Positions 1-61,341 of a stretch of DNA of 61,341 bases are shown piece after piece (positions within the stretch are counted from its first letter, which is position 1; the number at the start of each line of letters is the position of its first letter). The translations under genes and the position numbers were made by a program. The stretch covers positions 1 through 61,341 of the forward strand of contig JAHLWZ010000882.1 in NCBI GenBank assembly GCA_020536535.1. Reading direction: 5' to 3'. Under the pieces are notes generated by a model. That model saw only the letters and a list, made by a program, of their open reading frames with translations. It ran no database searches and was not told where the DNA came from. This DNA is from Pelomyxa schiedti (lineage: Eukaryota > Protista > Evosea).

Positions 1-339
1 GAAATCCCAGCAGGTCCTGCTCCTAAAAAATCAAAAAGAGGTTCCACAAGGTGCTTAATTCACACTGAACCCACTCAACCCACACAAAGACACTCCCAAC
101 AATTTCACAAAACACCACCCCGAAACAGCATCACATACGTTCCTGGCACAGAAACCACCCAGAAGCACGACCACCACCACTGGAAAAGCACTAGTTCGAG
201 GCAAAACTCCGGTTTTTTTACCCCAAGTTTGCCGCACCCCAACTTATTGGGGAGTAAACTCCCGAAACTAAGTTGGTTCCGAGGAGTAAACTCCGAAAAG
301 CATTGGCCATCCCAACGATTGCATCTGTGAGTCAGGAGA

Positions 340-2079
340 GGACTGTGCCAAGACTGCTGATGAAAGTTAGCCTACCCCATGCCAAGGATCGATGAGACCT
401 TAGACACCCTTGGGGGTTGTGATTGGTTCTCAGGACTCGATATGAAGGCAGGCTACTGGCAGATAGAGCTCACGGAGGAATCTAAGGCAAAGTCAGCATT
501 CCGAACTAGAAGTGGCTTGTACCAGTTCAAGGTGATGCCCTTGATCCTAGCGAAGCTAAGTCCAGCACATTGTCTTGTATATGTGGACGATGTCATTATC
601 TTCTCAAGGGGGAATTTGGATACACACTTGGAGTGGGTGCAGAAAGTCTTTGATTGCCTGAGGAAAGCGGGACTCCAGGTGAATGTAGGCAAGTGCGAAC
701 TTGCCAGGCATCAGCTGAAGTACTTGGGACATCTTGGCAGAGAGGGAATCCTACCAGATCCAGCTAAAGTGAAAGCAGTTCAAGCCATCTTGCCACCAAA
801 GAACCTAGAGGAAGTGAGGAGTTTCATTGGATTGGTAAGCTATTACCGCAGGTTCATCAAGCACTTTGCAGAGATAGCGGCGCCTTTGGAGGAGCTCAAG
901 AAGAAGGGACAAAAATTCCACAGGGAATGCTAGAGCAAGGCGTGTTCCAGAGACTGAAGAACGAGTTGATAAAGTCTCCAGTCCTGAATTATCCCAACTG
1001 GGATAAGGAGTTCTTTGTGGAGACTGATGCTTCAGAGCGGAGCATAGCAGCCACCCTAACGCAGAAGGATGCTTCTGGGAAATCAGTGCCCATTGCCTAC
1101 ATCAGCAGGAAGCTGAGGGACGCCCAGAAGAACTATCCAATGCCTCAGCTGGAAGCTTTGTCAGTGGTGGTGGCAGTGGAGAAATTCGAACCATACTTGT
1201 GGGAAAGGCACTTTACTGTGGTGACAGATGCTCAGGCCTTGTCCAATCTAGCTAAGGTGCAGGGCAGATCCCGTCTTGCACGGTGGGCTTTAGCATTGCA
1301 GGAGTATGATTATTCTGTGGTGCATAGGCCGGGGAAGGAGAATACCAGTGATGGTCTGACCAGGGTATCTCTGGAGGACAAGGAGGGGAGCAAAGGGGAG
1401 CCACCAGCAGTGAAGGCAACTCACCACGTGGGAACAATCTCTGTTGAGGGGTTAGCTGAGGATCAGAAAGCAGATCCTGGGAGCTATGTCTAGGGAGAGA
1501 CCTGGAAGGGATGCCAAGCTGAAGGCTATGGCATGCTACTTCACGGTGGATGAAGGGATTCTATGGCACTTGGACAAGCCTGTCAAGAATCCAAAGAGGT
1601 CTAGGACCAAGAGGATCTGTATTCCCAAAGGTTGGAAGGCAACAGTACTGGAGTTCTACCATGATAGGATCCAAGGTGGGGGGCACAGAGAAGACCTTCC
1701 AAGCGATCGCCAGGAAGTACTGGTGGACTTGCATGTATGAGGATGTGAAGGAGTGGATTGCCTCATGCACTGTCTGTGAACAGCAGAGGAGAAGCCGGGC
1801 ATCTTTCCAAAGTGGCTAGGTCCATACAGAGTGCAGGCAAAGCCCACAGAGTTGACAAGGACACTGGATTTTGGCAGATCAGTGATTTTCCCTACAGTGA
1901 CTGTGGACAGGTTGAAGCCAGTCAAGGAGAGTGACCTCAGGAGGCAGCAAGGAAAGGAACCTTCAACAGCAATGGTGCAGGAAAGGATCATCAGGGAGAG
2001 GATAAGAGGGCCATTCGTGCACTACAAGGTGAAGATGGTAGGTCACAAGTGCAACGAAGGGGATCAGGGTGCATCATGA
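340..2079 (+). mobile_element. pol: Degenerate Ty3/gypsy LTR retrotransposon pol remnant: RT, RNase H, integrase Zn-finger, GPY/F motif, chromodomain-like tail
   Basis: 379-933 MPRIDETLDTLGG..FSGLDMKAGYWQI..YVDDVIIFS (RT). 927-1493 FFVETDASERSIAATL..YLWERHFTVVTDAQAL..RLARWALALQEYDY (RNase H). HDRIQGGGH plus RKYWW..WIASCTVC (integrase H2C2 finger). FPKWLGPYRV near 1805. RIIRERIRGPFVHYKVKMVGH (chromodomain-like). Frameshifts and in-frame stops present. Confidence 0.93.
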
Positions 2080-2149
2080 GGAGCTCCAAAGGGCAGCAAG
2101 GCCTGATTTGAGGATCCAGCAAGATTCCAACCAGGCAGAGACTGCGAGG

Positions 2150-2607
2150 TGTAGAAGGCCACCTGCAGTGGCAGAATGAAGTTCAGCTATGGTGAAATAC
2201 ATTTCTGAATTGCTTCCTTCTCCTCATGATTCAGGTGCTCACCAACGATCCACTGTATTTCTTCCTTCTGACCTGTGTGATTCAGTAGAATACACACTCT
2301 GCGAGCACGAGCACAAACACCGAGACTGAGAGACTGACCTGCTGAGTCAGCACTCGGACCTGACATCTTAGGAAATCAAGTTCGCGGAAATCTACCTGAT
2401 CGTTCACCTCGATTTCAAGTCCTTATAAGCCTGACACACTCCGACCTTAGAATCACAACCCAAACCTCATAAATCAAAACAAACAACAAACAGAACAAAT
2501 AATAGAATCCTTTCTTGATCTCGTTCTCTGCTTTGCTGTCACACAACGAACTACATCCCACAGAAGCACACAGACCCTCTGTGCAGGCCTCTTTCTGGGT
2601 CTCCACA
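2150..2607 (+). mobile_element. Candidate 3' LTR of the gypsy element
   Basis: Starts TGTAGA and ends TCCACA (imperfect TGT..ACA terminal inverted repeat), just downstream of pol. Contains a TATA-like ttataa near 2423 and an A-rich tract. The second LTR is not in the window, so boundaries are unverified. Confidence 0.35.
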
Positions 2608-2731
2608 GTGCTTAGAGCACCTGCTCACAAATTGGACCAACTCAAAAAGTGGACAGTGTGACTTTTTGGGATGGTGGATGTTTAATGAAATCGTTTCACA
2701 TGATTGGATTGTTTTGATAAATGGTCAATTT

Positions 2732-2910
2732 GAGCACCACCACCATGAGCACTGTCACCCTGCATACTAGCACTGTAAGCACTACCACCATTGTCACCAC
2801 CATGAGCACTGCCACAAGCACTTACCACCACTGTGAGCACCACCACCATGAGCACTGCCACCATGAACACCACCATAAGCACCACCACTTAGAGCTCCAC
2901 CAGCACTACT
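2732..2910. repeat. Degenerate CAC-rich tandem repeat (caccaccatgagcactg-like units)
   Basis: Repeated gagcac/caccac/catgagcactg units read as HHCEHHHHEHCHHEHHHKHHH on + and GSAHGG on -. The frame is broken by a stop and a frameshift. Confidence 0.7.
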
Positions 2911-3226
2911 GGACATATTCCCACTGTGCCACAGTGAGTTGTGATTAGCTGATGGTGATGGTGGATTAATCAAGTGCAATTCACTGACTGAAGGTCCTTC
3001 TCTGCTTCTATGGACCTTCCACACAAAAATGCACCACTTACCAAAACAAGGAGTGGTGGTGGATAGCACTTCTTACCATTGACTATGGTCTCTTGATTTT
3101 CCACATGGGGACCAGCACCTAAATCGAGCCTGTTGTGATTTTACCTCCACTTTCTCCAGTTGGGTAGTGTTTTCCCATTTTGAGACCCACTCTGGGTGAT
3201 TTGGAATCACGGTGCTTTTCAAGGAA

Positions 3227-6200
3227 ATGGGTAACACCAACACTGCTTCCAACCAATACCAAGTTCCACCCGCAGACCCTGCCAAATCGTCGAGCAATGT
3301 TACAAAAAGTGCTTGTGTTGACAACATCACGAGCAGCTCACCAACAAGCATCACCACTGCAAAACAAAAAAAGGAGGTTGTGATCGCAGAAGGGCCGCCG
3401 CTCGAGTACATTGTCGCATCCAGGTTCGTGAACAGACACACCGACGCACGCGACAGACACCACGATAAGCTCGCCAAGTCACTCGTTGCCTTCCGTGAAC
3501 ATGTCATACCCGCAATTTCTGAGTGCTTCCAAAGGTTTGTCTGTATTCCCCACACTTCCAACTCCGAAGAAGGTAACTCAAACGGATCCCAATTCAAAAA
3601 TACTCTTTTTTGTGCAGGTATGAAATCTTGCAAAAGGAGTTGTCCGAGATGACAGTGGCACCTGAGGAGAGTGATCTCATGCCGAAAGAGGAACAGGAAT
3701 TTGTGAGGAGTGTGTGCGGCAAAGAGCCTTTTCGAGCCGCTTTATTTGGCTCCACTGGTGTTGGTGAGCCTCTTCTCTTACATTTATTGCTTTCTCCTCA
3801 CATCTCCTTTTTCCTTTCAAATTTTAGGAAAGTCATCACTCATCAACTCCCTTTGTGGGCAGCACATTCTCCCAGTGCAGAGTGGGCATTGCACTGCCAG
3901 AATCTGTGTGTTGAAGTTTGCGGAACCAGAAAACGCGTGCATTCGCAGTGCAAAAGTTGTTGATGGCCACATCGTCACAGGTGAGGTTTTGGAGAGTCTC
4001 ACGAAGTTTTGCACTCGCAGTGAGCCTCTCGCACCCATTGAAGACAGTGAGGCCCCTCCAGAAACACTGGGTGGTAAGCTTAACCCACATCTTGGTCGGG
4101 AGTCTCTGCTCCAAGGTGTGTGATCCCTTTTACCACAAAGCATCACTCTGACCTGGAACAATCAGGTGTCGAGAATGAAGAAACGAAGCGAGACATATTG
4201 ACCACAATAATCATTGTGGAATACCCTGTGCCCCTTTTGAAGGCTGGCATCGAACTTGTGGACTTGCCTGGTCACGCAATAAGTGACACCCTCGGTGCAA
4301 TCATCTTCCCGTTCATGCCTGTGTTCTTGGCAGCTTACCGTCCACACGGTGTCGTTTTCTGCTTTGCAACTGCGGCATTTGAAATACGGGAACAGTATGC
4401 CTTGACAAGTCTGAAAGAAGTCATTTCCAAAGTTTCGGAATACCTCTCAGTTGACGATTACACACCCGATGTTTTCTTTGCCAACACATGTGTTGACATC
4501 AAAAATCTTGCAGATGAGCTGAATGGAGCAGAGCCCAATCTGATAAAAGAGGCTGCTGTTTTAAGAATATATGACAAGCACCTCAAACAGATGCTCCTGT
4601 CACCGGCAACAAGTTCGTTCACCATTCCAAGGGATTTCCAGAAGTGTACATCTTTTTGTTGTGTGAGTGCACACGATTTCTTGTATGACAGTGCATTCAG
4701 CAAGATGACATATGGAATATTCATGGACAAACTTCTGCACTGGATTGTCGCCACCCAACAGAGGCGATGTTGCATGGCACTTGCCCAAATCTGCACCGCT
4801 TCAGGGGCCTTCTTCAGGAATCTCACTGCTTTCTCAAACTGTTCTTGTGAAGAAATCCAGAGGGCAGAAGAAGCTACCAAGCAGGGGATTTTGTGCACGA
4901 GAGAAAGCATCTTGGCTGGGATCACTGAATGCACACAGCAGCTTCCGTTTCTTCTAAATGAAAAGGTGCAGCAAGTGCAAGGTGACTTCCTGAGGGAAGC
5001 TGTTTCTATGCCCTTCGAGTACAACCCAAACTGGCAGGCCACACAAAGACACCAAGCTGAGATGTGTCTTGCAGAAAATCTTATTCCTTGGCTGGAAGTG
5101 AATGTTACTCATCCTGTGATCACCAAAGTTAATTTGAAAATACAGAAAACTGTAGATGAACAGTTCCAGCGACTTTGTGAAACTGAAGATTCCGATGTGA
5201 GAGATTTACTGCAGCTGACAGCTCCTGGTTATGATGCAACAATGCACAGACGTGTATTGACTGCGTCAGTGGGTCTCACTTGCGTAGGTGTACTGGCATC
5301 CATTGTTGGCCTGGTTGTAGCACCATTCACAGGAGGAGCGAGTCTTGCATTATTTTTTGCAGGATTTGGAGTGACTATAGCCGCAAGTGGAGGAGTTTTA
5401 GGGCTGTCTTTTTTTGATCTCTTCTTTCTTGGCCCCAAAAGTCCTGACAACGAGTTCAAAAAACTGATCGCCCAACGAATGCTTGAGTCAGTCTGCACAC
5501 CAAAACAAGTAGAAGCACAAAGAGCGGAACTGGAAACAGTGGCCAAGAGAAGGGCAGAAAAGCTCATTCAGAGACGTCTGAATCGAGTGAAATCCCTATG
5601 TGCACAGAGACTCAGAATGGTAAATACTTGTCCTGAAGACAAGACAACATGGCTCAGACACCATTGGTCATTGATGCGCCTTAGCTTTGGCCAACTGATC
5701 GCCACGACACTTGAGGTACGGGACCAGATGCTGCAAAACCAACCTGTACTTCTAAACTCACCTGGCTCATTGTACTCAAAGGAATCATGGACACAGGAAG
5801 GCATTTTGGAAGACAAACCCGTTTTTGTGAAGGTTGTTGATCTTCGTAAGTGCAACGAAAGTGAGCAGAGGGCGTTCTTTGAGGACTTGCATCACTGGAG
5901 CTACATGGCATCACGCTCTCCGAACATTCTCCCTCTGCAAATGGTATACCAGCAGGCCAACATGTGGTGTGTTGTGTACCCACGGTTCACATACTCATTA
6001 AGGGAGCATATGGAGAGGCACATAGCAACAATGACACTTGCTGATGTGCTTGTGATAGCCAGGAATGTAATAGCTGCTCTCAGGGATCTCCACAACAATC
6101 AGATTGTTCACAGCAATCTCAGGCTGGAGACCATCGTGGTGACCACAGAAAACAACAAGGTGACTCACGTTGCAGTTGCTGGATTCAGCACAATCACAGG

Positions 6201-6558
6201 AGATAGTGGTGGCGAGCAAGGTTACCATGATGATACAAACAGCACCAGTTCTGTTTCTTCCAATGTGGATATTGGCGCAAACCGGCTTTTCTGCACCCCC
6301 AAGGTTGACATATTTGCGTTTGGGGTGATTCTGTCAGAGCTCACGCCCAAGCCCAAACTGTTGCGGTGCCTCACCACGACCACTGACGTTGCTCCTCAGT
6401 TGGCCACCTCTCGTGGAACACCACCCCAGTTGGTGAGTCTGATCAACAAGTGCGTGGCAACTGATCCCAGTCTCCGACCAACAGCTCGGGTTGTGTTCGA
6501 CTCTCTCAATGCTTTGTGCGACCCCCCTCTGGAGATGCTCCCCCAAGATAATGAATGA
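3227..6558 (+). CDS. Dynamin-like GTPase - hydrophobic hairpin - pseudokinase fusion protein, copy A (4 exons; introns 3535-3617, 3764-3827, 4116-4165)
   Basis: N-terminal MGNTNTAS. The spliced P-loop is GSTGV-GKSSLINSLCGQHILP. Also HCTAR (G2), LVDLPG (G3), FFANTCVD (G4-like), hydrophobic VGLTCVGVLASIVGLVVAPFTGGASLALFFAGFGV, and a kinase fold VFVK..HSNLRLETIVV..VAGFS..KVDIFAFGVILSEL..CVATDPSLRPT. All three GT-AG introns restore the frame. Confidence 0.85.
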
Positions 6559-6808
6559 AGTTGGCTCATGATCTTTCATTCAGTAATAAAGTATTTGATT
6601 GCGGTTGTGGCTTGAACCACGAAAGTTTGGAGTACGAGCGGATGGTGGTCCTTTGTGCTCCAAGCTCCACTTGGGGAAATCCTTTCAAGAATCCAATTCG
6701 GTAGAATGGAACTCATGACAGTGTGCGGATTCCTGCATTTCAAATTTTAATTGTTCCACTGTTTTCAAGTTGATTGTTCGCCACATTTTTGCGCAGGAGG
6801 TGGCACGA

Positions 6809-9800
6809 ATGGGGAATATCGGCCCCAAAGCAAAAACTGCACACGCGGCACCTCCAACCACAACACCCACGACACCCACGACACCTCCTGCCACAGCAAA
6901 ATCCAACGCCACCTCCCCCGTCAGTGACAGCACCGTTTGCAGCTCCGCTGCCAACCATTCTGACTCCTACACCGAAACTAGCAGTAAGAAAGAAAGGGAA
7001 GTGAAGCCCATCCACTAGCGGCTGAGACGTTCGTGAGAGGGCACGTAGATGACAGCCTGGGTCCCCACGAAAAGCTCGAAAGATCCATCACCGCCATACT
7101 AGAGCAAACGGTTGTTATTTCCGAGTGCTTCAACCGGTTTGATTATTGCTCTCTATAGGGACAAAAACGAACTAAAATAACAAACCGAAGGTACGAGTTC
7201 ATAGAGAAGGAGCTGGCAACAAAAATACATTTACCAAACGGGAAGTATCTCATGCCACCCGACGACAAGAAATTTGTGAGGAGTGTGTGCAGCAAAGCGC
7301 CTGTTCGAATTGCTTTCTATGGCCATACTGCTTCTGGTGTGCAGACCCCTCTCTTGTTGTTACTCTTCTCAAGTTCTCCTTTAAACCTTCAGGAAAGTCA
7401 TCACTCATCAACTCCCTTTGTGGGCAGCGCATTCTCCCTATGCGGAGTGGATATTGCACTGCCAGAGTCTGTGTGTTGAAGTACGCCGAGAAGGAAAAAG
7501 CCTGCATTCGCACTGCAAAAGTGGTGAATGGGGAAATCCAATATGCTCTAGGCGAGCCTTTTAGCCTGGCAAATGTTCGAAACAACCAAGAACTCCAAGG
7601 CAATATAATCAAGTACCTTGCCCGGGAAACTCTGCTACCGGAAGAATCAGGGGCTGCGAACGATAAAAGAAAAGGAGATATAGATGTGGTGGATATAGTG
7701 ACCACAATAGTCTTTGTTGAATACCCTGTGCCCCTTCTGAAGTCTGGCATCCAACTTGTGGATCTGCCTGGCCACGCAATAAGTGACCCCATTGGAAAAC
7801 CTATCTCCAAATTCATGCCTTTGTTCCTCGGAGCTTATTGTCCACATGGTGTCGTTTTCTGCTATAAAACGGCGGTATTTGACGGAGATGAACAGTGCGC
7901 CTTGACAAAGATGGAACAAGTACTTTTTCAGGCTTCAACAGGTCTCTCAGCAGATGAATACATACCAGAGGTTTTCTTTGCCAATACCCATGTGGACCTT
8001 GGTAATATCCTGGATGAGAGTCAAGGGTCCGATCTCGAACTGATACAAGATAATGATATTACAACGTCATACCAGAAACTCCTCGAGCATATGCGTCGGT
8101 CACCAGCAACGAGATCGTTCACCATTTCAGATGATTTCCAGAAGTGCACATCTTTTTGTTGTGTGAGTGCACACGACTTCTTGTATCACCATGAGCTCCG
8201 CACATTTCAACCATTCATGGACAAATTTTTGCACTGGATCATCGCTGTTCAGCAGCGGCTGTGCTGTCGGGCACTCACGCAAATATCGTCAGCATCAGGA
8301 ACCTTCTTTGAGAATCTTGCCGCATTGCCCTGCTCTCTTGAAGATATAGAGACAAAAAGAAAAACTACCACTGAGAGGATTGAGACTGGGAAAGCAACCG
8401 TCTTGGCTAGGATCGCTCTCCGCACAAAGGATCTTCCAAATCTTCTGATACATAAAGTAGAGGAAATAAAAGATGAGTTCTTGGAGAAAGCAATTGCTCT
8501 ATCCTTTGAGGAAACCCCCAGGTCGATAACATCAGACCAAGCCCAGCGATATCTTGAGGAAAAGCTTGCTCCTTGGCTAGCAGTAAACGTTGTTCATCCC
8601 GTGATTACTGACCTGCGTCAGCGAATCCAAGACGATGTCAAAGCAGAATTTCAAAGAATTATGAAAATGGAAGACAATGACGTGAGAGAGCTGCTCCAGG
8701 TTGCATCTCCTACCTATAGTCATATAATGCGCCGCCTCGCATACGCTGGCGTAGCGACTGCGGCTGGTCTTAACTTTGCTGCGTTCTTGGCTGCAGCTAT
8801 TTGCGTACCATTCACTGGGGGAGCCAGTGCACCAGTGGCAGTGATACTTGGAGTTAGTGCGTGTTCACTTGCAGGAGTTACAAGAGCAATTGCACCTCAC
8901 ACGGGGGAACAGCCCATTGACACTGCCTTTAAAAAGAATGCTGCACAACGCATGCTTGACAAACTATGTGACCCAATACAGGTAGAAAAACAACGAAAGG
9001 TACTGGAATATGTATGCTGTGAACGTACAACTCGGTATTTCCAGAGACATCTAGATAGGGTGACATGCCTCGGTCAACATAGAGAGCAAATGAAAAAGAC
9101 TGATGGTGTAGTAGAACTGGAGGATCTGCGTCTCCTTTTTGGAACACTGAATGCCGAGGCACTTGAGATGCGGGACTCCATTTTTCTAGGGCTGACAATA
9201 CAAACACAAACTTCATCTACTACAACTACTTCGAGCAGTAGCACTATAACTACTGCAGCTGTAGCCGACGGCGGCAATGAATTGGCGGCTGCGAAAGCTT
9301 GGGAGTCCGCCGTATTGGCCGACGACACCGACACCGACACGGGCACAGGCACGGGCACGGGCACGGGCACAAACGAAGGTGCCACTCCCGCTCCAACGGC
9401 ACCGGGGGAGCCCATAATGACAACGGCAGTGAAAACGGAAACAGCTACTTCTGCCCCTGCACCTTCAACTACGACTACAACTACCACCTGCTCAGTGAAT
9501 AGCAGCCAAACTGTTTCTATGAAGGTTGATCTGAGAAAGCGCAACAAAGCGTACCGGAGTGCCTTCTTTGAGGACCTCTCTCACTGGAACCAAATACAGC
9601 ACTGCTCTACCCACGTTCTGCAGCTGAAGAGGGTATTCAGAGATAATAACCCCAGGGTATGGTGCATGGAGCACCCACAGTTCACACTCACGCTCAAGGA
9701 CTACCTGGAGAAGCACATACGCAACATGAAGCTCTCCGCAGCACTGGATATAGCCAAGACAATAATCACCGCTATAAGAGACATCCACGAATTCGGGATT

Positions 9801-10190
9801 GTATGCGGCAATCTTAAGCGGGAGAACGTTGTAGTGACCACAGAAGGTGACAAGGTGACCACTGCACTGGCCGGCTTTGAAGTTACAGACATCAAAGAAT
9901 CCAACGTCTCGGGCATAGATGTGAACCGGTTTTCCTGCTCCCCAAAAGTTGACATATTTGCATTTGGAGTGATTCTGTCAGAGCTCACACGCCACTTCAC
10001 AACCACTGGTGTTCCTCAGTTGCTCGCTCCTGGCACACCACTCCAATTAACAAATCTCATCAACCAGTGTGTGACTACCAAGCTCAACCAGAGGCCATCA
10101 GCTTGGAAGGTACTTGAAAGTCTTAGTAAGATACACTGTGCGGAGGAGGATCGGCCGGCGCAGAATCTGGGAACAGGCAACTCTAATTAG
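6809..10190 (+). CDS. Dynamin-like GTPase - hydrophobic hairpin - pseudokinase fusion protein, copy B (tandem paralogue; frame break near 6985-7018)
   Basis: MGNIGPK start. P-loop GHTAS-GKS across intron 7337-7392. YCTAR, LVDLPGHAISD, FFANTHVD, hydrophobic AAICVPFTGGASAPVAVILGV, a T/S-rich insert, CGNLKRENVVV, ALAGFE, KVDIFAFGVILSEL. Collinear with copy A. Confidence 0.82.
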
Positions 10191-10394
10191 GGTCACCCCC
10201 AGAAAACAGTTGCAAAAAGGGCTTGATAATAAAAGGAGCTTACCCTGAGCGCATCGGCTGTCTAACTCGTAACCACACCACCAGCCTGGTTAGTGATGAA
10301 TAAAGGGAAAAATAAATAAAAAGATCTAGTATCTTTAGCTGGGGTTTTGTCACTGAGTTGTTGGGTATGGGTGAGTTGTGTCAACCATTGCCAT

Positions 10395-10625
10395 TCTGCA
10401 CCCCCAAAAGTTTTCCTTTTTGCATTTGGGGTGATTCTGTCCGAGCTTACACCCAAGCCCAAACTGCAGTGGTGCCTCGCCACGACCACTGGTGTTGGCA
10501 CTCAGTTGGCCACCGCTCATGGGACACCACCTTTGTTGGTGAATCTCATCAACAGGTGTGTGGCAACTGACCCCAGGCTCTGACCAACAGTATGATATAA
10601 TCAGTGCTTTGTGCCCTCCTCTGAG
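10395..10625 (+). pseudogene. Remnant of a third GTPase-pseudokinase paralogue (kinase C-lobe only)
   Basis: Near-copy of 6292-6530 (PKV.LFAFGVILSELTPKPKL..TTT.V..QLAT..GTPP.LVNLINRCVATDP). The CGA of copy A is TGA here (10581-10583). No upstream domains are present. Confidence 0.85.
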
Positions 10626-10986
10626 GTGCCCACCAGCGATAAAGAATTATGCATGTCCCTAACACAAGGCCCACAAGGTGAAGGCCTTTGAGTCTCAAGG
10701 GTTTCGACACCCATCGCACCTCCCCGAAAAGGAAAGCAATTCAGTGGATTTGTGTCCGGCCAAGAGGCTTAAACAATTAAAAAAAAAAAAGAAAGTTCGT
10801 ACCAAAAACCGGATTGTTTGTTTGTAAGCCAAACGACAATGGATACCTCTATGCCTAAACAATAATTTAATGAAACGTATACTATGCTCTCGTACGCAAC
10901 AACGAAACCGATGTAGACTTCAGCACCTGATTCTTTTTTCACAAACAACAAGGTCTATAACGGCAATTTATTAGAGACAAAAAACC

Positions 10987-13900
10987 ATGGCAGCACAAGC
11001 GGCAGTTGCGTTGCAGAAGAAAATTTTCTCTCGATGGGTGTCACAAAAGATCAGCCGAGTGACAGGCAAAGCCATTGACGACTGTGTCAAGGCAATGACT
11101 GATGGTCTTACTTTGATTGCTCTGTTGGAGGCTCTCAGTGAGAAAAAGTGCACTGCTAGGCTGGTTAAGGCTCCGAAAATGAGGCCTCAGGTTCTAGAGA
11201 ATGCTACTGCTGCAATTGCTTTTGCCAAGGTTGTTTACTTTATCTGCATTATAACTTCTCTTTGGGTTGAATAACTACTGTACTTACTTTTCAAATTGGG
11301 TAGGAATGTGGTGTTCAGCTGAGATTGTGGCCATCGAATTCTGACCTTGTTGATGGTGTCGAGCAGCAAGTTCTTGGTCTCATCTGGGGTATTATGCAGA
11401 GATTCATGAAGGTAAATTTGGCTCCCTCTTCATTTAATAACGTTGGTATTAGTTCACTGATGAGGAAGGACATGGGGCAGACCTTAATGCCAAAGATGCT
11501 CTCATGACCTGGTGTCAGAATACCACAAGGGGATATCCAGATGTACATCTGGACAACTGGAAAACAAGCTGGCATGATGGAATGGCATTGTAAGTATTTG
11601 TATTTTTCATGTTTCCACTTAGCTGTCATATACCCCAAGATGTGCCATTATTCACAAATACCGTCCCTCTCTTATCAACTGGGAGTCATTAGAAAGGACC
11701 AATAAAAAGGTTAATATACAAGCTGCCATGCATGCTGCTCACAAGTGGGACTAGTTCTTTTTCAAACTATCTTTCGTAATTTTTCTTTAAGGTACTTTAT
11801 GTTGGAACAGTACATCACACCAGACGAATTCTTGAAGTTGGATGACAATAGGTATCTCGGTAAATTTTTATTCTTTTTTTGCTAAATCAAACCCAAAAAG
11901 TATGGTTGTATATGTAAGGTAGTGTTTCCCATTATTTAGACACAAGTGTAATTGAGTTGAAGTGAATACTACTATGGAATTTCAGAGCAACGCAAATTGG
12001 ATCTCGCTGGCAGAAGGATCTCCAAAGTCATCAAGCTGACCAAAGATAATGACGCACTTCGCGCAACATATGAAGCTCGTTCTGAGGAACTTCTGCAAAG
12101 AATATCACAGGCCGGAAGTGCTCTCTCTGACTACACAATTGACAATACAATGGAAGGTCCTTCTCCTTGCTTTCTCTTTGACCGGCCCACATCCAAAGGT
12201 GCCAAAACACGCTTGAACAAGTTCTACGATTATAAAATGGCCGAAAAGAGTGATATCATGATTGCTCAGCTTGATCTTGAAGCACTATTTAATACTATTG
12301 CCACAATACTCACACACAACCACCGACCAGAATTTGTACCCCACCACAAGCTTTGTGATATTGCAAATGCCATGGCAGGGCTCGAGGAGGTAGAACAAAA
12401 GAAGAAGGTAATCCTTTCGTAGAATGACCTGCTCTCAGATTCATTTGACAGGTGGCACTGCATGCGGAACTTAACAGGCAGTTGAAACTCCAAAAATTGA
12501 ATGAGCACCACGAAAAACGGACAAACAAAATTGAGGCCTGGATTTCGGCAAAACAGGAATACCTGTCCACACCACCCCCCGTAACTAGTGCAAGCACTGC
12601 ACAGCTGCAAGTACGTCTACCTCACTCTACAGTGTGTTGGATTTTTCTAAACGCAATAAGCTACGGTTGCTCAAGGCGTTCGATCAAGAACTCGCTCAGA
12701 TTGGCACAACACATGTTACCCCTCTTGTAAAACTCGGGAAAGAGCTTGCTGCTGGTAAATACCAAAACCTAAAGGATGTTACAATCCGTGAGCAAAGAGT
12801 AGAACAAGGATTGCAGGATCTCAAACTCACAAGGTTACAAACTTTGTGTGTTACATCCATAAACATCTCCGCAGCGCCGCTCTTTTACCAGTTTTGAATG
12901 ACCTATGTGCCATTTATGATTACCAGCAATGGGTAAAAGACACTCTTGCTGGAATGGAAGACCTTCTGTTCGGGTTCACTCTTGAAGAAGTTTTGGCTTT
13001 TGAAAAGTCCTTGTCCGATCTTTCTTCCACATACACAAAAGACTCCAAGGCCAAGATGTCTGCATTTAAGGATTACGAAGTATCTGAAAAATATCTCTTG
13101 TTAATCCCCTTATCCTCTGTAAGGCTCACATGGATTCCGTGCCCACCCTCGATCCAGACTATAAAGCAGGTGTTATTGGCCTTGTTGAGTCTATCACCAA
13201 TGAACTGGAAGGTGGAATTCAAAGTACCAAGTTAGTTGTCTTTAATTGGGGCTGGATAACACACTGTAGGGCAATTTATGAAGCCGAGCTAGAACTCCAG
13301 AAGCAGAAAGACAGAAAGTGTAAAGCCTTTGCTGATCTTGTCGAACCCCTGGTAGCCATGATTACTGCTAACAAGGCGAAAATCACTGCACCAGGCTTGA
13401 CATTTGAAACACAATTGGCCCTAGTTGAGTATGTAATACCATTTGCCATGAACCTTTACCAAACTTTCATTAGGGAACGTATTGCTGCTCTGGACGACGA
13501 TGGTGCATCCCTTCCCGAAATTGCAGCAGCATTCACTGAACTGGAGGAATCTGGAATAACAAGTACTGGTCCCACAGTTCCATTGTTGTAACCATTTTTA
13601 AAGATATAACTCACACATCTGTAACTCTACGGGATGCTGAGTTGATGTGGCAACAATGGCAGTCCTTCCTCACAAAGAAGAAGGCAATGCTTATGGAAGA
13701 AATTGCGCGCTCTGCCACATTTGGTGTCACCCCGGCACAAATTGAAGGTTTGTCTTCCTCTCGTTCTTATTGGACCTCACCACAACAACCAGAAATACAA
13801 TCCACTTTCACTCAGTTTGACCGGAACCAATCCGGGATGCTGGATATGAAGGAACTCAGAGCATGCCTTTATTCCTTGGGTGAAGAAAAGACCTCGAAGG

Positions 13901-14333
13901 AAATTGAACAAATCATGACGGAATATGGCTCTGCAGACGTACTCCTCCCTTATTAGTCCGCATTCCAATCTGACAACAACTTAAACCAGGGCATGTCCTT
14001 GGACAACTTCAAACAGTTCATGATTTCACACTTGGCGGTATCTGACACTAGGGTATAGAACAAATTCCCATATCCAAAAGCCTCACATACTGTCAGGATG
14101 ACATCCTAGCATCCTTCAGGCAAATAAGCCGGTCCGATGTTTCCACCACAGTCAAGCATGACTACCTAGAGGCCGTCATTCCTCCCCAGGTACAAAAAAC
14201 CCGAACCAAACCAAAAACTAACAAACAAACCACAACAAAGGACATGCAATACATCAAGGAGACAGCGAAGCTGACAGCCAAGAGTGGCGAATATGACTAC
14301 GTCGAATGGACCAACACTGTATTCAGCCGTTAG
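10987..14333 (+). CDS. ACTN: Alpha-actinin (2 CH domains, about 4 spectrin repeats, EF-hands), multi-exon
   Basis: QKKIFSRWV..DGLTLIALLEAL..LGLIWGIM (CH1). WCQNTTRGY..SWHDGMAL (CH2). DLAGRRISKV..HNHRPEFVP (spectrin repeat 1). FTQFDRNQSGMLDMKELRACLYSLG (EF-hand). C-terminal YDYVEWTNTVFSR then TAG at 14331-14333. Confidence 0.93.
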
Positions 14334-14796
14334 TTAGCCCATGGAGCCACCCCCAATGCTCACCAAAACAAAACACAAAAATTTCTTTTCTTGCATACTT
14401 CACCATCTCGACTGTTTCCTTTTGATGTCCAGAGGGGAAAAAAATAACATCAGGAAGAGTAAATTGTTGTACTGCATAGAAATAGTTCCCGAAAGATGTG
14501 ACATCATTTGAATCCCTCTTTAGAAGAGAGGAATCCTCTCCGTAGGTTCTGCTCCCCGGTGTAGTTCAACATTGTGGGATTCATTAGATCCACAGTTGCA
14601 CCAGATTGATTAAATGATCCCTCGGCGAAGGTGAAAAAAAAAGCAAACAAATTAAAAATCTATCGGCTCCCTCTAGACGTGCCGCACGCACGCGTAGCCC
14701 ACAAATTTCGCTTTAGTAACAAACTCACCAAGGTGAGCCACATTTTCAAGTTATGGGGCTTTAAACGGAACCTAACGGAAAAAAAGACAACCGAAG

Positions 14797-15170
14797 ATGT
14801 TTCTTATGTTCTGTGACGCGTGCCAAAAGTACACACTCAAAAGAATTTGCGATTTGTGCCACGCTCCTACGAGGTAATTTGGTTTTTCTTTTCTTCAAAG
14901 TCACATCAAGAGCCAACGAACTGGCCCACATGTTCATAAAAAGAATTGTAGTAACAATAACAAAGCAACCAACCAATAATTCACAACATAAACTACTCCC
15001 GCGACCTTACCATTTTGCATCCTTCTCTTTCTTTATTTCTTCTTCCTTCCATTTACAGGTCGGCGCACCCTGCTCGATTCTCTCCCGAAGATAAGTTTTC
15101 CAAAGCTAGAGTGACCATCAAGCGCCGATACGGCATCCTTCCAACACAACTCCCTCAACAAGCCATCTAA
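14797..15170 (+). CDS. NOP10: H/ACA ribonucleoprotein subunit Nop10, 62 aa (exons 14797-14873 and 15059-15170)
   Basis: Spliced translation [79 protein letters not shown] is the Nop10 signature. The GTAATT..TTTACAG intron restores the frame. Confidence 0.95.
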
Positions 15171-15419
15171 ATGTTTCACTTACGGCTGCACTTGTTCAAT
15201 ACTGGCTGTGGCTCCTTGGCCATATGCAATGCTGCCACCTCCCTTTTTTGCAAGTTGAACAGTACAGTTTGAAAATGTAGTCACCTACCTACATACAACA
15301 AATTGTATTGAATTCTATTGTGTTAAAACAATGGACTCCTTCCATATCTTTTTTTTGTGATGGTGTAGCTGTAAGGAGAGTTCATTAGCGAAATAATGGC
15401 AGAAATGGTGAGAGCAGTA

Positions 15420-16728
15420 TCACTCTTCCTCATCACTACTGAATTCATCACTGCTGCTGCTATCCGGGAGATTGAGTTCCCCAGGGTTCGAGTTTAGGAT
15501 GGATGAAAAAGGTGGGAGGGTTTGAATTTGTGGAACCGGTTGTTGTAACATGTTGACGGGTTGTTGCAGAGGTTGTAAGGGTTGTTGAGGTTGAGTGGCT
15601 GCATATTGTAGGCCATTGATTTCATCATCGTCAGAACCTTTTTGTTGTTAAAAATGAATGCAAAGATAGAAGATAATGAAGATAAAAACCTTCGTCACTT
15701 TCGGCCCAATCACTTGAGTCGCTCTAAGGCAGGTGTGAAAAAATTGAAAAGACCATGAAAAACAGCTCACCTCAAGGATGGAAACTGCTGTGCTGACTTG
15801 GGGTTGAGGTTGTGGTTGTGGTTGTGATTGTGGTAGTGGTTGTGTATCGGCTCTGGTATAAGCTGTGGGTTGTTGTTGTTGCGTGGATTGTAATTGAGGC
15901 TGTGCCTGCTGTGTTATTGATGGTGGTGTGGAGTATGTGGTGGTTTTTGGAAACGAGGATTGTTGTTGTGGGATTTGTTGTACCTGCTGAGGCGGTTGTA
16001 GAGGTACAGATTTGGTTTTGGTGAAAGGCACATCATTTTTGGATCTTTTACTGCTTGGCTCTGTGAAAGTTTGAATTTGAGGAAACTTTGTTCCGGTGAT
16101 TACCAGAAATTGGTTTCTCCGATCTGTCATGCTTCACACCTTCTCCCACAACGGCTATCCTCTGCAAACTGATCAAAGTGGATTACATAGAGAGCAATTT
16201 GTCAGCAACAACTAACGTGAAACTTTGTCCATCAAAAATAAGAACACATTCACCCTCCTTGGCTGCTCTCCATTGCCCACGTAATATCACAGACTCTTTG
16301 TCTGCCTATTTTTCATTTTGGTTGGCTTGTTTTTTTTGCGTATTATGTGGAATTAGTTAGGCCGCACCCCAGTGTTTTGGAATTGCATCCTGAGGTGCCC
16401 GTCGTCGGCTCGTTCAATGATCCCAGGTTGATTTACATCAGCCGAAGTTGGCCAAAATGTATCTGCATTGTTTTTGTTTGTTTTACTTGTAAGATTGCTG
16501 TTGATTGGCTCCTTTTGGTACAAATTGTGGGTGTGGGCAGCACAACGCACCCCTCCCGTGCAAGAAAAAAAAGAAAAAAAGGCACCCACAATGCATGGAT
16601 AGCAGGTCGCTGGGCTGCGCGAAACTACTCCCCAGTGTCACAGGGTATTCTACGTCCTGTATCGGGGTCGGTGGCCCAGCCCCTGGGTTGTTGTTGCTGA
16701 AGCCCGTTTGCGTCCCATACGAACCCAT
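15420..16728 (-). CDS. EAF: ELL-associated factor (EAF domain) with Q/P-rich and acidic C-terminal region, multi-exon
   Basis: Exons give EYPVTLGSSF..FWPTSADVNQPGII..LRMQF..VILRGQWRAAKEGECVLIFDGQSFTL, resembling the EAF domain. The tail is DSSSSDEFSSDEEE followed by a stop. Confidence 0.8.
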
Positions 16729-16934
16729 CACATTAATTTACGGTGTAAAAAAGCAAATTGAGAATCTGTTGGGTGTGGTTCCCCGGCTGATGCCTCTAGG
16801 TGGCAATCATAAGTGGTATTCAGTAAAACAAGCTAGCGAATGCTTTTCACCAGGTTTTAACTAGGGCTTTGTGCCAGGCTCTGGATGAGATCGCTCTTTC
16901 CGATTTCTGGGAAAGGAAATTCGCCGCTCTCCGG

Positions 16935-17942
16935 ATGGACACAGGGTACTGCGTAAACATTGACGACGTTGTGGCTGCACATGCTCGAATAAAGACGTAT
17001 ATACACAAGACACCCATAATCCGTTGCCACGCGCTGGACGAGGCCGTAGGTGCCGAGTGCTACCTCAAGTGCGAGAACATGCAGAAGGTCGGCGCGTTCA
17101 AGTTCCGCGGGGCCTGCAACGCCGTGATGTCGCTGTCCGACGACGACGCCCGCGCCGGCGTCGCCACGCACTCGTCGGGCAACCACGCCCAGGCGCTCGC
17201 GCTGGCCGCCCGCATGCGCGGCGTCCCCGCCTACATCGTGATGCCGCGCACGGCGCCCCGCGTCAAGTCGGACGCGGTCGCGGCCTACGGCGGCCGCATC
17301 ACCTTCTGCGAGCCGACGCTGCGGGCGCGCGAGGAGGCGCTGGCCCGCGTGGTGGCCGAGACCGGGGCGCGGGTCGTGCACCCCTACAACGACGCGAGGG
17401 TCATCGCCGGCCAGGGCACCTGCGCCCTCGAGCTCCTGCAGGAGGTCCCCGACCTCGACGCCGTCATCGCCCCCATCGGCGGCGGCGGCCTCCTCAGCGG
17501 TACGGCCATCGCCTGCCGCTCCCACGCTCGCCCCTCCGGCTCCTCGGCCTCGGCCTCGCCCGGTGGCCGCGTCAGGGTGATTGGGGCGGAGCCGCTGGCG
17601 GCGGACGACGCGTGCAGGTCCAAGGAGACGGGGGTGCTGCAGCCGGCGGTGGACGGCTGCGCGTCGCGGACCGTGTGCGACGGCCTGCTGACGTCCATGG
17701 GGAGCCTGACGTGGCCTATTGTGCGGGACTGCGTGGACGAGATCGCCACGGTGCGCGAGGACAGCATCGTGGCCGCCATGAGGTTCGTGTGGGAGCGGGC
17801 AAAGATCGTCGTGGAGCCGTCGGGCTGCACGCCACTTGCGGTGCTGTGGGAGCGCAAGTGCGGACTTGTGGGAAAGAAAGTCGGTCTCATACTGAGCGGT
17901 GGAAACGTGGACTTGGGCAAGTTGCCTTGGCAAAATAGTTAG
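16935..17942 (+). CDS. SRR: PLP-dependent serine racemase / threonine dehydratase family enzyme, intronless
   Basis: KCENMQKVGAFKFRGA (PLP lysine), THSSGNHAQA, HPYNDARVIAGQGT, PIGGGGLLSG, VVEPSG, ILSGGNVD. The N-terminus MDTGYCVNIDDV resembles the start of eukaryotic SRR. Confidence 0.9.
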   Translation: MDTGYCVNIDDVVAAHARIKTYIHKTPIIRCHALDEAVGAECYLKCENMQKVGAFKFRGACNAVMSLSDDDARAGVATHSSGNHAQALALAARMRGVPAYIVMPRTAPRVKSDAVAAYGGRITFCEPTLRAREEALARVVAETGARVVHPYNDARVIAGQGTCALELLQEVPDLDAVIAPIGGGGLLSGTAIACRSHARPSGSSASASPGGRVRVIGAEPLAADDACRSKETGVLQPAVDGCASRTVCDGLLTSMGSLTWPIVRDCVDEIATVREDSIVAAMRFVWERAKIVVEPSGCTPLAVLWERKCGLVGKKVGLILSGGNVDLGKLPWQNS

Positions 17943-18058
17943 CTTCTTTTGTCCAGCACAGCACCAACAAAGCATCTCCTCCCTAGCTCTCTTTTTACTT
18001 CTTAGAAATCAATCATTTTTTCCACAACCGCCACAACGTAAGGAAGCAGTTTCCGCGC

Positions 18059-19503
18059 ATGGGGTCAACGTCCAGCAAGGGAACAAGTAAAGGAGAAAAC
18101 AACAAGAAGAAAAAGGAACCCTCGCCAGACCCTTATGCAAACTTGGTAGTGGGCGGGAGCACGTGGTGCTCGAGATGCGGGGAGTCCTACTGCGCCACAA
18201 CCGACGTGTCCAAGTACGGATGCCGCTGCCAGCGCGCCGCCGCCCGCAGCGAGTTTCTGAATGTTATCACCATCCCCGCTCCGCTGCCCAGCTTCCAGCC
18301 GTCGTTGTTGTTCCAGGCTCCTGTTGCTACCTCGTCTGATCCTCCATCATCTGCTGTGTGTGATCGCGTGGTGGTTGTGGCTCCAGACCCCACACAGCTT
18401 GCGCTTCCAAGTGGAATTTCAGAGTCTGATGGCAATGCCTCTGAAGATCACTGATTTTTTTGTTACACTCTTCACAATAAAAATTTTGGAAGCTGTTTAA
18501 TTACAACCAGGGAACACCAAGTGGTGTGTTAAACATAACTCTCCATGCTGTCAAATGCACGCTCCTCTGTTTTCCTGAAAGCACAAAGCCAGCCCCATAC
18601 CAAGTTGAGCTCAGCAGAAACCGGTTCATCCGTTTCGTCATAAAATTGCACAGCGAAATGGCAGCCCTAACACAGCCAACCATGACGGTTCCAGCGGACC
18701 TGGCCTACGTAGCGAACCTACACTTCCACCGCGTGACGTTTGATCCCACGCGCGGTGCCCACGGCCTGGTGTTCGACAACGCAAACACCCTCGTGACTCA
18801 GAACACTCAGGCTGCGCCCCAACCGATCCAGCCGGGCAGCAGACTCCGCCGCCCCGCAACTGAAACCCACAAGATAGTTCTGGGCACTGAAGGTTGGTCC
18901 AGTGACAGTCATTACTTCTCACTCAAAGTGGTTAGTCGGTCCTCTTCCCACTTCTTTTTTTTATTGTTTTATTGTTTTATTTTTATTTTAATTTTTATTT
19001 TTATTTTTATTTTTATTTTATAGTTATGTTTACATGGTTGTTTTTTTTTTTTCAGGTGGATGCTGGGCCCAATAAGTTCCTAATGATTGGTGTGTGTGAT
19101 GCTTCGTTCCCTGGAATGTTCACAGCCAGCCACTACCCTGGCCTCAGTAATGACGGCGTGTCATACTATGGAGCCAACGGCTACGCGTACAGGCTAGGGA
19201 GCAACGTTGCTTTTGGGCGAGTGTATGGCACAGGCGACGAAGTTGGAGTGCTTCTCAACATGACACACAGGACTTGCTCCTTTTACTTGAACGGTACCAG
19301 GGTGTGTGCTTCATGAAGCCCCTCCTTTTCTATTTATTAAGTAACTTGCAGATTAATTAATTAGTATTAACCCGTCAACTGAATTCACAATCCCGTAGGT
19401 AGGAACAGCAGCTGGGGCTGATGTTATTACATCGCAAACATATTTCCCAGCTGTAGCTCTTTACGAACTTGGTTCTACTGTTGTCTCGCTCCCCCCACCA
19501 TAG
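18059..19503 (+). CDS. SPRY/B30.2-domain protein with putative N-myristoylation and a small Cys cluster, multi-exon
   Basis: MGSTSSKG start and CSRCGESYC..GCRC. SPRY core: GWSSDSHYFSLKV..LMIGV..GVSYYGANG..GTGDEVGVLLNMTHRTCSFYLNG..YFPAVALY. Confidence 0.8.
18955..19020. repeat. Intronic (TTTTTA)n microsatellite
   Basis: About 10 imperfect tttt(t)a units, visible directly. Confidence 0.9.
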
Positions 19504-19613
19504 ACAATGATGTATTGTTAGTTATTATTCTACCTCTCAAAGAGTACACACAATCACGGACTCTCCAATTGAACAAAAATAAATAGTTTGTTTGTTAGAC
19601 TTGTTGTGAATTA

Positions 19614-22051
19614 CTAGAGTTTTGTTGGTGGAGTTGTTGGGGAACTTGTTGTTGTGGAGGAAGCACTGGTATTCAACCCACGCTCACGGGTTGTTGTGAA
19701 TGTGTGGCCAGAGGGTTCCATAGGCCGGCGTTTGATGAACCCAAATTGCACTTGCTCAATTCTGTCAGTTGCAGGTGTTGATGGGGTCATTGGTGGAGTG
19801 GTTGGTGTTGCTGGTGTTACTGTGCTATCTGGTTGGGGTGATTGACTAGAAACGGGGTTTCCCTCAGGGTGCTGTGGGGGTGGTGCCTTCGCCTCGGGAG
19901 GTGTGGCAAAGCACTCTTGCAGAGCCCCCTTAAAAATGTAAGCACACAGAGCATAATGCATAATTTGGGTTCTAATTCCCTTTGATTTTTGACATTTGGG
20001 AAGACATACTGGGAATAGTTCCTCGACATTGTCAATAACACAGCGCAGAGCTAGTGGTACATACTGAGAATGTTCCATTGCCTGTACACCTGTAATTTTC
20101 TCTTTTACTTGAATTCAAGAAACAATTAGGAAGAACCTGAGAGAGGTGTTTCAGACACGAGTGTATTTGGCCCAAGGCATGTGGAAAGATTCATACTTGT
20201 CATTTTATTTTCCTCAGAGTTCTTTGCGATATTATACATTACAACTAGAACTGTTAGGAATAACAACTCTTATTCGGTTGGTACCTGCAAGATGTTTGAG
20301 CATGTTTCTGTTGGTCGGTGGAAGGGAGGCAATCAGAGGTTGAAGTTTAGGGACAATTTCCTCTGAATTGTCGGGGTCTGTCTCTCCTGGCGTAACGTTA
20401 CAAAAAAAGTAATAATTCCCGCATGCTTACGGACAACATCCACCCATTTATTGTACAGGGAAAATAGCATCAGAGGTTCAGGTAATTCACGTAAAAATGA
20501 TTTTACTAACCCAGCCAATACATGAGGATCTTCTGCTGGCCAGTTTATAGGAGCCTCTGGTAGAAATCATGTATGAAAGGGATCACGCAAGAACCGGAAC
20601 ATTACCACACAAGATCAACTTTTTTAATTCTTGCATGTGGGTGAGATTTGCAGATATTCGGAAAATTCCTTCCACAGACACTCCTGCATGATAAACTGAG
20701 CTCAAATTCCCAAGTGGTATTTCATACCAGTAGTGTTGAGCTGCCATAGTAGCTGTTCTATAACACGAGGCAGATGGGTGGCAGGATCCCGATTTTCCCT
20801 TTTTACAAGGTCTTCAATGGGTACTCCAAAGTACTGCTCACCACGGTGCTGTGCTTGCCGGGTGAATTCTTCACGAAGCTGTAGTACATTTGAGAAGGAT
20901 GTATGTGAGATGTTGCTTACAGTTTTTGCAGATGAGCGATACTTTTCTATCGTAGGAGAAAGCTTACCCAAGAGCTCGTTACCTCGCGCGAAAAATTCCT
21001 TGTATGCATCATAGTTGTCACACACTCTAATGAGAAGTGAGCAGTGGCAGGTGTTATTGGTACAATTTACCGCTCAATAAGTTCAATGTCACTTTGGTCT
21101 TGAACGTCATTAAGCATTGTTAGAGTATCTGATTGCACTTCTTCAAACAGTAGTTTTGCTTCTGCCTCCTCCTCTACTGCCTGTTTGTAGTTATTTTCAT
21201 TTTACAAATCCGTAAAGGAAGGCGTACTTTCTGCACTTTTTGCTCCCCAGAACTTGACCTTTTCAATAGCTTGACTTTATTTTCTGCAGCTTCATGAGAA
21301 ATCCTTGCCTTATCATAACGTGCGCGAGTGTACTATTTAAAATGAGTAACGGGGGAAAAAAAAAATCAGCACAAACTCTGGCCTTACGGAGACCACCCTT
21401 GACAAAAATTTTGATCTTCCCACTGAATTTCTCTTGTATATCCTGGGTCTACCCAAATAAGTACAAAGAAAATACAAATAAGAAAAAACCAGTTGAGAGT
21501 TAAGCTGTGCCATTGCTCGGTGAAGTTCACTCATTTGTGTTAACAACTCACCTGAATGGTTGTGATTAAGGAATAGCTGATGGCTGTATCAAAACCAATG
21601 TCAGAGTTCTTGTCCTTCAAGACTAGGCCATAATCCGCCAGGGATTGGGTAAATACGGCATTAGCCTCAAGAACAGCTGTTATTCAACTGCGTTACCACT
21701 CAATTCGCAAATTGTGGGTTGTGGAGACTGCTTACGGGCACGTAGCTGACATTCCCTTAGACCCTTCTTGTAGATATTCTTCAAGTTGTACCGAATACTC
21801 TCCAAATTCTATCTCACAAAAATAAGAAAAAATAACGCCAACAAAAACAAAAAAGTATGAAAAACAAAAGCAAAAAAAAAAAAAAGCAAAAACAAAAGCA
21901 AAATAAAAGCAAAAACAACCTCCAAACCCTCTCTTACGAGAGGGGCACTCTCAGCATGCGCTTGTCGGTCGCCGATTTTCTCTCTGAAAGACAACTTGGC
22001 TTCGCCCAACGCGCGGTTGATCTGTCCCAGTCTCGCACCCACTCCCGTCAT
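19614..22051 (-). CDS. N-BAR + RhoGAP protein (ARHGAP17/SH3BP1-like architecture), multi-exon
   Basis: N-terminus MTGVGARLGQINRALGEAKLSFREKIG (BAR helix 0-like). RhoGAP motifs YFGVPIEDLVKRE..LPRVIEQ, a GIFR-containing exon near 20650, and AGLVKSFLRELPEPL. P/T-rich tail. Confidence 0.82.
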
Positions 22052-22343
22052 TTTTTTTTTTGTTTTTTTGTAATTACAACCAACCCAAGTCACCGTCCAA
22101 GGGGTCGTTTTTTTCCCTATTGTCTTTGTGTGTGCCTCGGTTTGTTGTCCTTTGGGCGTGATGGCGGCGGCTCGTGGAAGGACAAAAAAATTTGTTTGAT
22201 TTGTGCGCCCCAAAGGAAACCAGCCGTTGCACTTTTTTTGTTTTTCGTTTCTTCCCATTTCTGATTGCATGAATCTCCAACTTCCGTCTTGGTTTTTGGT
22301 TTCTGTGTTTGTTTGGTTGCTTGGTTTGTTGGCTGGTTGATCG

Positions 22344-24566
22344 ATGCATTACGGCGGTTCGTCGTCATCGGCGTCCTCTGACGACGACAGGGGACATCAT
22401 CACGTTCACACATCGACCCCAAAGGCCCGAAGATCCACAAAGGCGTCCCACAATTCCTCTGGGGCCACAGCCACCGCGGCCAACACCGTCTCCACCGCGC
22501 CCGTGATCCGCTCTATCTCGATCGTCGCGGCCCCCACTTCGTCCACGACCACCGCGGCCACCACGTCGTCGCCTCGCGCCGCGAAGTCGCGAGGAGGCGT
22601 TCGCGGAAACGGCGCCGAATCTGATAGCGACAGCACAAACAGCAGTTTGGCAAACATGGCAGCAATGAGGGTGACTCCTACTGGATTAGGAAATTCTGCT
22701 CGATTGTCGTGCGTTTTAAGGAAAAACCACTATAGGCGTTGACTGTGATATATCTATATTTTCCAGTTTTACTCGCACTTTATGTGCCTTATAAAATTTG
22801 CCAGCTTGATTTATTTCTTTTGCTGAAACTAAGCCCATTTTCATTGCTTTAACAAATAAATTATTAGATCAACTCAGAAGGTGCCGAGAGCTAAACCTAG
22901 TAGTGGTAGCGATGTAGAAGGTAGGATTTAATCTTTTCCTTGTACTTTTCCTTTAAGCTCATTTTCTAAACTGATGTTACCACCACAGAACACACCGCTA
23001 AACCTAGCCTGGGTACACCGGTTTCGAGGTCCATAACCATCAAAAGTGTACCTGCTACACAGCTCGAGGATACACCATCGAATTCTCGAAGAAAAAGCAG
23101 TAGTGACGAATCAAATAGTGATGACTACATCGTCAAACCTGCCTCCCATCATCACCGGCATCATCACCACCCTACAGAGAAAATGGCAATGACAAATGAC
23201 ACCGAGGGACAAACTGACACATCCACACACAAAACACCCATGACCTCTGCAGAACTTGCTCTAGAACGTAGTGGAATTACTTCAACTTTTGATCCATCAT
23301 CAGCCTCTACCACTGCCCTTACCACCACACAACCATTTATGCCACCTGTAAGCACTTCAGAAAATCCATATATTACCATGCCTGGTGTCTACTTGGTAAA
23401 TGGCCTGATACCTATTGACAAAATGACCAAGTTTGCGCACACCCCAATCTCAAGACTGCAGTGCAAGGTTCAGCGCATCAAGAAGGGCTTAGGGGCATAC
23501 CCTTGCTATCTGGTCTCTTTCCCCTCCCGCTTCTTCCTGTTAATATATCGCAGATGTTTGTGCAAGATACCAACCAGTTCCTACTTTCAGTTTAGACCAC
23601 TTTTCTTTTCCGTAAGTTAATTAATTAATTCTACCAGGCTAGGAAAAGAAAGCGTTCGAAATCATCTAATTACCTCATATCCACGGACCCTGCGGACTTA
23701 GCTAGACTCTCTGGGAAATATGTGGGGAAAGTTAGGTATCATTAAGTGGGCATTTCCTACCTCTTCTAACGGAAACACAAGATCCAACTTTATGGGAACG
23801 GAATTTAATGGTACGAAAGTGTCAATAAGTAAAATTGAGCAACTGATTTCTTTTAGTATATGACTCTGGTGATAATCCAAAGCACCACACCTCTTCGCCT
23901 CGATCTGAATTAGCTGCTATAACATATGTGCAAAAAGCCTTCCCCCACTCACGTAGTTTCTAATCCTTCTCATTGTTTAAACCAAAAAAAAAAAAAACTT
24001 CAACAACAACAGGGCTTGAATCCATTAGGCGTTGGTGGTCCTAGGAGATTATCAGTTCTAATCCCAAAATTGAATGAGCATGGCCAAATGGTGGAAAATA
24101 CACCTCTTACAAGGCACACGACACTTTTTCAGAAATTCAAAGATGGTGCAATCGATAATATGAAGATACTGCAAAATAAATTGCCTCACTGGGATGAGGG
24201 TGAGAATTCCATTAACTTTTCCCAATTACTTATCATCTTCCACAGCCAAACAACAATTTACACTCGACTTCCAGGGCCGTGTATCCCTCCCCTCTGTTCG
24301 AAATTTCCAACTCACTGAAGCCCAATCCATTGATGATCCAACAGGTCCGGTTTCTCTCTCTTTAACTTACTGTGGTTTTATTTTTTGTTTTCCAAATGAA
24401 CTCTTTTACTAATCACCGTGCCACAGTAGCAGCGCCACCTGTTCTGTTGCAATTTGGAAGAGTTGCTAAACACACCTTTACACTTGACTTCCAATACCCC
24501 CTGACTCCCTGTCAGGCTTTGGGAATAGCACTCACAGCGTTTGATCTAAAGTGGGCAGTAGAGTAG
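22344..24566 (+). CDS. Tubby-like protein, multi-exon
   Basis: [60 protein letters not shown] and [33 protein letters not shown] match the tubby domain. Confidence 0.92.
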
Positions 24567-24699
24567 AAATCACCCATCACCCTGTTAATACATAGGTCTT
24601 TTAAAACAAATACCACTTTAAAATCTTATTTTTTTTTACACGAGGCTCTGTTAGCAGACTAGCCATTCTCTCCAACAAAAAGTCAAATTTTGCCGCGGA

Positions 24700-24813
24700 A
24701 AATTTTGCTCCCAGAGGAGTATCCGCAGTCTTGTTGTTAACAATTGCCCTGTATGTTTCGTAGTAACTCACGGCAACAACAAGACTGCGGATACTCCTCT
24801 GGGAGCAAAATTT
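24700..24813. repeat. Perfect inverted repeat with 39-bp arms (24700-24738 / 24775-24813) and a 36-nt loop
   Basis: aaattttgctcccagaggagtatccgcagtcttgttgtt is the exact reverse complement of aacaacaagactgcggatactcctctgggagcaaaattt. Confidence 0.97.
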
Positions 24814-24877
24814 GACTGTTTAAGCGCCAAAAAAAGAAAAAATAAGTAAAAGAAAAAAGAGAGAAGGGGGCACCGGA

Positions 24878-24985
24878 TTTGGGGGAGTGCAGTGCATTTG
24901 GAGCGGTGCAGTTTGGAGCATTTGGAGCGGTGTCATCAGTTTGGGTGCATTTGGGAGCCATATTTTGGGAGCATTTGGTAGTGGT
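24878..24985. repeat. Degenerate tandem repeat of gca/gtttgg(g)agc(ggt) units
   Basis: gcatttggagcggtg, gtttggagc, atttggagcggtg, gcatttgggagc and ttttgggagc recur within about 100 bp. Confidence 0.75.
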
Positions 24986-24999
24986 AGTATATAGTGGGA

Positions 25000-27000
25000 G
25001 AGTGGTGTATTGCATTGTATTGCAAACCTGATATTCCAGGCGAAGGAAAAGTTATTAATTGCCTCGTGCTCAGCACCACCCTAGGGAAAATTAAGAAAAA
25101 AAAACAGTGTTGGTTGACTGGTTTGTTTTTCCTCCCATGGCTTTTAGGTCTACCAGGTTGGTCTACGGTGTATTCGTGGTGGTTCGGCTCTGAAACGACA
25201 TCAACACCCGAAACACTGTTCCATCAAAAACCCACAACGTTCGGAGGCTATCAGGTACTGGGGAACCCCATAGTGCTCCTGAAAACAAAGAGTGTGCCTG
25301 AATGATCCGAGGTGGTTGGTGGTAGAACAAGGATATTTTACTATGATTCTGTCAAAGTTGGTAGAATCGTTCATCTTACTGAGGCCGAATCTGGGTTCCT
25401 TATTGAACCATCCCTCTGACATGTGACCCTGCAATGTGGCGGAAGATGCTGGTTGACGTGAATGCTGGTATTTGGAAAGCAAGCCCTTTGTGCCGCCTGT
25501 ACCAAACACCTAAGTCTCAGAGAAATAGTGACACTTTTCTTGCATCTCTGAGATCATGAACCTTGTGATGTTAAGCATTTTATTTCCAGTGACAGCTGTT
25601 TTATACCTGGCAAAGTGGACCTGAGCTTTTGTTGTGGCTATTAGAGACCAGTGCATCATTCATCCAGCGGTAGAAGGGCTAGTCACTTAGGCAGCTGCTC
25701 TCTGTTGTGTACAGTGTAAGCAGTGCAGTTGACGTCCACTACTGTAACAGGTCCCACAAATGATTCACCCTATCGTTTTTGTGTTATTCCGCACAAGGGT
25801 AGAAAAGGGCAGTAAGTGCTTTTGGGTCATACCGCGACATGAGCGAGATGATAGGAATAGCTCCTCTGTTACCGGGGCGCACCACTTCTTGAAGTAGCTT
25901 GAAGAACGCTTCCGCGGAGTTACAGCAGTCACGGCTAACTAGTTTTTAATTCTGATAGAGACCGTTGCTAAACTTTCAACCTGTTCCGGGTGACTTCGGT
26001 CTCAATCAATGGCACTTGATACATCTGTTCATTGTGTGAATTCATCTCCAGGGCCGATCACCTTCAACGAGTCCCGTTGTAATCCCATCACTCATTTCAT
26101 CCAGGATTTGATTCAAGCCATTCTTACCTGGTGCAGTGCTGTCAGTTTCTGAAAAATGTGACAGTCCAACTCGATTTGTTACTGAAGTGACACTGGCAGA
26201 GGTATGTGTTTGTGGTTTCGTTTCCTCCACCTCAAAGACAGGGCCAACATCTGCGAACCAGTCAAATCCCAGAACCAAGGGATGTAAGCTCATGTGCAAC
26301 TTCTCAGTCCAATTACTGCGCAAAACATAATTTCAAAACTTACTGTTAAATTGGTAACAGTAAGTTTTAACGCTATCCTACAAGCAATTACTGACGGAGA
26401 ATGTGGGGGTAAGCGTTACCAACAACAGGCCGGGTAACTTTGTCAACACCAATACCAACCTCATAAATCTAGCGCTGTACTTCGAAGTGTGTCAATGAGA
26501 AAGCAATACTGGCCGGGTACTCCACGCCGCTTGAAATTAAGGTTAAATTGAACGGTGAAAACTCCGTGAAATTGGACCCATCAACAAAAAAGAAACAAAA
26601 AATTTGGGTGCCAGTTGTGAGCAGCCACACGTGCGACACCACCTCGTGGTTGGGGAAAAAAAACCCAACCACGAGCTACGTCGTGGTTTTAACGGCTAGA
26701 ACAACGTCATGCAAATTGGGCGGACACGATCTCGAAAAAAAAAGGGGTATGTACACGTGTTTCCTCTCTGGAAATCACTTCGTATTTGTCGACACTCCAC
26801 CCCATTTGGTGTTAACAAATCGAATGATTGACGCCGGTGTGAGCGGAACACCCACCGGTGGGACACAACAACAGCAGACAAAAACAACATGGAACTCTAA
26901 AGGTTGGTTGGACACAGGGAACAACAACGGTGTAAAATCCCTTTGGTGCGCGGTGAAGGCGCGCCTGGGAGATTCCAATTCCGAGTAGCGCCATCACCAT
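25000..27000. other. Unresolved region with exon-like fragments and splice signals but no consistent reading frame (possible pseudogene or decayed element)
   Basis: Minus-strand pieces such as NWTEKLHMSLHPLVLGFDWFADVGP and VSRDCCNSAEAFFKLLQEVVRPG are separated by stops. I did not recognise the family. Confidence 0.3.
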
Positions 27001-27268
27001 CAAAAAAACCGGTCTAAAAATACATTTTGTTTTGGGGTTGGAAACATTACGTCACCTTCCCCGTAATTGCACACCCGACCCACAATTTTTGTTTAAACTC
27101 GAGTTTATAAGGTTGCCGGTTTGCGGACTGAAAAAACAAAACAATTATAAAAAGTAAAAGATCTACGCCGAGGCACCACGACATTTTGGTTATTTTTTCC
27201 CTATTGTGGACTACATACACAACAACCAACGGCTGTTTGTCGCTTCTCCGGCAGTTTTTTCCTCCACC

Positions 27269-29553
27269 ATGTTGGACGTAGAGTTGGAACCGGAGTACAT
27301 GGAGAACATGAACTCCGTGGACGGTGCTGATTGTTGCCCCCGTTCGACGGAAAACGGCGGTGTTGAAGAGTCACCCTCGTCGTCGGAAACGGCTTCACCA
27401 AAGTCTCCTTTCCCGCTCTCTCCGCGGACTGTTACGAGATTGGTGGTTGTGGGTAGAAAAGGAATACTTCCTGCGACACCAGTTCTCTCCAACAAAGTAG
27501 TACTTGTACCTTTCATTCAAGGTGTATTTCCCCTAATCTTTCCTCTACACAGCACTGTCCTCCCCTAAATATAATATCTGGGGGCACCCCTCTTTCTCCA
27601 CTGCCTGTCTCAACTACAATCACCACGACAACCGCTTCTACCTCAAAAAATACACAAAGTAGCACCGAGGTACTTTACTCACTCAAAAAAAATCCCGTTG
27701 AACTCCCTCAAGAGAGTTATGGCTCGTTTGCAGCGTGCTCTCCGTAGAATGATGCGGACTCCAGAAGCACTTCCATTTTGCCGACCGGTTGATCCCGTTG
27801 CTTTACACATTCCAGACTATTTCGATATAATAAAGAACCCAATGGATTTGGGTACCGTAATGGTATGAGACCCAAAGGATGTTCTTCCTCTTAACCAAGC
27901 ACAGGATAAAGCTAAAAACGGGGAGCTCACAGCAGCGGATGATTTTGCCAAGCATATGCGGCTTGTATTCTCCAATGCTATGCTCTACAATCCGGTCGGG
28001 CACCCTATTCACATGTGCGATCCTCCCTTCTTCCCGTACTTGTCTTAGACTTACAGATACGCGAAAAACTTAGCGAATCAGTTCGAGAGAGATTATGCTC
28101 GCATAACTCTGCCCAAAAAACCTCACACTACAAGATCGACCTATCACCAAACGGATTACAATGCCTCGAAGTCTATTCAACCTTCTTCTTTGGTCAAAGG
28201 CGATGACGACGACTCGGACGACGGAGATGGAGACGTAAAAGATGAAGACTACCAGGACACGGAACCTCGTCGCAAGTACTTAAACACCCTTTACTGATCC
28301 TAGACTTACCAGAAAATAGAAAGCACAAAGAGACAAGAGGCCGTCCACGTAGTGAAAGCCACAAGGCGAAGAAAATTGCCTCCTCACGTAATACCTTGGG
28401 TCATCCAAGTTCTGAGCACCCGAGGGGTAGTACCCAGTCTCGCACATCGCATCCGCCTGTTGATGGTCACGTCAATGGGCCCAAACCTACCGAGCCAGTG
28501 TCAAACACGCTTGTAGAACTACGGAAGGCGATGTCTTCTCTTCAGCACGAAATCGAATCACTCCGAACCCAACAAAATCCCCAACCTGGTCTTCGAGGAA
28601 ACTCTGGGACCCCGAGTCCGTCCGACAGTGGCCCTAGTGGGAACAACAATCATTCTCGACCAAAAGACAGCAAGCACTCCAGAAGACCAACGCGCCCACG
28701 GATTAATACACATCCCATGTCTCTGCAGGAGAAACAAAAACTGGGTGAGAACATCAAGTCTTTGCCTGTGGACAAACTTGGGCAAGTTGTCAACATCATC
28801 CAAGAGCGTGCGCCGCTAAAAACCCAAAGTGACGGTGCTGAGTTTGAGATAGATTTGGAGATTTTAGACAATGGTATCTCTTCCACACGCTTTTACTATC
28901 TGCATAACATTTCCCTAGCCACTTTGCGAGCCCTTGAGAGTTATGTTCTTAGTGTGTCACCTAATCCCACCGTACGCAGTACCAGCCGGAAGCGCTCACA
29001 GCCCTCCAAATCCCTAAGTGCTGCGCGAATACTAGAACAAGCACAGGCAACTGCTATCGATACAAGACAACAAATACTTGATGTGGAAAGACAACTAGGC
29101 GAGTTAGAGGAAAGGATGGGCTCACGCCGCAAACAACCCGGTGAAGTGAAGAAACCTAGAACGAGTAATGACCCTCAAGCAACCCAAGCTGTTCCTGCTG
29201 TGACTTCTCCTCAGTCTCCATCCGCAGAACTAATGGCAATACCGAAAGTGGAAACCGATAGCAGTGAAAACGCAGTTCAACACACGGGGACAGTAACATC
29301 AGGCAAACAACCGAGTTCTAACAACCTGTCGCCGCCAAATGAAATAGGACCTTCGTTCATTCCCCCAAAGGGAACTGGGGACGGGGCCTGTGCAGTACCA
29401 TCTTTGGCGAACACACTGAGCCCGGAAAACATCAACCCCAACACCGCTTCAGTTTCAGACTCTGAGTCGTCCAGTGACTTCTTCAGCAGCTCCAGCGATT
29501 CAGAGGTAGGTTCCCCCCCCTTATACCTTACGCCATTATACTATTATGTATAG
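27269..29553 (+). CDS. Single-bromodomain + extra-terminal (ET) domain protein (GTE/BET-like), multi-exon; 3' end uncertain
   Basis: [43 protein letters not shown] (bromodomain). [37 protein letters not shown] (ET). Confidence 0.92.
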
Positions 29554-30011
29554 ATATAATAAACAGGATGGGAAAGAGATAGGGATGTACTTGTATTTGC
29601 ACAAACAGAAAAAAAAAACAATCATGCACTACCGAACTTTTCCTGTCTTTTAATTTTCTTTTTTCCCATGTTAAAAGACCGAGGCACCTCACAGCTGCCT
29701 TTGATACATTCTTCTCTGTTTTGGGAGAGATTTTGTGTTGATAAAAAAGAAAAAAAAAAGTGTATGCCTATTGTTTTTTTACAACAAGCTTCTCTTTTTT
29801 CTTTCACTTCCTCGTGTTTGCTTCTGCGCCATCACTAGAAAGATCTGCCCGTCTTTTTTTTTTCCGGGTTGTTGTTATTCACAGTAATTCCCTGCGTAGG
29901 CGAAACGGAAAACAAAAATAATCAAAAACCAAGGGGATCTGGTGGCTCGTTTGTGTGCGGGGCGTGTTGTAGCGTGGTACACGGAGATTAAAACCTGTTG
30001 AATACTGTCAA

Positions 30012-32732
30012 ATGGCAACCACTCCAGTCGTCCCAACACTCGTGCTTACATCTGTGTCAACTAATTCACCACCACCTTCACCTGGGTATTTGTTGCCAAT
30101 CTACGAACCACAAACCACAATGACACGCACTTCTTTCAGTGACTTCTTGTGCATTAATTATTCCCTACGTTTTTTTCTTTTCTTTTCTTTTCCCCTAGTG
30201 GACACCCTGATAGCCACCTCTCAGCATCGATTCCAACATCTTTTTTGACACCACAGGCATCAAGGGAAAGATCAAAAACTCTTGCTGTTGGAACCGACAA
30301 CGCTGATGGTAGGTCAAGGTTTATGAGCTACTCCTCCAGTGCTCCAAGGACTATTCCAACTGAATATTTGGCGTTGAGCCTTAAACTCACACAGGAAGGT
30401 ATCTTATTTGAGACCCCTAGTTACACAACAAATCCACTTGTAGAGGAATTGAACGGAATCGGTGAGTGGGCAGCTAGAATTGAAGATCGCGCGAATCTCG
30501 CACAAATGATGGCAAGAAGAAGGAATATTGTCTGTGAACTTGGTTCTACTGAGCACACATATGTCGATCAACTCAATGCCTTGAACTCTGTGATTTCCTT
30601 ACTTGAATCTTTTGTTCCCTGACATCATCAAGTTCAAAGATACAGTTACCCAGCAACACATACTCACCAGTGAAGAAATTGATAATATTTTCTCAGTAGT
30701 TACCTTTCTCGGTCAAGCTCACACTAAGTATGCAAGTCTGCTCTTCGTTTTCTTGTTAATTGAACTCAGACTCTATAATTCAATGCGGGCTCGAATGGGC
30801 TCCTGGACATGCAATTCCGCCATCGGGGACATATTTGTTAATGAAGTTAAATTCTTCATATTATACAGTCACTATTTCAACAAATATGGTGTCTCAATTG
30901 CAACTCTTCTTTCATGTAAAGAGAAGTATCCCGCATTTTTAAAGCTCCTTTCAGTGTGCATATCTCCATAACAAAAAGTTTATTAAAACAATTAAGAAAA
31001 CGGAGTTCTCAAGTTTATTTTGTGGACTTGACATGTACTCTCTGCTTATTGTTCCTATCCAGAGAATTCCCCGTTGTATGCAGATTACTAAATGGTGTTA
31101 TCTTATAATTCTAGATCTTTTACTCCTGAAGCAACTAGAAGAGCATACACCAGCTGGTTTCCCCTCCCTTTTTTTATTTTTATTGTTTCCTCTTATTCTG
31201 CCTAACCTAGAACACCCTGACAAGGCCTTCTTGCTTGAGGCTCTGGAATTCACATCCAGCACAATGACTACTCTTAATAAAAAAAAGGAGGAAGCAGAAG
31301 CTACAACAGAGATCCTCCAAGTCCAGAGGAAAATAACAGATTTCAAAACCTGTCTGAATTATGATCCAGCCAGAAGGTTCACTCGGTGACCTAACAACAA
31401 AATCCCACTTACATGTTTTGTTACATTCAGATATCTGACTTCGACAGAGCTGTCTGTCAACGGGAACAAGAGAACAATCTTCCTCTTCAACGATCTTGTT
31501 CTGATAACAAAAAAAACCAGTGCTACCCCGGAACTGTACAGATTCAAAGGACAAATGCTACTGGAGATATGTACTGTGCATGATGTCACCGGGAAGGTGA
31601 AATAACTCAATGTTTTGATATGATCTAATTGCAGGACAGCCTAGTCAATTCCTTCTCCAAAATCCTGAAGTGTCCCTGACCTTCAAACTCAAGACAGATG
31701 AAGAAGCCACCAAATGGAAAGATCTACTTCGTGAGGGTGTACAATATGCCAACAATAAGCTCCTCACTGCAACTTTTTCTGGGGTCTGTTTTTTATCTTT
31801 TTTTATTTTTTTGCCTTAGTAACATAAAAAAACACCAAATTCTTACAACCAGGAGCAATATGAAGCTAATGCATTTGATCGACGGACTAATGGCGAGTTT
31901 GTGAAGAAACGGTTGGATCTCGTGTCTGGTCTACAGAATACGTCAAAGCAACAGGAAGAACAAACAACGCAGCTGCTGAATGTTCACGTTCTTTTGGAGT
32001 ATGTTGGATGCTGATAGTTTTCCAGGCTTTTGTTGCTCCACTACTCAAATCTACGGATAATACCTCTAGCAGTCTGAACAAAGCCACAATGCAAGGCTTG
32101 TTTGATGTAACACAGCAACTCCTTTCCCATTACCACAGGTTTGTTCCACATTTCTACTTTAACTGAGATCTCTGTTCAGTGTAGCAACAGGCTTGGAAAA
32201 ACGCCTGACCCAGCCACTTTTGTGGAGTGACACAATAAGTGATATCTTGAATCTACCTCAACTGGAGACACTACTCAAATCCTACATGCAACACAAAATC
32301 GAGTCTATGACTGCCATTGATGCAGCCAATAAAAACCCAGGCTTTGCTTACTGGGTTTTGGTATGTTAAAGTTTTCCTCCCAGTTTTGTAAGCGCGGTAA
32401 AGCTTGATTAACCGTTCTCCTCCAGGAGCTGGAAACAGCGGAGAAAAAAAGTCTCCCCCAAGTTCTGCAAAAGCCTTTGTGTGTAATATCTGATTTAATT
32501 TTGACCGTTGAGGTACCGACTCCCTCTTTATTCATGTTTACTGAGATCAACAAAGGAATTACTAGCAGTGACACCACACAAGAATGCCGATCACGACCAC
32601 CTTCACAAGAGACTAGCGGCTCTGCGTAAACTTGAACGCACTGTTTCCGAACAACTGGCACAACACGGCACAGCACCCACCTCAACCACAACAACAAAAA
32701 GCAAAAAGAGCCTCACGCCAAGGAGGCTGTAA
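30012..32732 (+). CDS. RhoGEF with DH-PH followed by a second DH-like domain, multi-exon
   Basis: RRNIVCELGSTEHTYVDQL, SLLIVPIQRIPR, LLLKQLEEHTP..HPD (DH). RTIFLFNDLVLITK (PH). A second DH-like end ..KELLAVTPHKNADHDHLHKRL. Confidence 0.82.
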
Positions 32733-32856
32733 TTCTGGCCTGTATGTATCTTGGTTCCCCACCAAAACAAAGAAACATAATGTAGCAGATGTACAAAACC
32801 AAAAAAAAACTTTTTTTAATTTATGTTCCTGTCTTTTTACAAGCAGGAAGGCAGCA

Positions 32857-33524
32857 TCAAACAAGTGTGGTGAAGAAGTCATCAATCAATTTGATAGCCT
32901 CAGTGACTTGAGTGTATTCGTGTGTAGTAATCTGAGGACAACCACTTATCATGGCCGAAACAAGCCTAAGTAAAGAATCATGAATCATTCACTCAAAACA
33001 ACATAATTCGAAGTACATTAGAATATTATATTGACAGAGGTGTAAGATTGGAACAAGGGATGACAGACCTATCTGGTTGAGGCCGGTATAGGGCCAATGT
33101 TGGTTTGTGTAGTGCCACAGCCTGGCCGAGTTCGAATCCCACCCCCAGCGATGGAAGGGTGACTTCAGCCACAACGCAATCACATTCCTCCAGCCAGTCC
33201 ATATCCCTTCGGTATATGGCCGTGTCTGTGGGACTATATAATGTCAAGAGTTACATGCGCCCGCCCTTTGTGTTTTTGGGATTCTCACTCACACTTCAAA
33301 CACAGAGGAGGAAAAAAAAAAAAAACCACAAAAAAACGCAACTGCTCAGGCTCGCCCTCTTTGGCAGTCAACAGGGGACTGGCCACGTGTGCTGTGAGCA
33401 CTGGGCCGTAGCGGCCCAAATGGGCCACCATCTGTTCGTAAATCGGCTGGTCTCCACGCCCGCCCCTGATGCTCCCACAAAAATACACCTTGTACTTTTT
33501 GGACGAAGCTACGCCTGACGCCAT
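32857..33524 (-). CDS. DNPH1: 2'-deoxynucleoside 5'-phosphate N-hydrolase 1 (DNPH1/RCL), 3 exons
   Basis: KVYFCGSIRGGR..DMDWLEECDCVVAEVTLPSLGVGFELG..LYRPQPDR-LVSAMISG closely follows the DNPH1 family pattern. Confidence 0.93.
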
Positions 33525-33651
33525 TGCGTGTCACCGTGGAAAGATTTTTAGAAAAGAAAGTTTCTAAATACAACCTGCGTTCATGGAAAGTTTGTAAAAA
33601 GGAAGACGATACAAGGGAGGTTTTTTGTTGCTTTTTATAATCACAAATTTA

Positions 33652-36443
33652 TTACCAACAAGAACAAACACAGAGACAAACAAGCCATCCTTCTAGAGTC
33701 AAGTCCATGTCCCAAAGGTTCTTTTTCTCGTTCTTGACATACTTGTCAGCAAGTTGTGTGCCTTCATTGGCGGCGGCGGCAGAATTGAATGTGGTGAATG
33801 TTGTACCAAGTCCTATGGATGGAGTTACATTTTGGGTGTAGGGATGAGTAGAATTACCGGGTAAAAGCTTATAGGTGAAGTCACAGTAGCCCGGAAGATT
33901 GTTAAGATACGTGAGCCAATGTGTTGAGAAATCAGAGGCTTGGTTGGTAGTGAGTTTAGTGGAACTCACTCTTACCATCACTTTCAAATCTGTTTGGGAG
34001 CGGAGTTAAAGAAACGGCATGATTGAAATGGCACTTACCAATTTGTAGCACTTTGTCAGGTGAAGGGAAGCCTATTGCTAGACTGGATTGATTAGAGAGG
34101 GCTTGAAGGTGCTGAAGAGACTGTAACTGGGGTAGTGTGGATTGTGCTGGGCCGACTTGCTGTGAATTGGGGGGGATTGAGACTACCGGAGAGCCATTTC
34201 CTTCATATTATGAGGAAAAAGTCTTAACTTCATACATCAGTGAAATGGAGGATACTTATGGATCTTCCTTTCTCCAGAGAGAATGGCGGGCTTCGTGCAA
34301 TTTCATTTCCCGGAAGTTCAAGTACTAATTGAACGTTGCATTGCAAGTGTTCGCTTTTTGGTTTTAGCCGTTCATCAGGGCAGTCACATAACACAAAGAC
34401 GGCATACCTTGACGAGGAACAGTGACTTTTACAGCTATCCATTGTGCAACACAAATAGCCATTGGGCATTCGCGCAGCCTCAAAAACTTTTTTACTGGAA
34501 GCCTTGATAGTAATAAGCTTCCCAGAGGTAGAAGAGCAGGATGAGCAATGGACCACTGTATGTTTTTATGATAAGCAAAACTACATCATACTACCTTCAT
34601 TTGTTCCATCTTTGCACGATTTCATATTTCGCACACACATCTCAAAAAGTTTCTCATCAGTTAAATCGTACTGCGCTCTGTAATCTGCGGCCATAATGAG
34701 GTGCACCTACAACAATAAACTTGAATATCAATAAGAAACTATGAACCTGAAAACACTTATCCCGACTTATTTTCGTTGTACTTAAGTGCAGCACACAATT
34801 GTTGCCGGAATGAAGCTTTGGTTCAACTTCATGATATATTTGCTGTAGTTGCTCATCGTTGAGAGGCATCTCTAAAACAAGAAGAAATGAGATTGTGGAA
34901 GTTGTTTATTTCATACCACTGGTTACTAGTGGTGCACCGGACTGTTGGAGAGGGGAAGAGCCACTTGGCATCACCATTCCCATCGTGAGGTTTAGAGCTT
35001 GTGCTTGCTGCAGTACAGGGGCAAGTGCGGCATTGTGCATTGGGGTACCCCGTTGGAATGCTGAAAGTGAATTTAATGTAAAAGAAGCTGCTGGGTGTAT
35101 ACCATTCACTAAATCAGGGCTATTTAGCCCTAGTGCTGCGGGAGCACCAGGAAGATCAGGTAGGCCATTCCATGTGGTGTCAAGTTCTGGAGGAGATTCT
35201 GGGAAAGTTGGGGTGGTAATATCACTATTTGTCGGGGAGTGAAGCTGTTGTAACAATTGTGGGGGTATAGAATTTGCGGTATTTGCCAGTGAAGGGTCGG
35301 ATGCACCCAATTGATTTGTGGTATTGGCTTGGCGAGTAATGTCTTGCATTTCCGGGAGTCGGACAACTTTTCTTGGAGGGCCAGCCAGGTCCCTTTCTGG
35401 GTGAGCCCCATCGTTTTGTGTCTTTGCAAGGTCAGTTCGTACAGGAAATTGCGGGAAAAAACCTGCAAAGTGCCCAAGAATGCAAGTATTGACGCAGGAT
35501 CATTTCCAAAAAAGTTCTTGATGCCTCCCAATTGGTTCATACTAGTTGATTGAACGGACCGCGCGGCACTGTCAGTAGAGGCACTGTTCATATTGCCCAG
35601 ATTAGATACAGCAGGTGTGCCTGTATTCCCACTTCCACCCTCCATTTGAAGTCCACTTCGACCAATGCCTCCCAGGTTGAGGTTGCCCATAACACCTCCC
35701 GGGAAATTGGCACCTGATCCCATGCCACTGATGTTTGAGGGAGTCATCATAGGCATTCCATTTACGCCAGAGAGCACGTTTGGATTCATACTTCCACTTC
35801 CGAGTCCCATTGGCAGACCCATCCCATTGGGGTTTTGTAAATTAGCACTCATCCCACCACCCCCCATCATGTTTCCTAGATTTGCCATATTCATCAAGTT
35901 TCCTAAGCCTCCTGGTAACATGGCACTAATATCTCCCAAATTTAAAGTGCCACTCATATTGCCCCCACTACTGGGAATGCTGGACATAACCCCAGGCATG
36001 TTAATCATTCCCAAAAGAGCATTTATCCCACTATTGCCACCAACAGAGGGATTAATTGGAGCTGATGTAAGAGGTGTGTGTGTGGTAGGTGTAGAGGGTA
36101 CTGATTGCTGAAAATTCATTGAAAATGGTACGGCAGTGCCCACCATGAATTGAGAAGGCTGGTTGATGGAAGAGTTTGCGCTGTTCCCACCACCTCCAAA
36201 CTGGAAAGCCCCAGATTGTCCTTGTGAAGGTGAACCTTGTGTAGAGGAAAGCATGTGCGCGAGCTCGTTCATAACGGCGGGGCTTGAAGGGGCAAAGAGA
36301 GAAAAACCGGAGGCAGAAGGACTTTGTTGTGGGTTGTATCCTGTTTGAGAGGGTTGTTGCGCTTGTTGTTGTTGTTGTTGGATCATCATTTGTTGCATTT
36401 GGAATTGTTGCAGTTGCTGTTGCAAAGAAGGTTGCTGGTTCAT
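33652..36443 (-). CDS. CudA-like transcription factor with a long Q-rich and M/G/N-rich N-terminal low-complexity region, multi-exon
   Basis: Exons give VHCSSCSSTSGKLITI..MDSCKSHCSSSR-EHLQCNVQLVLEL, matching my recollection of the CudA CxxC and CSSSRxHL motifs. PolyQ N-terminus. Confidence 0.65.
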
Positions 36444-37229
36444 AAACGATGAGCCAAGGTGCTTTTTATTATTGTTATTTTGAGTATTTTTGAATTGTTT
36501 TTTAAAACCATACCATGCCTGAGTTCATGGCCCGGTGCTGAAAGAATGTAATTAAAAAAAAGAAGGAGAAATACATGTACACATACCTGAGACATATCGT
36601 CTTTTGGTTGTTGCATCGATGAGATCTCTTTTGTTGGTGATAAGAGTCAGAATAAATAAAATAACATACAAACAACGATAACGGCACCACCGTCGCGTGT
36701 GTGATTAGCTCTTGGTTTTTTATGTGCACCAAGTGGCTACAACTTACGTGTCGGGAAAAAAAAAGAGGCTCGGTGGAGCGCTATTGCTCCCGGTTGTTTT
36801 AGTTTTGAATCTGGTCCGCTTTTCGCGTTTCAAAATGCCTTGGAATCCAACAAGGCCGTTTTAGTTTTTCCCCGAAGCCACCATAAAAGGCCTGGCGGGT
36901 TCAGACTTCGTTGAAGGCCCAATTTGGGCCTCATCTCACATCAAACCCACTGCCGTTGCCCAAAAGCGGGTGGAACCAACCACGGTGTGCCCTGTCCACA
37001 ACCGACCATCAGGCAGGATTGGGCGTTCAATCTTTTTCGCCGTGAACACCATGAGCGCGATGAAAACATTGAGTGGCGGAAGAGCACACCGAAAAGAGTG
37101 GGTGCGCTCAGTGAAGGGTTTTTTTTTTGGTGGTTTTTCGGCCAGCTTTGCTTGAGAGAGAGAACAACCGAAAGAAATCCAAATTGATTAAAAAAAAAAA
37201 AAAAAGCAATTTGTGTTGTGAAGCTGGAG

Positions 37230-38755
37230 ATGAAGGGGAACCCACCGGTTACTGTCAAATATGAACTTGTAAGCAGGTTCGCGTGGGTTTACGTGCTGTT
37301 AGCTGCTCTCGTGTTGGGTACACCAGCTGCCGCCCCACTTTTTTTTTTTTCCAGAGATTTTGGTCGTGAAATTCAATGCCTTTATGGTTGACATGTATTT
37401 CATTATAGGGGGTACGCTGATGGGACTTGTTGCACTTTTTTGTGGCTTCGTACCTCCAATTTTTACGATTTTACAAGGGTATTACCTTGTGGTGTGGTTT
37501 AGTTACGCCCAAAACCGTTTTAAGGCCTTTCATTGACAGACTGGATTTGCATGGGCTGTGTTTCTATTACCTGGTGTTCGTCTCATGAGGCAGCCCTCAT
37601 GGAAGGGAATCATTACATTTGTACACTTCCCACTTTCTTCGTTTTCCTCTCTCTAAGACGCTTGTAGTTATTGGTTCTAGCCTTTTGTAATCTGGCACTG
37701 ACAGTTCATACTTTGATTCTACGTCAACTTTTTGAGCCAGGGCAGATAGAAACTTTCGGTCATATGTGTCTATTGACTCTGAGCTTTTTATTCTTTGGGA
37801 TGCAAAGCTGCTTTTTTGATAACTTGTGTTTCAGACTGGAGAGATTTCGTTCCATTTTTTGGTTGAGTTTGGGTCTTTTTGGTTTCTTTACTGACCTACT
37901 CAAGGTATTGCATAATTCTTGCAGTGGGGACTTCTTTGACAGCAATTCGGTACTTGACAGATTCCTCCTGGGTAATGGCAATACTGGCTGTATGCCAGAT
38001 CCAGGCCACAATACAATACTTTATGATGGTCTGCAACCAAGATATCCTACTCGGCAAACCTAGGTAATTAGCCAAGTGCACACCTGTCTCTTAATACTTC
38101 CTAGATTTAAGCACTGGTTGCTTCACGGCACGATAGTATTTACATCTTTTCTCGCACCCTCTATCATTATTGTCTTCAGTATTGCGTTTTTATATTGGCT
38201 TTCAGGAGGAATTACGGTTTGTTTTTCGTTGGTTGTGCTTGTTCCTAACCAAGCATAAACCAAATGAAGTGGGCAACACAAGCATGGTGGATGTGTTATA
38301 TTCTCTCAGCATACACTCTTCTTCCATCTGTATGTCATCTTTCTCTCGTTGGGCCATTCCATCGTAATGTTGCCCACAGTCACTTGCTGGCTACTACTCA
38401 TTCAATTTGTGCTTCATTTCAAACACCTTTCTAAGATTCCTCACCCGCACTGCCGTCATTGTATGTCCAACCCCTTTTTTTTTATTATTATTACTCTTGG
38501 TTTTCGTTTCTTTTTCTTTTCCCTCTTTTTTCATGTACTATGCCGGAATAGTTGCTTGGTGGACCAACTCTGTTCTTTGCGTTCCTACGGTGTGTTGGGC
38601 TACTCATCCCGCACGTGCGCCTGCACGAAGTGAACATATGCTTTATCCTCGCTGGGCTTGTTTCATACTGGCACTGGTTCACAGGCGGCTGGCTTGTGCG
38701 CCGCGGCGGCGAAGAAATACTCCCCCTGCTGGTAAAGAGGGACCCCAAGCCCTGA
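37230..38755 (+). CDS. Uncharacterised multipass membrane protein, many short exons
   Basis: Successive hydrophobic exons (LSLGLFGFFTDLLK, SWVMAILAVCQI, WLLHGTIVFTSFLAPSII, YYAGIVAWWTNSV, SYWHWFTGGWL) are bounded by GT-AG signals. Family not recognised; start uncertain. Confidence 0.5.
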
Positions 38756-38869
38756 TAAAAAAAATACTTATGATGTAGATTTTTTTTCTTCATTCATTCG
38801 AATATGTCTTTATTACTGCATGAATGTTCCCTGTGTACTAGGCACACAACTGCAGTTGTGTGTACTCTT

Positions 38870-39090
38870 GATGGAAAGTGTGGGGATGGAGTAGCCATGA
38901 TTAACTTTGGTAGGTGAGAACAACGTCGTGATGGTTTTCTTGAGAAAGACACCAAAACGGCAGTGTCACTTTCCAGGCATCAGATTCTGGAAATGCCAAT
39001 GCGATGTTCGACCTTGCCCTCTGTTTGCTGGTGTTTTACGGGACTTTAGAATGGTAACATAGCTCTATAAGAGGGGGGCCAATGGTGGGT
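38870..39090 (+). pseudogene. Decayed Sel1-like repeat fragment
   Basis: Across frameshifts it reads EKDTKTAVSL / ASDSGNANAMFDLALC / GVLRDFRMVT*LYKRGANGG, the same repeat consensus as the three downstream genes. Confidence 0.75.
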
Positions 39091-39187
39091 GCGATACTGC
39101 CCGTGTTACTCTAATCGTCTGCTTCGTGACACTGATTTCCACAGAAGCAAAATTTCGGTTTTTTTACTGCTTTTGATCGAAGGTGCA

Positions 39188-40952
39188 ATGGATGTGCTGA
39201 CACCCGGTTGTCACAACTACGGTGCATTACGAAACCGTGTGATGATGCAGGCTCTTTCACAACTGGAGGAGGGGAACACTGAGGGCGCAATTCGTGCAAT
39301 TTCGGATGCTTGTGAGCAGTTCGATAGTTGCGCTTACGATCCATCCCCGAAAAACCAATTTGCTCACAGACATACGAAACAAACAAAAAAAACTACCAAA
39401 CGAACAAACTAACAAACGAAAAAAAGGACAAACATGTGCATCACGTGGGGGTGATCAGGACGAGGAAGAGATGTGTTATCTCCCTGGGTTGATACTTCTT
39501 CACGGTCTTTGTCTTCTAACCAACAATCACGTTGCCATCTCTCGGCGCATTCCTTCAAACCTATCAAATACCTTTTCGCGTACAATCTCCACTGCCCTTC
39601 CAGACCTGAGCCACTATTGCCACCTTGTGATCGTGTCAGCAAACACCACAATGATGAGTATCACGGAAGAGTGGGACGCTCTGTTTGCAGCAGCCTCTTC
39701 TGCGGCGTCATTCGGCGCCACTGTTAATCCGCAAATACCGACTCAACATGGGAGTGGGTCTCACAGTGTTCACCGAGGATCGTGGGCATGTAAGCTGTAT
39801 GTTGCTTTGTGGACAACCCTCTGCTTTGAGAGAACATCATGTGAGCCACTTTGGTTGGAACTCTCCAATTCACAGGTTCTTCCTCGTTGTCAGGACAGTA
39901 ACAGTGAAGCTGTTCAACTCTTGCCATCTGCCTCTCTGGCCCTCCTTGGTGTATGTTGCCTTGGTGGCGTTTTCGGGCTGGAAAAGGATTACAACCGTGT
40001 GGTTTCACTCTTCCGGAAGGCTGCCGATTCTGGAAACTCCATGGCAATCAACGGCCTTGCCGTGTGTTACCACAATGCATGGGGCGTCGACTTCAAGGAT
40101 ACCGCCTTGGCACTGACCCTTTGGAAGAGGGCCGCGGAGGCTGGAAATTGCAAGGCAATGTTCAACCTTGCTGTATGTTACCACAACGGAACTGGCGTTT
40201 ACAAAGACTTTAACCACGCTGTATCTCTTTGGAAGAGAGCTGCTGAAGTCGGGCATTACATGTCAATATACCATCTGAGTTTGTGCTACAAAGAAGGCCA
40301 TGGTGTACCCCAGGATATGGACCTGTCCCTCTCACTTATCAGGAGGGCTGTTGATGCTGGTGACACTGATGCCATGTTCGACCTTGGTGTGCGTTACAGA
40401 AAAGGCGATGGTGTAGATAAAGACTTGAACAAGGCAGTGTCACTCTACAGGAGGTCGGCAAATGGTGGAAATTCCAGTGCGATGAACAGCCTTGCTGCGT
40501 GCTATAAAGGTGGCCATGGTGTTGAGAAGGATCTTATCAAGGCCGTGGCTCTTTTCCAGAGGGCATCTGATGCTGGAAATACATGTGCAACACACAGCCT
40601 CGCTTGGTGTTATGATGCTGGGGAGGGTGTTGAAAGGAACATCCACCAGGCACTGTCACTTTACAGGAGGGCTGCCGATGCCGGCAATAGCAACTCGCTG
40701 CACAACCTTGCAGCTTGTTACAGGACTGGTGATGGCGTTGTTGCTGACCTGAAGTTGGCAATCTCGCTTTACATGAAGGCTGCCGAGGCTGGAAACCCAG
40801 CTTCCACACAGTACATTGGTCAGTGCTACGCAAAAGGACAAGGTGTTCACCGGGACCTCAGGATGGCTGTGGCATACTTCAAGAGGGCTGCTGACATGGG
40901 ATACAAAGATGACTCCCACACACTCGACACCCTTATCAACGAAGACAACTAA
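39188..40952 (+). CDS. Sel1-like repeat (SLR) protein 1, about 8 repeats, with a conserved N-terminal domain; one 5' intron
   Basis: Repeats of A..L(F/Y)..AA..GN..AM..LA.CY..G.GV.KD. N-terminal YLPGLILLHGLC..WACKLYVALWTT..SCEPLWLELS. Confidence 0.92.
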
Positions 40953-41008
40953 TGTGCCGGGCAATTCACCAAATCGAACACTTCCACTTATCAAATAATC
41001 GAAAACGG

Positions 41009-42683
41009 ATGAGCAACGACGACGGCGGCAGCATGCAAGTTCACCGAAGCGCAGCAGCGTGTCAACAAAAGAGATGCAAGTTGGTGATGGAGGCGATTTC
41101 GCGGATGGAGGTGGGCGACGCAGCGGGCGCAATTCGTCTTGTTTCGGATGCTTGCACCTTGTTTGACACCTGTCACATTATTGATGGTACCGCATTCCAT
41201 TTCATTTCCTCCTAGCCTCCACTTGTATTAAAAAAAAAAAGGAGAAACAAGTGGGCTTGAAGAAGGTGAGGAAGAGCTGTGTTACCTCCCTGGGTTGATA
41301 CTTATTCATGGTCTGTGTATTCTCACAAATGATCAAGTCTCATTGTTCCCACACATTCCTCCAAACCTGTCGATTTTTTTTTCACGAGCCATTTCTGCTT
41401 CTACTGCTGAAATGAGATACTACTGCCATGGTGTGTTGTTGTCTGCCAACAAAAGTTTGGTACTGTGTGCGGAGGCAGAGGAGACGACAACGAGGATTGC
41501 AGAAGAATGGAATTCCCTTGTTACAGCAGCTGAATCATTCGCATGCAATAATGTTGATTCAACAACACCAATTCAACGAGAAGACGAAGACCATGACGAC
41601 ACCAACAATCAACGAGGATCGTGGGCACACAAGCTCTTTGTTGCCTTGTGGACAACTTTCTGCTTGGAGAACACATCATGTGAGCCACTTTGGTTGGAAC
41701 TGTCAAAGCATCATCACATCGGAGATGACAGTTCTTCTTCCTCTTCAGCGCAACAACTCTTGCCGTCTTTGTCTCTGACACTCCTTGGCATGTGTCACTT
41801 TTACGGAATTGCCGGTTTTAAAAAGGATGTTAACTGTGCTGTGTCACTTTGGAGGAGAGCTGTGGATTCTGGAAACGCAATGGCAATGAACAGCATTGCT
41901 GTGTGTTATAACTATGGTTGGGGTGTAAGCAAGTGCATCAACCAGTCGGTGTCACTTTACAGGAAGGCTGCTGATTGTGGAAATGCCAAAGCCTTGTTCA
42001 ACCTTGGCTTCTGCTTCGAAAATGGTGAAGCTTCTGCGAGGGACATGAAGCAGGCAGTCTCACTTTATCAGCGGGCTGTGGCTGTTGGAAGTACATCAGC
42101 AATGTTCAATCTTGCTGACTGTTACCTAAAGGGCGACGGTGTTGACAAGGATGTGAACATGGGATTATCACTTATCAGGAGGGCTGCAAATGCTGGCGAT
42201 TCGGCCGCTCTGGCAGACCTTGGTGTGCGTTACAAGTTTGGTCATGGTGTTGACAAAGACATCAAAACAGCCTTGTTACTTTGCAGGAAGGCTGCTAATG
42301 TCGGAAGCTCCAAAGCAATGAACAACCTTGCGTTGTGCTATGAAGAGGGTGTTGGCGTTACCCAGGATCCCAGGACGGCAATGTCACTGTTCAGGAAGGC
42401 CTCTGATGCCGGAAACTCCACCGCAACATGCAACCTTGGCCTGCGTTATGAATTAGGTAAAGGCGTGGAGAAGGACATCAACCGGGCCGTGTCACTTTAC
42501 ATGAAGGCTGCTGATGCTGGAAACAGTGGGGGAATGTACCACCTTGGCAAGTGTTTTGAGAATGGCCAAGGCGTTCAACGCGACACCAGATTGGCAGTCT
42601 CACACTACAAGAGGGCTGCCAACATGGGATACCAGAAGGCCATTCGCCATGTAGCCGCCCTGCTCGAAAGATACAACCCTTGA
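41009..42683 (+). CDS. Sel1-like repeat protein 2 (tandem paralogue)
   Basis: Exon 1 MSNDDGGSMQ..CKLVMEAISRMEVGDAAGAIRLVSDACTLFD, then the same N-terminal domain and SLR repeats. Confidence 0.92.
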
Positions 42684-42799
42684 CGAAATTAGATCAAAAC
42701 TAACTTATTTTTATTGACCCTTGTTATTATTGTTACAATACAATAAAACACCCCCCAGTTTTTTCACGGAAATCCTCAACCGCCAACTCGGCTGATCAG

Positions 42800-44574
42800 A
42801 TGGACAACAACACATCGCCCGTGCCGACGAGCAACGGCGTCGGCAGCCGCGCGCAAGCTCACAGAAGCGCAGCAGCGTGTCAACAAACGAGATGCAAGTT
42901 GGTGATGGAGGCGATTTCGCGGATGGAGGTGGGCGACGCAGCGGGCGCACTTCGTCTTGTTTCGGATGCTTGCACCTTGTTTGGCACCTGTCGCGTTATT
43001 AGTGGTCTGGTTCGGCACTCCTTGAAAATCATTTCATTTCATTTCCTTTGCTCACCTCACATTCATTATCACCTGGATGCCACTCCTTATTACAATTACA
43101 ACCAACTACTTACAAAAAAAAAAAAAAAAAAGGAGAGACAAGTGGATTGAATGAAGAAGAAGATATTATTTACCTCCCTGGGTTGATACTTATTCATGGT
43201 CTGTGTATTCTCACAAATGATCAAGTCTCCCTGTTCCCACACATTCCTCCAAACCTGGGGAATTTGTTTTCGCTAGTCATTTCTATTTCAGCCATAGAAA
43301 TGAGGCACTACTGCCATGATGTGTTGTTGTCTGCCAACAAAAGTGTGCTGGCGTGTGAGGAGGCTGAGGTGACAATGAGGATTTCAGAAGAGTGGGATTC
43401 TATTGTGGCAGAAGCCACATCACTGGCACACAATAGTGTTGATTCAACAACACCAATTCAACAAGAAGACGAAGACCATGACGACACCAACAATCAACGA
43501 GGATCGTGGGCACACAAGCTCTTTGTTGCCTTGTGGACAACTTTCTGCTTGGAGAACACATCATGTGAGCCACTTTGGTTGGAACTGTCAAAGCATCATC
43601 ACATCGGAGATGACAGTTCTTCTTCCTCTTCAGCGCAACAACTCTTGCCGTCTTCGTCTCTGACACTCCTTGGAATGTGCCACTTTTACGGAATTGCCGG
43701 TTTGAAAAAGGATGTCAACTGTTCTGTGTCACTTTGGAGGAGAGCTGTGGATTCTGGAAACGCAATGGCAATTAACAGCATTGCTGTGTGTTACAACCAT
43801 GGTTGGGGTGTCAGCAAGAACATCAACCAGTCGGTGTCACTTTACAGGAAGGCTGCTGATTGTGGAAATGCCAAAGCCTTGTTCAACTTTGGTTTCTGCT
43901 TCGAAAATGGTGAAGTTTCTGCGAGGGACATGAAGCAGGCAATCTCACTTTATCAGCGGGCTGTGGCTGTTGGAAGTACATCAGCAATGTTAAATCTCGC
44001 TGAATGTTATAAAAGTGGGGATGGTGTTGACAAGGATGTGAACATGGGATTATCACTTATCAGGAGGGCTGTTGACATTGGTGACCCTGAGGCACAGTAC
44101 TTTCTGGGTTTGCGTTACAAAACGGGCTGTGGTGTTGACAAAGACATCAAAACAGCCTTGTCACTTTACCAGAAGGCGTTAAAATTTGGAAGCTCCAAAG
44201 CAATGAACAGCCTTGCGCTGTGCTATGAAGAAGGTGAGGGTGTTGTCCAGGATATCAAAATGGCAGTGTCACTTTACAGGAAGGCCTCTGATGCCGGAAA
44301 TTCCACTGCAACATGCAACCTTGGTTTGTGTTATGAATTTGGCAAAGGTGTGGAGAAGGATGCCAACCAGGCTGTGTCACTTTACATGAAGGCTGCTGAT
44401 GCTGAAAATGATTTGGGAATATACCGCCTTGGGGAGTGTTTTGAGAATGGCTGTGGTGTCCAACGGGACATCAGAATGGCAGTCTCACACTACAAGAGGG
44501 CTGCCAACAAGGGATCCCAGAGAGCCATAAACCAACTTGCCACCCTGTTAAGAAGAATTGGATACAACTCCTGA
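42800..44574 (+). CDS. Sel1-like repeat protein 3 (tandem paralogue, close to copy 2)
   Basis: Exon 1 MDNNTSPVP..CKLVMEAISRMEVGDAAGALRLVSDAC, followed by SLR repeats. Shares a 191-bp identical tract with copy 2. Confidence 0.92.
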
Positions 44575-44884
44575 ATAACAAAGTGACTGGAACCTACCGG
44601 CAGTCTGCAAACAAAAGCCACCAACAAGAAAAAAAAAAAAAAAACCAGAAAAAAAAGGAATGAACAGCGGTTGCTCCCCTCTGAACCCCGCAGGCCCCCA
44701 GACCCTCCGCGGCGAGGCTGGAAACCAACGAAACCCAGTTTGGTAGGGGGGCCGATGGAGCACAGGAAATAGAGCCCGCCCCTTCCGGCTCTGCCCTCTC
44801 TCGACCCATTTTAATGGGAAGCCAAAGGACAGCCACCCGGACACTTTCCCACAACCGCAGTCTGGCCGGTCTGGCCAAACTAGG

Positions 44885-47800
44885 ATGGGCAAGCACCCGG
44901 GCGAGTCAACGAGGAGTGCGACCCCCCCGCTGGTCAAAGAAGAGACCCCAAAACCCGCACCCCACCACCACCATCACATCCCCCACCCTCATCCTGAGGG
45001 CGAATTTCCAACCCCCGGTTCTCCTCAAATACTCAAAAAATTCCCCTTCAGCTGCATTGTGGGTGTGGTTTCTGTCTCGTTGGGGCACGTGCGGGTACTG
45101 CTGTGCTCCTTATGGGAAGACCCTAGACCCTTTCGCTGATCGTGAGAAAGATCGGATACTAACGATGGCGTGTCGGTTTCACGTAGATCTTACGTGTTGT
45201 GTGGGTAGCGAGTGTTCCCAACGACTGGTGGCTTGTGGTTGTTCGTGTAGGTGCGGGGATCTAGATCGCGCCTGCACTTGCGCGTGTACGGACAAGTGGA
45301 AAGGCGTTGTTGTAATCTGCACGCACTCGCGCACTGTTGCTTGTACTACTAGTAGTAGTACCGCATTTTGTGGCGAAGGGGGCTGCGCTGGCAATCTAAC
45401 GTGGCGCGATTTGGTGCATATTATCGCTACGGGCGAAAGCAAGGTGGTGAGAGAGAATATAGCGAATTTCACGCGGCCGTTTTTGTTGCGTGCACCTGAT
45501 TCTGGGGCGGGGCTAGACCTCCAATTGCATTTAGTTCAGTTGCTATTCGCCACTGTGGTGAATATTGAAAGGTACAATAGAAATCCAAAGGCAGGGGGAC
45601 TGACACTTTTTTTTTTTTTATAAAGCTTCCCTCGAAGCTGTGATACTATATGCAACCTCACAGGGGAAATGTTCGCACTGGGGGTTCCAGTGCGACTGTG
45701 TCCCGAAATGTCTGTGTCTTTCATAGAAGCTCTGGAACGGATTCTTCTCTGTCATCCATCTTCAGAAGTAACCACTTTCACCCATTGTAACTGTTCGGAG
45801 GAAAGGGTTGGGGAATACAGGAAAACCATGTTTAAAGAACGACCCCCAGACCAAGTCTTAAAAGCTTTGCTTTTGTTACTCAAGATGACATGCAAAACAC
45901 ATAAGCCTAGGTGTCACATTACGAATTTCAAAGTCATAATATTAATTTCGTAGAGTTTCTTTACTGCATGAGATCTTTTCTGGGATCTTTTCTTGGACCT
46001 TACTGTGGTCATTCTTGCTTCAGTAACTAAGCTTATGCCATATAGTCTGCCACCAAAGTATAGAAGCAAAGAAACCAAGAAAGCTGCATTTGACCTTCTT
46101 TTGGAAATGTCAAGCCACTTTTCATGTGTAGGTTTTTTTTTTTCCCCCCCACAGGTAAACACATAAAGGAACTGGTGTCTCTCTTAGCAGATTTTGAAAA
46201 CCAATGTGCTCAATTGAGTGACTGGTCCATCGCCCCCAGGCAGGTTCTTTCCCAGGCAGGGTTTTCTGGATTAACTGACCTGGGTTGTACGGACTATGTT
46301 AATGCAGTCTTACAGCAACTATTTCATATCCCAAGTATCAAATTGCTTTGGGTGGGACTAATTTCATAAGATTTTCGAAGAGGAATACTTTCTATCCCTG
46401 GACTGGATGACAGCTCTGGCAGAGATTTTCTTTATCAACTCCAAGTATTATATACAAGACTTCAGTATAGCCTAGCTTCACACCAGGACACAAAGCCATT
46501 TTTTTCTACGTTGCTGGTAGATTCTAAGCTCCCTCAAATGCACTACCCTGTAATAGGACCACACGGGGACTCCTCTGAATCCACTTATTCAAATAGATGC
46601 TGATGAATTCTTTGTCACTCTACTAGATAGATTGGATTCGCAATTAAAGCCTCTTCCAACTCACGTCTGTAAATTAACACACTTCCAATTTCTAACCACT
46701 TAAAGTCTCACTTTATTTCCCAAATTTTTGGAGGAGTTTTGCGTTCTCAAATAATTTCTCGAAGTTGCCCTCATGTGTTCGACCGTGAGGAGGATTTTTA
46801 CTCTCTCAGTGTGGACATTACTGGTGCCCATACACTTCACGTAAGCTTGTAATCTCATAGTTGGTCTAATTGCCGTCATATTAAGGAGGCATTATCCAGC
46901 ATGACTTCAGGGGAAGTTTTAACTGGAGATAATATGTTTTGGTGCCCCAAATGCGAGAGGAAAGTCATTGCTATGAAGAGAATATTTCCGATCAAATTAC
47001 CCAGCATTCTTGTTTTTCACTTGAGGCGCATTATTTTTGATGTAATTTCTATATACCACCGAGAAGGATATTGACTTACTGTTAGTTTGACGCAATGAGA
47101 CGTGTAAAAATCACTGATAGACTTGAGTTCCCTCTGTTTCTAAACATGGGACCCTGGAGTACTGAAATTTCTCAGCCACTAGCCTCTGAAAGCAGACCCA
47201 CTCTTCCACCTTCGACGCTTAACTATGAGCTCAAGGGAGTAATCAATCACTGTGTTAGTATTGTTACTTATTGATGGCTGTTTTTAATCCTACACAGGGA
47301 GTAGCTGACTCTGGGCACCACTATTCACTACTAAAGAGCAATGTCAGTTACCTACTTTTTTTTGGAATTGCTGTGCAGGAAGAGCTAAATGTCATACAGG
47401 ATGATCCAAAGAGTTGGCTAGAGTTAAATGATTGCCTTGTAGCGCCCTTTGATATTTTCGATCTTCCTGCAAACTGTTTTGGGGGAGTTCAGCAAGTAAT
47501 GCATCAGAATAGATTAGTCACTGTACCTGCACACACAAGTGCCTGCATGCTTTTTTACCAGCAAGTGTCCCCGCCAGTCCAGTGCACATCAAACCACTCT
47601 TGGGAAAACGAGGGGACACAATCTCTAATAGCAAATTTGGCCGAGGAGAATTGCCGACTCTCTTTAAAAACCCATTTTACTCCTGACTTCTTGCAGTTTT
47701 TATGGGACTTCGCACAAACCCTTTCTACAAAATGTTTAGGTACTTTTGTTTTACTTAACTTGATAAAACCTGACAAGGCATTCAGCAAGTCAATGGCTTG

Positions 47801-49016
47801 CCAATTCCTTCCAGTGCTGCTTCTTTCTTTGTTCTAGGGCTGATGACAGAGCCCTATTTGACAAATGGGTGGAAAACCTGAAGAGAAGCCTTGAGACTGA
47901 TATGAGGGTATTCCAAATTTGTGGCTCTCTCTAATCTGAAAAGTTACCGCCAATACTGGTAACATTATTTAGTGAAAGTGCTATACAGCGGCTGCTTTTC
48001 CAATGCAAATCTGGACCTACAAGAAGTGCTGCAATGGAATTAATTCTTCTAGCTATCTCCCAAGTGAGTGTCTTCAGTACTTTTCTTCCTCACAAGCTAC
48101 AGATTCTTAAGCAAGCACCTGCCTGGGATACCGTTTTACATTCTTTGCTCGCAACCATGACGTCATTTGTAGAGTGCTTTTTTTCACTGAAGAGATTAAA
48201 CCCCTAAAGATCAGGAGTGATGATCCCGACAGAGTGTATTTCCCAGAGTTTTTCCTTATCTTTTTTCATTATGCAAAGAAAGGCTTCCATCCAGTTATCA
48301 GTGCAGTGTTTATCTAACATAATTTAATATCCTCTCAGAAATCGGAATTAGTTTCACTATTATTTATCAGTCGTTGTGTGGAACTTCTAACACAACCAAT
48401 GTCGAAACTCTCCCGAGAGGTAGAGGTGACTTTCCACAATCTTCCCTTTTAATATTCCATCCTCAAGTGCGATATAGCTATTATTCGTACAGTGACCATA
48501 TTAGTCGGGTCCAGAAGCACCCGTTCATGTGAAGGCTCACCACTACGCATTCCCTCTCACGAGCTCAGTGCCCTGGCAAACAATGTTAGGATCCCCTGAA
48601 TGGAAAAACCTCTCATTCAAATATCTCAGGCATTGTGGACAAACTTTTTCCGCCTCGGTTTTGCACTTCAAGAATATTTGACTCCTCTGTGTGAAGCGAT
48701 GTGCCACGAAGATCAATCCCTTTCTGAATACTTTATTTCCCTTTTCTCTGTGGTTCAAACCGATCCTGACGCTCTTCCGACTCTGGACTCTATTTACCCC
48801 TTCATTCTCTCTTTTCTCAACATATCCGACAGCCTTTCCTCCTTCCGTTGTCAGTGCCTCGTTGCGGCATACGAGAACCTCCTGAAGCTTCACCCCTGGC
48901 GTCGGAGGATCGCTAATACAATCAAATACTTGCACTCAAGACACCCCGCCTTCGAGCTGGCTGCAGACTCGAGCCCCGTAATCCAAGCACTCTTTACCTC
49001 CAAATCAACACACTAG
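44885..49016 (+). CDS. Ubiquitin-specific protease-fold protein (USP9X/24/34-like), catalytic Cys replaced by Asp; many exons, start uncertain
   Basis: GLTDLGCTDYVNAVLQQLFHIP (Cys box), QIDADEFFVTLLD, IFGGVLRSQI, WCPKC, LPSILVFHLRR, RLEFPLFLNM, YELKGVINH, DSGHHYSLL (His box), WLELND..NCFGG. Confidence 0.85.
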
Positions 49017-49175
49017 CACCAAATGATGACGATTCCAACAAGAAAACCCACATCGGCCTCTTATTCAACTGTATTTTCCTATCTCACTACTCCTGGCAAA
49101 CTATTCTCGTCTATCAGCAGGACCCCCTCGTGAATTTGAATCACAGCACGTTTTCCCCGAAAAGAAAAACTTCGA

Positions 49176-52100
49176 ATGGACGGTGGACAAAGACCGAGGA
49201 GTGGCGACCCCACGGGTTGGGGAGCCGAGGCTGTCTCTTCTTATTCGTGCCAATCCCAATCCCAGTCCCAGTCCCAGCCTCCCCCGCCCCAGACCCAACA
49301 ACAGTCGCTCGAGTCCATATTCAACGAGATTGCCTCCAAGAGGAAGCAACAACAGCAGCAGCAACAGCCCAATGCAAACGAGACATTCCGCGTCACCCAC
49401 TACTCCAAGCCCCAAATGTCGCAGTCCAACGTGCCGACAGCCGCGCTCCTGTCGATGACCCAGCAACCCGTAGTACTCCCCACGCACCCGTCGTCATCGT
49501 CATCGTCCTCGGCCTCGGGCTCGGGCTTCAGCGCCACGTCGGCAGCGCCCCAGCGCGCGTCGCTTGGGGCGGCGACGAGGGCGCCGACGCCCATCACAGC
49601 CACGGCCGTCGGCCCGACGCCGACGCAGCAGATCGCCGACGCCGCGATGATGCACCACACCATGGGCTCCTTCTCGGCCCCCAAGTTGCCCGGCGCCGCA
49701 GTTGCTCACCCCGCAGTTGCAGTGACGTCATCGTCGAACGTTGGCTGTGCAACTGCGAGTGTCGGCGTTTCTGCTTCGAGTAGGGTCAATCCGCCCCCGC
49801 AGCAGCAGATACCTCGTAATGTTGTGTCTCGCAATGTGGCTGATTCAGGCGTTGAAAGCGCAACAATGCGGAGTTCACATGTGCCACTGACACAGGGTAC
49901 TCAAGTGCTTCAAGGTGGTGCAGTTCGGCAAAATCAAAGTCAACAGCTTCCAGGTGGTGGGGCTTTGCAGCCCTGCGTACAGGCTCAGACGCGTCTGTCT
50001 CTACCTCCTGCACCAATGGTGCCTCCGCCACCTCCTCCAATAACCCATACCTCGGCTGCGGCCGCTATACTCGAGATTGTAAAGTCCCAGATTCAGTCGC
50101 AGCCAAGCACTTCTTTCAAGTCGACAATTGAGCCTCCAGTCTCACAGCAGGCACCTACACAGGTTCCTCTACCAGAACAATCTTCTTTGAAGCAAGCACC
50201 AGTACAAACATCGAAACAAGCGCACACCACACAGCAAAGTGCTGCAGAAAACCACCCACACAGGTCCCAGCCCCTGACAAAGGAGGTACCCTTATTGCCA
50301 AAAACCCAACAGCTCAGTGCACGAGTTGAACCATGTGTTAGGACACAACCCTTGCAATCACAACAAGTAAGTCAACCACCCCCCAGACCCCAACTGCCAA
50401 CAGACAACAAACTATCCAAACCTGCACCAACTAAGGATACAAGAATATCTGAACAAGTGATAAATATCAGAAAGACAACAGAGGCCCAAACAAAGCAACC
50501 TGAAATCAGTGAACAAACTTCTCTTCAGGTGAATGAGAGTGAATATGAAAACGGAAATGATACTGAGGATGAGGAATTGGATAATGACAAAGGCCAATCA
50601 GATCATGAGGCAGAGATACTGGAATGTGGAATTGATCAACCTTTCAAACGAGCAACTCTTGCAACACCCACTTACCCTTTGAAGAGTGAATTACTCAATA
50701 CACGTGCTGGTGCCCTTGAAACAAACGAGACTGGGCAAGATAAGGAAAGCCAAAGAATCACAGTATTTGTGAGGTTTTTCCCTCCGTTTCTTTTGTGTCA
50801 TAACACCCGGAAAGAGTCCGACCACCCAACCCCCAAGAAATTCAATCGGGGTCTTCCATGACAGTTGAAGTAATTGATGCCAACACCCTCTGGTTTGATC
50901 GTGAACCAGCACCAGAGCCATCAGACCCAAGAGCCGGTCTTACAAGCCACCGGTTTAAGAACAAGATGTTTGTGTTTGATAGGGTTTGTGAACAAATATT
51001 ACCTTTCCAGTGACAGCTTTAGGTTTTTGGAGCGTCATCAACACAGGAAGATGTATACCGAGTGGCTACTAAGGGAATCATTGATTCTATTCTTGACGGA
51101 TTCAATGCAACTGTTTTTGCCTACGGTAAGGAGAACAATTCCGAAATTTGTTTGAAATTGAGGGGGGAAAACTGGAAACCCTACTAAAGACGCCTTCCAG
51201 GTGCAACTGGTATTTTCCCAGCAGCATACAAACTTGAAATTGTCAACTCCACACAACACTTTCTCTTATGAAGTCCCGAATGGGATTTATTTTTTCTATG
51301 AATTGTGCTCAAAGAGTACTTAAAGCCACAAAGGTTCTGGGAAGACTCACACAATGATTGGAAATCCTCAGTATGGACCAGGAGTGATGGGTCTGGCAAT
51401 GAGGGAATTGTTTGAAAAAATTTCAACTGACAAAGGACACCTATGTAATGTCAGTGTACTGTGCATTGAGGTATACAATGAGAAAATACGGTAAACTTAC
51501 TGTAATTTATTAACATCTCTAATCATTTCTAATCAGTCATGACATAGGGATCTCTTTTCGCGAGATTCACCACCAATTGCACTACATGAATCGGACAAGA
51601 AAGTTTTTCTCACTGGTGTAACAAATAAGAAACCTCAAACTTGGGAAGAGGTCATCAACTGAAAATAGAAACTTGGTCTAATGAAAGCAGGTGCATGAAA
51701 TGCTTCAACTTGCAAATAAGAATAGAACCCAACATCCAACTGATGCGAATGCCGAGTCGTCACGTAGTCACGCAGTCTTCCAGGTTAAAGTTTACTCTTT
51801 TACAAGCTGTGATAACAGCAAACAAAAAAAGATTATTGTAGAACGAAAAGATGTTGCTGATCAAACTGTGACCTCAGGAAAACTCTCCCTTATAGATTTA
51901 GCTGGTTCAGAGAGAGCCACAAGCACTATGGTACTTTAAACAGTAACCTCCCGGGTGCTGCAGTGATATTTTTATGATCCCAATTTTGGCATAGAATCGC
52001 ACTGAAAGGCGAAAAGAAGGAGCAGCCATTAACAAGTCACTACTTGCACTTGCGAACTGTATCAACGCTTTAGGCAATCCCAAGTATAGAAAGGGTGACC

Positions 52101-53904
52101 ACATCCCCTATCGTGACAGTAAAGTAAGCAAAGCATTCCTCCCAAACCCATACTTTCAGCTTACTATTCCTTCTAGCTTACTCGCCTGCTTAAGGTTTTT
52201 TCCTCCTCTCCTGTTCTCTCTTTCCCTACCAACTTTAAGGATTCACTTGGAGGAAATTGCCGCACAGTCATGATAGCTAATGTTAGTCCGGCAAGTAGAT
52301 CTATAGAAGACAGTTTCAATACATTGGAATACGCAAAAAGAACAAAAGAGATCAAAGTCCAGGTTACAATCGTCCATCTGTTCTAAATTAATAAATTGCA
52401 CAAAACCAAGGTCTCCAGGACAATACTTGCACCAAAGTTAAGCCCCCGCCAGTATCAAATGATGGTTGATGACCTCAGTGAACAACTGAGAAAAGCGAAA
52501 TTGCACTCACAACATCTTGAGCAGCGATTAGAAGGTTGTTTCCAATCTCTCTCTTTACTTGGTAATCCTGTGTAGGTAGTAGAATGGCGAAGTACGAAGA
52601 TCCTCCTCGAACTTCAGCAACAGATCTGTTAGTAAAAAAATTACAAGATGCACTTGCCAAGTGCACGTCCACCAACCACCAACTCACATCATCAATTACA
52701 ACCGAGTTGTCTTCTTGGCGAACTATCACTGCCACTGACCCCTCTTCTCAAAGTGAAGATACCTCTACAATCCCTTCAAATGATGCCCTACTCCAAGTTC
52801 ACCAGATTTATGATGTATGCACTCAATTGATCAACCAGGCGCAAGAACAAGGTACCTACCCCATGAATTGTAAGTTTTCTTACACTTTCAGGCATGGAAT
52901 TGTGTCAACTTGCTGAAGCTGCACACTCTTTGTCATGCCAGAAACCTACCCTGCCGCTAGGTTTGTGGGACGACTTGGAAAAATATTACCTGTCTGAAAT
53001 CTGTAAACAACACCTCAACTGCAGCACACTTGCGGCAGTAGCACGGTACCTGTTACATACAGCCAAAGGTCTGCCTACGGTTTTTTATGTGTAGTTAAGT
53101 TTCATCCTAGACCACAGTTGGATAACATTCGATCTTGAGAAGGTTATTTTGGGGATGCTAACAGTATCATCCTCTGAGGAATTAGATTTTCAACCAGTGA
53201 AACTCTATGACTTGATGGATCCCACAGAACCACCTTCTTCCCTTGCCCCAAGTGCAAACGAAGTTGAAGTCCCAATACAACGAGAGCCTATGTCACCCTC
53301 CTCACCTTCAAGGAGGATGGGTAGCAAGAACTTTTTTCACCATGACAAGCAGAGACAAAGTACTCACAAATCCAGATTTTCTCCAGCAAAGCGTGTCAAA
53401 TTTGTTGCAGTGACAACCACAGCATCACACCAACAAAAGCTAAGTACTGAGCCAAATCAACCTCCAACAACTACCACAGCCACCACAACACAAAAGCCAA
53501 TCAATGCAAAACTGACCGGGATTTCAACAAGAAATCCGGTATCCAACCAAGCACCGACACTTGTCAAACCTTCAACACTTGCAGCAGCAACAGCAATTAT
53601 TACTTCGTGTTCCGCCGCTGCTCCAACAAAAGATACACACAGTCTCCATGCAGCCGGCCTTCCCACTAGACCTTATCCTGTACAAATACCGCAACAACCA
53701 ATAACCGCAACAATTCAACAACCAGCCATCCTCGCCCTCATCCACTCAAAGAAACGATTCTCTTGTCCCCAGAGTTCCATCCGAGTCCCTCGGGTATGCA
53801 CTCACAATAATGCTTCACTTCCAAACTTACACTCAACACAGAAAGAAAAATTACGGTCTCTAAGTGAACTGACAATGAACAAATCCCGAGCCAAGTGGCA
53901 CTGA
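49176..53904 (+). CDS. Kinesin-8-like motor (KIF18/KIF19/Kip3 group) with a long N-terminal low-complexity extension, multi-exon
   Basis: [107 protein letters not shown]. Confidence 0.9.
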
Positions 53905-54091
53905 GAATTATTCATCATATCTTCTTGCCTGAATTACAACAAAAAAAAAAAGAAAAAGAAAAACAAGTTCGTATTAGGCACAAGGCCATAGCTACAGAAT
54001 AATTTTAAAAAAACATTTGAGGAGAAATTAAGCGGAGAGAATGGGTGGATGTTTGTGGGTGCCAAGGTGTGTTGGTGGGTGATGTGCCTGA

Positions 54092-57000
54092 TCAGTGTTC
54101 CCATAAGTCGATCTCCTTGAGCAGCACGGAGCACATATCACTGTACAGAGCCAGGTCGCCAGACACATACCTAAAGAACACCTGAGAAGCCCCAGGCGGC
54201 GTCGCCCTGTGCGACCGAGGGGACGATGTTGGCGTCGGGGGTGGCGACCCACATCTGGGTGACATCTGTCCGGGCTGTTGCTGTGCTGGTACTTGAAGAT
54301 ACTGTGTTGTTTGCTGTGGGGACTGCTGTTGTTGTGGTGATTGCTGTTGCTGCTGGTTGTTGTTGTTGTTGCTGTTGCTGCTGCTGTTGCTATTGTTGGT
54401 GGTGTTGGCGTTGTTGATGTTTGGTGGGGTGTCAGAGGGTCTTGGTGATGTGGGTGGTTTGACAATTTCGACTACGAAATCAACGCTGGAGGTTCCTGGG
54501 TGGGAGAAAATAAGTGAGATAAATTAAATTGGAAATACAGGAGAGATATATTTAAAGAAGGGAAGGGGCTCTCCACACACCCTCCAGTGTGCTGTAGCTT
54601 CCTGTCATCATTTCGCCAGAGGAGACAGAGCACCTTATGCCAAGGGATTCAAGATACCTCTCAAGCTCCGCAATGATGTCCAGGGTCCGTTTGTTGCTGA
54701 GGAACTGCATGACCTTCTGCTGCCTTGCTCCGCTTTGGAAGATACTTGACACAAAGGAGCGGTGGGCTGGGCTGTGTTTGTTTGTTTTCGGATTAGAACA
54801 GAAATATTAGGTTAAAAGACTTTAATGTACGAAGTCACACCTGGATGCTATGATGGGCGAATCACATGAGGCATGGTCACTTTCCAGGGTTGTTCGCTTG
54901 ATGCACTTGTTGAGATTGCAAGGACTTTGGGGAGGTGATGAGGGTGCTGTACTGGGAATCAATGGAGAACCTGGGGCGGAAACTGGGGTAGTATTGCTGC
55001 CATTCCTTCCTGGTGACAAAGGAGGGCAAGTTGGAAGAAGGTAATGCTGCAAATGGCGAGGAGATATCTGAGAGGACCGAGAACTGGGAGGGGATCCAGG
55101 AATGACCGAAAGTGGTGGGTGGACTTGAGTTGGGGAGGCAATGGGCATAGGGGGAGGTGCAGGGTGGAATTGGGGCGAGGTAGAAAACACGGAGGTGGAG
55201 AACGGAGTGGCTGTTGTGGACAGGTGTGAGGATGTTGCCGGCTGGTTCGTGGGGTGAACTTGTGTGTGGATGTGTACTGAGGCAGCGAGGCAGGATAAGG
55301 GCGGAGATGGAGGCGGAGTGGTACTGGGTGGTATTGTGTTGGTGGTACTGGTATTTGTGCTGGAAATACAGGCGAATGGGTGCGCGGATGATAGAGGCGG
55401 AGTGTTGCTTGAACTGAAATGCTCTGGAGTAATATTACAGAGTAAGGTTCTACGATATGTTGAAGCAGATTGCGGAGAAAGTTGCATTTCCCGTGGGGAA
55501 GTGTTGAAGGGTGCTAATTTGGGCACTGTAAGTTGTTGTACAATTCCTGGTGATGTTTCGTTGGATGTAGTAGCGGAAGAGTCAGAAAGTGGTGAGCGGG
55601 GGGAGGTAGACATATTAATATTTGGTACAATTGTGCTTGGTGTAACTGAGGGAGTTATTGGAGACCTTGGGGTCCCTGGCGTGGCAAATGAAGAGGAGCT
55701 TGATGTGTGATGAAAATTGTGTGAAGTGGGAGATAGTACAGTGTGTGAGGTTGGAGATAGTAGGCTGTGCGGAGACACATCGTTTGGAGATGTGGGTGAC
55801 AACAGCGATGGCTGTTGGTGAGAAAGAACAGGGAATTGAAGAGTTGGGATATGGACAACTGGTTTCGGTCTAGCAGAAAGAGGAGTAGATGGTTCCACAA
55901 TGGTAGAGGAGGCACTATGACGACTCTCTGGAGGTGATAGTACACTGACTCTGGAATTCGGAGGAGGTGGAGATGAACTACAAAGACAGTTGGTATTGTC
56001 CACTCGGGGAAAACCCGGTTTGCTTGTTTTATCTGACGCTTTGCTAGGACGGAGTGAGTGTGGTATTGAGATTTTGAGTGGAAATGGTACAAATTCGGGG
56101 CCTCGCCATTACTAAGTGATCGCGATCTTAGTCCTGGTGTCGGAACCATTCTTTGATGGTCTAAGTGGAAAAAAGAAAGAAGGATAAGATACGGCGATGC
56201 TGCAACTGGATTGTGCTTTCTGTATAGCAGTACTTTATAGCAAGCGCGTTGCTGATTACCCCTATGTTTCGAGGTGATGATTTATTTAACACAATATCTA
56301 CAGTACTGTTTCGACAGCAGGCACTGAGTAATGGTCTCCTTTGTTCCAAGGCCTAACGACTCAAGGGTAACTACGATTTCTTTATCTATCTCCCGGAGTG
56401 GAATAGGATAACCCTTTTGAGAGTAAGGTTTAAGCAAGTAGTATAAACACAAAGGATACCTCATCACATATATCATCATAGGGCTGGCAATACATTAAGG
56501 CTAAGTTTGACTGAAACCATGGGTGCGCTTTAATCCCTTTAATGGAAATACGTTGTGTCGGCTCCACGACAAGTATTTTCTGAATCAAATCTTTGATATC
56601 CCGGTGCACAAATGGTGGAATCGAATAGGTTCCGTCTTTGACCTGTTTTCGGTCCGTGTTTGTTTTTGGTGCACATGCGAAGGAAATACCTTTCTTAGCA
56701 CTACTCTTATGTTGTTTGTCTCATCGTCAAATGGAAGTCTTCCCTAATGTGCCATTAGTACTCATCAAAGTGAGAATAGGTGCCCACAGTTACTAAAGCA
56801 AACAAGATTACTCCACAGCTATAGAATAAAGTTACTGGAGAAGGAAAAAGTTTTCACTAGAGGAGCACACCTCCAAATATCAGCAGGCCTTCCTTCATAA
56901 CTAATTCCCTGGAAGGGAATAAGATAAGAGAGAAAATTCAAAATATTCTCACCTTGACAACTTCTGGGCAGGCATAGTGCGGAGACCTATTTCAATTAAA

Positions 57001-57902
57001 ACGAGGGATGATGACGTTTTACCCACCCACAACTAGAGCTTAACAGGGATCCTTCTCGCATGGCTGTTGCCATTCCTAGAAAATCAAGTAAGATACCTAG
57101 GAGCGCGCGAATGAAATTTCCATACCAAAGTCAGCAATCTTTAACTGGAGGTTGGAATCCAGAAGTAGCTATTCAGGTGTAAGGTAGAGAGTATGAAAAG
57201 TAATCAGTAAACTCACATTTTCTGGTTTTAAATCCCGATGGCTGAAGTTTGATCAGTTGGATTTAACTGGAGTGTAAATATTTGTTTATACCAGATGCAA
57301 TGCGAATGGCAGTAATCAATTCCATGTATCAGCTGTTGGAATAGCCTCAATGTATCTCCCTCGCCTAAAGTCCCTCTTTTTACAATGTAGTCAAAGAGTT
57401 CTCCCCCTGGAGCGTATTCTGTGACCAAAAATCTGTTGTGTAAAATTACACACTTAATAACAGAAACAAAGGGGAAAAAAAAAAAGAATTTGAAGCCATA
57501 CAAATATGTCGAGTTCTCAAATACTTCATACAACTTGAGGACATGTGGGTGGTCCAAAATCCTCAGTGACGCAATCTCTCTCTCCAGTTTCTTGAGAATT
57601 TGTACATCCTCCAATATCCCCTTCTTCACAATTTTTATTGCTACCTTCGACCCACTGTACAGTTATGTGGGAAATCTATTGGTACTTCGTAGATAAGCAT
57701 ACTTGTCTTTGTGAAAGCCAAGTTTCACCTTCCCTAGTGCACAAAGTCATATCGAGAATAATAATAATAATAAAAAACGCAAACGCCATCCCTACTACAA
57801 CCAATAAAACAAAAGAAACAAAACAATATCTCTACCTGTGGCGCCCTCGCCAAGGTTCTTGTCCAATATAAAAGGACCAACAGCTCTCATTACGTCGGTC
57901 AT
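54092..57902 (-). CDS. BRSK/SAD-type (AMPK-related) Ser/Thr kinase with UBA-like region, S/P-rich linker and KA1-like C-terminus, multi-exon
   Basis: VGPFILDKNLGEGATG, VAIKIV, EYAPGGELFDYIV, HRDLKPEN, KIADFG, SCG-SPHYACPEV, LPFDD, HPWF. C-terminus FRYVSGDLALYSDMC..L. Confidence 0.9.
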
Positions 57903-58479
57903 TTCTGTTGGCAACAGTCAGGTCACACTGTCTTACAGTTCACAATTGCCCAGAGAAACAAACAACTCCTCAGTGCCAACAATGATCTTTCCTTCTTGTT
58001 TTTTTTTGTTTTGTTTAGTTCCCTCACTGTGTGGGAACCACTTGGTTATTATTTTATTTTTTCGTGTTTAGTTTCGAAGCTTAAAAACCTGTTTTTTTTT
58101 CATTGGTTGATGTTTTTCGCGGTAATAATCAACCCAGCGGTTAGATGTGCCTAACCGCTAAACCGCGTCCACGAAACGTCCATTTTCACCGTTTCACATT
58201 CGCATTTCCGCGTTCTTGGCCCTGACTGTCACTACAGCAAACTTTGGTAAAGACGGCCTGGAGTTCCTTATTTGGAATTGCGTACGCCAGTATTGCAACC
58301 CGGTTGGTGCCTTGTTCTTTCTATTGATTTGGTAGTCTCCCTTGTGGTGTGACGAATTGGCTGTTGGCAAATTGAGCTCTTGAAGCTGGATGCAAACACA
58401 CTAAATGTGGTGACCTTGAAAGAAAGATTTCTAAGTGCATTTATAATAAGTAAGCCAAAGGTATTAAAATACAACTGTC

Positions 58480-59434
58480 TCAACAGTTGCAGCATGGGTG
58501 ATTGTTTTCACTCATTGGAGTAAGCCCCTTCTCTGTAGTGTTATCCTTCTTTGTGGGACTGTTTATAATGACTGTCAATAGGGCTTCCAAAGCAGCATCC
58601 AGTCCCAAATTATCCCGAGCACTGCACAGTGACCTCAGTTTTGTTTGAGAGGCAAGAGGGAACACAGAGGAGATACCAGCCACTGAATTCGTGTTCATTT
58701 GAAAAATTCTCAAGTTCCTCGTTGGTTTTACAGTGGTCTTTCAAGTCACACTATAAGAAGTTATGTCACAGCTGTGCGTGTGAAAGATAATTTAGTAAGA
58801 TGGCTATTGGCAGAAAGACCTTGTTAGCAAGGAGCCAGCATGGAATAGACTTATGTTGTCTGATAGATTCAGCATCAACGAGGTGTTTCCAGTTCTGCAC
58901 ATCGTCAAATGATGATGGGTCGGAAATATCGAAACAAATAAAAACGCCAGCAGCACCCTGCATATGCGCCTAGTAAAAAAAAATCAAGATTGAGACATCA
59001 GTCAGTGTGGTAGTGTATACAGCTGAGACAGCTCTGTATCTCTCCTGCCCTAAGAAAAGGTGTTTGTTCCCGTTCAGAACGTGACAAGTGCGTAGTCAAA
59101 CCTGCAAGGTCCCACAGCTGCACAAACACAGGTTTCCCAAGCAGTTCAACTGTGTGCATTTTACAATCCGCCCCCTTGATTTCCAGTAGTAAGTGCAAAC
59201 CAGGAGTGGCTTCTTTGTTGTGTGTTGTGTGTTGTGTTGTGTGTTGTGTGTGTGGAAGGGAGGAGGCCAAACGTTGGTCGTTGGGCGGGCAGGCACAAAC
59301 ACCCTCGTCGTAATGACGTCCAAAAAGGACGTCTTGCCGGTACATGTCCCGCCCGCAAGCATCACCTTGTGTATCTTCTTCCCCTTTGGTGCACCCAGCA
59401 GTGGGTTCGTTTCATTTGCCTGGGAGGCCGCCAT
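58480..59434 (-). CDS. Rab family small GTPase (Rab32/38/Rab7 group-like), multi-exon
   Basis: GGTCTGKTS, QLWDLAG-QERYR, GAAGVFICFDIS, IPCWLLANK-CD, SARDNLGL and the C-terminal prenylation motif CCNC. Confidence 0.88.
59216..59254. repeat. Intronic TG-rich microsatellite (tgtgt/tgtgtgt units)
   Basis: tgtgttgtgtgttgtgttgtgtgttgtgtgtgtgg seen directly. Confidence 0.85.
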
Positions 59435-59720
59435 TCAACCCTACCCTACCCGCCTCAGTGATTTTCCTTCACAAAACGGTTGCTTTTTAGCCCCACCAGT
59501 TTTTCCTCAGTTGAATAAAGGTTGTGGAAGCCTGCTGATGTGCAAGACCAAAGAGTGTGAGGTGTCAAATGCTTTTAACTTGATCGATTAATTAACACGA
59601 TTTTTTTTAAAAAAAAGGGACACAGTGAGGTGTGTTGTGGAGCCTGTAAATGGTGAAAAATCTAGAGTACAAACAGCTGCTACTGAGTAATGTTAGGGAA
59701 CGTAAGTTCTTGAACAAGAG

Positions 59721-61341
59721 TCAAAGGAAGAGTTTCTGTCTTTCCTGGATCATTTCTCTGCAGAATGGGCAATGTGTTACACGTTGCGCACACTAAACAC
59801 AGTTAGATGGAAGTTATGTGGGTGAATGATATAGGGTGAATTCCCTTCATTCTTACCGTGGAACAAAGCACTCCATGACCACAGGGATGAAACCGTACAT
59901 TGCGGGGGTTGCTGGAGCATACTATGCACATCATGTCAGGTGTCAAATTTGATGACTGCTTCTTGACTGAAAGTAACATTAGCTTTTTTTGGGCAATGGG
60001 TAGCATTGCTGCTAGTTTCTTGTGAACGTCATCCAAAGAGAGGAAGCTGTCTTTGCCTTGCAGAGCCATTTCGAGAGAGTAACTTTGGCAGTATTTCTCA
60101 TTCATCTTTTCGCAAGATGCATGCAAAGTTGCGAACTCTGATGCGCAGAACTGCTCTTCAAATACCTTGTGCATCGGCTCAGGGTATACAGACAGTAGAT
60201 TTTCGCACTCAATTACATCCAGAGTGTTAATTTCATCAAGACAACGAATTAGCGATGACAGGGATGGAAGTTGTGGTAGGTTTGTCAGCTTTGAATGCAA
60301 TGTGGGCTTCAAACGGCACAGTAGGCGATCTGCCAACATTAATACTAAGCATCAAATGGAATTTAACATACCTTCTTTTGGCATACTTGGAACAGAGGTC
60401 CCAGGAACCCTACTCAGCAGTTTTTGTATCAGACATGTAATGCGTTCGCTTGCCTCGTGGATGTCAGTCTCACTACTGTCTGTAGTGAGTGTGGTGCCGA
60501 GGAGTTGATGAATGTGTTCTTCAGAGTGCCTAAACTTGATTGATAGTGCTTCACGCAATTCCTGGAGTTCTTGCATATCTTCTGTTCGACGTGCTACTTG
60601 TTCTTGCAGTTCGCCCAAAGTCGCTTCCAAGTGCTCCAACTCTTCTGCAGCGGGCGTTACTTTGGAGAGCAGCTTTGTGGTCAGTTCATATAACGCCTCA
60701 ACTTCAGAGACAGGGGACAACGAGCCAAGAAACATAGGTCGTACTCGGTGAACGGAATCCCACACCGGTTGTTGATGGAAGGAGGAGGGTGGTTTTGATT
60801 GCAGTGGCTGCTGTTGTTGTGGTGGCTGAGCATGTGGTTGTTTCTTCAACTCCTGCAGTTGCAGTGTGAGCTGTTCGTTCCTCTGTTTCTCCAGCCTGAG
60901 TTCCTCCTTTATTCGGCCGTAGTCCTCATTCAGCGATTGCAGCTGCATAACCAGTTCCTCTTCGAGAATCTCTTCTTCCTCAACCTGGAGGTCGAAATTC
61001 CTTTGCTCCCAACCCACTGGCAGTTGTCTTCGGCTCTGCACCGCCTTGTTATATTGAGAGTTGTATTGCTTACGTACCCGCCGTAGGTGAGTGACATCCT
61101 GGCCCCCTTCTTCGTCATCGTCACCGTCTTCATCGTCATCGTCATCGTCACCGTCGTCCTCGGCATCCTCACTCTCGCCCTGCTCCTGGTCATGCTCGCT
61201 AGGGACAGCCGGTCCATCTTCAGCGATCGCGCCGTCCTCATCACCATCAGACTCGGCCTCATCCTCGTCTTCCTCGTCGTTCCAGTCCTCTTGCGCCCCC
61301 CTTTCCCCCTCGCCCTCGCCCTCTACCTCCCCCCCTTCCTC
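59721..61341 (-). CDS. Coiled-coil protein with a C-terminal C3HC4 RING finger (E3 ligase-like); 5' end beyond the window
   Basis: CIVCSSNPRNVRFHPCGHGVLCST-CAQRVTHCPFCREMI (spliced). Coiled-coil heptads at 60500-60950. Acidic D/E-rich exon at 61086-61341. Confidence 0.88.

Follow-up and report, generated by a model that had tools for sequence, protein, structure and literature searches.

Tandem fusions of a dynamin-like GTPase, a predicted membrane hairpin and a pseudokinase in Pelomyxa schiedti

The window analyzed here, a 61,341-nt stretch of Pelomyxa schiedti contig C882 (coordinates count from 1 at the first letter of that stretch), contains two neighboring GTPase-pseudokinase fusion genes and one relic, which appear to be two tandem members and one remnant of a Pelomyxa-specific expansion. 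Taken separately, dynamin-like GTPases and pseudokinases have both been studied well; the wider eukaryotic family suggested by these genes, wherein a dynamin-like GTPase of the BDLP/mitofusin class is fused to a C-terminal TKL-like kinase, nevertheless seems to be undescribed, as the literature searched yielded no account of a BDLP/mitofusin-type GTPase and membrane hairpin joined to a kinase or pseudokinase. The window genes are best explained, with a probability of roughly 0.55, as a Pelomyxa expansion of this GTPase-kinase family whose products would be held at membranes and would carry out GTP-driven tethering or remodelling, the dead kinase serving as a docking or allosteric module.

Both genes and the relic lie on the plus strand. 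Gene 1 (3227-6558) is complete, with four exons (3227-3534, 3618-3763, 3828-4115, and 4166-6558) separated by three GT-AG introns of 83, 64, and 50 nt, and its open spliced translation is a protein of 1044 aa. The N-terminus MGNTNTA (MGNTNT at 3227-3244) passes the N-myristoylation rule M-G-{EDRKHPFYW}-x-x-[STAGCN]-{P}, as read from the sequence, with myristoylation itself being predicted only. The GTPase core (3748-4497), which matches Dynamin_N, comprises G1 (GSTGVGKS, 3748-3835, interrupted by intron 2), the G2 Thr within HCTARI (3887-3904), G3 (DLPG, 4261-4272), and a G4-like NTCVD (4483-4497). A paired hydrophobic segment (5248-5433, aa 609-670) follows at the position of the BDLP paddle, with a Kyte-Doolittle mean of up to 2.3 in a 19-residue window and an internal APFTGGAS turn (5320-5343). 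In the pseudokinase domain (5797-6555; PK_Tyr_Ser-Thr, 1.3e-15), alignment with active paralogs reveals that HRD is replaced by HSN (6109-6132, with further K to R and N to T changes) and DFG by GFS (6178-6189), and that the Gly-rich loop and APE are missing while the VxxK Lys is retained. RNA-library contigs at least 99% identical to gene 1 cover 4922-6566 only, and one of them (5286-5911) spans hairpin and kinase; these are contigs that cross no intron and may include DNA. Along the gene 1 lineage, dN/dS is 0.40-0.50 in GTPase/stalk and pseudokinase alike; the values for both window genes are high for a housekeeping machine.

Gene 2 (6809-10190) follows the same domain plan, with an MG exon that is frameshifted in the assembly. 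This first exon (MGNIGPK..., 6809-7136) does not share the reading frame of the exons that follow and contains an in-frame stop at 7016-7018, and the public model Pelo_13411 (P0001), which corresponds to exons 2 and 3 (7191-7336 and 7393-10190), begins downstream, at MPPDDKK. In exon 1, sequencing run X3 (depth 23) shows the same frameshifted version as the window, and a low-depth variant contig from run X4 (depth 3.7) has seven additional bases after 7002 that restore the frame. The MG-N starts attributed to the family by an earlier first-pass annotation hold for gene 1; in gene 2, besides the frameshift, the start fails the myristoylation rule because Pro sits where S/T/A/G/C/N is required. 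Downstream, gene 2 carries G1 (GHTASGKS) within the exon 2-3 region (7191-10190), G3 (DLPG, 7761-7772), a hairpin (8730-8894) with VPFTGGAS at 8805-8828, a Ser/Thr-rich low-complexity linker (about 9186-9500), and a pseudokinase (9510-10187) with CGN in place of HRD (9804-9827) and GFE in place of DFG (9870-9881). The paired hydrophobic segment around PFTGGAS described previously is therefore present in both genes. GTPase and kinase also form one unit, as had been proposed, since they share an uninterrupted exon of 2.4-2.9 kb and the RNA contig noted above links hairpin and kinase in gene 1. The third copy is reduced to a kinase C-lobe fragment of about 200 bp (10394-10590) equivalent to residues 959-1020 of the gene 1 protein (76% identity in tblastn, E 3e-21), with 84% identity at the DNA level to gene 1 6289-6484 in blastn; the remnant itself is genuine, and neither an MG start nor a GTPase was found within 10394-10590.

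These observations bear on the reading that the locus is a dying cluster beside a retroelement, in which gene 2, the remnant, and possibly gene 1 as well would be pseudogenes, or be turning into pseudogenes, without present function. The 200-bp relic, the gene 2 frameshift, a gene 2 dN/dS of 0.66-0.90 across every domain, a search for gene 2 RNA-library contigs that found none, the broken GTPase of the paralog P0004 (see below), and a reverse-transcriptase fragment at 379-930 (RVT_1, 1.5e-19), which bears out the retroelement neighbor reported earlier, all favor decay. Open frames of 812 and 967 codons, however, cannot be maintained by chance, and gene 1 combines clean splice sites with its lower dN/dS and RNA-library contigs; the variant contig, moreover, carries gene 2 exon 1 in frame. 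For the locus as a whole, decay without function is accordingly quite unlikely; for gene 2 alone it is a serious prospect, at somewhat below even odds.

Assignment of the N-terminal domain to the dynamin/BDLP/mitofusin class is supported by several approaches. Pfam Dynamin_N matches range from 1e-14 to 4e-17, above the curated cut-off (55-63 bits for gene 2 and 40.5 bits, E 3.8e-10, for gene 1 exon 3, where the cut-off is 27). In the PDB sequence search BDLP ranked best, and the Foldseek search proposed in the first-pass annotation likewise returned BDLP (2j69, E 6e-13 across 716 columns), followed by IniA, SynDLP, MFN1, and MxB. VIA matched MFN1 (5yew) to model residues 1-631 with Z 20.0 over 308 aligned positions, BDLP, IniA, and mitofusin being the fold matches for the N-terminal 630 residues, and the language-model neighbors were bacterial dynamin families without exception. 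These results rule out a septin, AIG1, or Roc identity. The structure models that had also been called for (AF2; pLDDT 77.7 and 84.4, pTM 0.78 and 0.84, the lower pair being gene 2, Pelo_13411) place the hairpin between outgoing and returning stalk helices, with the hairpin itself modelled at a pLDDT of about 30-50. As had been claimed, both genes have an intact G1, G2, and G3; the Thr and Asp of G4 are retained as well (gene 1, T-C-V-D; gene 2, T-H-V-D), compared with T-K-x-D in other family members. Replacement of this Lys by Cys or His may weaken guanine binding. In P0004, the sister copy of gene 1, the G1 Lys and G3 are lost, and GTPase activity would therefore be dispensable in at least one copy.

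Like BDLP (Nostoc, PDB 2J68/2J69) and MFN1/MFN2, the window proteins have a Dynamin_N G domain in which G1-G3 are present, a stalk of neck and trunk formed by helices flanking the G domain, and, where the outgoing stalk helices give way to the returning ones, a hydrophobic element that would insert into membranes (recognized here by hydropathy and model). The window proteins differ in being eukaryotic and cytosolic, in their N-myristoylation-type start and replaced G4 Lys, and in an additional C-terminal kinase fold of about 250 aa, with identity amounting to about 14-19%; to our knowledge, such a kinase fold occurs in no described BDLP or mitofusin. A hydrophobic segment recurs at a similar position in all seven further kinase-bearing members checked, being weak in Gonapodya P0015. 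Could the hairpin instead be an ApoL- or MLKL-like pore former, freed by a pseudokinase switch to permeabilize pathogen or host membranes? The Pfam ApoL model scores above its cut-off of 25.9 bits on the P0004 hairpin region (E 2.5e-7, 30.9 bits) and below it on the gene 1 hairpin (E 4.9e-4, 20.1 bits), and some family members carry a caspase or patatin domain. Against this, ApoL matches occur in just two of 45 members, gene 2 has no Pfam ApoL match, and the hairpin piece, used directly as a query, gave no matches; a stalk position equivalent to the BDLP paddle or mitofusin anchor accounts for the hairpin more simply. Membrane killing is thus very improbable, and membership of the window genes in the apolipoprotein L family is rejected, as they fail the curated cut-off.

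The C-terminus is a kinase fold without its catalytic aspartates, in keeping with the earlier description. Pkinase and PK_Tyr_Ser-Thr matches (1e-9 to 1e-15) exceed the curated Pfam cut-offs, with PK_Tyr_Ser-Thr reaching 57.9 and 34.3 bits in the two genes against 23.1, and structural matches of the kinase domain reach Z 19-20 in VIA, with RAF kinases ranking high. Fold searches returned JAK2-JH2, RAF, and Src-type kinases; JAK2 JH2 leads the PDB sequence matches as well as the kinase matches in Foldseek (E 4e-7). Scored as active kinases, both genes fail (HSN...T with GFS in gene 1, CGN...N with GFE in gene 2), only the Lys being kept and the Gly-rich loop being absent from each. The paralog C824, by comparison, has GxGxxS, VAIK, HRDIKLEN, DFG, and APE, and C492 (P0006) has the same set except for DFS instead of DFG, with the Asp retained. 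Since these two motif-bearing paralogs are together sister, with a support of 100, to eight dead-kinase Pelomyxa copies, kinase death is the derived state, and the window copies probably descend from an ancestor with an active kinase. JAK JH2, KSR, and MLKL are likewise kinase folds under some constraint after catalytic-residue loss, and their kinship with the window pseudokinases ends at the level of the kinase superfamily; the partner domain in JAK and MLKL is a FERM-SH2 or four-helix bundle, unlike the dynamin-like GTPase found here. ROCO proteins (LRRK2 and the Dictyostelium Roco kinases) similarly combine a GTPase and a TKL-type kinase in one chain and are multi-copy in Amoebozoa, and the kinase of the active paralog has LRRK2 among its best matches in the PDB; their GTPase, however, is a Ras-like Roc/COR without a membrane hairpin, and with no Roc or COR match in gene 1 or gene 2 at E up to 1, ROCO membership is rejected.

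The coexistence of active and dead copies in one clade raises the prospect that the dead-kinase copies are regulatory partners that pair, either through the two G domains or by pseudokinase-kinase contact, with C492, C824, or the patatin and caspase fusions and thereby tune or gate them, much as KSR acts on RAF and JH2 on JH1 in JAKs. Effector-bearing members built on the same chassis, as well as the high ranks of JAK2 JH2 and RAF among the kinase matches, are compatible with such pairing. Identity between the window copies and the active paralogs is just 28-33%, nevertheless, and the window copies keep a predicted membrane anchor and G motifs of their own and therefore need no partner on paper; regulation of this kind is possible, albeit on the unlikely side. 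Under the favored reading of membrane-held tethering or remodelling, attachment would be achieved via the N-terminal myristate and the hydrophobic hairpin in which the helical stalk ends, and GTP binding and hydrolysis by a still-competent G domain would drive the open/closed stalk movement and G-domain pairing that are typical of the BDLP/mitofusin class, such that a membrane would be tethered or remodelled. The kinase fold, devoid of its catalytic and metal-binding aspartates, would not phosphorylate and would instead serve in docking or allostery. The broken GTPase of P0004, the loss of the G4 Lys, the gene 2 frameshift, the high dN/dS, and the low-confidence hairpin model were counted against this explanation.

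At least ten copies, forming one clade, are present in the P. schiedti genome; together with the relic, the tree, and the dN/dS values, they substantiate the multi-copy, tandem birth-and-death pattern suggested at the outset and support the view that the family evolves fast through tandem duplication and decay. The MG start obeys the myristoylation rule in five of six full-length Pelomyxa copies, including P0003, P0004, P0006, and C824. The same genome encodes a 1407-codon ORF with Dynamin_N, an active kinase, and patatin, and another gene with Dynamin_N, a degenerate kinase, and a caspase; RING fingers occur in four relatives. A profile of the N-terminal 670 positions, with no kinase included, recovers the same architecture in Acytostelium (as a gene cluster), Gonapodya, rotifers, and hemichordate and amphioxus "DSTYK-like" proteins, and in a quick tree with long branches the Pelomyxa clade groups with Acytostelium, Gonapodya, and metagenome proteins. 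Mx, GBP, and IRG, which also are dynamin-superfamily or related GTPases that form tandem arrays in particular lineages, evolve at high dN/dS, and leave pseudogene relics, show no orthology to the window genes, nor does apolipoprotein L. Fast duplication and decay would suit proteins acting at membranes that are contested or variable, for instance those of the phagosome, of bacterial prey, or of the endosymbiont compartment, and a surveillance or effector function in defence or symbiont handling is possible. P. schiedti is described as hosting prokaryotic endosymbionts (PMC10579272). In protist biology, the genes of this array are candidates for how Pelomyxa deals, at the level of membranes, with its prey or its obligate endosymbionts.

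The link to DSTYK suggested in the first-pass annotation has proven to be a real lead, because the kinase-free profile matches DSTYK-like proteins that carry Dynamin_N. The domain is present in each of the Glandiceps (E 2e-9), Ptychodera, and Branchiostoma matches; at the level of individual proteins, P0071 (E 2.2e-9), P0076 (8.6e-9), and P0104 (1.8e-7) bear the NCBI name "dual serine/threonine and tyrosine protein kinase-like", and P0098 (1.5e-7) is unnamed, with its cluster member P0159 bearing a DSTYK-like name. The comparison set comprised NCBI "DSTYK-like" proteins of hemichordates and amphioxus. These proteins have the same order of Dynamin_N GTPase, helical region, and C-terminal kinase in about 900-1000 aa and, unlike the Pelomyxa copies, are without a hydrophobic hairpin and MG starts. 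To describe the window genes as a mirror image of DSTYK oversimplifies matters: the DSTYK-like proteins compared here have intact G1 and G3, kinase motifs are absent in some of them, and two Pelomyxa paralogs possess the complete kinase motifs. Orthology to the DSTYK clade is likewise rejected, as DSTYK-like sequences form a separate starred clade with the Pelomyxa copies outside (again in the quick, long-branched tree).

The family ties together a fast-turnover amoeba array, chassis fusions to caspase, patatin lipase, and RING finger, and animal DSTYK-like proteins. A joint reading, which we regard as speculative and rather doubtful, is that the chassis represents a module for cell-autonomous conflict that is old among eukaryotes, consisting of a membrane-bound GTPase switch and interchangeable death or effector domains (caspase, patatin lipase, RING), of which the dead-kinase copies in the window, devoid of effectors, would be sensors or decoys that evolve fast at the membranes of phagosomes or symbionts and animal DSTYK a surviving vertebrate relic; were it true, DSTYK would gain a membrane-remodelling ancestry. 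Human DSTYK is linked to disease, namely to urinary tract malformation and to spastic paraplegia SPG23, and the papers cited for these conditions assign no function to its large N-terminal region; the literature searched contained no paper ascribing a dynamin-like N-terminus to DSTYK. If this N-terminus is the relic of a dynamin-like GTPase, the action of DSTYK at membranes becomes a testable idea. The last stalk helix before the kinase in DSTYK-like proteins resembles its Pelomyxa counterpart weakly and in part.

The two genes at the head of the window are a new architectural variant of the dynamin-like GTPases, distantly related to the DSTYK-like proteins, and are not members of a known, named family. 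They lie head to tail on the forward strand and are followed by a short relic of a third copy, the whole occupying 3227-10590. Gene 1 (exons 3227-3534, 3618-3763, 3828-4115, and 4166-6558) has introns of 83, 64, and 50 nt, all GT-AG, and an open product of 1044 aa; gene 2 (exons 6809-7136, 7191-7336, and 7393-10190) is a 100% match to the public protein Pelo_13411 (hereafter P0001). The splice sites are drawn from the sequence and from collinearity with paralogs, because no contig spans an intron. The relic (10394-10590, forward strand) shares 84% DNA identity with gene 1 at 6289-6484 and covers only aa 959-1020, part of the kinase C-lobe. A reverse-transcriptase fragment (379-930, forward strand; partial RVT_1 match, 1.5e-19) lies ~1.7 kb upstream of gene 1, in the first of two overlapping ORFs at 379-1493 (forward strand) that thus constitute a degraded retroelement.

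Both genes score above the curated Pfam cut-offs for Dynamin_N and for Pkinase/PK_Tyr_Ser-Thr, and the nearest solved sequence relatives are Nostoc BDLP for the N-terminal part and the JAK2 JH2 pseudokinase for the C-terminal part. The finding put forward in the first-pass annotation, a live GTPase joined to a membrane hairpin and a dead kinase, is real and was well described, and alignment and residue-by-residue reading of both genes agree with its motifs. The G1 motif is GSTGVGKS in gene 1 and GHTASGKS in gene 2; the switch-I Thr of G2 (in CTAR) and the DLPG of G3 are common to the two; and G4, T-K-x-D in other family members, reads T-C-V-D and T-H-V-D, respectively. In the kinase, the catalytic loop (HRDxKxxN) has become HSNLRLET in gene 1 and CGNLKREN in gene 2, DFG has become GFS and GFE, and the Gly-rich loop and APE are absent from both, with the beta3 Lys retained. 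That these parts form one chain, as had been proposed, is borne out by a shared exon: GTPase, stalk, hairpin, and kinase are encoded without interruption in one exon, which measures 2.4 kb in gene 1 and 2.8 kb in gene 2, the latter running from the P-loop lysine to the stop over ~930 aa, and an RNA contig (5286-5911) passes from the gene 1 hairpin into its pseudokinase.

An AlphaFold2 model of the gene 2 product, built on a 45-row family alignment (mean pLDDT 77.7, pTM 0.78), and one of the full-length paralog P0003 (pLDDT 84.4, pTM 0.84) agree on the order of parts: G domain, long outgoing stalk helices, hairpin, returning helices, linker, and kinase. The kinase fold is confident and the hydrophobic hairpin of low confidence in both models, and the linker before the kinase in gene 2 is long and Ser/Thr-rich. 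A disordered tail (residues 1-37) and four helices N-terminal to the G domain are present in the P0003 model only, because P0001 lacks the first exon. The best Foldseek match in the PDB was BDLP (E 6e-13, 716 columns), followed by IniA, SynDLP, the Campylobacter DLP pair, MxB, mitofusin 1/2, Drp1, and OPA1, with JAK2 JH2, Src, FAK, and BRAF matching the kinase part. A second structural aligner scored mitofusin 1 at Z 20.0 across model residues 1-631 and matched kinase domains with Z 19-20, and the language-model neighbours of the kinase-free part were bacterial dynamin families in every case. Taken together, these three lines place the GTPase in the BDLP/mitofusin class suggested at first pass and not among the septin, AIG1, or Roc GTPases; in the domain searches, septin, AIG1, Roc, and IIGP gave sub-threshold P-loop matches only. 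A homodimer prediction for the G domain (two copies of P0001 residues 1-300) scored 0.00, which counts neither for nor against pairing. The hydrophobic segment spans ~60 residues around APFTGGAS in gene 1 and VPFTGGAS in gene 2. Kinship of this hairpin with ApoL was considered and stays as a weak rival: P0004, a paralog of gene 1, is the sole copy whose hairpin exceeds the Pfam ApoL cut-off, Pfam matches are confined to two of 45 members, and a 231-aa hairpin piece of P0004 used as a query returned no match at E up to 0.1.

The two genes appear to be in different states of repair. Gene 1 looks sound, with a dN/dS of 0.40-0.50 in GTPase/stalk and pseudokinase alike. In one single-cell RNA-seq run of the same study, four contigs match it at a minimum of 99% identity and lend modest support to its transcription; these are assembled contigs that cross no intron and may include DNA carry-over, and they span 4922-6566, the rest of the 6 kb compared being without coverage. 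Gene 2 is possibly decaying, given a frame break, a Pro where the myristoylation rule requires a small residue, a dN/dS that in all domains lies at 0.66-0.90 in comparison with its nearest paralogs, and no RNA contigs in the same run. The break lies in the exon carrying the MG start, which meets a stop at 7016-7018, the homologous reading continuing in another frame. At this point a deep DNA sequencing run (X3, depth 23) is identical to the window, and a low-depth contig from a second run (X4) carries seven extra bases after 7002 that return exon 1 to frame; the break therefore belongs to one haplotype or is a very recent lesion. The X4 contig (6465-7177) also has 9 bases deleted at 6863, 3 bases inserted at 6537, and five substitutions relative to the window, and represents either another haplotype or a nearly identical copy of the intergenic spacer and gene 2 exon 1. 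A 35-nt GTAAGA...CTAG "intron" that would likewise mend the frame was rejected, as the other introns here measure 50-83 nt and the X4 variant accounts for the break as a 7-base length difference. In the post-hairpin stalk (5434-5727 in gene 1, 8895-9185 in gene 2), raw pairwise dN/dS estimates over ~90 codons reach 1.17-1.38 in three of five paralog pairs.

A six-frame search of the Pelomyxa schiedti genome located family copies on the window's own contig (C882) and on contigs C1748, C602, C824, C492, C733, C406, and C495, with four in tandem and one more on C602; Dynamin_N matches in the genome number ~30 in all. MG starts that fit the myristoylation rule are found in gene 1, P0003, P0004, P0006, and the C824 gene. 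The C824 paralog has GxGxxS, VAIK, HRDIKLEN, DFG, and APE all present, and P0006 (on C492) has the same set but DFS for DFG. In a maximum-likelihood tree every Pelomyxa copy falls in one clade (support 100), and these two divergent paralogs with active kinases are the sister group of the eight dead-kinase copies, which form a clade of their own (support 100), so the loss of catalysis by the kinase is derived within the family. The sister of gene 1 is Pelo_7646, on C602, and gene 2 groups with the C1748 copy and another from C602; each of the neighbors is thus closer to other copies than to the one beside it, and the pair is older than a segmental duplication. GTPase motifs can also be lost: in P0004 (C602:9436-11719, locus L006), the closest paralog of gene 1, the P-loop is dead (GGGET, Lys to Glu), G3 has been removed by a deletion, and G4 is replaced by IGVG, with hairpin and pseudokinase kept. 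Also on C602, the model Pelo_7644 (P0005; C602:1-3416, locus L007) places an active-looking kinase and a helical region upstream of a family member that itself lacks an MG start; the fusion is either genuine or an artefact of merged gene models.

Word-index protein searches with the gene 2 exon and with the N-terminal part of the active paralog returned Pelomyxa proteins only. An exhaustive HMM search, using a kinase-free profile that covered the N-terminal 672 positions, recovered 645 proteins at E up to 1e-3, many of them 880-1135 aa long, aligned across both G domain and stalk, and bearing a C-terminal Pkinase. Relatives occur in Acytostelium subglobosum, Gonapodya sp., the rotifers Rotaria and Didymodactylos, and metagenomes (four of these proteins with a C-terminal RING finger), as well as in Glandiceps, Ptychodera, and Branchiostoma, where their name, or that of their cluster, is "dual serine/threonine and tyrosine protein kinase-like". 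In Acytostelium, four family genes are adjacent (DF837604.1:363008-376545, locus L032; 863, 902, 836, and 888 aa), with more on the same contig, several of them without kinase motifs; a full kinase is present in only one gene of the array, the others having a faint or no kinase match, and kinase decay in a tandem array therefore arose independently in a dictyostelid. The DSTYK-like proteins match Dynamin_N at 1e-16 to 1e-20 with G1 and G3 intact, form a separate clade in the tree, and, unlike most other kinase-bearing members, lack the hydrophobic hairpin. The resemblance to DSTYK, put forward at first pass, has accordingly become a genuine homology lead by way of the kinase-free profile; the description of the window genes as its "mirror image" does not hold, since live and dead halves occur in the family in every combination. 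Such an architecture is uncommon, and related proteins are already in public databases, unannotated. No description of a dynamin-like N-terminus in DSTYK or of dynamin-pseudokinase fusions was found in the literature searched, and the architecture suggests an idea that can be tested for the N-terminal two thirds of DSTYK, a region so far unexplained.

By analogy with the established workings of BDLP, mitofusins, and atlastin-type proteins, the myristate and the hairpin at the stalk tip would keep the protein on a membrane, GTP loading would pair G domains across or along membranes, and hydrolysis would move the stalk between closed and extended states such that the bilayer is tethered, bent, or fused. 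The pseudokinase is predicted to be unable to transfer phosphate because it is without the catalytic base, the metal-binding Asp, and the Gly loop; in the gene 1 lineage its constraint is close to that of the GTPase, and it would most likely serve as a docking or allosteric module. The family resembles immunity-type GTPases in its tandem turnover and relics, in its high dN/dS (which by those raw estimates exceeds 1 in the post-hairpin stalk of three of the five pairs), and in the caspase, patatin, and RING domains carried by sister genes. Within P. schiedti, a single 1407-codon ORF on C927 (locus L033:1191-5414) joins Dynamin_N to a kinase that has HRD and DFG and to a patatin lipase that has GTSTG, and a hydrophobic segment occupies the place of the hairpin. 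P0008 (in locus L031, C406:22000-31999; 2008 aa) combines Dynamin_N with a degenerate kinase (HGD, AGYG), followed by a long middle region and, at the C-terminus, a caspase (Peptidase_C14, 2.4e-37); no hydrophobic hairpin was found in it, and its model and the DNA are collinear, with introns of ~40-85 nt. P. schiedti is reported to be full of prokaryotic endosymbionts (PMC10579272), and an immunity-type or endosymbiont-related setting is a plausible candidate.

Elsewhere in the window, an ORF just downstream of the relic (10987-11274, forward strand) resembles a calponin-homology domain by eye. GC content spikes to 0.69 at 17001-18000, compared with ~0.45 elsewhere; both strands carry long ORFs here (16857-17975), none with a Pfam match, and the spike is probably a low-complexity repeat. 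An ORF at 28396-29553 (forward strand) encodes a BET (bromodomain extra-terminal) domain (E 7e-16), and three consecutive ORFs of 552, 462, and 508 aa at 39294-44574 (forward strand), with Sel1 repeats throughout (E 1e-59 to 4e-67), make up a second tandem gene family.
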